The notes under the pieces: generated by a model
What the model saw: the letters and a program-made list of their open reading frames with translations, nothing else
Database searches by the model: none
What the model was told of the DNA's origin: nothing
Translations under genes and position numbers: made by a program
NCBI RefSeq assembly: GCF_044324785.1
Contig: NZ_CP172127.1
Length of the DNA: 64,000 nucleotides
Source: Escherichia coli
GTDB taxonomy: Bacteria > Pseudomonadota > Gammaproteobacteria > Enterobacterales > Enterobacteriaceae
Strand: one strand, 5' to 3'
Part shown: positions 1 through 64,000 of the stretch, in pieces
Numbering within the stretch: position 1 is the first letter of the stretch
How the letters are laid out: every line of letters begins with the position of its first letter

Positions 1-1398
1 CTCAACATGTTTGGCGGTGTCGACCCGAAAACCATCAATCCCATAGTCGCGAACCCACTGACTTAACCAGTGGGTTAAGTAATCGCGAGGGGTAAAACCG
101 TCGATGACTTTAGCGTGGGTATCCGTTTTGTTTTTATAGAACACCGGCAGACCAGAAGCGCTAGTTGATTCGGTTTTGATATCCGGCAAAAAGGCCAGCG
201 ACATAGTGAGATCGTCGAATCCAGGATTGTCGTAATCGCCGATATCGGTTCTGATCCAGTTTTTTCCCCACCATTTATCCCAGCCTGTTTTGTCGCTGAA
301 ATTAATGTAATCGTTAAAGCTATGCCAGGTTTGCCCGGCGGCAGGTTTCCAGTCGCTCCAGCGTTCACCCAACGTTTTTTTCACTTCGTCACCAGAAAGA
401 TATAACGCGCCAAACTGATACTCCTGCATATCCGCCAGTGTGGCATAGCCGGTGTGGTTCATCACGACATCAAAGAGAATACGAATACCGCGCTGATGCG
501 CGCTATCAACCAGTGTCCGTAGATCGGCTTCACTGCCCATATTGGCATCAAGATTCGTCCAGTCCTGTGTGTAATAACCGTGGTAGGCATAATGCGGGAA
601 ATCGCCTTTTGTACCGCCGCCGACCCAGCCGTGAATTTGCTCAAATGGGGCACTTATCCATAAAGCATTGACGCCCAGCTGCTGGAGGTAATCCAGTTTG
701 TTGGTCAGGCCGCGTAAATCGCCGCCGTGAAAAGTGCCAATTTCTGCCATACCGTCTTTATGACGTCCGTAACTCTGGTCATTACTGGGATCGCCGTTTT
801 CGAAACGATCTGTCAGCACAAAGTAAACCGTGGCGTTATGCCAGTCGAAAGGGGCGGAGGCGTCAGTTTCTGCCCGTTCCAGCAGGAGTAAACCGTTGCT
901 GGTGGCAGCGGGTTGTAACGTTATTTGACCGTTCTTCACTATCGCAATTTGCTGGCTGTAATAATCCCGGACGGCGGCTCCCTCCGGAAAAGTGGCGCTG
1001 ACATCCAGTGTGAGCGGTAATCCATCCCATTTCGGGCATTCACGGACCAGGCTTGCTACCGGTTCGACGGCGTTCTGGATGGAAATCATCAATGTTGGTG
1101 TACCGGAGCGGGTGTCTAGTTGCAGCGTATATTCGCCGTCCCTGAACAATCGCCATTGAGGTGGCGTGTTGCTACAAGGTTGCAGGGAAAGCATCTGATT
1201 GAGTTTTATCGCATCCGCAGGCTGCCAGCACTGTTGGTCAAAATTTAGCGTTAGTGGACGCGTACCTTTGGGCAACTGCGCGTGGCTGACAAATGTTCCC
1301 GTCCCCTGTTCGCTAAAGGCGGGAAACCCCGGAGAAGTCCAGCTGGCAGCAACGGCGAAGCCAGGAAGGAGTGTCAGAAAACAGGCGGCGAGTTTCAT
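1..1398 (-). CDS. malS: periplasmic alpha-amylase MalS, N-terminal ~466 codons (gene continues beyond window start)
   Basis: Minus-strand translation from ATG (complement of 1396-1398) gives MKLAACFLTLLPGFAVA..., recognised as MalS signal peptide and N-terminus; no stop before window edge; position next to bax as in K-12. Confidence 0.85.
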   Translation of the reverse strand, partial: MKLAACFLTLLPGFAVAASWTSPGFPAFSEQGTGTFVSHAQLPKGTRPLTLNFDQQCWQPADAIKLNQMLSLQPCSNTPPQWRLFRDGEYTLQLDTRSGTPTLMISIQNAVEPVASLVRECPKWDGLPLTLDVSATFPEGAAVRDYYSQQIAIVKNGQITLQPAATSNGLLLLERAETDASAPFDWHNATVYFVLTDRFENGDPSNDQSYGRHKDGMAEIGTFHGGDLRGLTNKLDYLQQLGVNALWISAPFEQIHGWVGGGTKGDFPHYAYHGYYTQDWTNLDANMGSEADLRTLVDSAHQRGIRILFDVVMNHTGYATLADMQEYQFGALYLSGDEVKKTLGERWSDWKPAAGQTWHSFNDYINFSDKTGWDKWWGKNWIRTDIGDYDNPGFDDLTMSLAFLPDIKTESTSASGLPVFYKNKTDTHAKVIDGFTPRDYLTHWLSQWVRDYGIDGFRVDTAKHVE

Positions 1399-1717
1399 GG
1401 CGGATGAGTCCTTATTGCTGCGATTTCAGACAGTTTGCCAGCGATAAGCCAGACAAAACTCATCCCTGAGCGGTAAGTCCACAGGATGAGAAGCAAGGGT
1501 GAGCGATCGCGCGCAAAAAACGGCTGAATTTTGCGATAAACCCCACATTTTCTGCGATTTAGCGTCAATCTGAATCGTTAACTCGTGACATAGTTTCAGA
1601 TTTGGACTATTCCTTGGGGTGCTCTTGACAGCTATTTTTGATATGATTTGAGATTCAACTCTCAAATTTGTGAAAAATATAAGGTGTTGGAATGATTAAA
1701 TCCGACCAGGAGACCTG

Positions 1718-2542
1718 ATGATTTTGACTCCCATACGACGATATGGGGCGATGATTCTTATGTTACTCACTCTGGTGTTTTCGAGTGAGGTGTTAGCGAA
1801 GACGCACACAACAACAGCGAGTCAAAAGTCCCACTTAACTAAAGCTAGTAATAAACAGGTAAGCAGTAAACAAGAGTATTCTCGCAATAGTGCAAAGAGT
1901 AGTTCACTTCCTGATTTGCGAAAATACCCTTCCGGAACACCAAGGAAAAAGGCGTTTCTCCGGACTGTAATGCCTTACATTACCAGCCAAAATGCGGCCA
2001 TTACTGCGGAACGTAACTGGCTGATTTCAAAACAGTATCAGGGCCAATGGTCACCTGCTGAGCGTGCGCGTCTGAAAGACATCGCCAAACGCTACAAGGT
2101 GAAGTGGTCTGGTAATACGCGAAAAATCCCGTGGAATACCTTGCTTGAACGCGTAGACATTATCCCCACCAGTATGGTAGCGACGATGGCTGCAGCAGAA
2201 AGCGGTTGGGGAACGTCGAAGCTGGCGCGCAACAACAACAATCTGTTCGGCATGAAATGCATGAAAGGACGTTGTACTAATGCGCCGGGTAAAGTGAAGG
2301 GGTACTCACAGTTTAGTTCTGTCAAAGAATCGGTGAGCGCCTATGTCACTAACCTGAATACTCACCCGGCTTACTCTTCGTTCCGTAAATCGCGTGCACA
2401 GCTGCGTAAAGCGGATCAGGAAGTGACTGCCACAGCGATGATTCACAAGCTGAAGGGCTACTCGACCAAAGGGAAGAGTTATAACAACTACCTGTTCGCA
2501 ATGTACCAGGATAACCAACGGTTAATCGCGGCGCATATGTAA
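1718..2542 (+). CDS. bax: Bax protein (putative glucosaminidase family)
   Basis: 274-aa ORF, ATG at 1718 preceded by CAGGAG; sequence and position between malS and xylR match K-12 bax. Confidence 0.9.
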   Translation: MILTPIRRYGAMILMLLTLVFSSEVLAKTHTTTASQKSHLTKASNKQVSSKQEYSRNSAKSSSLPDLRKYPSGTPRKKAFLRTVMPYITSQNAAITAERNWLISKQYQGQWSPAERARLKDIAKRYKVKWSGNTRKIPWNTLLERVDIIPTSMVATMAAAESGWGTSKLARNNNNLFGMKCMKGRCTNAPGKVKGYSQFSSVKESVSAYVTNLNTHPAYSSFRKSRAQLRKADQEVTATAMIHKLKGYSTKGKSYNNYLFAMYQDNQRLIAAHM

Positions 2543-2556
2543 TTACATTTCCTCGA

Positions 2557-2590
2557 GCCTTATCCGACTTGTCGGTCGGATAAGGCTTTT
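2557..2590 (+). terminator. rho-independent terminator downstream of bax
   Basis: Perfect 12-bp inverted repeat gccttatccgac / gtcggataaggc with 6-nt loop followed by TTTT. Confidence 0.7.
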
Positions 2591-2649
2591 GCTCGCATCA
2601 GGTGGTTGTGCTGAGTTACCTGATGCGACGCCGACAATTCTCATCATCG

Positions 2650-3828
2650 CTACAACATGACCTCGCTATTTACATCGCGATACTCTTTTGGCGTCGTGTC
2701 ATATGCTTTTTTAAAAACAGAGTAGAAATATTGCAGCGATGGATAACCGCACATTTGCGATATCTCATTGATCGACAAGGTGGTTGAAATCAGCAGACTG
2801 CGCGCTTTCTCCAACTTCTCGGCATGAATCATGGCATGGATGGTTTCACCCACCTCTTCTTTAAAACGCTTCTCAAGATTGGAGCGCGAGATCCCGACCG
2901 CATCCAGTACCTGATCCACTTTAATCCCTTTACAGGCGTGATTACGAATGTAATGCATGGCCTGAATAACGGCGGGATCTGTCAGCGAGCGGTAATCTGT
3001 TGAGCGCCGTTCAATGACGCGAACTGGTGGGACCAAAATCCGCTGTAGCGGCATTTCTTCTTTATCTAATAATCGATGCAACAGTTTTGCCGCCTGATAG
3101 CCCATTTGCCGCGCGCCCTGAGCGACCGAAGAAAGGGCGACACGCGACAGATAGCGGGTCAGTTCTTCGTTATCGATGCCAATCACGCATAATTTTTCCG
3201 GTACGGGAATATGTAGATGTTCACATACTTGCAGAATATGCCGCGCCCGGGCGTCAGTAACGGCAATAATCCCGGTTTGCGGTGGCAGCGTTTGTAGCCA
3301 GTCTGCCAGCCGATTTTGCGCGTGTTGCCAGTTCTCTGGCGCGGTTTCTAATCCCTGATAAACCACTCCGCGATACTTTTCTTCGGCGACAAGCTGACGA
3401 AATGCATATTCGCGTTCAGTGGCCCAACGTTTACCGCTTGATTCCGGAAGACCATAAAAAGCAAAGCGGTTAACGCCTTTCTCTTTTAAATGCAAAAATG
3501 CGCTTTCAACCAGCGCATAGTTATCGGTGGCAATGTAATGAACGGGTGGGTAACTTTCTGCAAGGTGATACGAGCCGCCAACCCCAACAATGGGGACGTC
3601 GACATCAGCCAGCGCTTGCTCGATCTGTTTGTCGTCGAAGTCGGCAATGACGCCATCTCCTAACCAGTCCTTGATTTTATCAATGCGGGCGCGGAAATCT
3701 TCTTCAATGAAAATATCCCATTCCGATTGTGACGCCTGTAAATATTCTCCTACGCCTTCTACTACCTGCCGGTCATAGGCTTTATTGGCATTGAACAGTA
3801 ATGTGATGCGGTGACGTTTAGTAAACAT
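2650..3828 (-). CDS. xylR: xylose operon transcriptional activator XylR (AraC family)
   Basis: 392-aa ORF; C-terminal AraC-type HTH region, N-terminal sugar-binding domain; adjacent to xylH. Confidence 0.95.
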   Translation of the reverse strand: MFTKRHRITLLFNANKAYDRQVVEGVGEYLQASQSEWDIFIEEDFRARIDKIKDWLGDGVIADFDDKQIEQALADVDVPIVGVGGSYHLAESYPPVHYIATDNYALVESAFLHLKEKGVNRFAFYGLPESSGKRWATEREYAFRQLVAEEKYRGVVYQGLETAPENWQHAQNRLADWLQTLPPQTGIIAVTDARARHILQVCEHLHIPVPEKLCVIGIDNEELTRYLSRVALSSVAQGARQMGYQAAKLLHRLLDKEEMPLQRILVPPVRVIERRSTDYRSLTDPAVIQAMHYIRNHACKGIKVDQVLDAVGISRSNLEKRFKEEVGETIHAMIHAEKLEKARSLLISTTLSINEISQMCGYPSLQYFYSVFKKAYDTTPKEYRDVNSEVML

Positions 3829-3905
3829 GGTTCTTTTCCTGCTGAATCATGCAAAAACTCAACACCGGTAATACGTTACCGGCTTTGAGAAAATTTTTAT
3901 CAAAA

Positions 3906-5087
3906 TCAAGAACGGCGTTTGGTTGCGGAGTCCATCCATACTGCCAGCAACAGAATCGCACCTTTAACGATATACTGCCAGAAGGTCGGTACATCCATCA
4001 TACTCATGCCGTTATCCAGTGAAGCCATGATGAATGCCCCCATTACCGCTCCGGCCACGCTCCCGACGCCGCCTGCCAGACTGGTGCCGCCAATCACACA
4101 TGCGGCAATTGCGTCCAGTTCGGCGATATTTCCCGCAGAAGGTGAACCAGCGCCAAGTCGAGAACTGAGGATTAATCCGGCGATAGCGACCATTAATCCG
4201 TTAATAGCGAATACGGCAAGTTTGGTGCGTTCAACGTTAATCCCGGAGAGACGTGCTGCTTCCAGATTGCCGCCGATGGCATAAATGCGTCGTCCAAATG
4301 CCGTCCGCGTTGCCATAAACATTCCGCCGAGTAACAGCAACGTCAGCAGCAGAACGGGAGTGGGAACGCCACGGTAATCGTTCAACAGCCAGATTGCGCC
4401 TAAGACGATAATCGCCGTTAATGACTGGCGACCGACAACTGCGGTAGAGGCCGGAGACTGCAAACCCAAAGCCTGACGGCGCATTCTTCCGCGCCATTGC
4501 CAGCCAACAAAAGCCATTAAGCCAAGCGCGCCAATGATGAAGCCGGTGCTGGCGGGTAGATAGCTTTGCCCGATTTGTGACATCGCGGCGCTGGTGGGGG
4601 AAACAGTCGTGCCGTTGGTGATGCCAATGAGTATGCCGCGAAATGCCAACATGCCCGCGAGGGTGACAATAAATGAAGGGACTTTGCGGTAAGCGACCCA
4701 CCATCCGTTCCAGGCACCGAGAAGCAGTCCCAGAACCAAAGTCACAATGATGGTAAGTGGCAAAGGCCAGCCTAGCCAGACGTCACAAATCGCCGCGACG
4801 CCACCTAATAGCCCCATCATTGAGCCGACGGAAAGGTCGATTTCAGCAGAAATTATGACGAACACCATTCCTACTGCGAGGATGCCGGTAATCGCGGTCT
4901 GGCGTAACAGGTTGGAGACGTTACGGGCGCTTAAGTAGGCACCATCGGTGGTCCAGGTAAAGAACAGCATGATTGCGATGATAGCTGCAATCATCACGAA
5001 GACCTGCAAATTCAGTGACTTCAGCCCGGAAAAGCCACCGGATGTCGGTACGGCCAATTTCACTTCAGACGGATTGCTTTTCGACAT
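3906..5087 (-). CDS. xylH: xylose ABC transporter permease XylH
   Basis: 393-aa polytopic membrane protein ORF; gene order xylF-xylG-xylH. Confidence 0.95.
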
Positions 5088-6606
5088 GATGTTCGCTCCT
5101 CAATGCGGCTTCCATCACCTGCTCCTGAGTCAGGTTATGATTTATCAGGTTGGCTTTTAGTTTCCCTTCATGCATCACCAGTACACGATCGCTAAGGCCG
5201 AGCACTTCAGGTAATTCGGAAGAGATGACAATAACGGCAATACCCTGCTGGACGAGTTGGTTAATTAATTTGTAGATCTCGTATTTCGCGCCAATATCGA
5301 TACCCCTGGTAGGTTCATCAAGAATGAGAATGCGCGGGTTGAGTAACAGACAGCGAGCGAGGATCGCTTTTTGCTGATTGCCGCCGCTCAAACGTCCAAT
5401 AGCAAGGTTGGGGGACGACGTTTTAACTTTGAGTTGCTGGATTGATTCCAGAATACATTTTTGCTCTGCCGCGTCATCAAGCTGGCTAATACCGCCGGTA
5501 AATTTATTGAGTGCGGCGAGGGTAATATTTTTACCAACCGCCATTACCGGAACGATGCCGTCGCGCTTTCTGTCTTCGGGTACCATCGCAATCCCCTGGG
5601 CGATGGCTTGCTGACAGTTACGAATATCTACCTGTTTGCCATCAATATAAATTTTCCCTTCCCATTGTCCGGGCCACACGCCAAACAGGCACTGAATGGT
5701 CTCGGTACGTCCGGCACCAACGAGTCCGGCAATACCCAGTATTTCGCCACGTTTCAGGGAAAACGAGACATCATTAACTCGTTTAATATGACGATTAACC
5801 GGATGCCATGCCGTCAGATGTTCAATACGTAATATTTCATCTCCGGTGGTATGTGGTTCATTTGGGTAAAGTGCGGTTAACTCTCGCCCGACCATCATGG
5901 TGATAATATCGTCTTCACTCATTCCGGCAGCATCACGCGTACCAATGTGCTGACCGTCACGAATAACGCAAATCGTATCGGAAATCGCTTTGACTTCGTT
6001 GAGTTTATGCGAAATATAAATACAGGCGATACCGTGCTGTTGTAGATCGCGAATAATATCCAGTAAAACCGACGTTTCCTGCTCAGTTAATGAGGCTGTC
6101 GGCTCATCGAGAATTAACAAACGCACCTGTTTATTAAGTGCCTTGGCAATTTCAACCAGTTGTTGTTGCCCAAGCCCTAAATCGCCAACGCGGGTATCTG
6201 GTGAAATAGATAAACTGACCTGTGCGAGCAGCTTCTGACAGCGTAGCGTCATCAGATCATAATCCATAATGCCATTATGGGTTATTTCGTTACCCAGGAA
6301 GATATTTTCCAGCACGGTCAATTCTTTCACCAGCGCCAATTCCTGGTGAATGATAGCGATACCTTTGCGTTCGGTATCGCGGATGTGACTCGCCTGAATC
6401 TCTTCTCCCGCAAAAATAATTTCGCCTTCGTAGGAGCCATGGGGATAAATACCACACAGCACTTTCATCAGCGTTGATTTACCAGACCCATTTTCCCCAC
6501 AGAGTGAGACGATTTCGCCAGCATTCAACCGCAAGCTGACGTTATCAATCGCCTTCACACTGCCGAAGGTTTTGGTAATGTTCTTCATTTCAAGTAGATA
6601 AGGCAT
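5065..6606 (-). CDS. xylG: xylose ABC transporter ATP-binding protein XylG (two ABC domains)
   Basis: 513-aa ORF with two Walker A motifs ([18 protein letters not shown]); 23-nt overlap with xylH start. Confidence 0.95.
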
Positions 6607-6682
6607 AACGACTCCACCTAAGCCAATTCATTCACGCGGCATGGAGAGAAATCACGCCCCGCTCCTCGCCGGGGCGTAACGC

Positions 6683-7675
6683 TTACAGCTCGCTCTCTTT
6701 GTGGAATCCGTCTTTAACTACCGTATCTTTGATGTTGTTTTTATTCACATCGATCGGTGTCAGCAGGCGGGAGGGAACATCTTTCAGACCATTATTCAGT
6801 GTGGTATCTGCTTTTGGTTCCTGACCATTGCCCAACTCAACGGCAATTTCTGCGGCAGTATTTGCCAGCAATGTAATAGGTTTATACACCGTCATAGTTT
6901 GCGTACCGGCAGCAATACGTTTAATACCTGCGAGATCCGCATCCTGGCCGGAAATTGCTACTTTCCCTGATAAACCTTGCGCACTTAATGCCTGAATTGC
7001 CCCACCTGCGGTGGCATCGTTTGAGGCAACTACAGCATCAATTTTGTTGTTATTGGCGGTTAGCGCGTTTTCCATAATTTTTAATGCGTTTTCCGGTAAC
7101 CAGCCATCAACCCATTGGTCACCAACGACTTTAATTTTTCCGGAATCAACGTAAGGTTTTAACACTTTCATTTGCCCGGCGCGGAACAGCTTGGCGTTGT
7201 TATCTACCGGCGAGCCGCCCATCAGGAAGTAATTACCTTGCGGAACAATATCGACCAGGGCTTTTGCCTGCAGTTCACCGACTTTTTCGTTATCGAAAGA
7301 AATGTAAAAATCGATATCCGCATCGTTAATCATACGGTCGTAAGCTAATACTTTAATACCTTCTTGTTTGGCTTCTTTTACAACGTTACTTAATACCTGA
7401 CCGTTATACGGAATAATGACAAGAACATCGACACCCCGGTTAATCATGTTTTCAATCTGCGACATTTGTGTTTCTTCATTGCCATTTGCAGACTGTACAA
7501 ATACTTTCGCGCCGAGAGATTCTGCCTTTTTCACAAAAATATCTCGATCTTTTTGCCAGCGTTCAAGACGGAGATCATCAATCGCCATACCTATTTTGAC
7601 TTCTTTGGCGTGTGCAGCAACGTTGGTAAGCAGAAGTGAGGTGCAAAGGGTGAGTAGAATGTTCTTTATTTTCAT
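6683..7675 (-). CDS. xylF: D-xylose-binding periplasmic protein XylF
   Basis: Six-frame ORF is 356 aa; internal start MKIKNILLTLCTSLLLTNVAAHA (signal peptide) gives the expected 330 aa. Confidence 0.9.
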   Translation of the reverse strand: MKIKNILLTLCTSLLLTNVAAHAKEVKIGMAIDDLRLERWQKDRDIFVKKAESLGAKVFVQSANGNEETQMSQIENMINRGVDVLVIIPYNGQVLSNVVKEAKQEGIKVLAYDRMINDADIDFYISFDNEKVGELQAKALVDIVPQGNYFLMGGSPVDNNAKLFRAGQMKVLKPYVDSGKIKVVGDQWVDGWLPENALKIMENALTANNNKIDAVVASNDATAGGAIQALSAQGLSGKVAISGQDADLAGIKRIAAGTQTMTVYKPITLLANTAAEIAVELGNGQEPKADTTLNNGLKDVPSRLLTPIDVNKNNIKDTVVKDGFHKESEL

Positions 7676-8040
7676 GGTGTAGGGCCTTCTGTAGTTAGAG
7701 GACAGCTTTAATAAGTAACAATCACCGCGATAAACGTAACCAATTTTTAGCAACTAAACAGGGGAAAACAATTACAGATTTTTATCTTTCGATTACGATT
7801 TTTGGTTTATTTCTTGATTTATGACAGAGATCTTACTTTTGTTGCGCAATTGTACTTATTGCATTTTTCTCTTCGAGGAATTACCCAGTTTCATCATTCC
7901 ATTTTATTTTGCGAGCGAGCGCACACTTGTGAATTATCTCAATAGCAGTGTGAAATAACATAATTGAGCAACTGAAAGGGAGTGCCCAATATTACGACAT
8001 CATCCATCACCCGCGGCATTACCTGATTATGGAGTTCAAT
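7676..8040. promoter_or_regulatory. divergent xylF / xylA promoter region (XylR- and CRP-controlled); CRP-like half-site TGTGA at 7928-7932
   Basis: Intergenic AT-rich region between divergent xylF and xylA; individual operator positions not resolved, only the TGTGA motif was read. Confidence 0.5.
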
Positions 8041-9363
8041 ATGCAAGCCTATTTTGACCAGCTCGATCGCGTTCGTTATGAAGGCTCAAAATCCTCTAAC
8101 CCGTTAGCATTCCATCACTATAATCCCGACGAACTGGTGTTGGGCAAGCGTATGGAAGAGCACTTGCGTTTTGCCGCCTGCTACTGGCACACCTTCTGCT
8201 GGAACGGGGCGGACATGTTTGGTGTGGGGGCGTTTAATCGTCCGTGGCAGCAGCCTGGTGAGGCATTGGCGTTGGCGAAGCGTAAAGCAGATGTCGCATT
8301 TGAGTTTTTCCACAAGTTACATGTGCCATTTTATTGCTTCCACGATGTGGATGTTTCCCCTGAGGGCGCGTCGTTAAAAGAGTACATCAATAATTTTGCG
8401 CAAATGGTTGATGTCCTGGCAGGCAAGCAAGAAGAGAGCGGCGTGAAGCTGCTGTGGGGAACCGCTAACTGCTTTACAAACCCTCGCTACGGTGCGGGTG
8501 CTGCGACGAACCCAGATCCAGAAGTCTTTAGTTGGGCGGCAACTCAAGTTGTTACAGCGATGGAAGCAACCCATAAATTGGGCGGTGAAAACTATGTCCT
8601 GTGGGGCGGTCGTGAAGGTTACGAAACGTTGTTAAATACCGACTTGCGTCAGGAGCGTGAACAGCTGGGCCGCTTTATGCAAATGGTGGTTGAGCATAAA
8701 CATAAAATCGGCTTCCAGGGTACGTTGCTTATCGAACCGAAACCGCAAGAACCGACCAAACATCAATATGATTACGATGCTGCGACAGTCTATGGCTTCC
8801 TGAAACAGTTTGGTCTGGAAAAAGAGATTAAACTGAACATTGAAGCTAACCACGCGACGCTGGCAGGTCACTCTTTCCATCATGAAATAGCCACCGCCAT
8901 TGCGCTTGGCCTGTTCGGTTCTGTCGACGCTAACCGTGGCGATGCACAACTGGGCTGGGACACCGACCAGTTCCCGAACAGTGTGGAAGAGAATGCGCTG
9001 GTGATGTATGAAATTCTCAAAGCAGGCGGTTTCACCACCGGCGGTCTGAACTTCGATGCCAAAGTACGTCGTCAAAGTACTGATAAATATGATCTGTTTT
9101 ACGGTCATATCGGCGCGATGGATACGATGGCGTTGGCGCTGAAAATTGCAGCACGCATGATTGAAGATGGCGAGCTGGATAAACGCATCGCGCAGCGTTA
9201 TTCCGGCTGGAATAGCGAATTAGGCCAGCAAATCCTGAAAGGCCAAATGTCACTGGCAGATTTAGCCAAATATGCTCAGGAACACAATTTGTCTCCGGTG
9301 CATCAGAGTGGTCGCCAGGAGCAACTGGAAAATCTGGTAAACCATTATCTGTTCGACAAATAA
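8041..9363 (+). CDS. xylA: xylose isomerase
   Basis: ORF begins [12 protein letters not shown]...; start placed at second ATG (8041) to give the expected 440 aa [15 protein letters not shown]... Confidence 0.95.
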
Positions 9364-9434
9364 CGGCTAACTGTGCAGTCCGTTGGCCCGGTTATCGGTA
9401 GCGATACCGGGCATTTTTTTAAGGAACGATCGAT

Positions 9435-10889
9435 ATGTATATCGGGATAGATCTTGGCACCTCGGGCGTAAAAGTTATTTTGCTCAACGAGCAGGGCGAG
9501 GTGGTTGCTTCGCAAACGGAAAAGCTGACCGTTTCGCGCCCGCATCCACTCTGGTCGGAACAAGACCCGGAACAGTGGTGGCAGGCAACTGATCGCGCAA
9601 TGAAAGCCCTGGGCGATCAGCATTCTCTGCAGGACGTAAAAGCATTGGGTATTGCCGGCCAGATGCACGGTGCAACCTTACTGGATGCCCAGCAACGGTT
9701 ATTACGCCCTGCCATTTTGTGGAACGACGGGCGCTGTGCGCAAGAGTGCACTTTGCTGGAAGCGCGAGTTCCGCAATCACGGGTGATTACCGGTAACCTG
9801 ATGATGCCCGGATTTACTGCGCCTAAATTGCTATGGGTTCAGCGGCATGAGCCGGAGATATTCCGTCAAATCGACAAAGTATTATTACCGAAAGATTACT
9901 TGCGTCTGCGTATGACGGGGGAGTTTGCCAGCGATATGTCTGACGCAGCTGGCACCATGTGGCTGGATGTCGCAAAGCGTGACTGGAGTGACGACATGCT
10001 GCAGGCTTGCCACTTATCTCGTGACCAGATGCCTACATTATACGAAGGCAGCGAAATTACTGGTGCTTTGCTACCTGAAGTTGCGAAAGCGTGGGGTATG
10101 GCGGCGGTGCCAGTTGTCGCAGGCGGTGGTGATAATGCAGCTGGTGCGGTTGGTGTAGGAATGGTTGATGCTAATCAGGCAATGTTATCGCTGGGGACGT
10201 CGGGGGTCTATTTTGCTGTCAGCGAAGGGTTCTTAAGCAAGCCAGAAAGCGCCGTACACAGCTTTTGCCATGCGCTACCGCAGCGTTGGCATTTAATGTC
10301 TGTAATGCTGAGTGCAGCGTCGTGTCTGGATTGGGCTGCGAAATTAACGGGCCTGAACAATGTCCCAGCTTTAATCGCGGCTGCTCAACAGGCTGATGAA
10401 AGTGCCGAGCCAGTTTGGTTTCTGCCTTATCTTTCCGGCGAGCGTACACCACACAATAATCCCCAGGCGAAGGGGGTTTTCTTTGGTTTGACTCATCAAC
10501 ATGGCCCCAATGAACTGGCGCGAGCAGTGCTGGAAGGCGTGGGTTATGCGCTGGCAGATGGCATGGATGTCGTGCATGCCTGCGGCATTAAACCGCAAAG
10601 TGTTACGTTGATTGGTGGCGGGGCGCGTAGTGAGTACTGGCGTCAGATGCTGGCGGATATCAGCGGTCAGCAACTCGATTACCGCACGGGGGGGGATGTG
10701 GGGCCAGCACTGGGCGCAGCAAGGCTGGCGCAGATTGCGGCGAATCCAGAGAAATCGCTCATTGAGTTGTTGCCACAACTGCCGTTAGAACAGTCGCATC
10801 TACCAGATGCGCAGCGTTATGCCGCTTATCAGCCACGACGTGAAACGTTCCGTCGCCTCTATCAGCAACTTCTGCCATTAATGGCGTAA
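9435..10889 (+). CDS. xylB: xylulokinase
   Basis: 484-aa ORF MYIGIDLGTSGVKVILLNEQG..., FGGY sugar kinase N-terminus; follows xylA. Confidence 0.95.
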   Translation: MYIGIDLGTSGVKVILLNEQGEVVASQTEKLTVSRPHPLWSEQDPEQWWQATDRAMKALGDQHSLQDVKALGIAGQMHGATLLDAQQRLLRPAILWNDGRCAQECTLLEARVPQSRVITGNLMMPGFTAPKLLWVQRHEPEIFRQIDKVLLPKDYLRLRMTGEFASDMSDAAGTMWLDVAKRDWSDDMLQACHLSRDQMPTLYEGSEITGALLPEVAKAWGMAAVPVVAGGGDNAAGAVGVGMVDANQAMLSLGTSGVYFAVSEGFLSKPESAVHSFCHALPQRWHLMSVMLSAASCLDWAAKLTGLNNVPALIAAAQQADESAEPVWFLPYLSGERTPHNNPQAKGVFFGLTHQHGPNELARAVLEGVGYALADGMDVVHACGIKPQSVTLIGGGARSEYWRQMLADISGQQLDYRTGGDVGPALGAARLAQIAANPEKSLIELLPQLPLEQSHLPDAQRYAAYQPRRETFRRLYQQLLPLMA

Positions 10890-11058
10890 ACGTTATCCCC
10901 TGCCTGACCGGGTGGGGGGATAATTCACATCTATATATATCAGTAATTAATTAATATTTAGTATGAATTTATTCTGAAAATCATTTGTTAATGGCATTTT
11001 TCAGTTTTGTCTTTCGTTGGTTACTCGTAATGTATCGCTGGTAGATATGGAGATCGTT

Positions 11059-11400
11059 ATGAAAACCTCAAAGACTGTGGCAAAAATATTATTTGTTGTC
11101 GGGGCGCTGGTTTATCTGCTTGGGCTATGGATCTCATGCCCATTGTTAAGTGGAAAAGGCTATTTTCTTGGCGTGTTAATGACGGCAACTTTTGGCAACT
11201 ATGCATATCTTCGCGCAGAAAAACTCGGGCAACTGGATGATTTTTTTACCCACATCTGCCAGTTAGTTGCGTTAATCACTATCGGTCTCTTGTTTATCGG
11301 TGTTTTAAACGCACCTATCAATGCTTATGAAATGGTGATCTACCCTATCGCCTTTTTTGTCTGCTTGTTTGGTCAAATGCGTTTGTTTCGCCCGGCATGA
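11059..11400 (+). CDS. yiaB: inner membrane protein YiaB
   Basis: 113 aa from MKTSKTVAKILFVVGALVYLLGL...; hydrophobic; position next to xylB. Confidence 0.8.
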   Translation: MKTSKTVAKILFVVGALVYLLGLWISCPLLSGKGYFLGVLMTATFGNYAYLRAEKLGQLDDFFTHICQLVALITIGLLFIGVLNAPINAYEMVIYPIAFFVCLFGQMRLFRPA

Positions 11401-11445
11401 GCAACATAAAGCTCTTACACATTCAGGAATGAAAGGAATACTGTG

Positions 11446-11883
11446 ATGGACAACAAAATATCAACCTATTCTCCGGCATTCAGTATTGTGTCATGGATAG
11501 CTCTCGTTGGTGGTATCGTTACCTATCTGTTAGGGCTATGGAATGCAGAGATGCAGTTAAATGAAAAAGGATATTATTTTGCCGTACTGGTATTAGGACT
11601 GTTTTCTGCTGCGTCTTATCAAAAGACCGTTCGGGATAAGTATGAAGGCATACCGACCACTTCCATTTATTATATGACCTGCCTGACTGTCTTTATTATC
11701 TCTGTTGCATTACTGATGGTAGGTCTGTGGAATGCGACATTATTACTCAGCGAGAAAGGTTTTTATGGACTAGCTTTCTTCTTAAGCTTGTTTGGTGCAG
11801 TAGCGGTGCAGAAGAATATTCGTGATGCCGGAATAAACCCACCAAAAGAAACACAGGTTACCCAGGAAGAATACAGCGAATAA
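11446..11883 (+). CDS. yiaA: inner membrane protein YiaA
   Basis: 145 aa from [12 protein letters not shown]...; paralogous to YiaB (shared LLGLWNA motifs); position. Confidence 0.8.
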
Positions 11884-11892
11884 TTCACATAA

Positions 11893-11926
11893 GCCCGGTC
11901 AGTCCAATGTGACCGGGCTTTTATTT
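11893..11926. terminator. hairpin terminator between convergent yiaA and wecH
   Basis: gcccggtc / gaccgggc inverted repeat followed by TTTTATTT; overlaps wecH stop codon. Confidence 0.6.
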
Positions 11927-12920
11927 AACTCACTAGTCTGTTTCTGTCGATTCGTTGTACCAGCATAGAAAGTAACAAACTCGCTGCCAACGTCGCGCAA
12001 AAGATCCAAATAATATCGAGTATTGGCCAGTTTTTAAGCTCAATCCCCCGGGTGCGCAGTGCATGGATAATAAAGGCGTGGAATCCGTATATACCCAACG
12101 AATGGCGGGAGATTAAGCCAAGTCCGCGAACAGTACGCGTATCCAGCGTGTTTTTAACCAGAGTCAATAGCGTGATTGCGCAGATAAAAACCATCGGCCC
12201 ACAGTAAAGATACCAGGTATCGGCAAAATTTCCGCGCCACTGCAATTCATATAATGTCCCGCGAGAGATAATAAAAACCCCCGTCGCAAACAGTGCGGCG
12301 CACACCCACGACAGTGCTTTATGCTGTGTGTCCATCATCCCTATAGCGCGGCCCAACATGCCATACAGGATGTAGTAAAAAGTATCGCCATTGATATATA
12401 AGTTAATTGGCAGCCATTCAAAACCGTCAATTTTCTGCGGCAATGTGTTTGGGTTAGCGATAATACCAATCACCACCATTAGCACCAGCAACATTTTTCC
12501 GCCGACGTTCTTCACCTGAATCAGCGGTGAAACCAGATAAATCACCGCAATCGCGAAGAAAAACCACAAGTGGTAAAACACTGGCTTTTGCAGCAGGTTT
12601 TTCAGCGCTAACTCCATATTGATGGAGGTAAACAGCGCAATGTAGAGCAGTGCGATTGCGCTATAAAAAAGCAGACATAAGCCGATACGCAAGAAATGGC
12701 GCGGCTGGGCGCTGCGTTCGCCAAAAAAGAGATAGCCGGAAATCATGAAAAATAGCGGCACGCTGACACGAGAGGCAGAATTCAGAACATTGGCGATATC
12801 CCATGTGACGGGGCTAACACTATGAGCATTGGTCACATACCAGGTAGTGGTGTGAATCATCACCACCATTAAACACGCTATCCCTCGCAGGTTATCAATC
12901 CAGTAAATTTTGGGCTGCAT
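11925..12920 (-). CDS. wecH: O-acetyltransferase WecH (acyltransferase-3 family)
   Basis: 331-aa polytopic membrane [23 protein letters not shown]... Confidence 0.9.
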
Positions 12921-13094
12921 CTGTGTCTCTGTATCTGGTTAAAAAAAGTCTGACCGATAAATCATTCAGTTGGCGCACTGGAATAATCTGAGTTTTAACA
13001 CTACAGCTTATAGAGGCTTAAGGAAATTCGTAAGATATCAGCCACTATACCGATATAAATAATAAGACTCACCTGCAAACCAGACGGTAATTTA

Positions 13095-13403
13095 ATGATG
13101 ATGAACTCTTTCTTTCCGGCAATGGCGCTTATGGTGCTTATGGCGCTAGTGGGTTGTTCTACACCGCCACCCGTGCAGAAAGCACAACGGGTAAAGGTTG
13201 ATCCTCTGCGTTCGTTGAATATGGAAGCGTTATGCAAGGATCAGGCGGCAAAACGTTATAACACCGGCGAGCAAAAAATCGACGTCACTGCTTTTGAACA
13301 ATTTCAGGGAAGCTATGAAATGCGCGGTTATACCTTCCGTAAAGAGCAGTTTGTCTGTTCTTTTGACGCAGATGGCCATTTTTTGCATCTTTCCATGCGT
13401 TAA
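13095..13403 (+). CDS. ysaB: lipoprotein YsaB
   Basis: About 100-aa ORF with signal peptide and lipobox (LVGCS); exact start among three consecutive ATG codons uncertain. Confidence 0.8.
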   Translation: MMMNSFFPAMALMVLMALVGCSTPPPVQKAQRVKVDPLRSLNMEALCKDQAAKRYNTGEQKIDVTAFEQFQGSYEMRGYTFRKEQFVCSFDADGHFLHLSMR

Positions 13404-13497
13404 GCCCTGCTTTTTCCCGTTTCGTACTGTATATCTTCCATCCAGCGGGTATACTGATCCCTTCCTTTAAATCCACACGTATCCAGCACGAAATAAT

Positions 13498-14409
13498 ATG
13501 CAAAAGTTTGATACCAGGACCTTCCAGGGCTTGATCCTGACCTTACAGGATTACTGGGCTCGCCAGGGCTGCACCATTGTTCAACCATTGGACATGGAAG
13601 TCGGCGCGGGAACCTCTCACCCAATGACCTGTCTGCGCGCGCTGGGGCCAGAACCGATGGCGGCTGCTTATGTTCAGCCTTCTCGTCGCCCGACCGATGG
13701 TCGCTACGGCGAAAACCCCAACCGTTTACAGCACTACTATCAGTTCCAGGTGGTCATTAAGCCATCGCCGGACAATATTCAGGAGCTGTACCTCGGTTCT
13801 CTGAAAGAGCTGGGCATGGACCCGACCATCCACGACATCCGTTTCGTGGAAGATAACTGGGAAAACCCGACGCTGGGTGCCTGGGGGCTGGGCTGGGAAG
13901 TGTGGCTGAACGGCATGGAAGTGACGCAGTTCACTTACTTCCAGCAGGTCGGTGGTCTGGAGTGTAAACCGGTTACCGGCGAGATCACCTACGGTCTGGA
14001 ACGTCTGGCAATGTACATTCAGGGCGTAGACAGCGTTTACGACCTGGTCTGGAGCGACGGCCCGCTGGGTAAAACCACCTATGGCGACGTGTTCCATCAG
14101 AACGAAGTGGAGCAGTCCACTTACAACTTCGAATACGCGGATGTGGACTTCCTGTTCACCTGCTTCGAGCAGTACGAGAAAGAAGCGCAGCAGCTGCTGG
14201 CGCTGGAAAATCCGCTGCCGTTGCCAGCCTACGAGCGTATTCTGAAAGCCGCCCACAGCTTCAACCTGCTGGATGCGCGTAAAGCCATCTCCGTCACTGA
14301 GCGTCAGCGCTATATTCTGCGCATTCGCACCCTGACCAAAGCAGTGGCAGAAGCATACTACGCTTCCCGTGAAGCCCTCGGCTTCCCGATGTGCAACAAA
14401 GATAAGTAA
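13498..14409 (+). CDS. glyQ: glycine--tRNA ligase alpha subunit
   Basis: 303-aa [28 protein letters not shown]... Confidence 0.97.
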
Positions 14410-14418
14410 GAGGCGGCT

Positions 14419-16488
14419 ATGTCTGAGAAAACTTTTCTGGTGGAAATCGGCACTGAAGAGCTGCCACCAAAAGCACTGCGCAGCCTGGCTGAGTCCTTTG
14501 CTGCGAACTTTACTGCGGAGCTGGATAACGCTGGCCTCGCACACGGCACCGTTCAATGGTTTGCTGCTCCGCGTCGTCTGGCGCTGAAAGTAGCTAACCT
14601 GGCGGAAGCGCAACCGGATCGTGAAATCGAAAAACGCGGCCCGGCGATTGCTCAGGCGTTCGACGCTGAAGGTAAACCGAGCAAAGCGGCAGAAGGTTGG
14701 GCGCGTGGTTGCGGTATTACCGTTGACCAGGCTGAGCGTCTGACTACCGATAAAGGCGAATGGCTGCTGTATCGCGCCCACGTGAAGGGCGAAAGCACCG
14801 AAGCTCTGCTGCCGAATATGGTTGCGACTTCGCTGGCGAAACTGCCGATCCCGAAACTGATGCGTTGGGGTGCAAGCGACGTGCACTTCGTGCGTCCGGT
14901 GCACACCGTGACTCTGTTGCTGGGCGACAAAGTTATTCCGGCTACCATTCTGGGCATTCAGTCCGATCGCGTAATTCGCGGCCACCGCTTTATGGGCGAG
15001 CCGGAATTCACTATCGACAATGCCGATCAGTATCCGGAAATTCTGCGTGAGCGCGGGAAAGTCATCGCCGATTACGAAGAACGTAAGGCGAAGATTAAAG
15101 CCGATGCCGAAGAAGCGGCGCGTAAGATTGGCGGTAACGCTGACTTAAGCGAAAGCCTGCTGGAAGAAGTGGCTTCGCTGGTGGAGTGGCCGGTCGTTCT
15201 GACCGCGAAATTTGAAGAGAAATTCCTCGCTGTGCCGTCTGAAGCGCTGGTTTACACCATGAAAGGTGACCAGAAGTACTTCCCGGTGTACGCGAACGAC
15301 GGCAAACTGCTGCCGAACTTTATCTTCGTTGCCAACATCGAATCGAAAGATCCGCAGCAAATTATCTCTGGTAACGAGAAAGTCGTTCGTCCACGTCTGG
15401 CGGATGCCGAGTTCTTCTTCAACACTGACCGTAAAAAACGTCTGGAAGATAATCTGCCGCGTCTGCAAACCGTGCTGTTCCAGCAACAGCTTGGCACACT
15501 GCGTGACAAAACTGACCGCATCCAGGCACTGGCTGGCTGGATTGCTGAACAGATTGGCGCTGACGTTAACCACGCAACCCGTGCGGGCCTGCTGTCCAAG
15601 TGCGATCTGATGACCAACATGGTCTTCGAGTTCACCGACACCCAGGGCGTTATGGGGATGCACTACGCGCGTCACGATGGCGAAGCGGAAGATGTTGCCG
15701 TGGCGCTGAACGAGCAGTATCAGCCGCGCTTTGCCGGTGATGACCTGCCGTCTAATCCGGTAGCCTGTGCGCTGGCGATTGCTGACAAGATGGACACCCT
15801 GGCGGGTATCTTCGGTATCGGTCAGCATCCGAAAGGCGACAAAGACCCGTTTGCGTTGCGTCGTGCCGCACTTGGCGTGCTGCGTATTATCGTTGAGAAG
15901 AACCTCAACCTTGATCTGCAAACGCTGACCGAAGAAGCGGTGCGTCTGTATGGCGATAAGCTGACTAATGCCAACGTGGTTGATGATGTTATCGACTTTA
16001 TGCTCGGTCGCTTCCGCGCCTGGTATCAGGACGAAGGTTACACCGTTGACACCATCCAGGCGGTACTGGCGCGTCGTCCGACTCGTCCGGCTGATTTCGA
16101 TGCCCGAATGAAAGCGGTATCGCACTTCCGTACCCTGGATGCAGCTGCAGCACTGGCGGCGGCGAACAAGCGTGTATCTAACATTCTGGCGAAGTCTGAC
16201 GAAGTGCTGAGCGATCGCGTGAATGCTTCTACTCTGAAAGAGCCGGAAGAAATTAAACTGGCGATGCAGGTTGTGGTGCTGCGCGACAAGCTGGAGCCGT
16301 ACTTCGCTGAAGGTCGTTACCAGGATGCGCTGGTCGAACTGGCTGAATTGCGTGAACCGGTTGATGCCTTCTTCGATAAAGTGATGGTCATGGTTGATGA
16401 CAAAGAATTGCGAATCAACCGTCTTACCATGCTGGAGAAACTGCGCGAACTGTTCCTGCGCGTTGCGGATATTTCGCTGTTACAGTAA
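14419..16488 (+). CDS. glyS: glycine--tRNA ligase beta subunit
   Basis: 689-aa [23 protein letters not shown]...; 9 bp after glyQ stop. Confidence 0.97.
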
Positions 16489-16502
16489 TAACGCCGTTAT
16501 TA

Positions 16503-16531
16503 AAAAGCCTGCCATCTGGCAGGCTTTTTTA
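16503..16531 (+). terminator. rho-independent terminator of glyQS
   Basis: gcctgcc-atct-ggcaggc hairpin followed by TTTTTT. Confidence 0.8.
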
Positions 16532-16707
16532 TCGCTAAATAATAGAGCAACCTTTAATAATCTTCTGCTGAATAAAGATTATCTCATATATTAATTTTAT
16601 GAGATTTTTTTAGGATTATATCAAGGAGAAGAAACGAACTTATTAAGCTAGAATAGCTGCGGGTGCTTGAGACTGTTTGTCTCAGGTATTCACCGAAAGG
16701 CAGACAG

Positions 16708-16775
16708 AGAAAAGCCCCACCTGACTATAAATCAAAGTGAGGCTACCCTATGCCTGAACACCATAAGGTTAGCCT
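16708..16775 (-). ncRNA. sokA: putative Sok-type antisense RNA of the hokA locus (approximate bounds)
   Basis: Inference from hok/sok architecture; minus-strand hairpin with U-tract lies just upstream of the mokA start; exact ends not determinable. Confidence 0.35.
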
Positions 16776-16962
16776 CTTACTCGTTGGAAATCAACACAGG
16801 AGGCTGGGAATGCCGCAGAAATATAGATTGCTTTCTTTAATAGTGATTTGTTTCACGCTTTTATTTTTCACCTGGATGATAAGAGATTCACTGTGCGAAT
16901 TGCATATTAAACAGGGGAGTTATGAGCTGGCGGCATTTTTAGCCTGCAATTTGAAAGAGTAA
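16750..16962 (+). CDS. mokA: Mok-type overlapping reading frame (translational coupling frame for hokA)
   Basis: 70-aa ORF in the same frame as hokA starting 60 nt upstream, as in other hok/mok loci. Confidence 0.6.
   Translation: MPEHHKVSLLLVGNQHRRLGMPQKYRLLSLIVICFTLLFFTWMIRDSLCELHIKQGSYELAAFLACNLKE
16810..16962 (+). CDS. hokA: Hok-family type I toxin, small membrane peptide (50 aa)
   Basis: MPQKYRLLSLIVICFTLLFFTWMIRDSLCELHIKQGSYELAAFLACNLKE; AGGAGG 7 nt upstream of the ATG. Confidence 0.85.
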   Translation: MPQKYRLLSLIVICFTLLFFTWMIRDSLCELHIKQGSYELAAFLACNLKE

Positions 16963-17117
16963 GAGTGTTTGGCGGGAAGTTATTCCCGCCTTTCTTACGG
17001 CGTTGCGCATTCTCATTGCACCCAAATTTATTTCTTTAATGAATGTTTTTTTAGATACGAATGGATTTGGCTATTAAATAAGTTTTTAATCGGGAACAGG
17101 AATGGTTCGGAGCCTTC

Positions 17118-17489
17118 ATGAATAAACTGCTTTTACTGTTGATAATGCTCTATCAACGACATCTTTCTCCTCGCAAAGGATACCGCTGTGCTTACAGTGT
17201 GTTGTACCAAACGCAGGGATGTTCGGGAGCAGTCAAAGAGATTATTCAACAGAAAGGTGTTATTGCAGGCTGGGGCGAGATACGTCAGCGTTTTGCAGAT
17301 TGCCGACTTGCGGCACTGACAATCAGGCAGAAGCAACACCTGAACGAGGTAATACGTAAAAAGAAGAATAATAATTGTGATTGTTCCGGGTGCGATGGTG
17401 CGGTCTGTCGTGATTGCGACATTCCGGTGCCGGATCTGGATTGTTCCTGGGACTGTTCTTCTCTACATATAAAGCGGTTTTTCCAATAA
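17118..17489 (+). CDS. hypothetical Cys-rich protein; N-terminus loosely resembles the YidD/DUF37 signature, C-terminus has CxC/CxxC clusters
   Basis: 123-aa ORF; GGAG 6 nt upstream of ATG; motif LYQRHLSPRKGYRC resembles the YidD YQRxISP...CR pattern; identity not confirmed. Confidence 0.45.
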   Translation: MNKLLLLLIMLYQRHLSPRKGYRCAYSVLYQTQGCSGAVKEIIQQKGVIAGWGEIRQRFADCRLAALTIRQKQHLNEVIRKKKNNNCDCSGCDGAVCRDCDIPVPDLDCSWDCSSLHIKRFFQ

Positions 17490-17520
17490 AAAAATCCCCG
17501 CCAAATGGCAGGGATCTTAG
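17490..17520 (-). terminator. cspA rho-independent terminator
   Basis: Minus-strand hairpin ccctgcc / ggcgggg (one G-U pair) followed by U-tract immediately after cspA stop. Confidence 0.6.
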
Positions 17521-17542
17521 ATTCTGTGCTTTTAAGCAGAGA

Positions 17543-17755
17543 TTACAGGCTGGTTACGTTGCCAGCTGCCGGGCCTTTAGCGCCGCTTTCGATGGTGAAG
17601 GACACTTTCTGACCTTCGTCCAGAGATTTGTAACCATCGTTCTGGATAGCAGAGAAGTGTACGAACACGTCTTTAGAGCCATCGTCAGGAGTGATGAAGC
17701 CGAAGCCTTTGTCAGCGTTGAACCATTTTACGATACCAGTCATTTTACCGGACAT
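17543..17755 (-). CDS. cspA: major cold shock protein CspA
   Basis: 70 aa [38 protein letters not shown]..., canonical CspA. Confidence 0.98.
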
Positions 17756-17915
17756 AGTGTATTACCTTTAATAATTAATTGTGCCTTTCGGCGATATGGC
17801 GTGCTTTACAGATTTTTGAAGCGTTAAAGGAAATGCACTACGAGGGGTATCAACGATAACTCTTGAAGAGGACTTGCCTTACTACACTGCTTTAATGGTC
17901 TGTACGTCAAACCGT
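17756..17915 (-). promoter_or_regulatory. cspA long 5' untranslated leader including the cold-box element (UGACGUACAGA, complement of 17899-17909)
   Basis: Reverse complement of 17901-17915 reads ACGGTTTGACGTACA, matching the recalled 5' end of cspA mRNA; leader is about 160 nt. Confidence 0.7.
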
Positions 17916-18035
17916 TGAGTGCATTAAGCCACGCATTGGCGGGTGATGCAACAATTATTTTTCATATTTATGATTAATCGGTTGGAAAACGGTCCTGTCA
18001 TCAGGACCGTAAACAGCAATAAAGTGGATAAAAGT

Positions 18036-18326
18036 CTATTCCATCAACTGCTTACTTAATGCCGGGTTGGCTTGAATCAAACGCATCAATTTTAGTTCGG
18101 CACTTGAAGGCTTCACGCGTCTGGATTCCCATTCCTTTACCATGGCGACTGATACGCCCAAAACCCGGGCGAAATCATCGATTTTTAACCCTGTCCCTTT
18201 TCGTAACTGCTCAATTTCGGTACAGGACGTTGTTCTGTGCGTCAGGGTAATTTTCTGCGTTTCATCTTTAAAAACAATCTGTTCCAGGCTGCTCAACAGC
18301 TCATGCATTGGATCTTTATATTCCAT
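18036..18326 (-). CDS. yiaG: XRE-family HTH transcriptional regulator YiaG
   Basis: 96-aa ORF with helix-turn-helix segment (KIDDFARVLGVSVAMVKEWE). Confidence 0.85.
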   Translation of the reverse strand: MEYKDPMHELLSSLEQIVFKDETQKITLTHRTTSCTEIEQLRKGTGLKIDDFARVLGVSVAMVKEWESRRVKPSSAELKLMRLIQANPALSKQLME

Positions 18327-18759
18327 TGAAAACTCCTCAAATCACACTGCGGGATCGTGAATTGCATCGAAGCTCATTAAGAATAGTCGGGAAAAACAGA
18401 CACAGCGGGGTGTAGTCAGGGCATGCTCTGGCTATGATTCGATTCAGCCAGTCATTTAGCGTGACTTATAGCCACCTAACGATCTGATAAATGCCGATAT
18501 ATCTCTTACCACTCCCGGTTTGTAAAGATTTCGAAAATCTAACGTTCTGAGAAGGCGTAAATCTCAGGCTACAAAAAAAGCAACGGCACTATCATTTTTT
18601 AACAATGAAACAACAAATTAACCTTGTTTCATTTTCTCCATGATTTTACCAGGAAGATTACGTAGAAAGGGTATCCTGCAAGCCTGTCCTGGACTATCCT
18701 TGTCACGTCAGACACGCGTGTGTCGTTGTGCGCTTTTTTTGGGTGAAAGGAGTAAGAAA

Positions 18760-19470
18760 ATGGCGACAGGAAAGTCCTGCTCTCGCTGGTTTGCGCCTCT
18801 TGCGGCGTTATTAATGGTAGTTAGCCTGAGTGGGTGTTTTGATAAAGAAGGCGATCAGCGTAAAGCGTTTATCGACTTCCTGCAGAATACAGTGATGCGT
18901 AGCGGTGAACGTCTACCAACCCTGACTGCCGATCAGAAAAAACAGTTTGGTCCTTTTGTCTCTGATTACGCGATTCTGTATGGTTATTCTCAGCAAGTGA
19001 ATCAGGCGATGGATTCCGGTCTGCGCCCGGTTGTAGACAGCGTTAACGCAATTCGCGTACCGCAGGATTACGTTACGCAAAGCGGCCCACTGCGTGAAAT
19101 GAACGGTTCTCTGGGTGTACTGGCGCAACAGCTGCAAAATGCGAAGTTGCAGGCCGATGCTGCGCACTCTGCGCTAAAACAGAGCGATGACCTGAAACCG
19201 GTCTTCGATCAGGCATTCACCAAAGTGGTAACGACGCCAGCTGATGCGTTGCAACCGTTGATTCCGGCGGCACAAACTTTCACGCAACAACTGGTGATGG
19301 TTGGAGACTACATTGCTCAGCAAGGTACTCAGGTGAGCTTTGTAGCAAATGGCATCCAGTTCCCGACGTCACAGCAGGCAAGTGAATATAACAAACTGAT
19401 TGCGCCATTACCGGCACAGCATCAGGCGTTTAATCAGGCCTGGACTACAGCAGTTACTGCAACCCAATAA
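18760..19470 (+). CDS. yiaF: lipoprotein YiaF
   Basis: 236 aa from MATGKSCSRWFAPLAALLMVVSLSGC (lipobox); AAAGGAG upstream; six-frame ORF extends further 5' but has no RBS there. Confidence 0.85.
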   Translation: MATGKSCSRWFAPLAALLMVVSLSGCFDKEGDQRKAFIDFLQNTVMRSGERLPTLTADQKKQFGPFVSDYAILYGYSQQVNQAMDSGLRPVVDSVNAIRVPQDYVTQSGPLREMNGSLGVLAQQLQNAKLQADAAHSALKQSDDLKPVFDQAFTKVVTTPADALQPLIPAAQTFTQQLVMVGDYIAQQGTQVSFVANGIQFPTSQQASEYNKLIAPLPAQHQAFNQAWTTAVTATQ

Positions 19471-19519
19471 AGAGTAAAAGCCCGGGCGATTATCGGGCTT
19501 TACTCCACGCAGTCGCGGC

Positions 19520-20494
19520 TTAGTCCGCGACGTGCGGATTCACACAGTTCTTCTCAACCTTTCCTTGTAACGCATCAATCAAATTATCCACGGCACAGGC
19601 GGCCATGCCATAACGCGTCTCATGGGTGGCAGATCCAATATGCGGTACTGCGACGACGTTGGCCATTGAGAGCAACGGCGAATCTACGGAAAGTGGCTCT
19701 TGTTCGAAGACATCCAGCCCGGCGGCGTGAATTTCGCCTTTCTGCAATGCAGCAATCAGTGCATTTTCATCAACCACCGGGCCACGTCCGGCATTAATGA
19801 AAATGGCGGAGGATTTCATTTTGCCGAATTGTTCTGCGCCAAATAGATGATACGTCTCATCAGTTAACGGCAGGATCAGGCAAACGAAATCTGACTCTTG
19901 TAACAGTGTATCCAAATCGCAGTAGCGGGCGTTGAAGCGTTCTTCTGCTTCTTTATGGTGGCGGCGCGCGTTATAGAGGATGGGCATGTTGAAGCCGAAG
20001 TGCGCACGTTGTGCCAGCGCCATACCGATCCGCCCCATCCCGACAATGCCCAGTGTTTTATGGTGAACGTCAGTGCCGTACCAGTCCGGGCCTATGCTCG
20101 CGGTCCATTCGCCTGCTTTTACCCGTTCTGCTACCTCCACAACCCGACGAGCGGTAGACAACACCAGCGCCATCAGCGTATCGGCGACGGTTTCTGTTAG
20201 TACGGTTGGCGTGTGCATCAGCAGAATTTTTCGGGCGGTAAGCGCATCGACATCAAAATTGTCATAGCCGACGGAGATCGTTGATGTGGCACGCAGTTTC
20301 GGCATTTTTTCCAGCATTGCGGCATCAACATTCTCGTTTGAACCCAGTAAACCTTCAGCTTCGGCAAAAATTGCTGCATTTTGTTCGACGGTTTGTGGGC
20401 TGAGGTTTGCTACCTGGTGAACGGTGAAATGCTCTTGCAGGCGTTGCAGTAAATCATCAGGTAAGGCTTTGTAGAGGATAACGGACGGCTTCAT
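19520..20494 (-). CDS. ghrB: glyoxylate/hydroxypyruvate reductase B (2-ketoaldonate reductase)
   Basis: 324 aa from [19 protein letters not shown]...; D-isomer 2-hydroxyacid dehydrogenase fold with NAD-binding GxGxxG (GIVGMGRIG). Confidence 0.95.
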
Positions 20495-20597
20495 GCTTCT
20501 CTCCATTCACTGATAAGGCGATCACCTTAGCCTGAAATATGATGAAGGAAAACTGAAGAATGCCAGGTGATTTCTGCATCACCTGGCATGAAAGGGA

Positions 20598-21257
20598 TTA
20601 CAGCGGGCTTAAGGTAATTTCTACACGGCGGTTTTGCGCCTTACCTTCTGCGGTGCTGTTGCTGGCGATTGGGTTAGCCGGGCCAAGGCCCTGAGTACGG
20701 ATGCGGCTGGCGTCCACGCCCTGGGTGATCAACGCGCTGGCAACGGAATCCGCACGCTGCTGGGAGAGACGCATGTTCAGGTCGTGCCCACCCGTGCTAT
20801 CGGTATAACCAATCACGTTAACCGCCGTTTTCGGATACTCTTTCAGCACCATTGCCACGCCGGTCAGGGTGTTAGCGCCTGCCGGTTTCAGGGTCGCGCT
20901 GCTGCTGTCGAAGGTCACATTGTTCGGCATATTGAGGATAATGTTATCCCCGCTGCGGGTTACGCTAACACCAGTGCCGCGCATTTTGTCACGCAGCTTC
21001 GCTTCCTGCACATCCATGTAATAACCCACGCCGCCGCCCAAAGCTGCGCCTGCTGCTGCGCCAATCAGCGCGCCTTTACCGCGATCTTTCTTCGAAGAAG
21101 AGAGCGCACCAATACCCGCGCCAACGAGAGAGCCCAGACCTGCGCCGATAGCAGATTTACCTGCTTCGCGTTCGCCAGTGTAAGGGTTAGTTGTGCAGCC
21201 AGATACCGCCAGAGCGCCACTCACTACGGCGGCAATAAGATAAACACGTTTCTTCAT
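20598..21257 (-). CDS. yiaD: OmpA-family lipoprotein YiaD
   Basis: 219-aa ORF, lipobox LAVSGC, Gly-rich linker, C-terminal OmpA-like domain. Confidence 0.9.
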   Translation of the reverse strand: MKKRVYLIAAVVSGALAVSGCTTNPYTGEREAGKSAIGAGLGSLVGAGIGALSSSKKDRGKGALIGAAAGAALGGGVGYYMDVQEAKLRDKMRGTGVSVTRSGDNIILNMPNNVTFDSSSATLKPAGANTLTGVAMVLKEYPKTAVNVIGYTDSTGGHDLNMRLSQQRADSVASALITQGVDASRIRTQGLGPANPIASNSTAEGKAQNRRVEITLSPL

Positions 21258-21409
21258 TGTTAATCCTTAATAACCTTTTTATTCTTTGCCACGGGTTCCG
21301 TGGCGGGAGATTATGCCGCGTGAACATGAAGATTATTCCTGGGAATACTCGGAAATTTGTAAGTAATATTTAACTGCTCAATACATCTAACCTTTCAGGA
21401 GTCTTCGGT

Positions 21410-23743
21410 TTGGCCAACTCATCCTCACGATATTCCGTTCTGACTGCCGCCCACTGGGGGCCGATGCTGGTTGAAACCGACGGCGAAACCGTGTTTAGCT
21501 CGCGTGGCGCGTTAGTCACAGGAATGGAAAACTCCTTGCAGAGCGCGGTTCGCGACCAGGTTCACAGCAATACGCGGGTACGATTTCCAATGGTGCGCAA
21601 AGGCTTTCTCGCGTCACCGGAAAACCCGCAAGGCATTCGTGGGCAGGATGAATTTGTTCGCGTGAGTTGGGATGAGGCGCTGGATCTTATTCACCAACAA
21701 CATAAACGCATTCGTGAGGCTTATGGTCCGGCATCGATTTTTGCTGGTTCCTACGGCTGGCGTTCAAACGGCGTGCTGCATAAAGCCTCGACATTATTAC
21801 AACGCTATATGGCGCTGGCAGGCGGTTATACCGGGCATCTGGGGGATTATTCGACCGGTGCAGCACAGGCGATCATGCCGTATGTCGTGGGGGGCAGCGA
21901 AGTTTATCAACAGCAAACCAGTTGGCCGTTGGTATTGGAACATAGCGATGTCGTGGTGCTATGGAGTGCTAACCCACTCAATACGCTGAAAATTGCGTGG
22001 AATGCATCCGATGAGCAGGGGCTTTCTTACTTTTCCGCACTGCGTGACAGCGGGAAAAAGCTGATCTGCATTGATCCAATGCGATCGGAAACCGTCGATT
22101 TCTTTGGCGATAAAATGGAGTGGGTGGCACCGCACATGGGCACCGATGTTGCGCTGATGCTGGGGATCGCCCATACGCTGGTGGAAAATGGTTGGCACGA
22201 CGAAGCGTTTCTGGCGCGTTGCACCACAGGTTATGACGTCTTCGCCTCTTATTTGCTGGGCGAGAGCGACGGAATAGCGAAAACCGCCGAATGGGCGGCA
22301 GAGATTTGTGGTGTTGGCGCAGCGAAAATCCGCGAACTGGCGGCTCTTTTCCATCAAAATACTACCATGCTGATGGCTGGCTGGGGAATGCAGCGCCAAC
22401 AGTTTGGTGAGCAAAAACACTGGATGATCGTCACGCTGGCGGCAATGTTGGGGCAAATCGGCACACCCGGCGGCGGTTTTGGACTTTCTTACCATTTTGC
22501 CAATGGTGGTAACCCCACGCGCCGCGCTGCGGTGCTCTCTTCCATGCAGGGCAGCTTGCCTGGCGGCACCGATGCGGTGGATAAAATCCCTGTTGCCCGC
22601 ATTGTTGAAGCACTGGAAAACCCCGGTGGCGCATATCAACATAACGGTATGGACCGACATTTCCCGGATATTCGTTTTATCTGGTGGGCGGGCGGTGCCA
22701 ACTTTACTCATCATCAGGATACCAATCGCCTGATCCGTGCCTGGCAAAAACCGGAGCTGGTGGTGATCTCTGAATGCTTCTGGACGGCTGCGGCGAAACA
22801 CGCGGATATCGTTCTGCCTGCGACCACTTCGTTTGAGCGTAATGATCTCACCATGACCGGCGATTACAGTAATCAGCATCTGGTGCCGATGAAGCAAGTG
22901 GTGCCGCCACGTTATGAAGCGCGTAATGATTTTGATGTCTTTGCCGAGTTGAGTGAACGTTGGGAGAAGGGCGGCTATGCGCGGTTTACGGAAGGAAAAA
23001 GTGAGCTGCAATGGCTGGAAACGTTTTATAACGTTGCCCGGCAGCGCGGGGCAAGCCAGCAGGTTGAATTGCCGCCATTTGCTGAGTTCTGGCAAGCCAA
23101 CCAGTTAATTGAGATGCCGGAAAACCCGGACAGCGAGCAGTTTATTCGCTTCGCCGATTTTCGCCGCGATCCGCAGGCGCATCCATTAAAAACTGCCAGT
23201 GGTAAGATTGAAATCTTCTCGCAGAGTATTGCTGATTACGCTTATCCGGATTGCCCTGGGCATCCAATGTGGCTGGAGCCGGACGAATGGCAGGGCAATG
23301 CCGAACCGGAACAGTTGCAGGTACTTTCTGCTCATCCGGCACATCGTCTGCACAGCCAGCTGAATTACAGTTCTCTGCGCGAATTGTACGCGGTGGCAAA
23401 TCGTGAGCCTGTCACCATTCATCCTGACGATGCCCAGGCGCGCGGCATACAAGATGGCGATATTGTTCGGTTGTGGAACGCACGCGGGCAAATTCTTGCC
23501 GGAGCGGTCATTAGCGAGGGAATTAAACCTGGCGTGATTTGTATTCATGAAGGGGCATGGCCGGATCTGGATTTAACCGCTGACGGTATTTGTAAAAACG
23601 GCGCGGTGAACGTTCTGACCAAAGATCTCCCCAGCTCGCGGCTGGGGAATGGCTGTGCGGGTAATACGGCGCTGGCATGGCTGGAAAAATACAACGGTCC
23701 GGAACTGACACTTACAGCGTTTGAACCACCGGCCAGCTCATAA
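21410..23743 (+). CDS. bisC: biotin sulfoxide reductase (molybdopterin oxidoreductase)
   Basis: 777-aa ORF beginning with TTG ([26 protein letters not shown]...) preceded by CAGGAG. Confidence 0.93.
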
Positions 23744-24152
23744 TCCAGGTGGGTAGTTGGGTTTCATCCTGCCATGCGCAGTCGACAATGTGAAAACCCT
23801 GCGCATGGTAAAAATCTATCGCCGGTTGATTTTTTTGATAAACCTCCAGCATCAGATGGGGATGGCGCTGCTGCACATACTGCATTAGCGCCTTACCAAT
23901 ACCGCGTCTGACGGCCTTCGGTGCGACAAACATTGCAGCCAGAAATCGGCCTTCCATAATGCTGACAAAACCGAGAAGCTTACCGTCTTCTTCCCAGACC
24001 CAGTTTTGCGCGTTGGCAAGATAGGCATCCCGCACCAGCGGAATGCAATCACGCCAGTAATTCGCTTTTATAAAGGGATGCCCCCAGGTTGTACTTTCCA
24101 GCCACAGTTCGAGGATCGCGGGGAGTTCTGAACGTTGCGCTTCCCGAATCAT
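23712..24152 (-). CDS. yiaC: GNAT-family N-acetyltransferase YiaC
   Basis: 146-aa ORF; 3' end overlaps bisC 3' end by 32 nt (convergent). Confidence 0.88.
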
Positions 24153-24712
24153 GGTTTATTTCCCGGATAGCAACAGCAGCCAACCACATGATCATTCACC
24201 AGCCCACATGCCTGCATAAAGGAGTAACAGATTGTGGTACCAACAAACTTAAAACCACGCTTTTTCAGGGCTTTAGATAGAGCGTCGGAGGCGGGCGTAG
24301 ATGTAGGGATTTCGCTCAACGTTGTGGCTTGTGTCACCTGTGGTTGATGATTGACAAACGACCAGACAAAGTCGGCAAACGGTTCGCCGTTCTGTTCCAT
24401 TTGCAGGTACGCCCGCGCATTACCAATAATTGCCTGAATTTTCCCGCGATGGCGGATAATCCCGGCGTCCTGTACCAGTCTTTCGACATCCTCTTCCTGC
24501 ATTGCAGCCACCTTCACCGGATCGAACTGATGAAAGCTGGCGCGATAGTTTTCGCGTTTTTTGAGGACGGTGATCCACGATAATCCAGCCTGCTGCCCTT
24601 CAAGGCAGATCATTTCGAACAGTTTTTTACTGTCAGTTTCAGGCACGCCCCATTCATTATCATGGTAGGCAATATAAAGCGGGTCCTGACTCACCCAGCC
24701 GCAACGTTCCAT
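24149..24712 (-). CDS. tag: DNA-3-methyladenine glycosylase I
   Basis: 187 aa from MERCGWVSQDPLYIAYHDNEWGVPE...; six-frame ORF is N-terminally extended without support; 4-nt overlap with yiaC start. Confidence 0.93.
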   Translation of the reverse strand: MERCGWVSQDPLYIAYHDNEWGVPETDSKKLFEMICLEGQQAGLSWITVLKKRENYRASFHQFDPVKVAAMQEEDVERLVQDAGIIRHRGKIQAIIGNARAYLQMEQNGEPFADFVWSFVNHQPQVTQATTLSEIPTSTPASDALSKALKKRGFKFVGTTICYSFMQACGLVNDHVVGCCCYPGNKP

Positions 24713-24863
24713 ACTTTCCCTCGCTATGTACCCGATCGTAAAAATTTCAGCCGCTTTTCTTGACGCATCGGTGAAAAAGTCAATATTTAATACAGGGCTA
24801 CTATGCCCGATATCCTTCATACAATGACAATAATATTGCCGAATTCGGCTCTTCCCTGGAGTC

Positions 24864-25568
24864 GTGTTAATGATCATAAAAAAAAGCGGTGGTCGCTTGC
24901 AGCTAAGCCTGCTGGCGAGTGTGGTAATCAGTGCCTTTTTTCTCAACACAGCTTACGCCTGGCAACAAGAATATATCGTTGATACGCAACCCGGACATTC
25001 CACAGAGCGTTACACCTGGGATAGCGATCATCAACCTGATTACAACGATATTTTGTCGCAACGTATTCAAAGTAGCCAAAGGGCGCTGGGACTGGAAGTC
25101 AATCTGGCGGAAGAAACTCCTGTGGATGTGACCAGCAGTATGAGTATGGGCTGGAATTTTCCTTTATATGAGCAGGTTACAACCGGCCCGGTCGCGGCAT
25201 TACATTACGATGGCACAACCACCTCGATGTATAACGAGTTTGGCGACAGTACTACCACGCTGGCCGATCCGTTATGGCATGCCAGCGTGAGTACCTTAGG
25301 CTGGCGTGTTGACTCCCGGCTTGGCGATCTCCGACCCTGGGCGCAAATCAGCTATAACCAGCAATTTGGCGAGAATATCTGGAAGGCGCAATCAGGCCTG
25401 AGCCGGATGACGGCGACAAACCAGAACGGCAACTGGCTGGATGTCACCGTAGGCGCTGATATGTTGCTCAATCAAAATATTGCTGCCTATGCTGCGCTAT
25501 CTCAGGCAGAAAATACCACTAACAATAGCGACTATCTGTATACGATGGGGGTTAGTGCCAGATTTTAA
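24864..25568 (+). CDS. yhjY: uncharacterized exported protein YhjY
   Basis: About 232-aa ORF with signal peptide (SLLASVVISAFFLNTAYA); position between tag and yhjX; start may be the third ATG. Confidence 0.75.
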   Translation: MLMIIKKSGGRLQLSLLASVVISAFFLNTAYAWQQEYIVDTQPGHSTERYTWDSDHQPDYNDILSQRIQSSQRALGLEVNLAEETPVDVTSSMSMGWNFPLYEQVTTGPVAALHYDGTTTSMYNEFGDSTTTLADPLWHASVSTLGWRVDSRLGDLRPWAQISYNQQFGENIWKAQSGLSRMTATNQNGNWLDVTVGADMLLNQNIAAYAALSQAENTTNNSDYLYTMGVSARF

Positions 25569-25682
25569 CGTGGCAGCCACAATTAAAACCATTGAGTAAC
25601 AACAGTTGTGGCGATAGTGGGTGCTAACTTACCAAATAATAAATTTGGTGAATAATTGTCACGTCATTCATTCCTGAACTAA

Positions 25683-25713
25683 GGCATTTCATTCCGTTCT
25701 GATGGCATTTCAT
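25683..25713 (+). promoter_or_regulatory. YpdB (PyrR) response-regulator binding site: direct repeat GGCATTTCAT-N11-GGCATTTCAT in the yhjX promoter
   Basis: Exact 10-bp direct repeats at 25683-25692 and 25704-25713 separated by 11 nt, about 85 bp upstream of the yhjX ATG; matches the recalled YpdB motif. Confidence 0.7.
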
Positions 25714-25796
25714 GCCGTTTTTCCCCAGGCATAAAGTGCACTTCGTTATGGTTGTCGGCAGAGATTTTTCCTTTTTATTACTGCAGGAATACTGCC

Positions 25797-27005
25797 ATGA
25801 CACCTTCAAATTATCAGCGTACCCGCTGGCTGACACTCATCGGTACTATCATTACCCAGTTTGCGCTGGGGTCGGTTTATACCTGGAGCTTGTTTAATGG
25901 CGCGCTTTCCGCCAAGCTGGATGCGCCGGTAAGCCAGGTCGCTTTCTCTTTCGGCTTGTTAAGTCTGGGGCTGGCAATTTCATCTTCTGTTGCGGGCAAA
26001 TTGCAGGAACGTTTTGGCGTTAAACGCGTCACTATGGCTTCCGGCATTTTGCTGGGATTAGGCTTCTTCCTGACAGCGCATTCTGACAACCTGATGATGC
26101 TGTGGTTAAGCGCCGGTGTGCTGGTCGGTCTGGCGGATGGCGCGGGTTACCTGCTGACGCTCTCTAACTGCGTGAAGTGGTTCCCGGAGCGTAAAGGTCT
26201 GATCTCCGCGTTCGCTATCGGTTCTTATGGTCTGGGTAGCCTGGGGTTCAAATTTATCGACACGCAGCTGCTGGAAACGGTGGGTCTGGAAAAAACATTT
26301 GTGATTTGGGGAGCGATTGCGCTGGTGATGATTGTTTTCGGCGCAACGTTAATGAAAGACGCACCAAAACAGGAAGTGAAAACCAGCAATGGTGTGGTGG
26401 AGAAAGATTACACGCTGGCAGAGTCGATGCGTAAACCGCAGTACTGGATGTTAGCGGTAATGTTCCTGACTGCCTGCATGAGCGGCCTGTACGTGATTGG
26501 GGTAGCGAAAGATATCGCCCAAAGTCTGGCACACCTTGATGTGGTTTCCGCAGCTAATGCAGTCACTGTTATTTCCATCGCCAACCTTTCAGGTCGTCTG
26601 GTTCTGGGGATACTGTCTGACAAAATCGCCCGTATCCGTGTTATCACCATTGGTCAGGTGATTTCGCTGGTGGGTATGGCGGCCCTGCTGTTTGCACCAT
26701 TGAATGCAGTGACGTTCTTTGCAGCGATTGCCTGCGTGGCGTTTAACTTTGGCGGCACTATCACGGTGTTCCCGTCACTGGTCAGTGAGTTCTTCGGCCT
26801 CAATAACCTGGCGAAAAACTACGGTGTGATTTATCTCGGTTTCGGTATCGGCAGCATTTGTGGGTCGATTATCGCCTCACTGTTTGGCGGCTTCTATGTG
26901 ACCTTCTACGTGATTTTCGCCCTGCTGATTCTGTCACTGGCGCTTTCTACGACCATTCGCCAGCCAGAGCAGAAAATGTTGCGTGAGGCGCATGGCTCCC
27001 TTTAA
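25797..27005 (+). CDS. yhjX: pyruvate-inducible MFS transporter YhjX
   Basis: 402 aa from MTPSNYQRTRWLTLIGTIITQFALG...; 12-TM MFS-like. Confidence 0.92.
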   Translation: MTPSNYQRTRWLTLIGTIITQFALGSVYTWSLFNGALSAKLDAPVSQVAFSFGLLSLGLAISSSVAGKLQERFGVKRVTMASGILLGLGFFLTAHSDNLMMLWLSAGVLVGLADGAGYLLTLSNCVKWFPERKGLISAFAIGSYGLGSLGFKFIDTQLLETVGLEKTFVIWGAIALVMIVFGATLMKDAPKQEVKTSNGVVEKDYTLAESMRKPQYWMLAVMFLTACMSGLYVIGVAKDIAQSLAHLDVVSAANAVTVISIANLSGRLVLGILSDKIARIRVITIGQVISLVGMAALLFAPLNAVTFFAAIACVAFNFGGTITVFPSLVSEFFGLNNLAKNYGVIYLGFGIGSICGSIIASLFGGFYVTFYVIFALLILSLALSTTIRQPEQKMLREAHGSL

Positions 27006-27328
27006 TCATCTGCCGCGAGCTACTGGGCTTTAGCCTTAGTGTGAATCAAACGCTTCAACGCAATGTATAAACAATGACGCGTAAAATTTGGGCCAGCTAA
27101 CTGGCCCTTTTTACTGCTTTTTGTAACGCTAAAGTCTCTTTTCAAACTTGCATTTTTGTAAATTTGTGCTTCATGCACACTCTTTCCCCACACTTTTTCC
27201 CTTTGCTGTGGTCTACTTAATCGCGCGTGTAGATTTTACTTATCTGACTACCTCCGCACTTTTCCCCTGCCGGGCCTGAAAAGCCATTAAGCAGGGTGTT
27301 ATCACCTGTTTGTCCAGGGTTTGTTTGC

Positions 27329-29020
27329 ATGAGATACATCAAATCGATTACACAGCAGAAGCTGAGCTTTTTGCTTGCAATCTATATTGGCCTTTTTATG
27401 AATGGCGCGGTTTTTTACCGCCGCTTCGGCAACTATGCGCATGATTTTACCGTCTGGAAAGGCATTTCTGCTGTTGTTGAACTGGCCGCCACCGTACTGG
27501 TGACCTTCTTTTTACTACGTCTTCTTTCGCTGTTTGGCCGCCGCAGCTGGCGTATTCTGGCATCGCTGGTGGTGCTCTTTTCCGCAGGTGCCAGCTATTA
27601 CATGACCTTCCTTAATGTGGTCATTGGTTATGGCATCATCGCATCCGTCATGACCACCGATATCGACCTGTCAAAAGAAGTTGTTGGTCTGAACTTTATT
27701 CTCTGGTTAATCGCCGTAAGCGCATTGCCTCTTATCCTTATCTGGAATAACCGCTGTCGTTACACCTTGCTCCGACAGCTGCGAACCCCAGGGCAACGTC
27801 TTCGCAGCCTGGCGGTCGTCGTGCTGGCAGGTATTATGGTTTGGGCACCGATTCGTTTGCTGGATATCCAGCAGAAGAAAGTGGAGAGGGCGACCGGTGT
27901 TGATTTGCCCAGCTATGGCGGCGTCGTAGCGAACTCTTATCTACCATCAAACTGGCTTTCGGCATTGGGGCTGTATGCCTGGGCGCGGGTCGATGAATCT
28001 TCCGATAACAATTCATTGCTTAACCCGGCGAAGAAATTCACTTACCAGGCACCGCAAAATGTTGATGACACTTATGTCGTGTTTATCATTGGTGAAACCA
28101 CGCGTTGGGATCATATGGGCATTTTCGGCTATGAACGTAACACCACACCGAAGCTAGCCCAGGAGAAAAATCTGGCAGCGTTCCGTGGTTACTCCTGTGA
28201 TACCGCAACCAAACTCTCACTGCGTTGCATGTTTGTACGTCAGGGGGGCGCGGAAGATAATCCGCAGCGCACATTAAAAGAACAGAACATTTTCGCGGTA
28301 TTGAAGCAGTTAGGATTCAGTTCTGATCTCTACGCTATGCAAAGCGAAATGTGGTTCTACAGCAACACGATGGCAGACAACATTGCTTATCGTGAGCAGA
28401 TTGGTGCGGAGCCACGTAACCGTGGCAAGCCGGTAGATGATATGTTGCTGGTAGACGAAATGCAGCAATCGCTGGGGCGCAACCCGGATGGCAAGCATCT
28501 GATCATTTTGCATACCAAAGGTTCGCACTTTAACTACACCCAGCGTTACCCGCGCAGCTTCGCGCAGTGGAAGCCGGAATGTATTGGTGTTGATAGCGGC
28601 TGTACCAAAGCGCAGATGATCAACTCCTACGACAACTCGGTGACCTATGTGGATCACTTTATCTCCAGCGTGATTGATCAGGTTCGCGATAAGAAAGCGA
28701 TTGTGTTCTACGCAGCTGACCACGGTGAGTCAATTAATGAACGCGAGCACCTGCACGGCACGCCGCGTGAACTGGCACCGCCGGAGCAGTTCCGTGTACC
28801 GATGATGGTCTGGATGTCAGATAAATATCTGGAAAATCCGGTCAATGCGCAGGCATTTGCGCAGCTGAAAAAAGAAGCCGACATGAAAGTGCCACGCCGT
28901 CACGTAGAGCTGTACGACACCATCATGGGTTGTCTTGGCTATACTTCACCGGATGGTGGAATTAACGAAAACAACAACTGGTGTCACATCCCGCAGACAA
29001 AAGAGGCAGCGGCTAACTAA
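27329..29020 (+). CDS. eptB: Kdo2-lipid A phosphoethanolamine transferase EptB
   Basis: 563 aa from [23 protein letters not shown]...; N-terminal TM helices plus sulfatase-like domain. Confidence 0.93.
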
Positions 29021-29111
29021 GAGGCCTGCTGACTTTCTCGCCGATCAAAAGGCATTTTGCTATTAAGGGATTGACGAGGGCGTATCTGCGCAGTAAGATG
29101 CGCCCCGCATT

Positions 29112-29444
<333 letters not shown>

Positions 29445-29446
29445 AC

Positions 29447-29482
29447 GTAGGCCTGATAAGACGCGCCAGCGTCGCATCAGGC
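29447..29482. repeat. REP (repetitive extragenic palindromic) element
   Basis: gtaggcctgataagacgcgccagcgtcgcatcaggc matches the classical E. coli REP consensus. Confidence 0.8.
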
Positions 29483-30067
29483 AAATGTGCCGGCCCATTG
29501 TCGGATGCGGCGTGAACACCTTATTCGACCTACACACCACACATTTCCCTGCCAAATTTGCGCCCCATATCTCACTATCCATTAACGGATTTGTGACAGA
29601 AACCATTGTCTTTTTTTATATTTGCTTAAATCTTTTTTTGCGTTACTTATGGATGGCGCTGGCATTTTCCCCTGTGCGTTTTAGCGTTCATGGTATTAAT
29701 CGCTCAGATATCCACCTTTTCCTCAGATTTTTTTCACTAAATGCATAAAACTTAATCACCAATTGTTGCTAAATATTAAGCTGATTGTTCTGGTCATGTT
29801 GGAGTAGCACAAATTTCTCTGCTGCAAATAGCTGTTTGAAGTTTTTTTAATCTTTGTTTGTGGATTCTCACCGTTGGTGTAAATCCCGGTTGGCTGTATT
29901 GACGTTTTCACATTCTGTTGACAGATTGTAGGTCACGAGGGGCATTTTATGGAGGATCCGCACTGTTACACTGATGTTAATTAGTACGGCATCCCCACCT
30001 CATAACGTTGACCCGACCGGGCAAAAAACAAAAAAGGTCAGGCAGCGACAACCCACTGCAAAGGGTT

Positions 30068-30092
30068 AAAACAACAAACATCACAATTGGAG
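30068..30092 (+). promoter_or_regulatory. C/A-rich segment of the dppA leader; probable GcvB sRNA target site
   Basis: aaacaacaaacatcacaattggagc just upstream of the dppA start; assignment from recalled literature. Confidence 0.45.
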
Positions 30093-30099
30093 CAGAATA

Positions 30100-31707
30100 A
30101 TGCGTATTTCCTTGAAAAAGTCAGGGATGCTGAAGCTTGGTCTCAGCCTGGTGGCTATGACCGTCGCAGCAAGTGTTCAGGCTAAAACTCTGGTTTATTG
30201 CTCAGAAGGATCTCCGGAAGGGTTTAACCCGCAGCTGTTTACCTCCGGTACCACCTATGACGCCTCTTCCGTGCCGCTTTATAACCGCCTGGTTGAATTT
30301 AAAATCGGCACCACCGAAGTAATCCCGGGCCTCGCTGAAAAGTGGGAAGTCAGCGAAGACGGAAAAACCTATACCTTCCATCTGCGTAAAGGTGTGAAGT
30401 GGCACGACAACAAAGAATTCAAACCGACGCGCGAACTGAACGCCGATGACGTGGTGTTCTCGTTCGATCGTCAGAAAAACGCGCAAAACCCGTACCATAA
30501 AGTCTCTGGCGGCAGCTACGAATACTTCGAAGGCATGGGCTTGCCGGAGCTGATCAGCGAAGTGAAAAAGGTGGACGATAACACCGTTCAGTTCGTGCTG
30601 ACTCGCCCGGAAGCGCCGTTCCTCGCGGATCTGGCAATGGACTTCGCCTCTATTCTGTCAAAAGAATATGCTGACGCGATGATGAAAGCCGGTACGCCGG
30701 AAAAACTGGACCTCAACCCAATCGGCACCGGTCCGTTCCAGTTACAGCAGTACCAAAAAGATTCCCGTATCCGCTACAAAGCGTTTGATGGCTACTGGGG
30801 CACCAAACCGCAGATCGATACGCTGGTTTTCTCTATTACCCCTGATGCTTCCGTGCGTTACGCGAAATTGCAGAAGAATGAATGCCAGGTGATGCCGTAC
30901 CCGAACCCGGCAGATATCGCTCGCATGAAGCAGGATAAATCCATCAATCTGATGGAAATGCCGGGGCTTAACGTCGGCTATCTTTCATATAACGTGCAGA
31001 AAAAACCACTTGATGACGTGAAAGTTCGCCAGGCTCTGACCTACGCGGTGAACAAAGACGCTATCATCAAAGCGGTTTATCAGGGCGCGGGCGTGGCAGC
31101 GAAAAACCTGATCCCGCCAACCATGTGGGGCTATAACGACGACGTTCAGGACTACACCTACGATCCCGAAAAAGCGAAAGCCTTGCTGAAAGAAGCGGGC
31201 CTGGAAAAAGGCTTCTCCATCGACCTGTGGGCAATGCCGGTACAACGTCCGTATAACCCGAATGCTCGCCGCATGGCAGAGATGATTCAGGCAGACTGGG
31301 CGAAAGTGGGCGTGCAGGCCAAAATTGTCACCTACGAATGGGGTGAGTATCTCAAGCGTGCGAAAGATGGCGAGCATCAGACGGTAATGATGGGCTGGAC
31401 TGGCGACAACGGGGATCCGGATAACTTCTTCGCCACCCTGTTCAGCTGCGCCGCCTCTGAACAAGGCTCCAACTACTCAAAATGGTGCTACAAACCGTTT
31501 GAAGATCTGATTCAACCGGCGCGTGCTACCGACGACCATAACAAACGCGTTGAACTGTACAAGCAAGCGCAGGTGGTGATGCACGATCAGGCTCCGGCAC
31601 TGATCATCGCTCACTCCACCGTGTTTGAACCGGTACGCAAAGAAGTTAAAGGCTATGTGGTTGATCCATTAGGCAAACATCACTTCGAAAACGTCTCTAT
31701 CGAATAA
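30100..31707 (+). CDS. dppA: dipeptide ABC transporter periplasmic binding protein
   Basis: 535-aa ORF MRISLKKSGMLKLGLSLVAMTVAASVQA... (signal peptide). Confidence 0.97.
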   Translation: MRISLKKSGMLKLGLSLVAMTVAASVQAKTLVYCSEGSPEGFNPQLFTSGTTYDASSVPLYNRLVEFKIGTTEVIPGLAEKWEVSEDGKTYTFHLRKGVKWHDNKEFKPTRELNADDVVFSFDRQKNAQNPYHKVSGGSYEYFEGMGLPELISEVKKVDDNTVQFVLTRPEAPFLADLAMDFASILSKEYADAMMKAGTPEKLDLNPIGTGPFQLQQYQKDSRIRYKAFDGYWGTKPQIDTLVFSITPDASVRYAKLQKNECQVMPYPNPADIARMKQDKSINLMEMPGLNVGYLSYNVQKKPLDDVKVRQALTYAVNKDAIIKAVYQGAGVAAKNLIPPTMWGYNDDVQDYTYDPEKAKALLKEAGLEKGFSIDLWAMPVQRPYNPNARRMAEMIQADWAKVGVQAKIVTYEWGEYLKRAKDGEHQTVMMGWTGDNGDPDNFFATLFSCAASEQGSNYSKWCYKPFEDLIQPARATDDHNKRVELYKQAQVVMHDQAPALIIAHSTVFEPVRKEVKGYVVDPLGKHHFENVSIE

Positions 31708-31743
31708 TTAAAGCCATACAAGACTGATGGCAAAGGCAAAACT

Positions 31744-31842
31744 GCCTGATGCGCTCCGCTTATCAGGCCTACGAAAACTCTGCAATGTATTGAGTTTGCA
31801 CGATTTTGTAGGTCGGATAAGGCGTTTGCGCCGCATCCGGCA
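31744..31842. repeat. BIME: two REP elements in the dppA-dppB intergenic region
   Basis: gcctgatgcgctccgcttatcaggcctac (31744-31772) and gtaggtcggataaggcgtttgcgccgcatccggca (31808-31842). Confidence 0.8.
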
Positions 31843-32013
31843 TAAACAAAGCGCTCTTTGTCAACAATCTGCATACCCGGTGGCGCTGTGCCTCTGCGTG
31901 CAGCGCCATCCGGCAGCAATACTTCATTCCCTGCCCGACCTGGGCGGGAATTGATTTGTGAGCAATACAGACACGCAGTTCCAGGCTGCGGGTCACTACA
32001 GAGAATCCGGGTT

Positions 32014-33033
32014 ATGTTGCAGTTTATTCTCCGACGTTTGGGACTCGTCATCCCCACGTTTATCGGTATTACCCTTCTCACATTTGCCTTTGTCCACATG
32101 ATCCCGGGCGATCCGGTGATGATCATGGCGGGCGAACGTGGGATCTCCCCAGAGCGTCACGCGCAGCTGCTGGCTGAACTCGGCTTAGATAAACCGATGT
32201 GGCAGCAGTATCTCCATTACATTTGGGGCGTTATGCATGGCGATCTAGGCATTTCAATGAAAAGCCGCATCCCGGTTTGGGAAGAGTTTGTGCCGCGCTT
32301 TCAGGCCACGCTGGAGCTTGGTGTCTGCGCGATGATTTTTGCTACGGCAGTCGGTATTCCGGTTGGTGTGCTGGCTGCGGTTAAACGCGGTTCCATTTTC
32401 GATCACACGGCGGTTGGTCTGGCGCTGACCGGCTACTCGATGCCGATCTTCTGGTGGGGCATGATGCTGATCATGCTGGTTTCGGTGCACTGGAACCTGA
32501 CGCCCGTCTCCGGTCGCGTGAGCGATATGGTGTTCCTCGATGATTCCAATCCGTTAACCGGTTTTATGTTAATCGACACCGCCACCTGGGGTGAAGACGG
32601 TAACTTTATCGATGCCGTCGCGCATATGATCCTGCCCGCCATTGTGCTGGGTACGATACCGCTGGCGGTGATTGTGCGTATGACGCGCTCCTCGATGCTT
32701 GAAGTGCTGGGTGAAGATTACATCCGCACCGCGCGCGCCAAAGGGTTGACCCGCCTTAGGGTGATTATCGTCCACGCGCTGCGTAACGCGATGCTGCCGG
32801 TAGTGACCGTTATCGGCCTTCAGGTGGGAACATTGCTGGCGGGGGCGATTCTGACCGAAACCATCTTCTCGTGGCCCGGTCTGGGGCGCTGGTTGATTGA
32901 CGCACTGCAACGCCGCGATTATCCGGTAGTGCAGGGTGGCGTATTGCTGGTGGCGACGATGATTATCCTCGTCAACCTGCTGGTCGATCTGCTGTACGGC
33001 GTGGTGAACCCGCGTATTCGTCATAAGAAGTAA
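32014..33033 (+). CDS. dppB: dipeptide ABC transporter permease DppB
   Basis: 339 aa from MLQFILRRLGLVIPTFIGI...; upstream part of six-frame ORF covers the REP region and is not coding. Confidence 0.95.
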   Translation: MLQFILRRLGLVIPTFIGITLLTFAFVHMIPGDPVMIMAGERGISPERHAQLLAELGLDKPMWQQYLHYIWGVMHGDLGISMKSRIPVWEEFVPRFQATLELGVCAMIFATAVGIPVGVLAAVKRGSIFDHTAVGLALTGYSMPIFWWGMMLIMLVSVHWNLTPVSGRVSDMVFLDDSNPLTGFMLIDTATWGEDGNFIDAVAHMILPAIVLGTIPLAVIVRMTRSSMLEVLGEDYIRTARAKGLTRLRVIIVHALRNAMLPVVTVIGLQVGTLLAGAILTETIFSWPGLGRWLIDALQRRDYPVVQGGVLLVATMIILVNLLVDLLYGVVNPRIRHKK

Positions 33034-33042
33034 GGGGACATC

Positions 33043-33945
33043 ATGTCACAGGTTACTGAAAATAAACTGATTAGCGCACCGGTGCCGATGACCCCATTAC
33101 AGGAGTTCTGGCACTATTTTAAACGCAACAAAGGCGCGGTTGTCGGGCTGGTTTACGTCGTCATCGTGCTGTTTATCGCGATCTTTGCCAACTGGATTGC
33201 ACCCTATAACCCGGCGGAACAGTTCCGCGATGCACTGCTCGCCCCGCCAGCCTGGCAGGAAGGCGGCAGCATGGCGCACTTGCTGGGCACCGATGACGTA
33301 GGCCGTGATGTGCTGTCGCGGCTGATGTACGGTGCGCGCTTGTCACTGCTGGTTGGCTGTCTGGTAGTTGTGTTATCGCTGATTATGGGCGTTATTCTCG
33401 GCCTGATCGCCGGTTACTTCGGCGGCCTGGTCGATAACATCATCATGCGCGTGGTCGATATCATGCTGGCGCTGCCAAGTCTGCTGTTGGCACTGGTGCT
33501 GGTGGCGATTTTCGGCCCGTCGATTGGTAACGCCGCGCTGGCGCTGACCTTCGTTGCCTTGCCGCACTATGTGCGCTTAACACGCGCCGCCGTGCTGGTG
33601 GAGGTGAATCGCGATTACGTTACCGCGTCTCGCGTGGCGGGTGCCGGGGCGATGCGCCAGATGTTTATAAACATCTTCCCGAACTGCCTTGCGCCGCTGA
33701 TTGTTCAGGCGTCGCTCGGTTTCTCTAACGCCATTCTCGATATGGCTGCTCTTGGTTTCCTCGGCATGGGGGCGCAGCCGCCAACACCAGAGTGGGGCAC
33801 CATGCTCTCCGACGTGTTGCAGTTCGCGCAAAGCGCCTGGTGGGTCGTGACCTTCCCGGGTCTGGCGATCCTGCTGACGGTGCTGGCATTTAACCTGATG
33901 GGTGACGGTCTGCGTGACGCGCTCGATCCCAAACTGAAGCAGTAA
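33043..33945 (+). CDS. dppC: dipeptide ABC transporter permease DppC
   Basis: 300-aa ORF. Confidence 0.95.
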
Positions 33946-33955
33946 GAGGTTCGAG

Positions 33956-34939
33956 ATGGCGTTATTAAATGTAGATAAATTATCGGTGCATTTCGGCGAC
34001 GAAAGCGCACCGTTCCGCGCCGTAGACCGCATCAGCTACAGCGTAAAACAGGGCGAAGTGGTCGGGATTGTGGGTGAGTCTGGCTCCGGTAAGTCGGTCA
34101 GTTCACTGGCGATTATGGGGCTGATTGATTATCCGGGCCGCGTAATGGCGGAAAAGCTGGTGTTTAACGGTCAGGATTTGCAGCGTATATCAGAAAAAGA
34201 GCGCCGCAACCTGGTGGGTGCCGAAGTGGCGATGATCTTCCAGGACCCGATGACCAGCCTTAACCCGTGCTACACCGTGGGTTTCCAGATTATGGAAGCG
34301 ATTAAGGTGCATCAGGGCGGCAACAAAAGTACCCGCCGTCAGCGGGCGATTGACCTGCTGAATCAGGTCGGTATTCCCGATCCGGCATCGCGTCTGGATG
34401 TTTATCCGCATCAGCTTTCCGGCGGCATGAGCCAGCGTGTAATGATCGCTATGGCAATTGCCTGTCGGCCAAAACTGCTGATTGCCGATGAACCGACCAC
34501 TGCGCTGGACGTGACCATTCAGGCGCAAATTATCGAACTGCTGCTGGAGCTACAGCAGAAAGAGAACATGGCGCTGGTGTTGATCACTCATGACCTGGCA
34601 CTGGTGGCGGAAGCGGCACATAAAATCATCGTGATGTATGCAGGCCAGGTAGTAGAAACGGGCGATGCGCACGCTATCTTCCATGCGCCGCGTCACCCGT
34701 ATACTCAGGCATTGCTGCGTGCGCTGCCGGAATTTGCTCAGGACAAAGAACGTCTGGCGTCGTTGCCAGGTGTCGTTCCCGGCAAGTACGACCGCCCGAA
34801 CGGCTGCCTGCTTAACCCGCGCTGCCCCTACGCCACTGACAAATGCCGTGCTGAAGAACCGGCGCTGAATATGCTCGCTGACGGGCGTCAGTCCAAATGC
34901 CACTACCCACTTGATGATGCCGGGAGGCCGACACTATGA
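33956..34939 (+). CDS. dppD: dipeptide ABC transporter ATP-binding protein DppD
   Basis: 327-aa ORF, Walker A GESGSGKS. Confidence 0.95.
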
Positions 34940-35940
34940 GTACGCAAGAGGCCACCTCGCAACAACCGCTGTTGCAGGCTATCGACCTGAAAAAACATTA
35001 TCCGGTGAAGAAAGGTATGTTCGCGCCGGAACGTCTGGTGAAGGCGCTGGACGGCGTTTCGTTTAACCTTGAACGCGGCAAAACGCTGGCGGTAGTAGGG
35101 GAATCTGGCTGCGGTAAATCGACCCTCGGTCGGTTGCTGACGATGATCGAAACGCCCACCGGTGGTGAACTGTATTACCAGGGGCAGGATCTGCTCAAGC
35201 ACGATCCGCAGGCGCAGAAGCTGCGTCGGCAGAAAATCCAGATTGTCTTCCAGAACCCTTACGGTTCGCTGAATCCACGTAAAAAAGTCGGGCAAATTCT
35301 TGAGGAGCCGCTGCTGATTAATACCAGCTTAAGCAAAGAACAGCGTCGGGAAAAAGCCCTGTCGATGATGGCGAAAGTCGGCCTGAAAACCGAACATTAT
35401 GACCGCTATCCGCATATGTTCTCCGGCGGACAACGTCAGCGTATCGCCATCGCCCGTGGTCTGATGCTCGACCCGGACGTGGTGATTGCCGATGAGCCGG
35501 TCTCCGCGCTGGACGTCTCAGTGCGTGCGCAGGTGCTCAACCTGATGATGGATTTGCAGCAGGAGTTGGGGCTTTCTTATGTCTTTATTTCCCACGACCT
35601 GTCGGTTGTGGAGCACATTGCTGATGAAGTGATGGTGATGTACCTGGGCCGCTGCGTGGAGAAGGGAACGAAGGACCAAATCTTCAATAACCCGCGTCAT
35701 CCGTACACTCAGGCGCTACTCTCCGCGACGCCGCGCCTGAACCCGGACGATCGCCGCGAGCGCATTAAGCTCACCGGTGAACTGCCAAGCCCGCTCAATC
35801 CACCGCCGGGCTGTGCCTTCAACGCTCGCTGTCGTCGACGCTTCGGTCCCTGCACCCAGTTGCAGCCGCAGCTAAAAGACTACGGCGGTCAACTGGTAGC
35901 CTGCTTTGCTGTTGATCAGGATGAAAATCCGCAGCGTTAA
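34936..35940 (+). CDS. dppF: dipeptide ABC transporter ATP-binding protein DppF
   Basis: 334-aa ORF, Walker [10 protein letters not shown]; 4-nt overlap with dppD. Confidence 0.95.
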
Positions 35941-35969
35941 CTCATAAAACCGGGGCCGTGCGCTCCGGT

Positions 35970-37241
35970 TTACTCAATCAGCTTCAACAGTGGCGACAAG
36001 CATAGCAAAATGCCGTAAAGCAGAATCAGCCAGGCTTTAAATCCGCGAAGTTTTTCCAGTTGTGCGACTTTATAGATCAGGAAAAATGGAATGAGGCACG
36101 ACACAATGCCATATAACGGACTTCCCAACTGAAAGAACACCAGCACCGATACACGAAACGAAACCCAAATCGTCAACGTAATGACGATAAAAGCGCAGAT
36201 CGCCAGAGTCAGCACGTGTGAGTTAATTTTCTTGGTATCAATAATTCGGCTTAACAGATTGAGAATAATGCCTTTAATGGCCTCGTGGAAACCGAGATAA
36301 ATGCCAAAGAATGCGGTCAGTACGGCAAAGATATTCAGCACCGTAGAGGTGATATGAATGATATGCCCAGGGATCACCTGCGCGGCCAGTGCCAGTGCCG
36401 AGATATTTTGTTCAAAGGCAGAAACGGCTTCTTCGTGGCTAATTGAGAAGGTAAACGAAAAGGCAAAAAACAGTATCACCGCGATGAGCGTGATATAACT
36501 AATTCGGTGGGTACGCAGCGCGAGCCGGGTTGCCAGTACTTTATCCGCTTCCCGTTTACGATAGGCAATATTCATTGGGTTAAGTACCTGAATAAATACT
36601 GCAGAAAAGAAGCAAAATGGAATGGTAAGCAGGACATCGCGGAAAAAGACGGAGGCTTGCGGGAAGGCGGTTATATTGGCGAAATTCCAGTGCGGGATCA
36701 TCGCAAAACCGAACACGACAATAATCCCTACTTTGACCACCACCATTGGCCCGGAAATCTTAAACAGTAATCGTTCACCACCAGACGCAATCGCCACCAG
36801 TACGGCGAAAATAGCGACTTTATAAAGTAGAGATTGTGAAAGATCGGCATCGGTTAAACCGAAGGTTTTCAGGTACGAGGCGCTGTCGAAAACCACGGAG
36901 AGAGAGTAGATAAAAATCCCGTGGATAATCATCAAAAAGTAGATAACCCCGAGGAAAATTCCCCAGTTCTTCCCCAGGTAATGACTGATAATATCGGTGT
37001 AGTCATTACAGGAATCGCTTTCAGAAAGGGTTTTTAAATAAATATCCTGCACTACCCAGGTGGCAGGATAAGCAATGATCGCTGCGGTAATAAATACCCA
37101 AATTCCCTTCAAGCCAATTTGTACTGGCATCAGCACGGTTCCGGCACCAATCGCCATGCCTATACATAATAAAACCCAGCCGAAGTCGTAGCGTGTAAAC
37201 GGCAATTTCTGATCGTGTTTCGGTAGTGTGTTGTGCTGCAT
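35970..37241 (-). CDS. yhjV: putative amino-acid transporter YhjV
   Basis: 423 aa from [34 protein letters not shown]...; six-frame ORF is N-terminally extended. Confidence 0.88.
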
Positions 37242-37596
37242 AAAGTCCTGTCCAGAAAGAAGTCGGCCTCGCAAAAATGAATAAACCCAGTTTCTCTTGC
37301 GCAACAGGTGGAGAAGTCGATACGCAGTATGTAAAAAATGAGGCAATAGATTCACTGGGGAGGTCGCGAGGAGGCGCAATTCTACAAAATTGCGCATTTC
37401 ACTACCAGTCTGGAGTCAGCCCGGATATGAACTGCAACTATTGCAAATAAAGAAATTAAGCTGGAAGGCATCACGCAATGAGGAAGATAGCCGGGTGCTG
37501 ACGGTAAAAAGCAATCGTAAAATCAGCGGCAAGCCGGAAAGGTTCCGGTGAGGCGCAATGTTGCGGGGGCTTAATCCCTGGTGGCATTGGTTGCTG

Positions 37597-37665
37597 GAGA
37601 GAGAAAACCCCCGCACGTTGCAGGTATGCACCTGACAACATCACGGGGGCCATTCTTGAACCTGA
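37597..37665 (-). ncRNA. rdlD: putative Rdl antisense RNA, copy 1 (approximate bounds)
   Basis: Minus-strand hairpin (ggggg...ccccc) with U-tract inside the ldr leader; placement by analogy with K-12 ldrD/rdlD. Confidence 0.35.
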
Positions 37666-37715
37666 ACAACTCAAGAATAGCCGCGAAACGTTGTCATTAC
37701 AACTCAGGCGGCTAT

Positions 37716-37823
37716 ATGACGCTCGCAGAACTGGGCATGGCCTTCTGGCATGATTTAGCGGCTCCGGTCATTGCTGGCATTCTTGCCAGCATGATCGTGA
37801 ACTGGCTGAATAAGCGGAAGTAA
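37716..37823 (+). CDS. ldrD: Ldr-family type I toxin peptide (35 aa), copy 1
   Basis: MTLAELGMAFWHDLAAPVIAGILASMIVNWLNKRK. Confidence 0.85.
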   Translation: MTLAELGMAFWHDLAAPVIAGILASMIVNWLNKRK

Positions 37824-37876
37824 CGTGTCAGACGGGCGTCAGGCTGCCGTAATGGCAAGTTGCGCCCGGATCAGAC

Positions 37877-37908
37877 CGCAGGGATAAAACTCTGCGGCCT
37901 TTTTCGTA
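37877..37908 (+). terminator. terminator of ldr copy 1
   Basis: ccgcag...ctgcgg hairpin followed by CCTTTTTCGT. Confidence 0.65.
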
Positions 37909-38079
37909 AGAAAAATGCAACGGTTGCAAGCGGATAATATTCTGCGGAATGCGCAGCACAGAGTGAAGACGTGACGGATTCCGGAACAGAAAAACAGTCG
38001 TAGAATCAGCGGCAAGCCGGAAAGGTTCCGGTGAGGCGCAATGTTGCGGGGGCTTAATCCCTGGTGGCATTGGTTGCTG

Positions 38080-38148
38080 GAGAGAGAAAACCCCCGCACG
38101 TTGCAGGTATGCACCTGACAACACCACGGGGGCCATTCTTGCATCCAA
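38080..38148 (-). ncRNA. putative Rdl antisense RNA, copy 2 (approximate bounds)
   Basis: Same structure as copy 1, shifted by 483 nt. Confidence 0.35.
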
Positions 38149-38198
38149 ACAATACAAGAATAGCCGCGAAACGTTGTCATTACAACAGAGGCGGCTAT

Positions 38199-38306
38199 AT
38201 GACGCTCGCAGAACTGGGCATGGCCTTCTGGCATGATTTAGCGGCTCCGGTCATTGCTGGCATTCTTGCCAGTCTGATCGTGAACTGGCTGAACACGCGG
38301 AAGTAA
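38199..38306 (+). CDS. Ldr-family type I toxin peptide (35 aa), copy 2 (variant C-terminus)
   Basis: MTLAELGMAFWHDLAAPVIAGILASLIVNWLNTRK; differs from copy 1 at two residues. Confidence 0.85.
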   Translation: MTLAELGMAFWHDLAAPVIAGILASLIVNWLNTRK

Positions 38307-38392
38307 CGTGTCAGACGGGCGTCAGGCTGCCGTAATGGCAATTTGCGCCCGGACCAGGCCGCAGGGGGAAAACTCTGCGGCCTTTTTCGTTC

Positions 38393-40072
38393 TTATTGCG
38401 GGTAAGGTACCCAGTCGCCGCCATTCAGGCGAACGTACGGTTTATCCTGGTATTGAATAACTACTGCATTTGAGTTCTCGGAGACCGGTGCTGTTTGTGG
38501 CAACCCACTGGTGAGTTTTTTCCAGTCAACATTGTCGTCGGAGAAAATCTTGCCATCAAGAACGCGAACCACCAGATCGGAGATAGCCAGGAAGCTGCTC
38601 GGTTGGTCGATGACAATCGGTGCCCCCTGATGTGGTGCCTTCATGCCGAAGAATTTCACCCCAACGGGGACGTCTGTGATAGACGGGCTGGGGATATCAC
38701 GTAGGCCAGATACCTGCATTCTGTCGCCCTTCAGCGCGCCACCGTGTTCCGGCACCACTACCACCATCACTTTACGACCCGATTTCTCCAGTTCAGTAAA
38801 GAAGGCGTCCAGCTCATCAAAGAATTTCTGCGCTCGCGCTTTGTAATCCGCTGTTTTGCTGACGCCCGGATAATGGTTGCCGTCATGCAGTGGAAGCGTG
38901 TTGTAGAACGTGGCACTACGGCTGTTTTTATCTTTTTCGGTAACGTCCAGCCAGCGGTTAAGCACGGCGGTATCGTCATAAACCGGCGAACCATCAAAGC
39001 CCAGCAAAATAACCGGCAGATTTGTTTGATCCATCAATTCGGTCTGCATGCCGCCATTTTCGCGAACTTCTTTCAAAAAACCGCCGAACTGGCCGTTATG
39101 TCCCATCATCAGGTGCTGGGTAAAGCCCAGTTTCGACAGGTTATCAAACAGATAGCAGTCGTTATTTGCCGGTTGATACAGATTAGTGTGCGAAGTCTGC
39201 CCGCAGCTGGCGCGCAGTAAACGGATCGCCGCCGGGCCACTGTAGGAGGTGGCGGAGTTAAAGTTCTTGAACTCAATATCGAAATGCGACCACAGCGGAT
39301 GCGACATCAACCCGGCGGCTTCAATATCCGACCAGGAAAGCGAACAAATATTAATCATCAGTAGTTCAAATGGCTGAGCATCAGCGGGCAGCGAAGACGG
39401 GAAGGTCGATTTACGTTTCGCCTCTGCGTTATAGAAATTATTCAGCCAGGCGTTAAGGTTCGCCGTTGTTGGCGGTGCAGTTTGTGCGGGCATATCACCC
39501 ACTACCGGTGCGCCACCCGTCGCGGCAACGGTTGCCGCTGCGTTACCACCCGTCGTTGTTACAGTGGTCGTCGGTTGACCGGCAGGCCACAAGGAGAAAC
39601 TTGGTCCCGCCAGGGTAAGTACGTTCAGCCATAGCAGAATGGCAACCACAAAAACGGTAATGCGAATCCATTGTGACAGGAATAACCAGGCCACTAATAA
39701 AACAAAAATGGCCCCAATCATCTGCCAGTTAATAAAGCGTGTGACAAGGTCGATTAAATAATCGGTACTGAACCCCGCCACCTGCGAACCCTGGCTCATT
39801 ATGCTTTCCGGGCCAGGCAACCAGGTGTCATGCCAGAACAAAGCAAAGCCGATCGGCAGGGCAATCCAGTGGCGTAAGCGATGCAGGCTGTAGCGCGGAA
39901 TGGGCATCAGCAGAAACGCGGCAAACACCAGATTGAGGAGCGGATGGAAGTTAAGATATCCCGCCCACAACAGGCCGAACTTAACCAGAAAATAGAAGTT
40001 CCAGCCGGAAAGGCCGCGCCAGTATTGCCAGAGGGAAGAAGGCATGGCGGTATTTTGCGTAAATTGAGTCAT
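38393..40072 (-). CDS. bcsG: cellulose biosynthesis protein BcsG (phosphoethanolamine transferase)
   Basis: 559-aa [39 protein letters not shown]... Confidence 0.93.
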
Positions 40073-40260
40073 TTTTTGGTTGCCTTGGCTTTTTCCGTGC
40101 GGCGTAACGTCCCGGCCGGTTTAACATAACGAGGTTTAGCAAAGAACAAACGTAAGGTGTCGCGAATGCGTCGCAAAGAGTGCCGCGCCAGATAGCCCAG
40201 CGGGAAAAATATCAGTGCGCAAACGACAATAATTTCAATGATATCGCTGATGGTCATCAT
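40069..40260 (-). CDS. bcsF: cellulose biosynthesis protein BcsF
   Basis: 63-aa ORF with one TM helix; 4-nt overlaps with bcsE and bcsG. Confidence 0.88.
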
Positions 40261-41828
40261 GATGAGCGCTCCACAGCATCATCTAACAGTCGCATTGGTT
40301 CTGGTATTCGTCGCCAGTGGCGACCATCGTGCTCGGCATTAATGACCGGTTTAGAACTTTGCGTTAAAGGCAGCGGCATGCCCCATTGTTCTGGGGCAAG
40401 CAGGCGCATCTGCACCAGCTCGGCACTGATTTGATCATCTTCAAACCAGACCATACGGTTTGAGAAAATGTCGCCAGTCGGCAATGGGAAAATATGATTC
40501 AACGCGGTATCCAGATCGTTAATCCGACAGAATGAGAGAAACAGCACCAGCCGATTACCGCCAATGGTCATGATATCGCCGGTACGGTTAGGGCGACACA
40601 GCGTCAGGGCTTGTTCAACGCGGATACCCGGTACCGGACGTAGGGCAACCAGAACGCCTTTACCGTGGGCAGGTAATAGAGGGTTATTCATCATGTTGTT
40701 GACGGCATTACAGAACACATCCCACTTCTGGAAACCACGCAGTTTGAGCGGCTGGGTCATTGACAGCAAGGTAGTGATATCTTCCGGCACATAGCGACTA
40801 AATTTCTGCCCTTGCACGCTTTCGATCATCGTCAGACAACGGGAGAGTGGCGCATTCCACGGGATAACCATATTTGCACCGCAGGCCAATAACAAACGTT
40901 CATCGGTGGCGCGCAGGCTAGCGGTATTTTCCCGTACGAGGATTTTCATCGCACTACCGCGCTGGCGACGCAGGGTATGAATGCTGCGGGCCAGTGGCTC
41001 GATTTGCGCATTTTGCTGTAAAGAAAAGACCACCGTCGCCGCCTGAGCGGTACGGGCTTCATTGAACAGGACTTCGTTATTGTTGAACAGTTGCCAGTGT
41101 TCCGATAGCGGCGGCGCACCTTCCAGTACAGCAACATTACTCAGAATGCGTTTTTCGTCGCTGCGTGGTTGGATCTCCGCCTCTTCGCTTTGAACTAAGG
41201 TCCAGATACCCTTTTGTTGCTGAACGCTAAGCTGCTGACGGGCGCTGACCCCTTTTTCGTTGCACCAGAAGGCAATATCCAGCAAATGTTGGTCGCCCTG
41301 AAAACGCAAACTGGCAAGACCAAAAAGTGAACGGTATTCCTCAAGCAACAATGAAAATTGTTTATCGTTATTATTTCCGGGATTAATTACCAAAAGCGAA
41401 CAATGGTTTAACCTGCTCCATTTATTCATTTTATCCAACCATGAGCGAAGCCGCTCGGCAGGAATGTTTTGCCATGCGTTATTTGCGCAAACAAGAATAA
41501 AAAGGTAATTATGGGGATCAATAGAACACTGCAAATCACGGGCCAAATAGTATAGACCTTTTTCATGATTTAGCATTGAAAATAATTTTATTTTTTCCGG
41601 CCCTTGAGAATCATCTAATTGAAAGATTTTCGCCGGATCGCTGTCCATGCTAATGACCGCGACGTGTGCGGTTTCAGCCTGGGATGCAATTGTTTGATTC
41701 GCCAGACTGATAGCATCTTCATGGCGATCGACGTTAAACCACCAGACGCCGCCTGCTGGCATATGTCGCAGCTCATCCCATAATGATGAGATACCGATAG
41801 AGAATACAGGGTCCACAATGTCCCTCAT
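40257..41828 (-). CDS. bcsE: cellulose biosynthesis c-di-GMP-binding protein BcsE
   Basis: 523-aa [23 protein letters not shown]... Confidence 0.93.
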
Positions 41829-42099
41829 GTCATCATTTTGTCTGATTATCAGTTTACTAGCGAAAGCTAAGAAATAAACCTACCATTGAAATTAAAACTT
41901 ATCAGATTTAGCATGTGAATCAATTTAGCAGGTCACAAGACGTGTGATTTTAGTCTTTTCGTTTTTAACTTTTTTTGTTGCGTAACGGAAAGTCAAAAAG
42001 TGAGCAAATTCCCGTCTCGCCGTAAACAATAAACCGGCGAAATGCTCACGGTTAGAATTGTCTCATGAACGGTACGGTTATTTCATAGGGATCAAGCAA

Positions 42100-42288
42100 A
42101 TGAATAACAATGAACCAGATACTCTGCCTGATCCCGCGATAGGCTATATCTTCCAGAATGATATTTTGGCGTTAAAGCAGGCATTTTCACTGCCTGATAT
42201 TGATTATGCCGATATTTCCCAACGCGAACAGTTGGCCGCGGCATTAAAACGCTGGCCGTTGCTGGCAGAGTTTGCGCAACAAAAGTAG
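42100..42288 (+). CDS. bcsR: cellulose biosynthesis protein BcsR
   Basis: 62 aa MNNNEPDTLPDPAIGYIFQNDILALKQAF...; divergent from bcsE. Confidence 0.85.
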   Translation: MNNNEPDTLPDPAIGYIFQNDILALKQAFSLPDIDYADISQREQLAAALKRWPLLAEFAQQK

Positions 42289-42299
42289 GGGATTGGTGA

Positions 42300-43052
42300 A
42301 TGGCCGTACTGGGATTGCAGGGGGTGCGGGGAGGCGTGGGGACAACAACCATCACCGCCGCATTAGCCTGGTCATTACAAATGTTGGGAGAAAATGTCCT
42401 GGTGGTCGATGCCTGCCCGGACAACTTGTTGCGCCTGTCATTTAACGTTGATTTTACCCACCGTCAGGGCTGGGCCAGAGCTATGCTGGATGGCCAGGAC
42501 TGGCGTGACGCCGGGTTGCGCTACACCTCGCAGCTCGATTTGCTGCCTTTTGGTCAGTTATCCATTGAAGAACAAGAAAATCCACAGCACTGGCAAACCC
42601 GGTTGAGCGATATTTGCTCCGGCTTACAGCAACTAAAATCCAGCGGGCGTTACCAGTGGATTTTAATCGACTTACCGCGTGATGCCTCGCAGATAACCCA
42701 CCAGCTGCTGAGTTTGTGCGATCACTCGCTGTCAATCGTCAATGTGGATGCCAACTGCCATATCCGACTGCATCAGCAAGCGCTGCCGGATGGCGCACAT
42801 ATTTTGATTAATGACTTCCGTATCGGCAGTCAGGTTCAGGACGATATTTACCAGCTTTGGTTGCAAAGCCAGCGCCGATTACTGCCGATGCTCATTCATC
42901 GTGATGAAGCGATGGCTGAATGCCTGGCGGCTAAGCAACCAGTCGGTGAATACCGCAGTGATGCGCTGGCGGCTGAAGAGATACTGACGCTGGCGAACTG
43001 GTGCCTGTTGAACTATTCCGGGCTGAAAACGCCAGTCGGGAGTGCATCATGA
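42300..43052 (+). CDS. bcsQ: cellulose biosynthesis protein BcsQ (ParA/MinD-like ATPase), apparently full length
   Basis: 250-aa uninterrupted ORF MAVLGLQGVRGGVGTTTITAALAW...; codon 6 is TTG (Leu). Confidence 0.9.
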   Translation: MAVLGLQGVRGGVGTTTITAALAWSLQMLGENVLVVDACPDNLLRLSFNVDFTHRQGWARAMLDGQDWRDAGLRYTSQLDLLPFGQLSIEEQENPQHWQTRLSDICSGLQQLKSSGRYQWILIDLPRDASQITHQLLSLCDHSLSIVNVDANCHIRLHQQALPDGAHILINDFRIGSQVQDDIYQLWLQSQRRLLPMLIHRDEAMAECLAAKQPVGEYRSDALAAEEILTLANWCLLNYSGLKTPVGSAS

Positions 43053-45667
43053 GTATCCTGACCCGGTGGTTGCTTATCCCGCCGGTCAACGCGCGGCTTA
43101 TCGGGCGTTATCGCGATTATCGTCGTCACGGCGCGTCGGCTTTCAGCGCGACGCTAGGCTGTTTTTGGTTGATCCTGGCCTGGATTTTTATTCCGCTGGA
43201 GCACCCGCGCTGGCAGCGTATTCGCGCAGAACATAAAAACCTGTATCCGCATATCAACGCCTCGCGTCCGCGTCCGCTGGACCCGGTCCGTTATCTCATT
43301 CAAACATGCTGGTTACTGATCGGTACATCGCGCAAAGAAACGCCGAAACCGCGCAGGCGGACATTTTCAGGTCTGCAGAATATTCGTGGACGTTACCATC
43401 AATGGATGAACGAGCTGCCTGAGCGCGTTAGCCATAAAACACAGCATCTCGATGAGAAAAAAGAACTCGGCCATTTGAGCGCAGGGGCGCGGCGGTTGAT
43501 CCTCGGTATCATCGTCACCTTCTCGCTGATTCTGGCGTTAATCTGCGTTACCCAGCCGTTTAACCCGCTGGCGCAGTTTATCTTCCTGATGCTGCTGTGG
43601 GGTGTAGCGCTGATCGTACGGCGGATGCCGGGGCGCTTCTCGGCGCTAATGTTGATTGTGCTGTCGCTGACCGTTTCTTGCCGTTATATCTGGTGGCGCT
43701 ACACCTCTACGCTGAACTGGGACGATCCTGTCAGCCTGGTGTGCGGGCTTATTCTGCTGTTCGCCGAAACGTACGCGTGGATTGTGCTGGTGCTCGGTTA
43801 CTTCCAGGTAGTATGGCCGCTGAATCGTCAGCCGGTGCCATTGCCGAAAGATATGTCGCTGTGGCCGTCGGTGGATATCTTTGTCCCGACTTACAACGAA
43901 GATCTCAACGTGGTGAAAAATACCATTTACGCCTCGCTGGGTATCGACTGGCCGAAAGACAAACTGAACATCTGGATCCTCGATGACGGCGGCAGGGAAG
44001 AGTTTCGCCAGTTTGCGCAAAACGTGGGGGTGAAATATATCGCCCGCACCACTCATGAACATGCGAAAGCGGGCAACATCAACAATGCGCTGAAATATGC
44101 CAAAGGCGAGTTCGTGTCGATTTTCGACTGCGACCACGTACCAACGCGATCGTTCCTGCAAATGACCATGGGCTGGTTCCTGAAAGAGAAACAGCTGGCG
44201 ATGATGCAGACTCCACACCACTTCTTCTCACCGGACCCGTTTGAACGCAACCTGGGGCGTTTTCGTAAAACACCGAACGAAGGCACGCTGTTCTATGGTC
44301 TGGTGCAGGATGGCAACGATATGTGGGACGCCACTTTCTTCTGCGGTTCCTGTGCGGTGATTCGCCGTAAGCCGCTGGATGAAATTGGCGGCATTGCTGT
44401 CGAAACTGTGACTGAAGATGCGCATACTTCTCTGCGTTTGCACCGTCGTGGCTATACCTCCGCGTATATGCGTATTCCGCAGGCGGCGGGGCTGGCGACC
44501 GAAAGTCTGTCGGCGCATATCGGTCAGCGTATTCGCTGGGCGCGCGGGATGGTGCAAATCTTCCGTCTCGATAACCCGCTCACCGGTAAAGGGCTGAAGT
44601 TTGCTCAGCGGCTGTGCTACGTCAACGCCATGTTCCACTTCTTGTCGGGCATTCCACGGCTGATCTTCCTGACTGCGCCGCTGGCGTTCCTGCTGCTTCA
44701 TGCCTACATCATCTATGCGCCAGCGTTGATGATCGCCCTGTTCGTGCTGCCGCATATGATCCATGCCAGCCTGACCAACTCCAAGATCCAGGGCAAATAT
44801 CGCCACTCTTTCTGGAGTGAAATCTACGAAACGGTGCTGGCGTGGTATATCGCACCACCGACGCTGGTGGCGCTGATTAACCCTCACAAAGGCAAATTTA
44901 ACGTCACCGCCAAAGGTGGACTGGTGGAAGAAGAGTACGTCGACTGGGTGATCTCGCGGCCCTACATCTTCCTTGTTCTGCTCAACCTGGTGGGCGTTGC
45001 GGTAGGCATCTGGCGCTACTTCTATGGCCCGCCAACCGAGATGCTCACTGTGGTCGTCAGTATGGTGTGGGTATTCTACAACCTGATTGTTCTTGGCGGC
45101 GCAGTTGCGGTATCGGTAGAAAGCAAACAGGTGCGCCGATCGCACCGCGTGGAGATGACGATGCCCGCGGCAATTGCCCGCGAAGATGGTCACCTCTTCT
45201 CGTGTACCGTTCAGGATTTCTCCGACGGTGGTTTGGGGATCAAGATCAACGGTCAGGCGCAGATTCTGGAAGGGCAGAAAGTGAATCTGTTGCTTAAACG
45301 CGGTCAGCAGGAATACGTCTTCCCGACCCAGGTGGCGCGCGTGATGGGTAATGAAGTTGGGTTGAAATTAATGCCGCTCACCACCCAGCAACATATCGAT
45401 TTTGTGCAGTGTACGTTTGCCCGTGCGGATACATGGGCGCTCTGGCAGGACAGCTATCCGGAAGATAAGCCGCTGGAAAGTCTGCTGGATATTCTGAAGC
45501 TCGGCTTCCGTGGCTACCGCCATCTGGCGGAGTTTGCGCCTTCTTCGGTGAAGGGCATATTCCGTGTGCTGACTTCTCTGGTTTCCTGGGTTGTATCGTT
45601 TATTCCGCGCCGCCCGGAGCGGAGCGAAACGGCACAACCATCGGATCAGGCTTTGGCTCAACAATGA
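43049..45667 (+). CDS. bcsA: cellulose synthase catalytic subunit (UDP-forming) BcsA
   Basis: 872 aa from MSILTRWLLIPPVNARL...; GT2 motifs and C-terminal PilZ; 4-nt overlap with bcsQ. Confidence 0.95.
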   Translation: MSILTRWLLIPPVNARLIGRYRDYRRHGASAFSATLGCFWLILAWIFIPLEHPRWQRIRAEHKNLYPHINASRPRPLDPVRYLIQTCWLLIGTSRKETPKPRRRTFSGLQNIRGRYHQWMNELPERVSHKTQHLDEKKELGHLSAGARRLILGIIVTFSLILALICVTQPFNPLAQFIFLMLLWGVALIVRRMPGRFSALMLIVLSLTVSCRYIWWRYTSTLNWDDPVSLVCGLILLFAETYAWIVLVLGYFQVVWPLNRQPVPLPKDMSLWPSVDIFVPTYNEDLNVVKNTIYASLGIDWPKDKLNIWILDDGGREEFRQFAQNVGVKYIARTTHEHAKAGNINNALKYAKGEFVSIFDCDHVPTRSFLQMTMGWFLKEKQLAMMQTPHHFFSPDPFERNLGRFRKTPNEGTLFYGLVQDGNDMWDATFFCGSCAVIRRKPLDEIGGIAVETVTEDAHTSLRLHRRGYTSAYMRIPQAAGLATESLSAHIGQRIRWARGMVQIFRLDNPLTGKGLKFAQRLCYVNAMFHFLSGIPRLIFLTAPLAFLLLHAYIIYAPALMIALFVLPHMIHASLTNSKIQGKYRHSFWSEIYETVLAWYIAPPTLVALINPHKGKFNVTAKGGLVEEEYVDWVISRPYIFLVLLNLVGVAVGIWRYFYGPPTEMLTVVVSMVWVFYNLIVLGGAVAVSVESKQVRRSHRVEMTMPAAIAREDGHLFSCTVQDFSDGGLGIKINGQAQILEGQKVNLLLKRGQQEYVFPTQVARVMGNEVGLKLMPLTTQQHIDFVQCTFARADTWALWQDSYPEDKPLESLLDILKLGFRGYRHLAEFAPSSVKGIFRVLTSLVSWVVSFIPRRPERSETAQPSDQALAQQ

Positions 45668-45677
45668 TGATAACGCG

Positions 45678-48017
45678 ATGAAAAGAAAACTATTCTGGAT
45701 TTGTGCAGTGGCTATGGGGATGAGTGCGTTCCCCTCTTTCATGACGCAGGCGACGCCAGCAACGCAACCACTGATCAATGCTGAGCCAGCTGTAGCCGCC
45801 CAGACGGAACAAAATCCGCAGGTGGGGCAAGTGATGCCGGGCGTGCAGGGCGCTGATGCGCCAGTCGTGGCGCAGAACGGTCCTTCGCGTGATGTGAAGC
45901 TGACCTTTGCGCAAATTGCGCCGCCGCCGGGCAGCATGGTGCTACGTGGCATTAACCCGAACGGCAGCATTGAGTTTGGTATGCGCAGCGATGAAGTGGT
46001 GACGAAGGCGATGCTCAACCTCGAATACACGCCATCGCCATCGTTACTGCCTGTCCAGTCGCAGTTAAAGGTTTATCTCAATGATGAACTGATGGGCGTG
46101 CTGCCAGTGACCAAAGAACAGTTGGGTAAAAAAACACTGGCGCAAATGCCCATTAACCCACTGTTTATTACCGACTTCAACCGTGTGCGGCTGGAGTTTG
46201 TCGGCCATTATCAGGACGTGTGCGAAAACCCGGCCAGCACCACGCTTTGGCTGGATGTTGGGCGGAGCAGTGGACTGGATCTGACCTATCAGACCCTGAA
46301 TGTGAAGAATGACCTGTCACACTTCCCGGTGCCATTCTTTGACCCGCGTGATAACCGCACCAACACCTTGCCGATGGTCTTTGCGGGTGCGCCGGATGTT
46401 GGGCTGCAACAAGCATCTGCCATTGTCGCCTCGTGGTTTGGTTCGCGTTCTGGCTGGCGTGGGCAGAACTTCCCGGTGCTCTATAACCAACTGCCGGATC
46501 GCAATGCCATTGTCTTTGCAACCAACGACAAACGGCCGGACTTCCTGCGCGATCATCCGGCGGTAAAAGCCCCGGTGATTGAGATGATCAACCATCCGCA
46601 GAATCCTTACGTCAAACTGCTGGTGGTGTTTGGTCGTGACGACAAAGACCTGTTGCAGGCAGCGAAAGGTATCGCTCAGGGTAACATTCTGTTCCGTGGT
46701 GAAAGCGTGGTAGTGAATGAAGTGAAACCGCTGCTACCGCGTAAGCCGTACGATGCGCCGAACTGGGTGCGTACCGATCGTCCGGTCACCTTTGGTGAAC
46801 TGAAAACCTATGAAGAACAGTTACAATCCAGCGGTCTTGAGCCAGCAGCGATTAACGTTTCGCTAAACCTGCCGCCGGATCTCTACCTGATGCGCAGTAC
46901 CGGCATTGATATGGATATCAACTATCGCTACACCATGCCGCCGGTGAAAGACAGTTCGCGGATGGATATCAGCCTGAATAACCAGTTCCTGCAATCCTTC
47001 AACCTGAGCAGTAAACAGGAGGCGAACCGCCTGCTGCTGCGTATTCCGGTATTACAAGGTTTGCTGGATGGCAAAACGGATGTCTCTATTCCGGCGCTGA
47101 AACTGGGCGCGACCAACCAGTTGCGGTTCGACTTTGAGTATATGAACCCGATGCCGGGCGGTTCGGTGGATAACTGTATTACCTTCCAGCCGGTGCAGAA
47201 TCATGTGGTGATTGGTGACGACTCCACCATCGACTTCTCGAAGTATTACCACTTCATCCCGATGCCGGATCTACGCGCCTTTGCTAACGCGGGCTTCCCG
47301 TTCAGCCGGATGGCGGATCTGTCACAAACCATCACCGTGATGCCGAAAGCGCCTCACGAAGCACAGATGGAAACCTTGCTGAATACCGTTGGCTTTATCG
47401 GTGCGCAGACGGGCTTCCCGGCGATTAACCTGACGGTGACCGATGATGGCAGCACCATTCAGGGCAAAGATGCCGACATCATGATCGTCGGTGGTATCCC
47501 GGACAAACTGAAAGACGATAAGCAGATCGACCTGTTGGTGCAGGCGACCGAAAGCTGGGTGAAAACGCCGATGCGCCAGACCCTGTTCCCCGGCATTGTA
47601 CCGGATGAGAGCGATCGCGCGGCAGAAACTCAATCAACGCTGACCTCTTCCGGTGCGATGGCAGCGGTGATTGGCTTCCAGTCGCCGTATAACGACCAGC
47701 GTAGCGTGATTGCGCTGCTGGCAGATAGCCCGCGCGGTTATGAAATGCTTAACGATGCGGTGAACGATAGCGGCAAACGCGCCACCATGTTCGGTTCGGT
47801 CGCGGTGATCCGCGAGTCCGGTATCAATAGCCTGCGTGTTGGCGACGTCTATTACGTTGGCCATCTGCCGTGGTTCGAACGCTTATGGTATGCCCTGGCA
47901 AACCATCCGATTCTGCTGGCGGTGCTGGCGGCAATCAGCGTCGTGCTGCTGGCATGGGTACTGTGGCGTCTGCTGCGTATTATCAGCCGTCGTCGTCTTA
48001 ACCCGGATAACGAGTAA
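45678..48017 (+). CDS. bcsB: cellulose synthase regulatory subunit BcsB
   Basis: 779 aa from MKRKLFWICAVAMGMSAFPSFMTQA... Confidence 0.95.
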   Translation: MKRKLFWICAVAMGMSAFPSFMTQATPATQPLINAEPAVAAQTEQNPQVGQVMPGVQGADAPVVAQNGPSRDVKLTFAQIAPPPGSMVLRGINPNGSIEFGMRSDEVVTKAMLNLEYTPSPSLLPVQSQLKVYLNDELMGVLPVTKEQLGKKTLAQMPINPLFITDFNRVRLEFVGHYQDVCENPASTTLWLDVGRSSGLDLTYQTLNVKNDLSHFPVPFFDPRDNRTNTLPMVFAGAPDVGLQQASAIVASWFGSRSGWRGQNFPVLYNQLPDRNAIVFATNDKRPDFLRDHPAVKAPVIEMINHPQNPYVKLLVVFGRDDKDLLQAAKGIAQGNILFRGESVVVNEVKPLLPRKPYDAPNWVRTDRPVTFGELKTYEEQLQSSGLEPAAINVSLNLPPDLYLMRSTGIDMDINYRYTMPPVKDSSRMDISLNNQFLQSFNLSSKQEANRLLLRIPVLQGLLDGKTDVSIPALKLGATNQLRFDFEYMNPMPGGSVDNCITFQPVQNHVVIGDDSTIDFSKYYHFIPMPDLRAFANAGFPFSRMADLSQTITVMPKAPHEAQMETLLNTVGFIGAQTGFPAINLTVTDDGSTIQGKDADIMIVGGIPDKLKDDKQIDLLVQATESWVKTPMRQTLFPGIVPDESDRAAETQSTLTSSGAMAAVIGFQSPYNDQRSVIALLADSPRGYEMLNDAVNDSGKRATMFGSVAVIRESGINSLRVGDVYYVGHLPWFERLWYALANHPILLAVLAAISVVLLAWVLWRLLRIISRRRLNPDNE

Positions 48018-48023
48018 TTGAAG

Positions 48024-49130
48024 ATGAATGTGTTGCGTAGTGGACTCGTGACGATGCTGCTGCTGGCTGCCTTTAGTGTTCAGGCAGCCTGCAACTGGCC
48101 TGCCTGGGAGCAGTTCAAAAAGGATTACATCAGTCAGGAAGGGCGCGTCATTGACCCAAGTGACGCGCGTAAAATCACCACCTCTGAAGGGCAAAGTTAC
48201 GGCATGTTCTTTGCCCTGGCGGCTAACGACCGTGCAGCTTTCGATAATATTCTCGACTGGACGCAGAACAATCTCGCTCAGGGTTCTTTAAAAGAACGTT
48301 TGCCCGCCTGGCTGTGGGGCAAGAAAGAGAACAGTAAGTGGGAAGTGCTGGACAGCAATTCGGCCTCCGATGGTGATGTCTGGATGGCCTGGTCGTTGCT
48401 GGAGGCGGGGCGTTTGTGGAAAGAGCAGCGTTATACCGACATCGGCAGCGCGTTGTTAAAACGTATTGCGCGGGAGGAAGTGGTGACGGTGCCTGGGCTG
48501 GGTTCCATGTTGTTGCCGGGCAAAGTGGGATTTGCAGAGGATAACAGCTGGCGTTTTAACCCCAGCTACCTGCCGCCGACGCTGGCGCAGTATTTCACCC
48601 GCTTTGGCGCGCCGTGGACTACGCTGCGCGAAACCAATCAACGTTTATTGCTGGAAACCGCCCCGAAAGGCTTTTCGCCAGACTGGGTGCGCTATGAGAA
48701 AGACAAAGGCTGGCAGCTAAAAGCCGAAAAAACATTGATCAGCAGCTACGACGCGATCCGCGTTTACATGTGGGTAGGCATGATGCCTGACAGCGATCCG
48801 CAAAAAGCGCGGATGCTCAACCGGTTTAAACCGATGGCGACATTCACCGAGAAAAACGGCTATCCGCCAGAAAAAGTGGATGTGGCTACGGGGAAAGCGC
48901 AGGGTAAAGGACCGGTCGGTTTTTCTGCCGCCATGCTGCCCTTTTTACAAAACCGCGATGCGCAGGCCGTTCAGCGCCAGCGCGTGGCCGATAACTTTCC
49001 CGGCAGCGATGCCTATTACAACTATGTGCTGACCCTGTTTGGACAAGGCTGGGATCAACACCGTTTCCGCTTCTCGACAAAAGGTGAGTTATTACCTGAC
49101 TGGGGCCAGGAATGCGCAAATTCACACTAA
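48024..49130 (+). CDS. bcsZ: endo-1,4-beta-glucanase BcsZ (GH8)
   Basis: 368 aa from [22 protein letters not shown]... Confidence 0.95.
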
Positions 49131-52100
49131 ACATATTCACGCTTTCCCTCGGGCTGGCCGTCATGCCGATGGTCGAGGCAGCACCAACCGCTCAGCAACA
49201 GTTGCTGGAGCAAGTTCGGTTAGGCGAAGCGACCCATCGTGAAGACCTGGTGCAACAGTCGTTGTATCGGCTGGAACTTATTGATCCGAATAACCCGGAC
49301 GTCGTTGCCGCCCGTTTCCGTTCTCTGTTACGTCAGGGCGATATTGATGGCGCGCAAAAACAGCTCGATCGGCTGTCGCAGTTAGCGCCGAGTTCAAATG
49401 CGTATAAATCGTCGCGGACTACGATGCTGCTTTCCACGCCGGATGGTCGTCAGGCACTGCAACAGGCAAGATTGCAGGCGACGACTGGTCATGCAGAAGA
49501 AGCTGTGGCGAGTTACAACAAACTGTTCAACGGTGCGCCGCCGGAAGGTGACATTGCTGTCGAGTACTGGAGTACGGTGGCGAAAATTCCGGCTCGCCGT
49601 GGCGAAGCGATTAATCAGCTAAAACGCATTAATGCGGATACGCCGGGCAATACGGGCCTGCAAAACAATCTGGCGCTATTGCTGTTTAGTAGCGATCGCC
49701 GTGACGAAGGTTTTGCCGTCCTGGAACAGATGGCGAAATCGAACGCCGGGCGCGAAGGGGCCTCTAAAATCTGGTACGGGCAGATTAAAGACATGCCCGT
49801 CAGCGATGCCAGTGTGTCGGCGCTGAAAAAATATCTCTCGATATTTAGCGATGGCGATAGCGTGGCGGCTGCACAATCGCAACTGGCAGAACAGCAAAAA
49901 CAGCTGGCCGACCCTGCTTTCCGCGCTCGTGCGCAAGGTTTAGCGGCGGTGGACTCTGGTATGGCGGGTAAAGCCATTCCCGAACTACAACAGGCGGTGC
50001 GGGCGAACCCGAAAGACAGTGAGGCTCTGGGGGCGCTGGGCCAGGCGTATTCTCAGAAAGGCGATCGCGCCAATGCGGTGGCGAATCTGGAAAAAGCCCT
50101 CGCCCTGGATCCGCACAGCAGCAACAACGACAAATGGAACAGTCTCCTGAAAGTAAACCGCTACTGGCTGGCGATCCAGCAGGGCGATGCTGCGCTGAAA
50201 GCCAATAATCCTGACCGGGCAGAACGCCTGTTCCAGCAGGCGCGTAATGTCGATAACACCGACAGCTATGCAGTGCTGGGGCTGGGCGATGTGGCGATGG
50301 CGCGCAAAGATTATCCCGCCGCTGAACGCTATTACCAGCAGACGCTGCGTATGGACAGTAGCAACACTAACGCCGTGCGCGGGCTGGCGAAGATTTACCG
50401 CCAGCAGTCGCCAGAAAAAGCCGAAGCGTTTATCGCCTCGCTCTCTACCAGTCAGCGGCGCAGCATTGATGATATCGCACGCAGCCTGCAAAACGACCGT
50501 CTGGCACAGCAGGCAGAGGCACTGGAAAAGCAGGGCAAATGGGTGCAGGCGGCAGCACTTCAGCGGCAACGACTGGCGCTGGACCCCGGCAGTGTATGGA
50601 TTACTTACCGACTTTCACAGGATCTCTGGCAGGCCGGACAACGCAGCCAGGCTGATACATTAATGCGCAATCTGGCACAGCAGAAGCCGAACGACCCGGA
50701 GCAGGTTTACGCTTACGGGCTGTATCTCTCTGGCCATGACCAGGACAGAGCGGCGCTGGCGCATATCAACAGCCTGCCGCGCGCGCAGTGGAACAGCAAT
50801 ATTCAGGAACTGGTTAATCGCCTGCAAAGCGATCAGGTGCTGGAAACCGCTAATCGCCTGCGAGAAAGCGGCAAAGAGGCAGAAGCGGAAGCGATGCTGC
50901 GCCAGCAACCGCCTTCCTCGCGTATTGACCTCACGCTGGCTGACTGGGCGCAGCAGCGACGTGATTACACCGCCGCCCGCGCTGCTTATCAGAACGTTTT
51001 GACGCGGGAGCCAACTAACGCCGATGCCATTCTTGGTCTGACGGAAGTGGATATTGCTGCCGGTGACAAAGCGGCGGCACGTAGCCAGCTGGCGAAGCTG
51101 CCTGCCACCAATAACGCCTCGCTGAACACTCAGCGGCGCGTGGCGCTGGCACAGGCGCAGCTTGGCGATACCGCAGCGGCGCAGCAGACATTTAATCAGT
51201 TGATCCCGCAGGCAAAATCTCAGCCACCGTCGATGGAAAGCGCGATGGTGCTGCGCGACGGTGCGAAGTTTGAAGCACAGGCGGGCGATCCAAAGCAGGC
51301 GCTGGAAACCTACAAAGACGCCATGGTCGCATCCGGTGTGACCACGACGCGTCCGCAGGATAACGACACCTTTACCCGGCTGACCCGTAACGACGAGAAA
51401 GATGACTGGCTGAAACGCGGCGTGCGCAGCGATGCAGCGGACCTCTATCGCCAGCAGGATCTTAACGTCACCCTCGAGCACGATTACTGGGGTTCGAGCG
51501 GCACCGGTGGTTACTCCGATCTGAAAGCGCACACCACTATGTTGCAGGTGGACGCGCCGTATTCTGACGGGCGGATGTTCTTTCGCAGTGATTTCGTCAA
51601 TATGAACGTCGGCAGTTTCTCCACTAATGCCGATGGTAAATGGGATGACAACTGGGGCACCTGTACATTACAGGATTGTAGCGGCAACCGCAGCCAGTCG
51701 GATTCCGGTGCCAGCGTGGCGGTCGGTTGGCGAAATGACGTCTGGAGCTGGGATATCGGCACCACGCCGATGGGCTTCAACGTGGTGGATGTGGTCGGCG
51801 GCATCAGTTACAGCGATGATATCGGGCCGCTGGGTTACACCGTTAACGCCCACCGTCGGCCCATCTCCAGTTCTTTGCTGGCCTTTGGCGGGCAAAAAGA
51901 CTCCCCGAGCAATACCGGGAAAAAATGGGGCGGCGTGCGTGCCGACGGCGTGGGGCTAAGCCTGAGCTACGATAAAGGTGAAGCAAACGGCGTCTGGGCA
52001 TCGCTTAGCGGTGATCAGTTAACCGGTAAAAATGTCGAAGATAACTGGCGCGTGCGCTGGATGACGGGCTATTACTATAAGGTCATCAACCAGAACAATC

Positions 52101-52585
52101 GCCGCGTCACCATCGGCCTGAACAACATGATCTGGCATTACGACAAAGACCTGAGTGGTTACTCACTCGGTCAGGGCGGTTACTACAGCCCGCAGGAATA
52201 CCTGTCGTTTGCCATACCGGTGATGTGGCGGGAGCGCACGGAAAACTGGTCGTGGGAGCTGGGGGCGTCTGGCTCGTGGTCGCATTCACGCACCAAAACC
52301 ATGCCGCGTTATCCGCTGATGAATCTGATCCCGACCGACTGGCAGGAAGAAGCTGCGCGGCAATCGAACGATGGCGGCAGCAGTCAGGGCTTTGGCTACA
52401 CGGCGCGGGCATTACTTGAGCGACGTGTTACTTCCAACTGGTTTGTCGGCACGGCAATTGATATCCAGCAGGCGAAAGATTACGCACCCAGCCATTTCCT
52501 GCTCTACGTACGTTATTCCGCCGCCGGATGGCAGGGTGACATGGATTTACCGCCGCAGCCGCTGATACCTTACGCCGACTGGTAA
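49112..52585 (+). CDS. bcsC: cellulose synthase outer-membrane subunit BcsC (TPR repeats plus beta-barrel)
   Basis: 1157-aa ORF; 19-nt overlap with bcsZ. Confidence 0.95.
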
Positions 52586-52666
52586 GTTTTCAGATAGCGC
52601 CTCTCTTAATGCCGCTGCGATCGGGTATACTCGGGCGGCAATCTGGGATTTCCGGGGGGAGACAAT

Positions 52667-54655
52667 TTGCGCGTAAGTCGCTCGTTAACAATCAAGCAGA
52701 TGGCAATGGTGGCAGCCGTTGTCCTGGTGTTCGTTTTTATTTTTTGCACCGTTTTGCTGTTCCATCTGGTCCAGCAGAATCGCTATAACACGGCTACGCA
52801 ACTGGAAAGCATTGCTCGCTCTGTCCGCGAACCCTTATCTTCAGCTATTTTGAAAGGCGATATTCCCGAAGCGGAAGCTATTCTTGCCAGCATTAAACCG
52901 GCAGGCGTGGTCAGCCGTGCCGATGTGGTGCTGCCCAACCAGTTCCAGGCGCTGCGTAAAAGTTTTATTCCAGAGCGTCCGGTGCCGGTAATGGTTACTC
53001 GCCTGTTTGAGCTACCGGTGCAAATCTCGCTGGGCGTTTACTCGCTCGAACGTCCGGCAAATCCGCAGCCAATTGCCTATCTGGTGCTACAGGCGGATTC
53101 CTTCCGTATGTATAAGTTCGTGATGAGCACCCTCTCAACGTTAGTGACCATTTACTTACTTTTGTCGCTAATATTGACTGTGGCGATTAGCTGGTGCATT
53201 AACCGACTGATTTTGCATCCGTTACGCAATATTGCTCGTGAACTTAACGCCATCCCAGCCCAGGAGCTTGTTGGTCACCAACTGGCATTACCACGTCTGC
53301 ATCAGGACGATGAAATCGGTATGTTGGTGCGTAGTTACAACCTCAACCAGCAATTGCTGCAGCGCCATTATGAAGAACAGAACGAAAACGCGATGCGCTT
53401 CCCGGTGTCGGATTTGCCGAACAAAGCCTTGCTGATGGAGATGCTGGAGCAGGTGGTGGCGCGTAAACAAACTACCGCGCTGATGATCATCACCTGTGAA
53501 ACCCTGCGTGATACTGCGGGTGTGCTGAAAGAGGCGCAAAGAGAAATTCTGCTGCTGACGCTGGTGGAAAAACTCAAATCGGTACTGTCGCCACGTATGA
53601 TCCTCGCGCAGATTAGTGGTTATGACTTTGCTGTCATTGCCAATGGTGTACAGGAACCGTGGCACGCAATCACTTTAGGTCAGCAAGTGCTCACTATCAT
53701 GAGCGAGCGCCTGCCGATTGAACGTATTCAACTCCGTCCGCACTGTAGCATTGGCGTGGCGATGTTCTACGGCGATCTCACCGCCGAACAGCTTTACAGT
53801 CGCGCTATTTCTGCGGCATTTACCGCTCGCCATAAAGGCAAGAATCAGATTCAGTTCTTTGATCCGCAGCAGATGGAAGCCGCCCAACAGCGGTTGACGG
53901 AAGAGAGCGATATCCTTAATGCACTGGAAAATCATCAGTTTGCGATTTGGTTACAGCCACAGGTCGAGATGACCAGCGGTAAACTGGTCAGTGCGGAAGT
54001 GTTACTGCGTATCCAGCAACCGGATGGCAGTTGGGATCTGCCGGATGGCTTAATCGATCGCATTGAGTGCTGTGGGCTGATGGTTACCGTCGGTCACTGG
54101 GTGCTGGAAGAGTCCTGTCGACTGCTGGCTGCCTGGCAAGAGCGCGGCATTATGCTGCCCTTGTCGGTAAACCTCTCAGCGCTGCAACTGATGCACCCGA
54201 ATATGGTAGCGGATATGCTGGAACTGTTAACCCGCTATCGCATTCAGCCGGGAACACTGATTCTGGAAGTGACAGAAAGCCGACGTATTGACGACCCTCA
54301 TGCTGCGGTGGCAATCCTCCGTCCGTTGCGTAATGCCGGAGTTCGGGTGGCGCTGGATGATTTCGGCATGGGCTATGCGGGGCTGCGTCAGCTGCAGCAT
54401 ATGAAATCGTTGCCAATCGACGTACTGAAAATCGACAAAATGTTTGTTGAAGGCTTGCCGGAAGATAGCAGCATGATTGCTGCAATTATCATGTTGGCGC
54501 AAAGCCTGAACTTACAAATGATTGCCGAAGGCGTGGAGACTGAAGCACAACGCGACTGGCTGGCAAAAGCGGGCGTTGGTATTGCCCAGGGCTTCCTTTT
54601 TGCTCGCCCACTCCCTATTGAAATCTTCGAAGAGAGTTACCTGGAAGAAAAGTAG
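52667..54655 (+). CDS. pdeK: c-di-GMP phosphodiesterase PdeK (degenerate GGDEF plus EAL)
   Basis: 662-aa ORF from TTG ([21 protein letters not shown]...) preceded by a GGGGGGAG Shine-Dalgarno; start not certain. Confidence 0.88.
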
Positions 54656-54801
54656 CTACCCCAAACTGATTACAAAACTTTAAAAAGTGCTGGTTTGTGC
54701 GAGCCAGCTCAAACTTTTTAACCTTTTTGTTTCAATTATGATCCAGGTACATTTCTGTGATGTTGTCTGGGTGTTATTTTAAGGCCGCAGGTACCCCATA
54801 A

Positions 54802-56124
<1,323 letters not shown>

Positions 56125-56138
56125 TCTCACCACTTATG

Positions 56139-56171
56139 CCCGCACTCCCTTCCCCGAGTGCGGGTGTTTGC
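56139..56171 (+). terminator. dctA terminator hairpin
   Basis: cccgcactc / gagtgcggg inverted repeat followed by TGTTTG. Confidence 0.6.
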
Positions 56172-56343
56172 GCATAATTGACCCCTGTGCCTGAACTTAC
56201 CACCTGGGTGAGTTCAGGTTTATTTCACTTCTTCCGTGACATTTTCATGTTCTTGCGGTCTAACACGAAGTGTTTTTAACGTCATTTAGACTGACCGACA
56301 ACGGGCAGTTTTTTATTACCAGGATAGTTGATCAGGGGTTCAC

Positions 56344-57840
56344 ATGCAGGGCACAAAAATTCGACTTTTAGCGGGCGGTTTGCTGATGATGGCCACTGCT
56401 GGCTATGTGCAGGCAGATGCGCTCCAGCCTGATCCAGCATGGCAACAGGGGACGCTTTCCAACGGTTTACAGTGGCAAGTGCTGACCACGCCCCAGCGTC
56501 CCAGCGATCGTGTTGAAATTCGCCTGCTGGTTAATACCGGTTCGCTCGCCGAAAGTACACAACAGAGCGGTTACAGCCACGCCATCCCTCGTATTGCGTT
56601 AACGCAAAGCGGTGGCCTTGAAGCAGCACAGGCGCGTTCATTGTGGCAGCAGGGGATCGACCCTAAACGCCCGATGCCGCCGGTAATTGTCTCTTATGAC
56701 ACCACGCTGTTTAATCTGAGTTTGCCCAATAACCGTAACGACTTGCTGAAAGAAGCGCTCTCTTATCTGGCAAATGCCACTGGCAAACTGACTATCACGC
56801 CAGAAACCATCAACCACGCGCTGCAAAGTCAGGACATGGTGGCAACCTGGCCTGCCGATACTAAAGAGGGCTGGTGGCGCTATCGTCTGAAAGGATCAAC
56901 CTTGTTAGGTCACGATCCTGCCGATCCGCTGAAACAACCCGTTGAAGCGGAAAAGATTAAAGATTTCTATCAGAAATGGTACACCCCGGATGCAATGACG
57001 CTGCTGGTGGTGGGAAACGTGGATGCGCGCTCGGTCGTCGACCAAATCAACAAAACGTTTGGCGAACTGAAAGGCAAACGTGAAACACCGGCTCCGGTGC
57101 CGACGCTTTCTCCGCTGCGTGCGGAAGCGGTGAGTATTATGACTGACGCGGTGCGTCAGGACCGGTTATCAATCATGTGGGATACGCCGTGGCAGCCGAT
57201 TCGTGAATCAGCCGCACTGCTGCGCTACTGGCGTGCGGACCTGGCCCGTGAGGCGCTGTTCTGGCATGTTCAGCAAGCGTTAAGCGCCAGTAACAGCAAA
57301 GATATCGGTCTTGGATTTGACTGTCGTGTGCTGTATCTGCGTGCGCAGTGTGCCATTAACATCGAATCACCAAACGACAAGCTGAACAGCAACCTTAATC
57401 TGGTGGCGCGTGAACTGGCGAAGGTTCGCGATAAAGGTCTGCCGGAAGAAGAGTTCAATGCGTTAGTGGCGCAAAAGAAACTGGAGCTGCAGAAACTGTT
57501 TGCCGCCTATGCGCGAGCTGATACCGATATTCTGATGGGTCAGCGGATGCGTTCGTTGCAAAATCAGGTCGTTGATATCGCGCCGGAGCAATATCAGAAA
57601 CTGCGCCAGGACTTCCTTAACAGCCTGACGGTGGAGATGTTAAATCAGGATCTGCGTCAGCAGTTGTCGAACGATATGGCGTTAATACTGCTGCAGCCGA
57701 AAGGCGAGCCGGAATTTAACATGAAAGCGTTGCAGGCGGCCTGGGATCAAATCATGACCCCATCTACTGCCGCTGCGACCACCTCTGTCGCCACGGATGA
57801 CGTTCATCCTGAAGTGACGGATATTCCACCCGCACAGTAA
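56344..57840 (+). CDS. yhjJ: M16-family peptidase-like protein YhjJ
   Basis: 498-aa ORF with signal peptide MQGTKIRLLAGGLLMMATAGYVQA. Confidence 0.9.
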   Translation: MQGTKIRLLAGGLLMMATAGYVQADALQPDPAWQQGTLSNGLQWQVLTTPQRPSDRVEIRLLVNTGSLAESTQQSGYSHAIPRIALTQSGGLEAAQARSLWQQGIDPKRPMPPVIVSYDTTLFNLSLPNNRNDLLKEALSYLANATGKLTITPETINHALQSQDMVATWPADTKEGWWRYRLKGSTLLGHDPADPLKQPVEAEKIKDFYQKWYTPDAMTLLVVGNVDARSVVDQINKTFGELKGKRETPAPVPTLSPLRAEAVSIMTDAVRQDRLSIMWDTPWQPIRESAALLRYWRADLAREALFWHVQQALSASNSKDIGLGFDCRVLYLRAQCAINIESPNDKLNSNLNLVARELAKVRDKGLPEEEFNALVAQKKLELQKLFAAYARADTDILMGQRMRSLQNQVVDIAPEQYQKLRQDFLNSLTVEMLNQDLRQQLSNDMALILLQPKGEPEFNMKALQAAWDQIMTPSTAAATTSVATDDVHPEVTDIPPAQ

Positions 57841-58043
57841 TAAATAACCCGGTAGCGTTTCTTCTGCGCTGCCGGGATTAACGGTAATAAATTAGTTACC
57901 GTGATATAACCGCAGATATTTTTCCGGGCACGGCGGTAGCGCGCAGATAACCATTCATTATTAAAATAAACTTACCGTAGAGTGGGTTTAATTATTTATT
58001 AGCTGAATAAATTATACCGGTGCCTCCTGGAAGGAGTGAGTTT

Positions 58044-58469
58044 ATGCTTGTGTTAAAATCACAATCGATTGGATTCAGGATTTCCACAACTTATTTATCT
58101 TTAACATATACAGAGTCTGATGGCGTCAACATTAAAGTAGATGCTCTGGAGTTAATATCAAAAGAGAAAGATTATGTTCAAATTGAACTGGTCTTCACTA
58201 CAGTTGCTGAAGTTAAGTGTGCTACCGTCAATTTTTATGAAGCCAACTATAACAATATTGTTATTAAGAAGGTTGATGGTGAAAATCTGGACTCCGGTAT
58301 ATATCAAGTAATGAATTCTGTACCGCTTGAAGAAAAAGAGAAATTATATGACCCTAAAAAACGGTTGAAGTTAAAACATTATATTATAGCAGGTTATGAT
58401 AGTTATGTTGAGATTTTAGCTACTGGTTTTAGCTGTATACGATGCCAGGCAATAGATGGTGTTAAATAA
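58044..58469 (+). CDS. hypothetical protein (island ORF A, 141 aa)
   Basis: ATG at 58044 with GGAAGGAG 6 nt upstream; six-frame ORF starts 24 nt earlier at GTG inside the RBS; no recognised family. Confidence 0.6.
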   Translation: MLVLKSQSIGFRISTTYLSLTYTESDGVNIKVDALELISKEKDYVQIELVFTTVAEVKCATVNFYEANYNNIVIKKVDGENLDSGIYQVMNSVPLEEKEKLYDPKKRLKLKHYIIAGYDSYVEILATGFSCIRCQAIDGVK

Positions 58470-58723
58470 TGGCCTATCATATAGAAATATTGAAAATTGA
58501 AGAAACTGATAAAGTAGTAAAATATGAATTTGGACCTACATCTTCTGACTATTGTAGATCTGATTACGGCGAGTTCGTGATAGATAAAAGAACGGGTGAG
58601 ATGACATTAGTCAGAATGGTTAAAAACGATTCGGCTAATAAATTTTATTTGCGAGCGAGTTTTAAGATTCTGACCTGTTGGCGAAAGGGCTATTTGCCAA
58701 AAAATGGGGAATGGGCTTCTTAA
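58469..58723 (+). CDS. hypothetical protein (island ORF B, 84 aa)
   Basis: ATG overlaps the ORF A stop (TAATG), indicating translational coupling; no recognised family. Confidence 0.55.
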   Translation: MAYHIEILKIEETDKVVKYEFGPTSSDYCRSDYGEFVIDKRTGEMTLVRMVKNDSANKFYLRASFKILTCWRKGYLPKNGEWAS

Positions 58724-58772
58724 TAAGTAACTTTGCAGAATAAGTGAATTTTCCCATTTTTGGGGGCAGTCG

Positions 58773-59039
58773 TTGATTCTTACACAGTTTATGTTATGGG
58801 TGCAGAAAAATACTGGGCATAATATTAGATGCAATACCAATACATTATCAACTAGCATAGTTATTGATTTTGATAATGATATCTATATTGCCAGGTTTAC
58901 AGTTTGGGATGATTTAAGTTGTATGTCAGAAGTTATATGCGTTGAAACGGGGGATTATAAATTAAATCAGCGAAATGAATTCCATACTTATGATTCGCTA
59001 AGGAAGATTTTTGATAATTTCATGGGAATTATACAATAA
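58773..59039 (+). CDS. hypothetical protein (island ORF C, 82-88 aa)
   Basis: ORF opens at TTG 58773; first ATG at 58791; no clear RBS; may be degraded. Confidence 0.4.
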   Translation: MILTQFMLWVQKNTGHNIRCNTNTLSTSIVIDFDNDIYIARFTVWDDLSCMSEVICVETGDYKLNQRNEFHTYDSLRKIFDNFMGIIQ

Positions 59040-59064
59040 ATTGCGCTAATAAAATAAAAACATT

Positions 59065-59556
59065 ATGTTTAAATTGATAGCAATCAAAGAAACTCCTTTG
59101 GGAGTAAAAGATGACGAAGATCTCTCGGTATCAGAAGCCATATACTCAACCTATACTGATTATACAAACGATATCCTTATGGTGTTTGATAAAGTCGTTT
59201 TATGTTTAGATAGAAAAGGAGATATTAGCGATATCTATAATGATATCGTCAATATATTTGAGCAGATAGAACTGGGTACTAAACAGTTTTTTATGTGTTT
59301 TTTATCCAGTACATTCACTACACGTTGGGAATTTGAGCATAAAAGCCCAGATACTATCAATATAACCGCTTATTGGTTTGACGTAAGATATCTTTATGGT
59401 ATCAACTCGATTATTAAAACTTCCACAATTGAAATCCCAGTATCTGAATTTAAAATGCAATGGGGAAATATTATAAAACCAATAAAAAAAGATATTCTTT
59501 CGTTAGGTTATGATGAAACGTTAGTAAATTTTTCTTTTTTTAACAATTTTAATTGA
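59065..59556 (+). CDS. hypothetical protein (island ORF D, 163 aa)
   Basis: ATG at 59065, weak or absent RBS; acidic, no recognised motifs. Confidence 0.45.
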   Translation: MFKLIAIKETPLGVKDDEDLSVSEAIYSTYTDYTNDILMVFDKVVLCLDRKGDISDIYNDIVNIFEQIELGTKQFFMCFLSSTFTTRWEFEHKSPDTINITAYWFDVRYLYGINSIIKTSTIEIPVSEFKMQWGNIIKPIKKDILSLGYDETLVNFSFFNNFN

Positions 59557-59629
59557 TGAGTTATTAGTCTGGTTTATCTAAAAATGTAGGTGGTTTTTTT
59601 GCGACATCAACGGATTTAAAGGAGTATAA

Positions 59630-60214
59630 ATGCGTAACAAAAAACGCATACTATTCTTGCTAACAGTCATTCTTTGCTTAACCGGTCTTTATTCCTGCAA
59701 CAAAATTTTTCTCTTACTCTGGGATGCCAATAATATTTATGTCAGTACAAAAAATAATATCGATAAAGACAAGGTAAAAATAGAATTCGGTATCAGCGTC
59801 AACACGATCAACCGAGAAACGGATGCCGAATTATTTGCTGACAGAGATAAGTATGCAGTGCTCTTCGATGGTAGCCTGAAAAATAAGATGATAAACGAAT
59901 ACGGAGAAAATGATTTTTTAATTACCTACGATAACCGCTGCTATTTATCATTTCGTCAATTTAAAACCAATCGTCGTCATCAACATGACTATTATTTTGA
60001 CTTCTTTAACAACAATGGGAATGTCTTCGTCACGGTCGAAATTAAAGGTGAGAACCCGCTTAAATTTACGCGTAGTTTGAATGATATGCGTCAGCAGTTT
60101 ATTTCAAATCATCAGCACCGCTCGGTTCGTCCCTGCAAGATGATTAACGGAGAACGAATATCTACCCGTTCTCCGTCAAAAACCATTATTCCGGCATCGC
60201 CTCACGCGGGATAA
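59630..60214 (+). CDS. hypothetical exported or lipoprotein-like protein (island ORF E, 194 aa), C-terminus possibly truncated or chimeric
   Basis: AAGGAG 7 nt upstream; N-terminus MRNKKRILFLLTVILCLTGLYSC resembles a signal/lipoprotein peptide; 3' end runs into GC-normal DNA and overlaps the kdgK 3' end by 29 nt. Confidence 0.55.
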   Translation: MRNKKRILFLLTVILCLTGLYSCNKIFLLLWDANNIYVSTKNNIDKDKVKIEFGISVNTINRETDAELFADRDKYAVLFDGSLKNKMINEYGENDFLITYDNRCYLSFRQFKTNRRHQHDYYFDFFNNNGNVFVTVEIKGENPLKFTRSLNDMRQQFISNHQHRSVRPCKMINGERISTRSPSKTIIPASPHAG

Positions 60215-61115
60215 TCGCGCCGCGATACTGAATAACGGTACTTGCGGTCAGGTGCCCGCGTTTCGCCGCGTTTTCCGCACTGCCGCCCGTCAAACGTACC
60301 GCCAGATAACCGGCACTGAAAGAGTCGCCAGCTGCGGTGGTATCGATCACTTTTTCTTTCGGCAGTTTCACCGCCGGAACATCCACTAACCCTTCGCCAG
60401 CAATGGACACCAGGCAAGAATCCGCCCCGCGTTTCACCACCACTTCTTTCACGCCCGCGTTATGGGTGCGCGCAATGACGTCTTCCACCGGCTGTTGACC
60501 CCACAGCGCGTCTTCGTCGTCCAGCGTCAGGAAGGCGATATCCGTGCATTCCAGCATTTGCTGGTACACCTGCTGTGTCTCTTCTTTGCTGGCCCACAGG
60601 CGCGGACGATAGTTATTGTCGAAAATCACTTTTCCGCCGTTGGCGCGGCATTCGCGCAGCAGAGAAAGCAGCTTTTCGCGGCTGGTCGGGCTTAAGATCG
60701 CCAGGCTAATCCCGCTCAGGTAGAGATAATCGAAATTCGCCAGCTCTTCGCAAATCGCCGCAGATTGCTCGCTCTCCAGCCAGAATTTGGCGGCGGCTTC
60801 GTTACGCCAGTAGTAGAACGTACGTTCGCCGGTGCTGTCGGTTTCAATGTAGTAAAGGCCCGGCAGACGGTTTTCCATCCGTTGGGTCAGGGAAGTATCA
60901 ACGTTCTCGCCGTGCCAGGCGTCCAGCATTTGCTGGCTAAAACTGTCCGTTCCCAGCGCCGTTACGTAATGAACGGTTAATGCCGCAGGATCGACCTGAC
61001 GGGCGATATAGACGGAAGTGTTCAGGGTATCGCCGCCGAAACCGCGCTTAACGTCCGCGCCTTTCTCGGAAAGCTCAATCATGCATTCGCCAATCACGGC
61101 AATCTTTTTGGACAT
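60186..61115 (-). CDS. kdgK: 2-dehydro-3-deoxygluconokinase
   Basis: 309 aa from MSKKIAVIGECMIELSEKG...; pfkB-family kinase; six-frame ORF is N-terminally extended without support. Confidence 0.93.
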   Translation of the reverse strand: MSKKIAVIGECMIELSEKGADVKRGFGGDTLNTSVYIARQVDPAALTVHYVTALGTDSFSQQMLDAWHGENVDTSLTQRMENRLPGLYYIETDSTGERTFYYWRNEAAAKFWLESEQSAAICEELANFDYLYLSGISLAILSPTSREKLLSLLRECRANGGKVIFDNNYRPRLWASKEETQQVYQQMLECTDIAFLTLDDEDALWGQQPVEDVIARTHNAGVKEVVVKRGADSCLVSIAGEGLVDVPAVKLPKEKVIDTTAAGDSFSAGYLAVRLTGGSAENAAKRGHLTASTVIQYRGAIIPREAMPE

Positions 61116-61346
61116 AGTCGTGAACCTGATCTGTAAAAAATTAGCGTTAGTTTGCGCTGTGGTGGTTTGCTGGTCAACCATATTAAAACAGTGTTCCATT
61201 ATTTTTTTGAGCCAGCACGTATTCCTGAAAGATTCCGTTGTGGAGTGGGGAAATTTACTCCGGTCAGGCGGTAAAGTTCTGCCCTTGCGCGCCGATAATC
61301 TTTGTCGAGTCCGGGCAGCATCACTTTTAAACACAGGACATCTTTG

Positions 61347-62114
61347 ATGATAAGGCAGGTTATCCAGCGAATAAGCAACCCTGAAGCAAGCATTGAGAGC
61401 TTGCAGGAACGGCGTTTTTGGTTGCAGTGTGAGCGTGCTTACACCTGGCAGCCGATCTATCAAACATGCGGGCGGTTAATGGCCGTGGAGCTATTAACGG
61501 TGGTCACGCATCCCTTGAACCCTTCGCAACGCCTGTCGCCGGATCGCTATTTTACTGAAATCACCGTCAGCCATCGGATGGAGGTTGTGAAAGAGCAGAT
61601 TGATTTGCTGGCGCAAAAAGCCGACTTCTTTATAGAGCACGGCCTGCTGGCATCGGTCAATATTGACGGCCCTACGCTCATCGCCCTGCGTCAGCAACCA
61701 AAAATCCTGCGCCAGATTGAGCGTCTTCCCTGGCTGCGTTTCGAACTGGTGGAGCATATCCGTCTGCCGAAAGATTCAACCTTTGCCTCGATGTGTGAAT
61801 TTGGCCCGCTGTGGCTGGATGATTTTGGCACCGGGATGGCAAATTTCTCTGCGCTAAGTGAAGTGCGTTATGACTACATCAAAATCGCGCGAGAGCTGTT
61901 TGTGATGCTGCGTCAGTCGCCGGAAGGACGCACGCTCTTTTCTCAGCTTTTACATCTCATGAATCGCTATTGTCGCGGGGTGATTGTCGAGGGCGTAGAA
62001 ACGCCGGAAGAGTGGCGTGATGTTCAGAACTCGCCCGCATTCGCCGCACAAGGCTGGTTTCTTTCACGCCCGGCACCGATAGAAACGCTGAATACGGCGG
62101 TTTTGGCGCTATAA
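61347..62114 (+). CDS. pdeH: c-di-GMP phosphodiesterase PdeH (EAL domain)
   Basis: 255 aa from MIRQVIQRISNPEASIESLQERRFWLQ... Confidence 0.93.
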   Translation: MIRQVIQRISNPEASIESLQERRFWLQCERAYTWQPIYQTCGRLMAVELLTVVTHPLNPSQRLSPDRYFTEITVSHRMEVVKEQIDLLAQKADFFIEHGLLASVNIDGPTLIALRQQPKILRQIERLPWLRFELVEHIRLPKDSTFASMCEFGPLWLDDFGTGMANFSALSEVRYDYIKIARELFVMLRQSPEGRTLFSQLLHLMNRYCRGVIVEGVETPEEWRDVQNSPAFAAQGWFLSRPAPIETLNTAVLAL

Positions 62115-62168
62115 GCTGCCTCATTTTCCGCCTGGCTGGACTATCTTTAGGACTGGCACAGGAAGAAT

Positions 62169-64000
62169 ATGAGGAAGCGAACGATGAGCAAGGCAGGCAA
62201 AATAACCGCTGCGATTTCAGGGGCTTTCTTGTTGTTGATTGTCGTGGCGATCATTTTGATTGCAACTTTTGACTGGAATCGACTCAAACCGACCATCAAC
62301 CAGAAAGTCTCTGCGGAGTTGAATCGTCCGTTCGCTATCCGTGGCGATCTGGGCGTGGTGTGGGAGCGACAAAAACAAGAAACTGGCTGGCGCAGCTGGG
62401 TGCCGTGGCCCCATATACACGCGGAAGACATCATTCTCGGCAACCCACCAGATATTCCCGAAGTCACAATGGTGCATTTGCCACGCGTAGAGGCAACGCT
62501 GGCACCGTTGGCGCTGCTGACCAAAACGGTCTGGCTACCGTGGATCGAACTGGAGAAGCCCGACGCACGCCTGATTCGCCTCTCTGAAAAGAACAATAAC
62601 TGGACCTTTAATCTCGCCAACGATGACAACAAAGACACGAATGCAAAGCCGTCGGCATGGTCGTTTCGGCTGGATAATATTCTGTTCGATCAAGGGCGGA
62701 TCGCCATTGATGACAAAGTAAGCAAAGCGGATCTGGAAATTTTTGTTGATCCGTTAGGCAAGCCGCTGCCGTTCAGCGAAGTTACTGGATCGAAAGGTAA
62801 AGCGGATAAAGAAAAGGTGGGCGATTACGTTTTTGGCCTGAAGGCGCAGGGACGTTATAACGGTGAACCGCTCACGGGTACGGGAAAAATAGGCGGTATG
62901 CTGGCGCTGCGTGGCGAAGGGACGCCGTTTCCGGTACAGGCTGATTTTCGCTCTGGTAACACCCGTGTTGCTTTTGATGGCGTTGTGAATGACCCAATGA
63001 AGATGGGTGGTGTCGATTTACGGCTTAAATTTTCTGGCGATTCGCTGGGTGATCTCTATGAACTGACGGGCGTTCTGCTGCCCGATACCCCGCCGTTTGA
63101 AACGGATGGTCGGCTGGTAGCGAAAATCGACACTGAAAAATCGTCGGTCTTTGATTATCGCGGTTTTAATGGGCGCATTGGCGATAGCGATATCCACGGT
63201 TCTCTGGTCTACACCACCGGCAAGCCACGACCAAAACTGGAAGGTGATGTTGAGTCGCGGCAATTGCGGCTGGCAGATTTAGGGCCGTTAATTGGCGTTG
63301 ATTCCGGGAAAGGAGCTGAAAAGTCGAAACGGTCTGAACAGAAGAAGGGTGAAAAAAGCGTTCAGCCTGCGGGCAAAGTGCTGCCTTATGACCGCTTCGA
63401 AACCGATAAATGGGACGTCATGGATGCCGATGTTCGCTTCAAAGGGCGGCGCATTGAGCATGGTAGTAGCCTGCCGATTAGCGATCTTTCAACTCATATC
63501 ATCCTCAAAAATGCTGACCTGCGCCTGCAACCGCTGAAATTTGGCATGGCGGGCGGCAGCATTGCGGCGAATATTCATCTGGAAGGTGATAAAAAACCGA
63601 TGCAAGGGCGGGCAGATATTCAGGCTCGTCGGCTGAAACTGAAAGAACTGATGCCCGATGTAGAACTGATGCAGAAGACGCTGGGGGAAATGAACGGTGA
63701 CGCGGAACTACGCGGTAGCGGTAACTCGGTGGCGGCGCTTTTAGGCAACAGTAACGGCAACCTGAAACTGTTGATGAATGACGGGCTGGTGAGCCGCAAC
63801 CTGATGGAGATTGTCGGGCTGAATGTCGGCAACTACATTGTCGGTGCGATATTTGGTGACGATGAGGTGCGGGTGAACTGCGCGGCGGCGAATCTGGATA
63901 TTGCCAACGGTGTGGCGCGTCCGCAGATTTTTGCTTTTGATACTGAGAATGCGTTGATCAATGTTACCGGCACGGCAAGTTTTGCTTCGGAGCAACTGGA
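62169..64000 (+). CDS. yhjG: AsmA-family protein YhjG, N-terminal ~610 codons (continues beyond window end)
   Basis: Open frame from ATG 62169 (MRKRTMSKAGKITAAISGAFLLLIVVAIILIA...) with no stop to the window end; not in the ORF track because it is unterminated. Confidence 0.85.
   Translation, partial: MRKRTMSKAGKITAAISGAFLLLIVVAIILIATFDWNRLKPTINQKVSAELNRPFAIRGDLGVVWERQKQETGWRSWVPWPHIHAEDIILGNPPDIPEVTMVHLPRVEATLAPLALLTKTVWLPWIELEKPDARLIRLSEKNNNWTFNLANDDNKDTNAKPSAWSFRLDNILFDQGRIAIDDKVSKADLEIFVDPLGKPLPFSEVTGSKGKADKEKVGDYVFGLKAQGRYNGEPLTGTGKIGGMLALRGEGTPFPVQADFRSGNTRVAFDGVVNDPMKMGGVDLRLKFSGDSLGDLYELTGVLLPDTPPFETDGRLVAKIDTEKSSVFDYRGFNGRIGDSDIHGSLVYTTGKPRPKLEGDVESRQLRLADLGPLIGVDSGKGAEKSKRSEQKKGEKSVQPAGKVLPYDRFETDKWDVMDADVRFKGRRIEHGSSLPISDLSTHIILKNADLRLQPLKFGMAGGSIAANIHLEGDKKPMQGRADIQARRLKLKELMPDVELMQKTLGEMNGDAELRGSGNSVAALLGNSNGNLKLLMNDGLVSRNLMEIVGLNVGNYIVGAIFGDDEVRVNCAAANLDIANGVARPQIFAFDTENALINVTGTASFASEQL

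Follow-up and report, generated by a model that had tools for sequence, protein, structure and literature searches.

Polyimmunity, orphan-immunity and AID-like loci are an already known kind of locus, and the island described here, which lies between yhjJ and kdgK in a 64,000-nucleotide stretch of Escherichia coli DNA (the window, by which the whole analysed stretch is meant), is probably a further member of it. Zhang et al. reportedly defined polyimmunity loci, in 2012 in Biology Direct, from curated Imm/SUKH families. As in such loci, the island contains tandem genes of several unrelated families with no adjacent toxins, and these families have a patchy distribution across phyla; it differs in that three of its four families, together with their cognate toxin domains, match no Pfam model. 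The arrays known as AID and rAID in the Bacteroidales are consolidated, co-directional and low in G+C, and consist of orphan immunity genes that are divergent from the cognate immunity genes, horizontally acquired, found in gut bacteria and variable in content between strains. The island is like them in these respects, but its families are different, being of Rhs/YD type and in three cases undescribed; its host is E. coli, its array holds four genes as compared to up to 31, and it lacks the XerD-like recombinase, the integron-like intergenic repeats and the ICE of the Bacteroidales systems.

Effector-less strings of immunity genes are also found in auxiliary type VI secretion system (T6SS) clusters of Vibrio cholerae, where modules are replaced and the strings are thought to protect against non-kin (PMC5361080). 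Those strings, however, lie directly behind the resident effector in the T6SS cluster and originate from effector displacement, whereas the island is linked to neither a secretion system nor an effector. A further known system is that of the Rhs orphan toxin/immunity arrays, in which rhs-CT/rhsI modules lie behind rhs-main (PMC3967940, PMC3150448): the families of the island are rhsI-like, and homologues of O1, O2 and O4 occur in such arrays. H-repeat fragments, which are typical of the Rhs elements of E. coli, were also encountered in one variant of the island (variant D, see below). In the described arrays each module keeps a toxin fragment with the motif PxxxxDPxGL, while the island has none; its array therefore cannot regenerate a toxin by recombination, and immunity alone remains. 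We consider it probable that the block is a toxin-less, recombinase-less orphan Rhs immunity array, which would shield the cell from toxins that competitors deliver. No paper mentioning this locus was found in the literature. The features of the locus are listed in Table 1.

Table 1. Features of the yhjJ-kdgK interval (positions are those of the window).
Feature	Coordinates	Strand	Description
yhjJ	56344..57840	+	M16 metallopeptidase; left core flank
Whole island	57842..60192	+	2351 bp replacing a 101-bp K-12-type segment between yhjJ and kdgK
Leader	57842..57950	+	Normal G+C; common to all occupied alleles (variants A-D)
O1	58044..58469	+	141 aa; undescribed candidate immunity family; linked to one Rhs/YD C-terminal toxin family
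O2	58469..58723	+	84 aa; undescribed candidate immunity family (79-85 aa, C-terminus W-A-S)
O3	58791..59039	+	82 aa with the ATG start (88 aa with the TTG start at 58773); TriTu-family homology
Swappable cassette	58804..59597	+	triTu without its first 13 nt, and O4; B3+B4 stand here in common variant B
O4	59065..59556	+	163 aa; undescribed, widely scattered candidate immunity family; another Rhs C-terminal toxin family
O5	59630..60214	+	194 aa; predicted exported protein (signal-anchor or lipoprotein-like); N-terminus MRNKKRILFLLTVILCLTGLYSC
Tail	60143..60188		Common to all occupied alleles; holds a 13-bp inverted repeat
kdgK	60186..61115	-	2-dehydro-3-deoxygluconokinase; right core flank

Comparison by blastn with a locus in which the site is empty (L035) showed that homology stops at 57841 and restarts at 60193. 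The spacer between the two stop codons is 95 bp at the empty site; the original prediction had assumed a short K-12 spacer here and had placed the ends of yhjJ and kdgK at 57840 and 60186, and in both it was right. As the replacement extends to 60192, kdgK departs from the K-12 type in its last codons, and the last 29 nt of O5 overlap the kdgK 3' end. The A+T-richness that had been judged by eye was borne out by computation, as the G+C content of 300-nt windows from 57900 to 60149 was 0.287-0.377, compared to 0.45-0.59 in the flanks. The tail contains an inverted repeat (I17) with arms at 60144-60156 and 60167-60179. No integrase, transposase or target-site duplication was found in the block, and neither the ORF list nor Pfam yielded an ORF for a XerD-like tyrosine recombinase of the rAID-1 type between yhjJ and kdgK. 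Integron-like intergenic repeats of the rAID-1 type were likewise not found in the island: the intergenic sequences are dissimilar to one another, only short AT-rich matches in two or three copies were seen, none of them at a gene boundary, and the cassette boundaries carry no such repeats. Instead of carriage by a mobile element (ICE), the locus presents a clean replacement of the spacer between core genes, and variants A and B are devoid of mobility genes. The rest of the 64-kb window consists of core genes, with bcs cellulose and c-di-GMP genes as neighbours of the locus.

The comparison of the yhjJ-kdgK interval that had been proposed as a check was performed on 5426 complete E. coli genomes, of which 5422 have the flanks. 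It yielded an empty site in about 96% of the 5426; the flanks span 2551 bp in nearly all sampled rows, compared to 4801 bp in the window. The arrangement of the window (variant A) was shared by only one of the 5426 genomes, and triTu is frameshifted there; DNA of the swappable cassette was also present in one genome out of the 5426. About 170 genomes have O1, O2 and O5 in intact form. The claims that the block is foreign, rare, missing in K-12 and free of mobility genes are all supported.

At least five island variants occupy the site, differing from one another by whole-gene cassettes. The leader of the window is 98.8% identical to that of variant B, 93.6% to that of variant C and about 80% to that of variant D. 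Homology between variants A and B is confined to 57842-58803 and 59598-60192. In variant C, TPR and DUF3142 genes stand between the positions that correspond to 60100 and 60143. In variant D, which has a DUF6708 gene, an unrelated gene comes after O1, and H-repeat (DDE_Tnp_1_assoc) fragments and an IS630-like fragment stand between the cassettes. B3 is split in one locus (L042). Signs of decay were also observed: in variant B, the commonest, triTu is reduced to a stub of 13 nt (ATGTTATGGGTGC), triTu is frameshifted in strain N3 (O3 is intact in the window), and the O5 C-terminus after about residue 157 is derived from the junction, homology to variant C stopping at 60100. Variants A, B, D and E show, at a single site, a gene set that is remodelled through the exchange of whole-gene cassettes. 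The best explanation is that the array was acquired horizontally and sits in a recombination hotspot flanked by yhjJ and kdgK, two convergent core genes.

Five same-strand ORFs of at least 80 aa were obtained in none of 2000 block shuffles (mean 0.19), and homologues elsewhere exist for all five. The ORFs are co-directional with a G+C content of 0.30-0.38, rAID-1 loci being delimited by at least two co-directional genes of 41% G+C or lower. The description of the products as small acidic proteins holds for three of the five (pI 5.5, 4.8 and 4.5) and fails for O2 (pI 8.6) and O5 (pI 9.5). The statement that none of the ORFs has an assignable motif fails for O3, which belongs to the TriTu family; O1, O2 and O4 match no curated family. 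When the five proteins and those of variants B and D were scanned against Pfam, TriTu and DUF6708 (the variant D gene) were the only real families obtained; matches to 'Serglycin' were rejected as spurious, being due to the Gly-Ser linkers in the concatenated queries. Neither PADLOC nor PHROG nor NCBIfam scans of the same proteins gave any significant match. Profile searches of the PDB with the O1, O2 and O4 families, and a single-sequence search with O5, gave no match.

An experimentally characterized relative of one product of the island is TriTu, which is encoded in the SPI-6 T6SS of Salmonella Typhimurium (Rhs-main; 7ZHL/7ZHM; PMC9825190). Its cognate toxin, TreTu, is an ADP-ribosyltransferase that modifies EF-Tu (PMC9825190); the beta-sheet of TriTu docks on TreTu and shuts the NAD+ pocket in a lid-like manner, thereby stopping ADP-ribosylation of EF-Tu at Asp21 (PMC9825190). 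O3 is a full-length homologue of this protein: it matched Pfam family PF24689 (TriTu) with an hmmscan i-Evalue of 8.1e-18 over model positions 25-89 of 91, and in a phmmer search (E 5.4e-29) its residues 2-79 aligned with residues 7-84 of TriTu (PDB 7ZHM chain C) at 64% identity. By homology, O3 would be expected to share the TriTu fold and to neutralise, as TriTu does, by acting as a lid on the NAD+ pocket. TriTu loci elsewhere were located by a contig search with the O3/TriTu alignment; of the seven that belong to other genera (Gilliamella, Snodgrassella, Photorhabdus), six have a TreTu domain, either intact or in decay, immediately upstream, and in one locus (L019) an Rhs core end is fused to the TreTu domain. 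In contrast to the Salmonella system, O3 stands alone, at an intergenic site of the core genome and not in a T6SS island, and the 64-kb window has no TreTu domain, Rhs core or T6SS genes. No TreTu-like sequence was found in the window at E<=10, and the arrangement with a cognate toxin upstream is missing. O3 is therefore an orphan copy, while its family membership, which is established by homology, is unaffected: it is an orphan TriTu-family immunity protein whose putative cognate toxin is TreTu. At 64% identity to TriTu, cross-protection by O3 against the Salmonella TreTu would not be guaranteed.

An immunity gene canonically lies directly downstream of the C-terminal domain of its toxin. In independent, divergent loci, homologues of O1, O2 and O4 recur at a distance of 0-45 nt downstream of Rhs/YD C-terminal toxin domains, which in each case belong to one particular family. 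The O1 family accompanies one toxin domain family in L032 and L033 and in seven of the 22 metagenome loci that are not from E. coli; in 13 of these 22 no upstream toxin was identified, some of them having no upstream sequence. Among all 28 metagenome loci of O1 the Rhs core-end motif alone gave two positives, which is an undercount since the contigs are short, and the toxin-domain probe gave the seven. Firmicute homologues of O1 are solo in their genome contexts, with no toxin seen. The O2 family (18-member alignment; no Pfam or PDB match) accompanies a second toxin family (L025-L028, L037-L039): one homologue (P0085) follows an orphan Rhs C-terminal module at a distance of 7 nt, while for another (P0140) there is overlap with the stop codon of an Rhs C-terminal toxin; identity between these two toxin domains is 57-65%. 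The O4 family (26-member alignment drawn from about 60 representatives; no Pfam match) accompanies a third (L030/L031, L040). Two of its members are separated from a preceding Rhs C-terminal toxin by 45 nt (P0028) and 12 nt (P0032), these two toxins having 72% identity, and a third (P0023) comes after both an Rhs C-terminal toxin and a B4-like gene. The AF2 model of O4 has a pLDDT of 94.5, and its fold family, present in five phyla, is entirely uncharacterised. B4, a gene of variant B, accompanies a fourth toxin family (L024). The four cognate toxin domains have no match in the PDB, and those linked to O1, O2 and O4 are also absent from Pfam. A Pfam scan of every member of the O1, O2 and O4 alignments found no family. 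The genes that neighbour the toxin-linked loci include SUKH, Imm11, YezG-like, Imm33-like, AHH and Ntox34. A possible fusion of an O1 domain to a B4-like domain (P0053) was considered and dropped, as it received no support from blastp. O1, O2 and O4 are thus putative immunity proteins, a status that derives from conserved gene position. Polyimmunity loci being composed of at least two tandem co-directional genes of different immunity families, O3 counts here as a curated family, and O1, O2 and O4 count by gene position.

None of the corresponding toxins was seen at the locus itself: the window has no TreTu, no rhs gene and, in any frame, no DPxGL Rhs core-end motif. Accordingly, no rhs-CT fragment with PxxxxDPxGL precedes any of its immunity genes, and no full-length rhs lies upstream. 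With a Photorhabdus treTu probe, blastn detected no TreTu-like DNA in the 5426 complete E. coli genomes, and two toxin-linked modules (L028, L030) were absent from E. coli genomes by megablast, both DNA searches being insensitive to divergent toxins; none of the named TreTu clusters has an E. coli source.

One possible explanation for these observations is that the block has no function and is what remains of an Rhs-element tail, an orphan toxin/immunity array from which the toxin fragments were deleted and in which the remaining ORFs hitchhike and decay. The original prediction had also allowed for a decaying remnant, and several findings agree with it: the 13-nt stub in variant B, the frameshift in strain N3, the split B3, the junction-derived C-terminus of O5, and the H-repeat and IS630-like fragments between the cassettes of variant D. 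Furthermore, no convincing promoter was found, as a sigma-70 consensus scan of the island gave fewer sites than shuffles did; a terminator scan yielded nothing informative. However, in the window each of the five ORFs is intact, O1, O2 and O5 remain so in the about 170 genomes mentioned, and O1 and O5 have strong ribosome-binding sites. Between divergent alleles the dN/dS ratio is 0.12-0.26 (O1, O4 and O5; 0.26 for O4 and 0.12-0.19 for O5), at a dS of 0.33-0.86 compared to 0.02-0.17 for yhjJ in the same pairs, which indicates purifying selection on these ORFs, long-term at a dS of up to 0.86. The loss of all toxin fragments with four immunity genes intact is, moreover, the outcome expected of selection for immunity only. 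We therefore regard the leftover scenario as unlikely.

A different scenario would place O5 at the centre of a cell-envelope module, with the small genes as incidental passengers. O5 is the sole gene common to all variants, the anchor of the occupied alleles, and its dN/dS is the lowest; in variant C its partners are TPR and DUF3142, both of them exported proteins, and the locus is beside the cellulose and c-di-GMP genes. Its homologues form 12 clusters, some of them fused to other domains, but in every E. coli variant O5 is missing the roughly 35 conserved C-terminal residues of the wider family. This scenario also leaves the toxin-linked families of O1-O4 and the turnover of cassettes unexplained; it is compatible with the main explanation and offers no alternative for O1-O4, and we deem it very unlikely. 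O5 was also considered as an immunity gene and left unassigned, the single usable context (L034) showing no toxin. It is a predicted exported protein that does not demonstrably belong to the immunity set.

Anti-phage defence islands are often foreign, AT-rich islands of small genes at variable sites between core genes. That the block is such an anti-phage or abortive-infection module, or a toxin-antitoxin module such as a coupled O1-O2 pair, is hardly credible: the island has this general make-up, and the O2 start shares 1 nt with the O1 stop, so that O2 is translationally coupled to O1, but none of the five proteins matched a PADLOC-DB v2 family at E<=1 or gave a significant PHROG or NCBIfam match, no toxin partner was found, homologues of O1 and O2 both lie, in the manner of immunity genes, downstream of secreted Rhs toxin domains, O3 belongs to a characterized interbacterial immunity family, and O1, being followed by an unrelated gene in variant D, is therefore not in an obligate pair with O2. 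The original prediction had listed orphan immunity, abortive infection and toxin-antitoxin pairs as options among which the sequence could not discriminate; the TriTu match of O3 and the position of the O1, O2 and O4 homologues behind Rhs/YD toxin domains do discriminate, and of the three only orphan immunity receives support, for O1-O4.

For an orphan immunity array we propose the following mode of action. A competitor would inject a matching toxin, Rhs toxins being typically delivered through the T6SS; the resident immunity protein would bind it 1:1 and block its active site, and the E. coli cell would survive without making a toxin itself. O1, O2, O3 and O4 would supply four different families of small cytoplasmic proteins, each tied to one toxin C-terminal domain; the template for O3, the lid that TriTu forms over the NAD+ pocket of TreTu, has been established by experiment. 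We infer expression of these particular copies, their binding to present-day toxins and a protective effect for the cell.

A broader suggestion, which we advance tentatively and with some doubt, is that yhjJ-kdgK is a proteobacterial counterpart of the Bacteroidales rAID loci that has no dedicated recombinase, namely an 'immunity dock' in the core genome, the cassettes of which are swapped by homologous recombination through the conserved flanks. If this were so, E. coli lineages would be armed against the toxins of other genera, for instance the TreTu of Salmonella, and three of the four shields, together with the Rhs toxin domains cognate to them, would belong to as yet undescribed protein families.

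Three new immunity families emerge from the analysis as candidates, each matched to a candidate Rhs toxin domain, and the resulting pairs can be cloned directly. The analysis also suggests that a toxin-less immunity array can persist and be remodelled at an ordinary intergenic site without a recombinase or a mobile element. If the island works as proposed, some commensal and pathogenic E. coli would resist contact-dependent toxins that they do not make, one of the toxin types resisted being that of the T6SS used by Salmonella Typhimurium in gut colonisation; this would have a bearing on colonisation resistance in the gut and on strain replacement.

As measured in 300-nt windows, the G+C content of the island between yhjJ and kdgK was 0.287-0.377 across 57900-60149, compared to 0.45-0.59 in the flanks, so that the low-G+C block predicted by eye was borne out. 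The island carries five ORFs (O1-O5) on one strand; when the block was shuffled 2000 times, five same-strand ORFs of 80 aa or longer were obtained in 0 cases (shuffle mean 0.19). The description of their products as small acidic proteins holds for three of the five, while O2 and O5 are both basic.

Open reading frames of the yhjJ-kdgK island (window coordinates)
ORF	Position	Strand	Length	Remark
O1	58044-58469	+	141 aa	
O2	58469-58723	+	84 aa	start shares 1 nt with the O1 stop
O3	58791-59039	+	82 aa	counted from ATG
O4	59065-59556	+	163 aa	
O5	59630-60214	+	194 aa	last 29 nt inside the kdgK 3' end

A 15-nt inverted repeat (CCAAAAAATGGGGAA / TTTCCCATTTTTGGG, 58697-58711 / 58750-58764) extends from the final part of O2 into the spacer before O3, and is a possible structure for ending or processing a transcript. 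The rest of the 64-kb window is ordinary core genome, from malS to bcs; the type I toxin genes in it, hokA and two copies of ldr (~17100-17300 and 37700-38300, positions transferred from the compared locus L036), are ordinary E. coli features with no relation to the island.

The yhjJ-kdgK flanks were found in 5422 of 5426 complete E. coli genomes, with a flank-to-flank span of 2551 bp in almost all rows sampled versus 4801 bp in the window. Homology to a K-12-type empty site (L035), which has a 95-bp stop-to-stop spacer with two hairpins inside, ends at 57841, right after the yhjJ stop codon, and restarts at 60193, within the last codons of kdgK; 2351 bp thus stand in place of 101 bp, confirming an insertion between core genes. 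The junctions show no duplication. As the original prediction had it, the island encodes neither integrase nor transposase. Some part of the island was present in 200 of the 5426 genomes, and none of the papers in the literature library searched refers to the locus.

O3 matched the Pfam family PF24689, 'Immunity protein TriTu' (E 8e-18), and its entire length aligned with PDB 7ZHM chain C (E 5e-29, 64% identity). In Salmonella Typhimurium, TreTu makes up the C-terminal toxin domain of the T6SS protein Rhs-main and ADP-ribosylates Asp21 of EF-Tu; the TriTu gene lies directly downstream, and TriTu binds the toxin in a 1:1 complex, covering the NAD+ pocket as a lid (PMC9825190). A TreTu domain, intact or frameshifted, was located directly upstream of six of seven TriTu relatives from other genera (Gilliamella, Snodgrassella, Photorhabdus), and at one locus (L019) an Rhs core end is fused to it. 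In the window, tblastn with two TreTu sequences gave no match at E<=10, and the DPxGL motif was absent from all frames of the 64 kb. A Photorhabdus treTu DNA probe had no match in the E. coli genome collection, and a search at blastn sensitivity still found triTu-O4 DNA in just one complete E. coli genome. The sources of named TreTu-bearing proteins include Salmonella, Yersinia, Proteus, Enterobacter, Kosakonia, Pectobacterium, Photorhabdus, Gilliamella and Paenibacillus, among others, but not E. coli. TreTu-like domains were also seen in Gram-positives, on a Listeria seeligeri plasmid (H121; NZ_MZ151536.1, 10738-10962) and in Paenibacillus (P0203, P0205, P0210); one lies within a gene whose annotation reads T7SS LXG polymorphic toxin, indicating that the same domain is delivered by different secretion systems.

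Singly or as whole families, O1, O2 and O4 had no match in PADLOC, NCBIfam, PHROGs, Pfam or PDB sequences. An exhaustive HMMER search yielded ~50, 17 and 60 representatives, respectively, with clear conserved motifs in each family, and confident structure models were obtained for O1 (pLDDT 91) and O4 (pLDDT 94.5), the latter belonging to a wholly uncharacterised fold family spread over five phyla. The three are thus real families, although they match no curated library.

Decisive here is the position of their homologues, which pairs each family with one toxin family. In the O2 family, P0085 (42% identity to O2) starts 7 nt past a 154-aa orphan Rhs C-terminal module. This module begins with 'LNPYGYVHNPAKWVDPYGL', is closely preceded by an in-frame 'DPIGLLGG', and belongs to an array with a full-length Rhs gene at its head. 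P0140, which an Imm33-like gene follows, overlaps a second Rhs C-terminal toxin at the stop codon of the latter. The two toxin domains share 57-65% identity. In the O4 family, P0028 and P0032 lie 45 and 12 nt past Rhs C-terminal toxins with 72% identity between them, and P0023 comes after both an Rhs C-terminal toxin and a homologue of B4, a variant B gene. The O1 homologue P0027 lies 20 nt past a YD-shell ORF ending in a core-end motif and a ~135-aa toxin domain, within a Bacillus-type array of SUKH, YezG-like, AHH, Imm11 and SUKH_5 genes. A DNA-pattern scan of metagenomes provided 28 HMM-confirmed O1-family loci, 22 of them non-E. coli; in seven of the 22 the P0027-type toxin domain (56-89% identity to the two probe domains) ends ~20-25 nt before the O1-family gene, in two a SUKH gene comes immediately after it, and in 13, several with little or no upstream sequence, nothing was identifiable. 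Across divergent loci, the O1, O2 and O4 families are thus each matched to one particular toxin family, a signature of cognate toxin-immunity pairs. The toxin domains paired with O1, O2, O4 and B4 are all absent from Pfam, NCBIfam and PDB.

At the O2-family locus L025/L026 (CP133647.1, GCA_030016185.2; ~1185-16255), a ~6.65 kb unit downstream of a full-length Rhs gene is tandemly repeated at least three times; it contains, in order, genes for a SymE-like toxin, an HTH regulator, a 904-aa primase/Toprim protein, a tyrosine integrase, an orphan Rhs C-terminal toxin and an O2-like immunity protein, and looks like an integrase- and primase-bearing element with spare Rhs toxin tips.

The site has alternative occupants (variants A-E); the leader (57842-57950) and tail (60143-60188) are common to all occupied alleles. 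The window's own arrangement, variant A, recurs in a single complete genome, that of strain N3 (L001; 99.7% identity, eight differences), and on the metagenome contigs L057 (from human gut) and L060. O3 is intact in the window, and in N3 TriTu is cut to 57 aa by a 1-nt deletion in a GGGGG run (window 58949); its PGAP name is still that of a TriTu family protein, and the N3 annotation also marks wecH and yhjG as frameshifted. In variant B (~170 genomes) O1, O2 and O5 are 96-99% identical to those of the window, and B3 (155 aa) and B4 (100 aa) replace O3 and O4. Breakpoints are intergenic, except that variant B retains the first 13 nt of triTu and therefore descends from a triTu-bearing ancestor; the 15-nt inverted repeat is also kept in it, immediately before the cassette breakpoint. 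At L024 1-755, a 50%-identical homologue of B4 (L002 16484-16786) directly follows an Rhs C-terminal toxin domain that begins with 'MILYRGMSTDEYSQL' and is not matched by Pfam, so that B4 probably represents one more immunity family not yet described. Variant E, on metagenome contig L042 (OASX01002541.1), contains O1, O2, an intact TriTu, B3, B4 and O5; its B3 (4164-4626) matches as two pieces in different frames and is probably frameshifted.

Variant C (~29 genomes, e.g. E. coli TUM13936, KFu014 and FDAARGOS_944, L003-L005; 45% G+C) has an O5-like gene alone, convergent with opposite-strand genes for 680-aa TPR and 401-aa DUF3142 proteins, both with a signal-peptide-like start. Variant D, from draft E. 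coli/Shigella assemblies, comprises an O1 allele (71%), an unrelated 91-aa gene, H-repeat and IS fragments, a DUF6708 gene, a 170-aa gene, and O4 (80%) and O5 (82%) alleles. In L011 the DUF6708 gene (13020-14000) encodes a 326-aa membrane protein amid H-repeat (DDE_Tnp_1_assoc) fragments and an IS630-like HTH fragment; the H-repeat fragments suggest that an Rhs element's tail was the ancestor.

O5, common to all variants, has a signal-anchor or lipoprotein-like N-terminus, and its family consists of exported proteins, some with other domains fused: P0014 (408 aa) has an N-terminal DUF4184/Zn-dependent phospholipase C-like membrane domain, and P0012 and P0015-P0018 (296-351 aa) have long C-terminal extensions, all of which look like Bacteroidota-type sequences. 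No toxin was present in the one usable context. In every E. coli variant O5 departs from its family past ~residue 157, the variant A tail being encoded by the sequence where the island joins the end of kdgK. O5 had the lowest dN/dS (0.12-0.19, over the A, C and D alleles); A versus D gave 0.24 for O1 and 0.26 for O4. The dS of island alleles (0.33-0.86) was several-fold greater than that of adjacent yhjJ in the same pairs (0.02-0.17), so the cassettes are either older than their E. coli backgrounds or independently imported.

Of the three options originally offered, namely orphan polymorphic-toxin immunity genes, abortive-infection modules and toxin-antitoxin-like pairs, the evidence favours the first, and the original interpretation as a whole is partly supported. 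Orphan-immunity arrays are a kind already known, as polyimmunity loci, Vibrio cholerae arrays and the AID/rAID clusters of gut Bacteroidales. Like rAID-1, the island is a co-directional, low-G+C gene array, but it has neither a XerD-like recombinase nor integron-like repeats, and ICE carriage is not a feature of it; Rhs orphan arrays are defined by toxin fragments, which it lacks. It is therefore placed, as a new example, in the general orphan-immunity class rather than among rAIDs or Rhs orphan arrays. O1-O4 would neutralise incoming Rhs toxins through binding, a mode of action established experimentally for the TriTu family (PMC9825190), expected by homology for O3, and suggested for O1, O2 and O4 by their conserved gene position.
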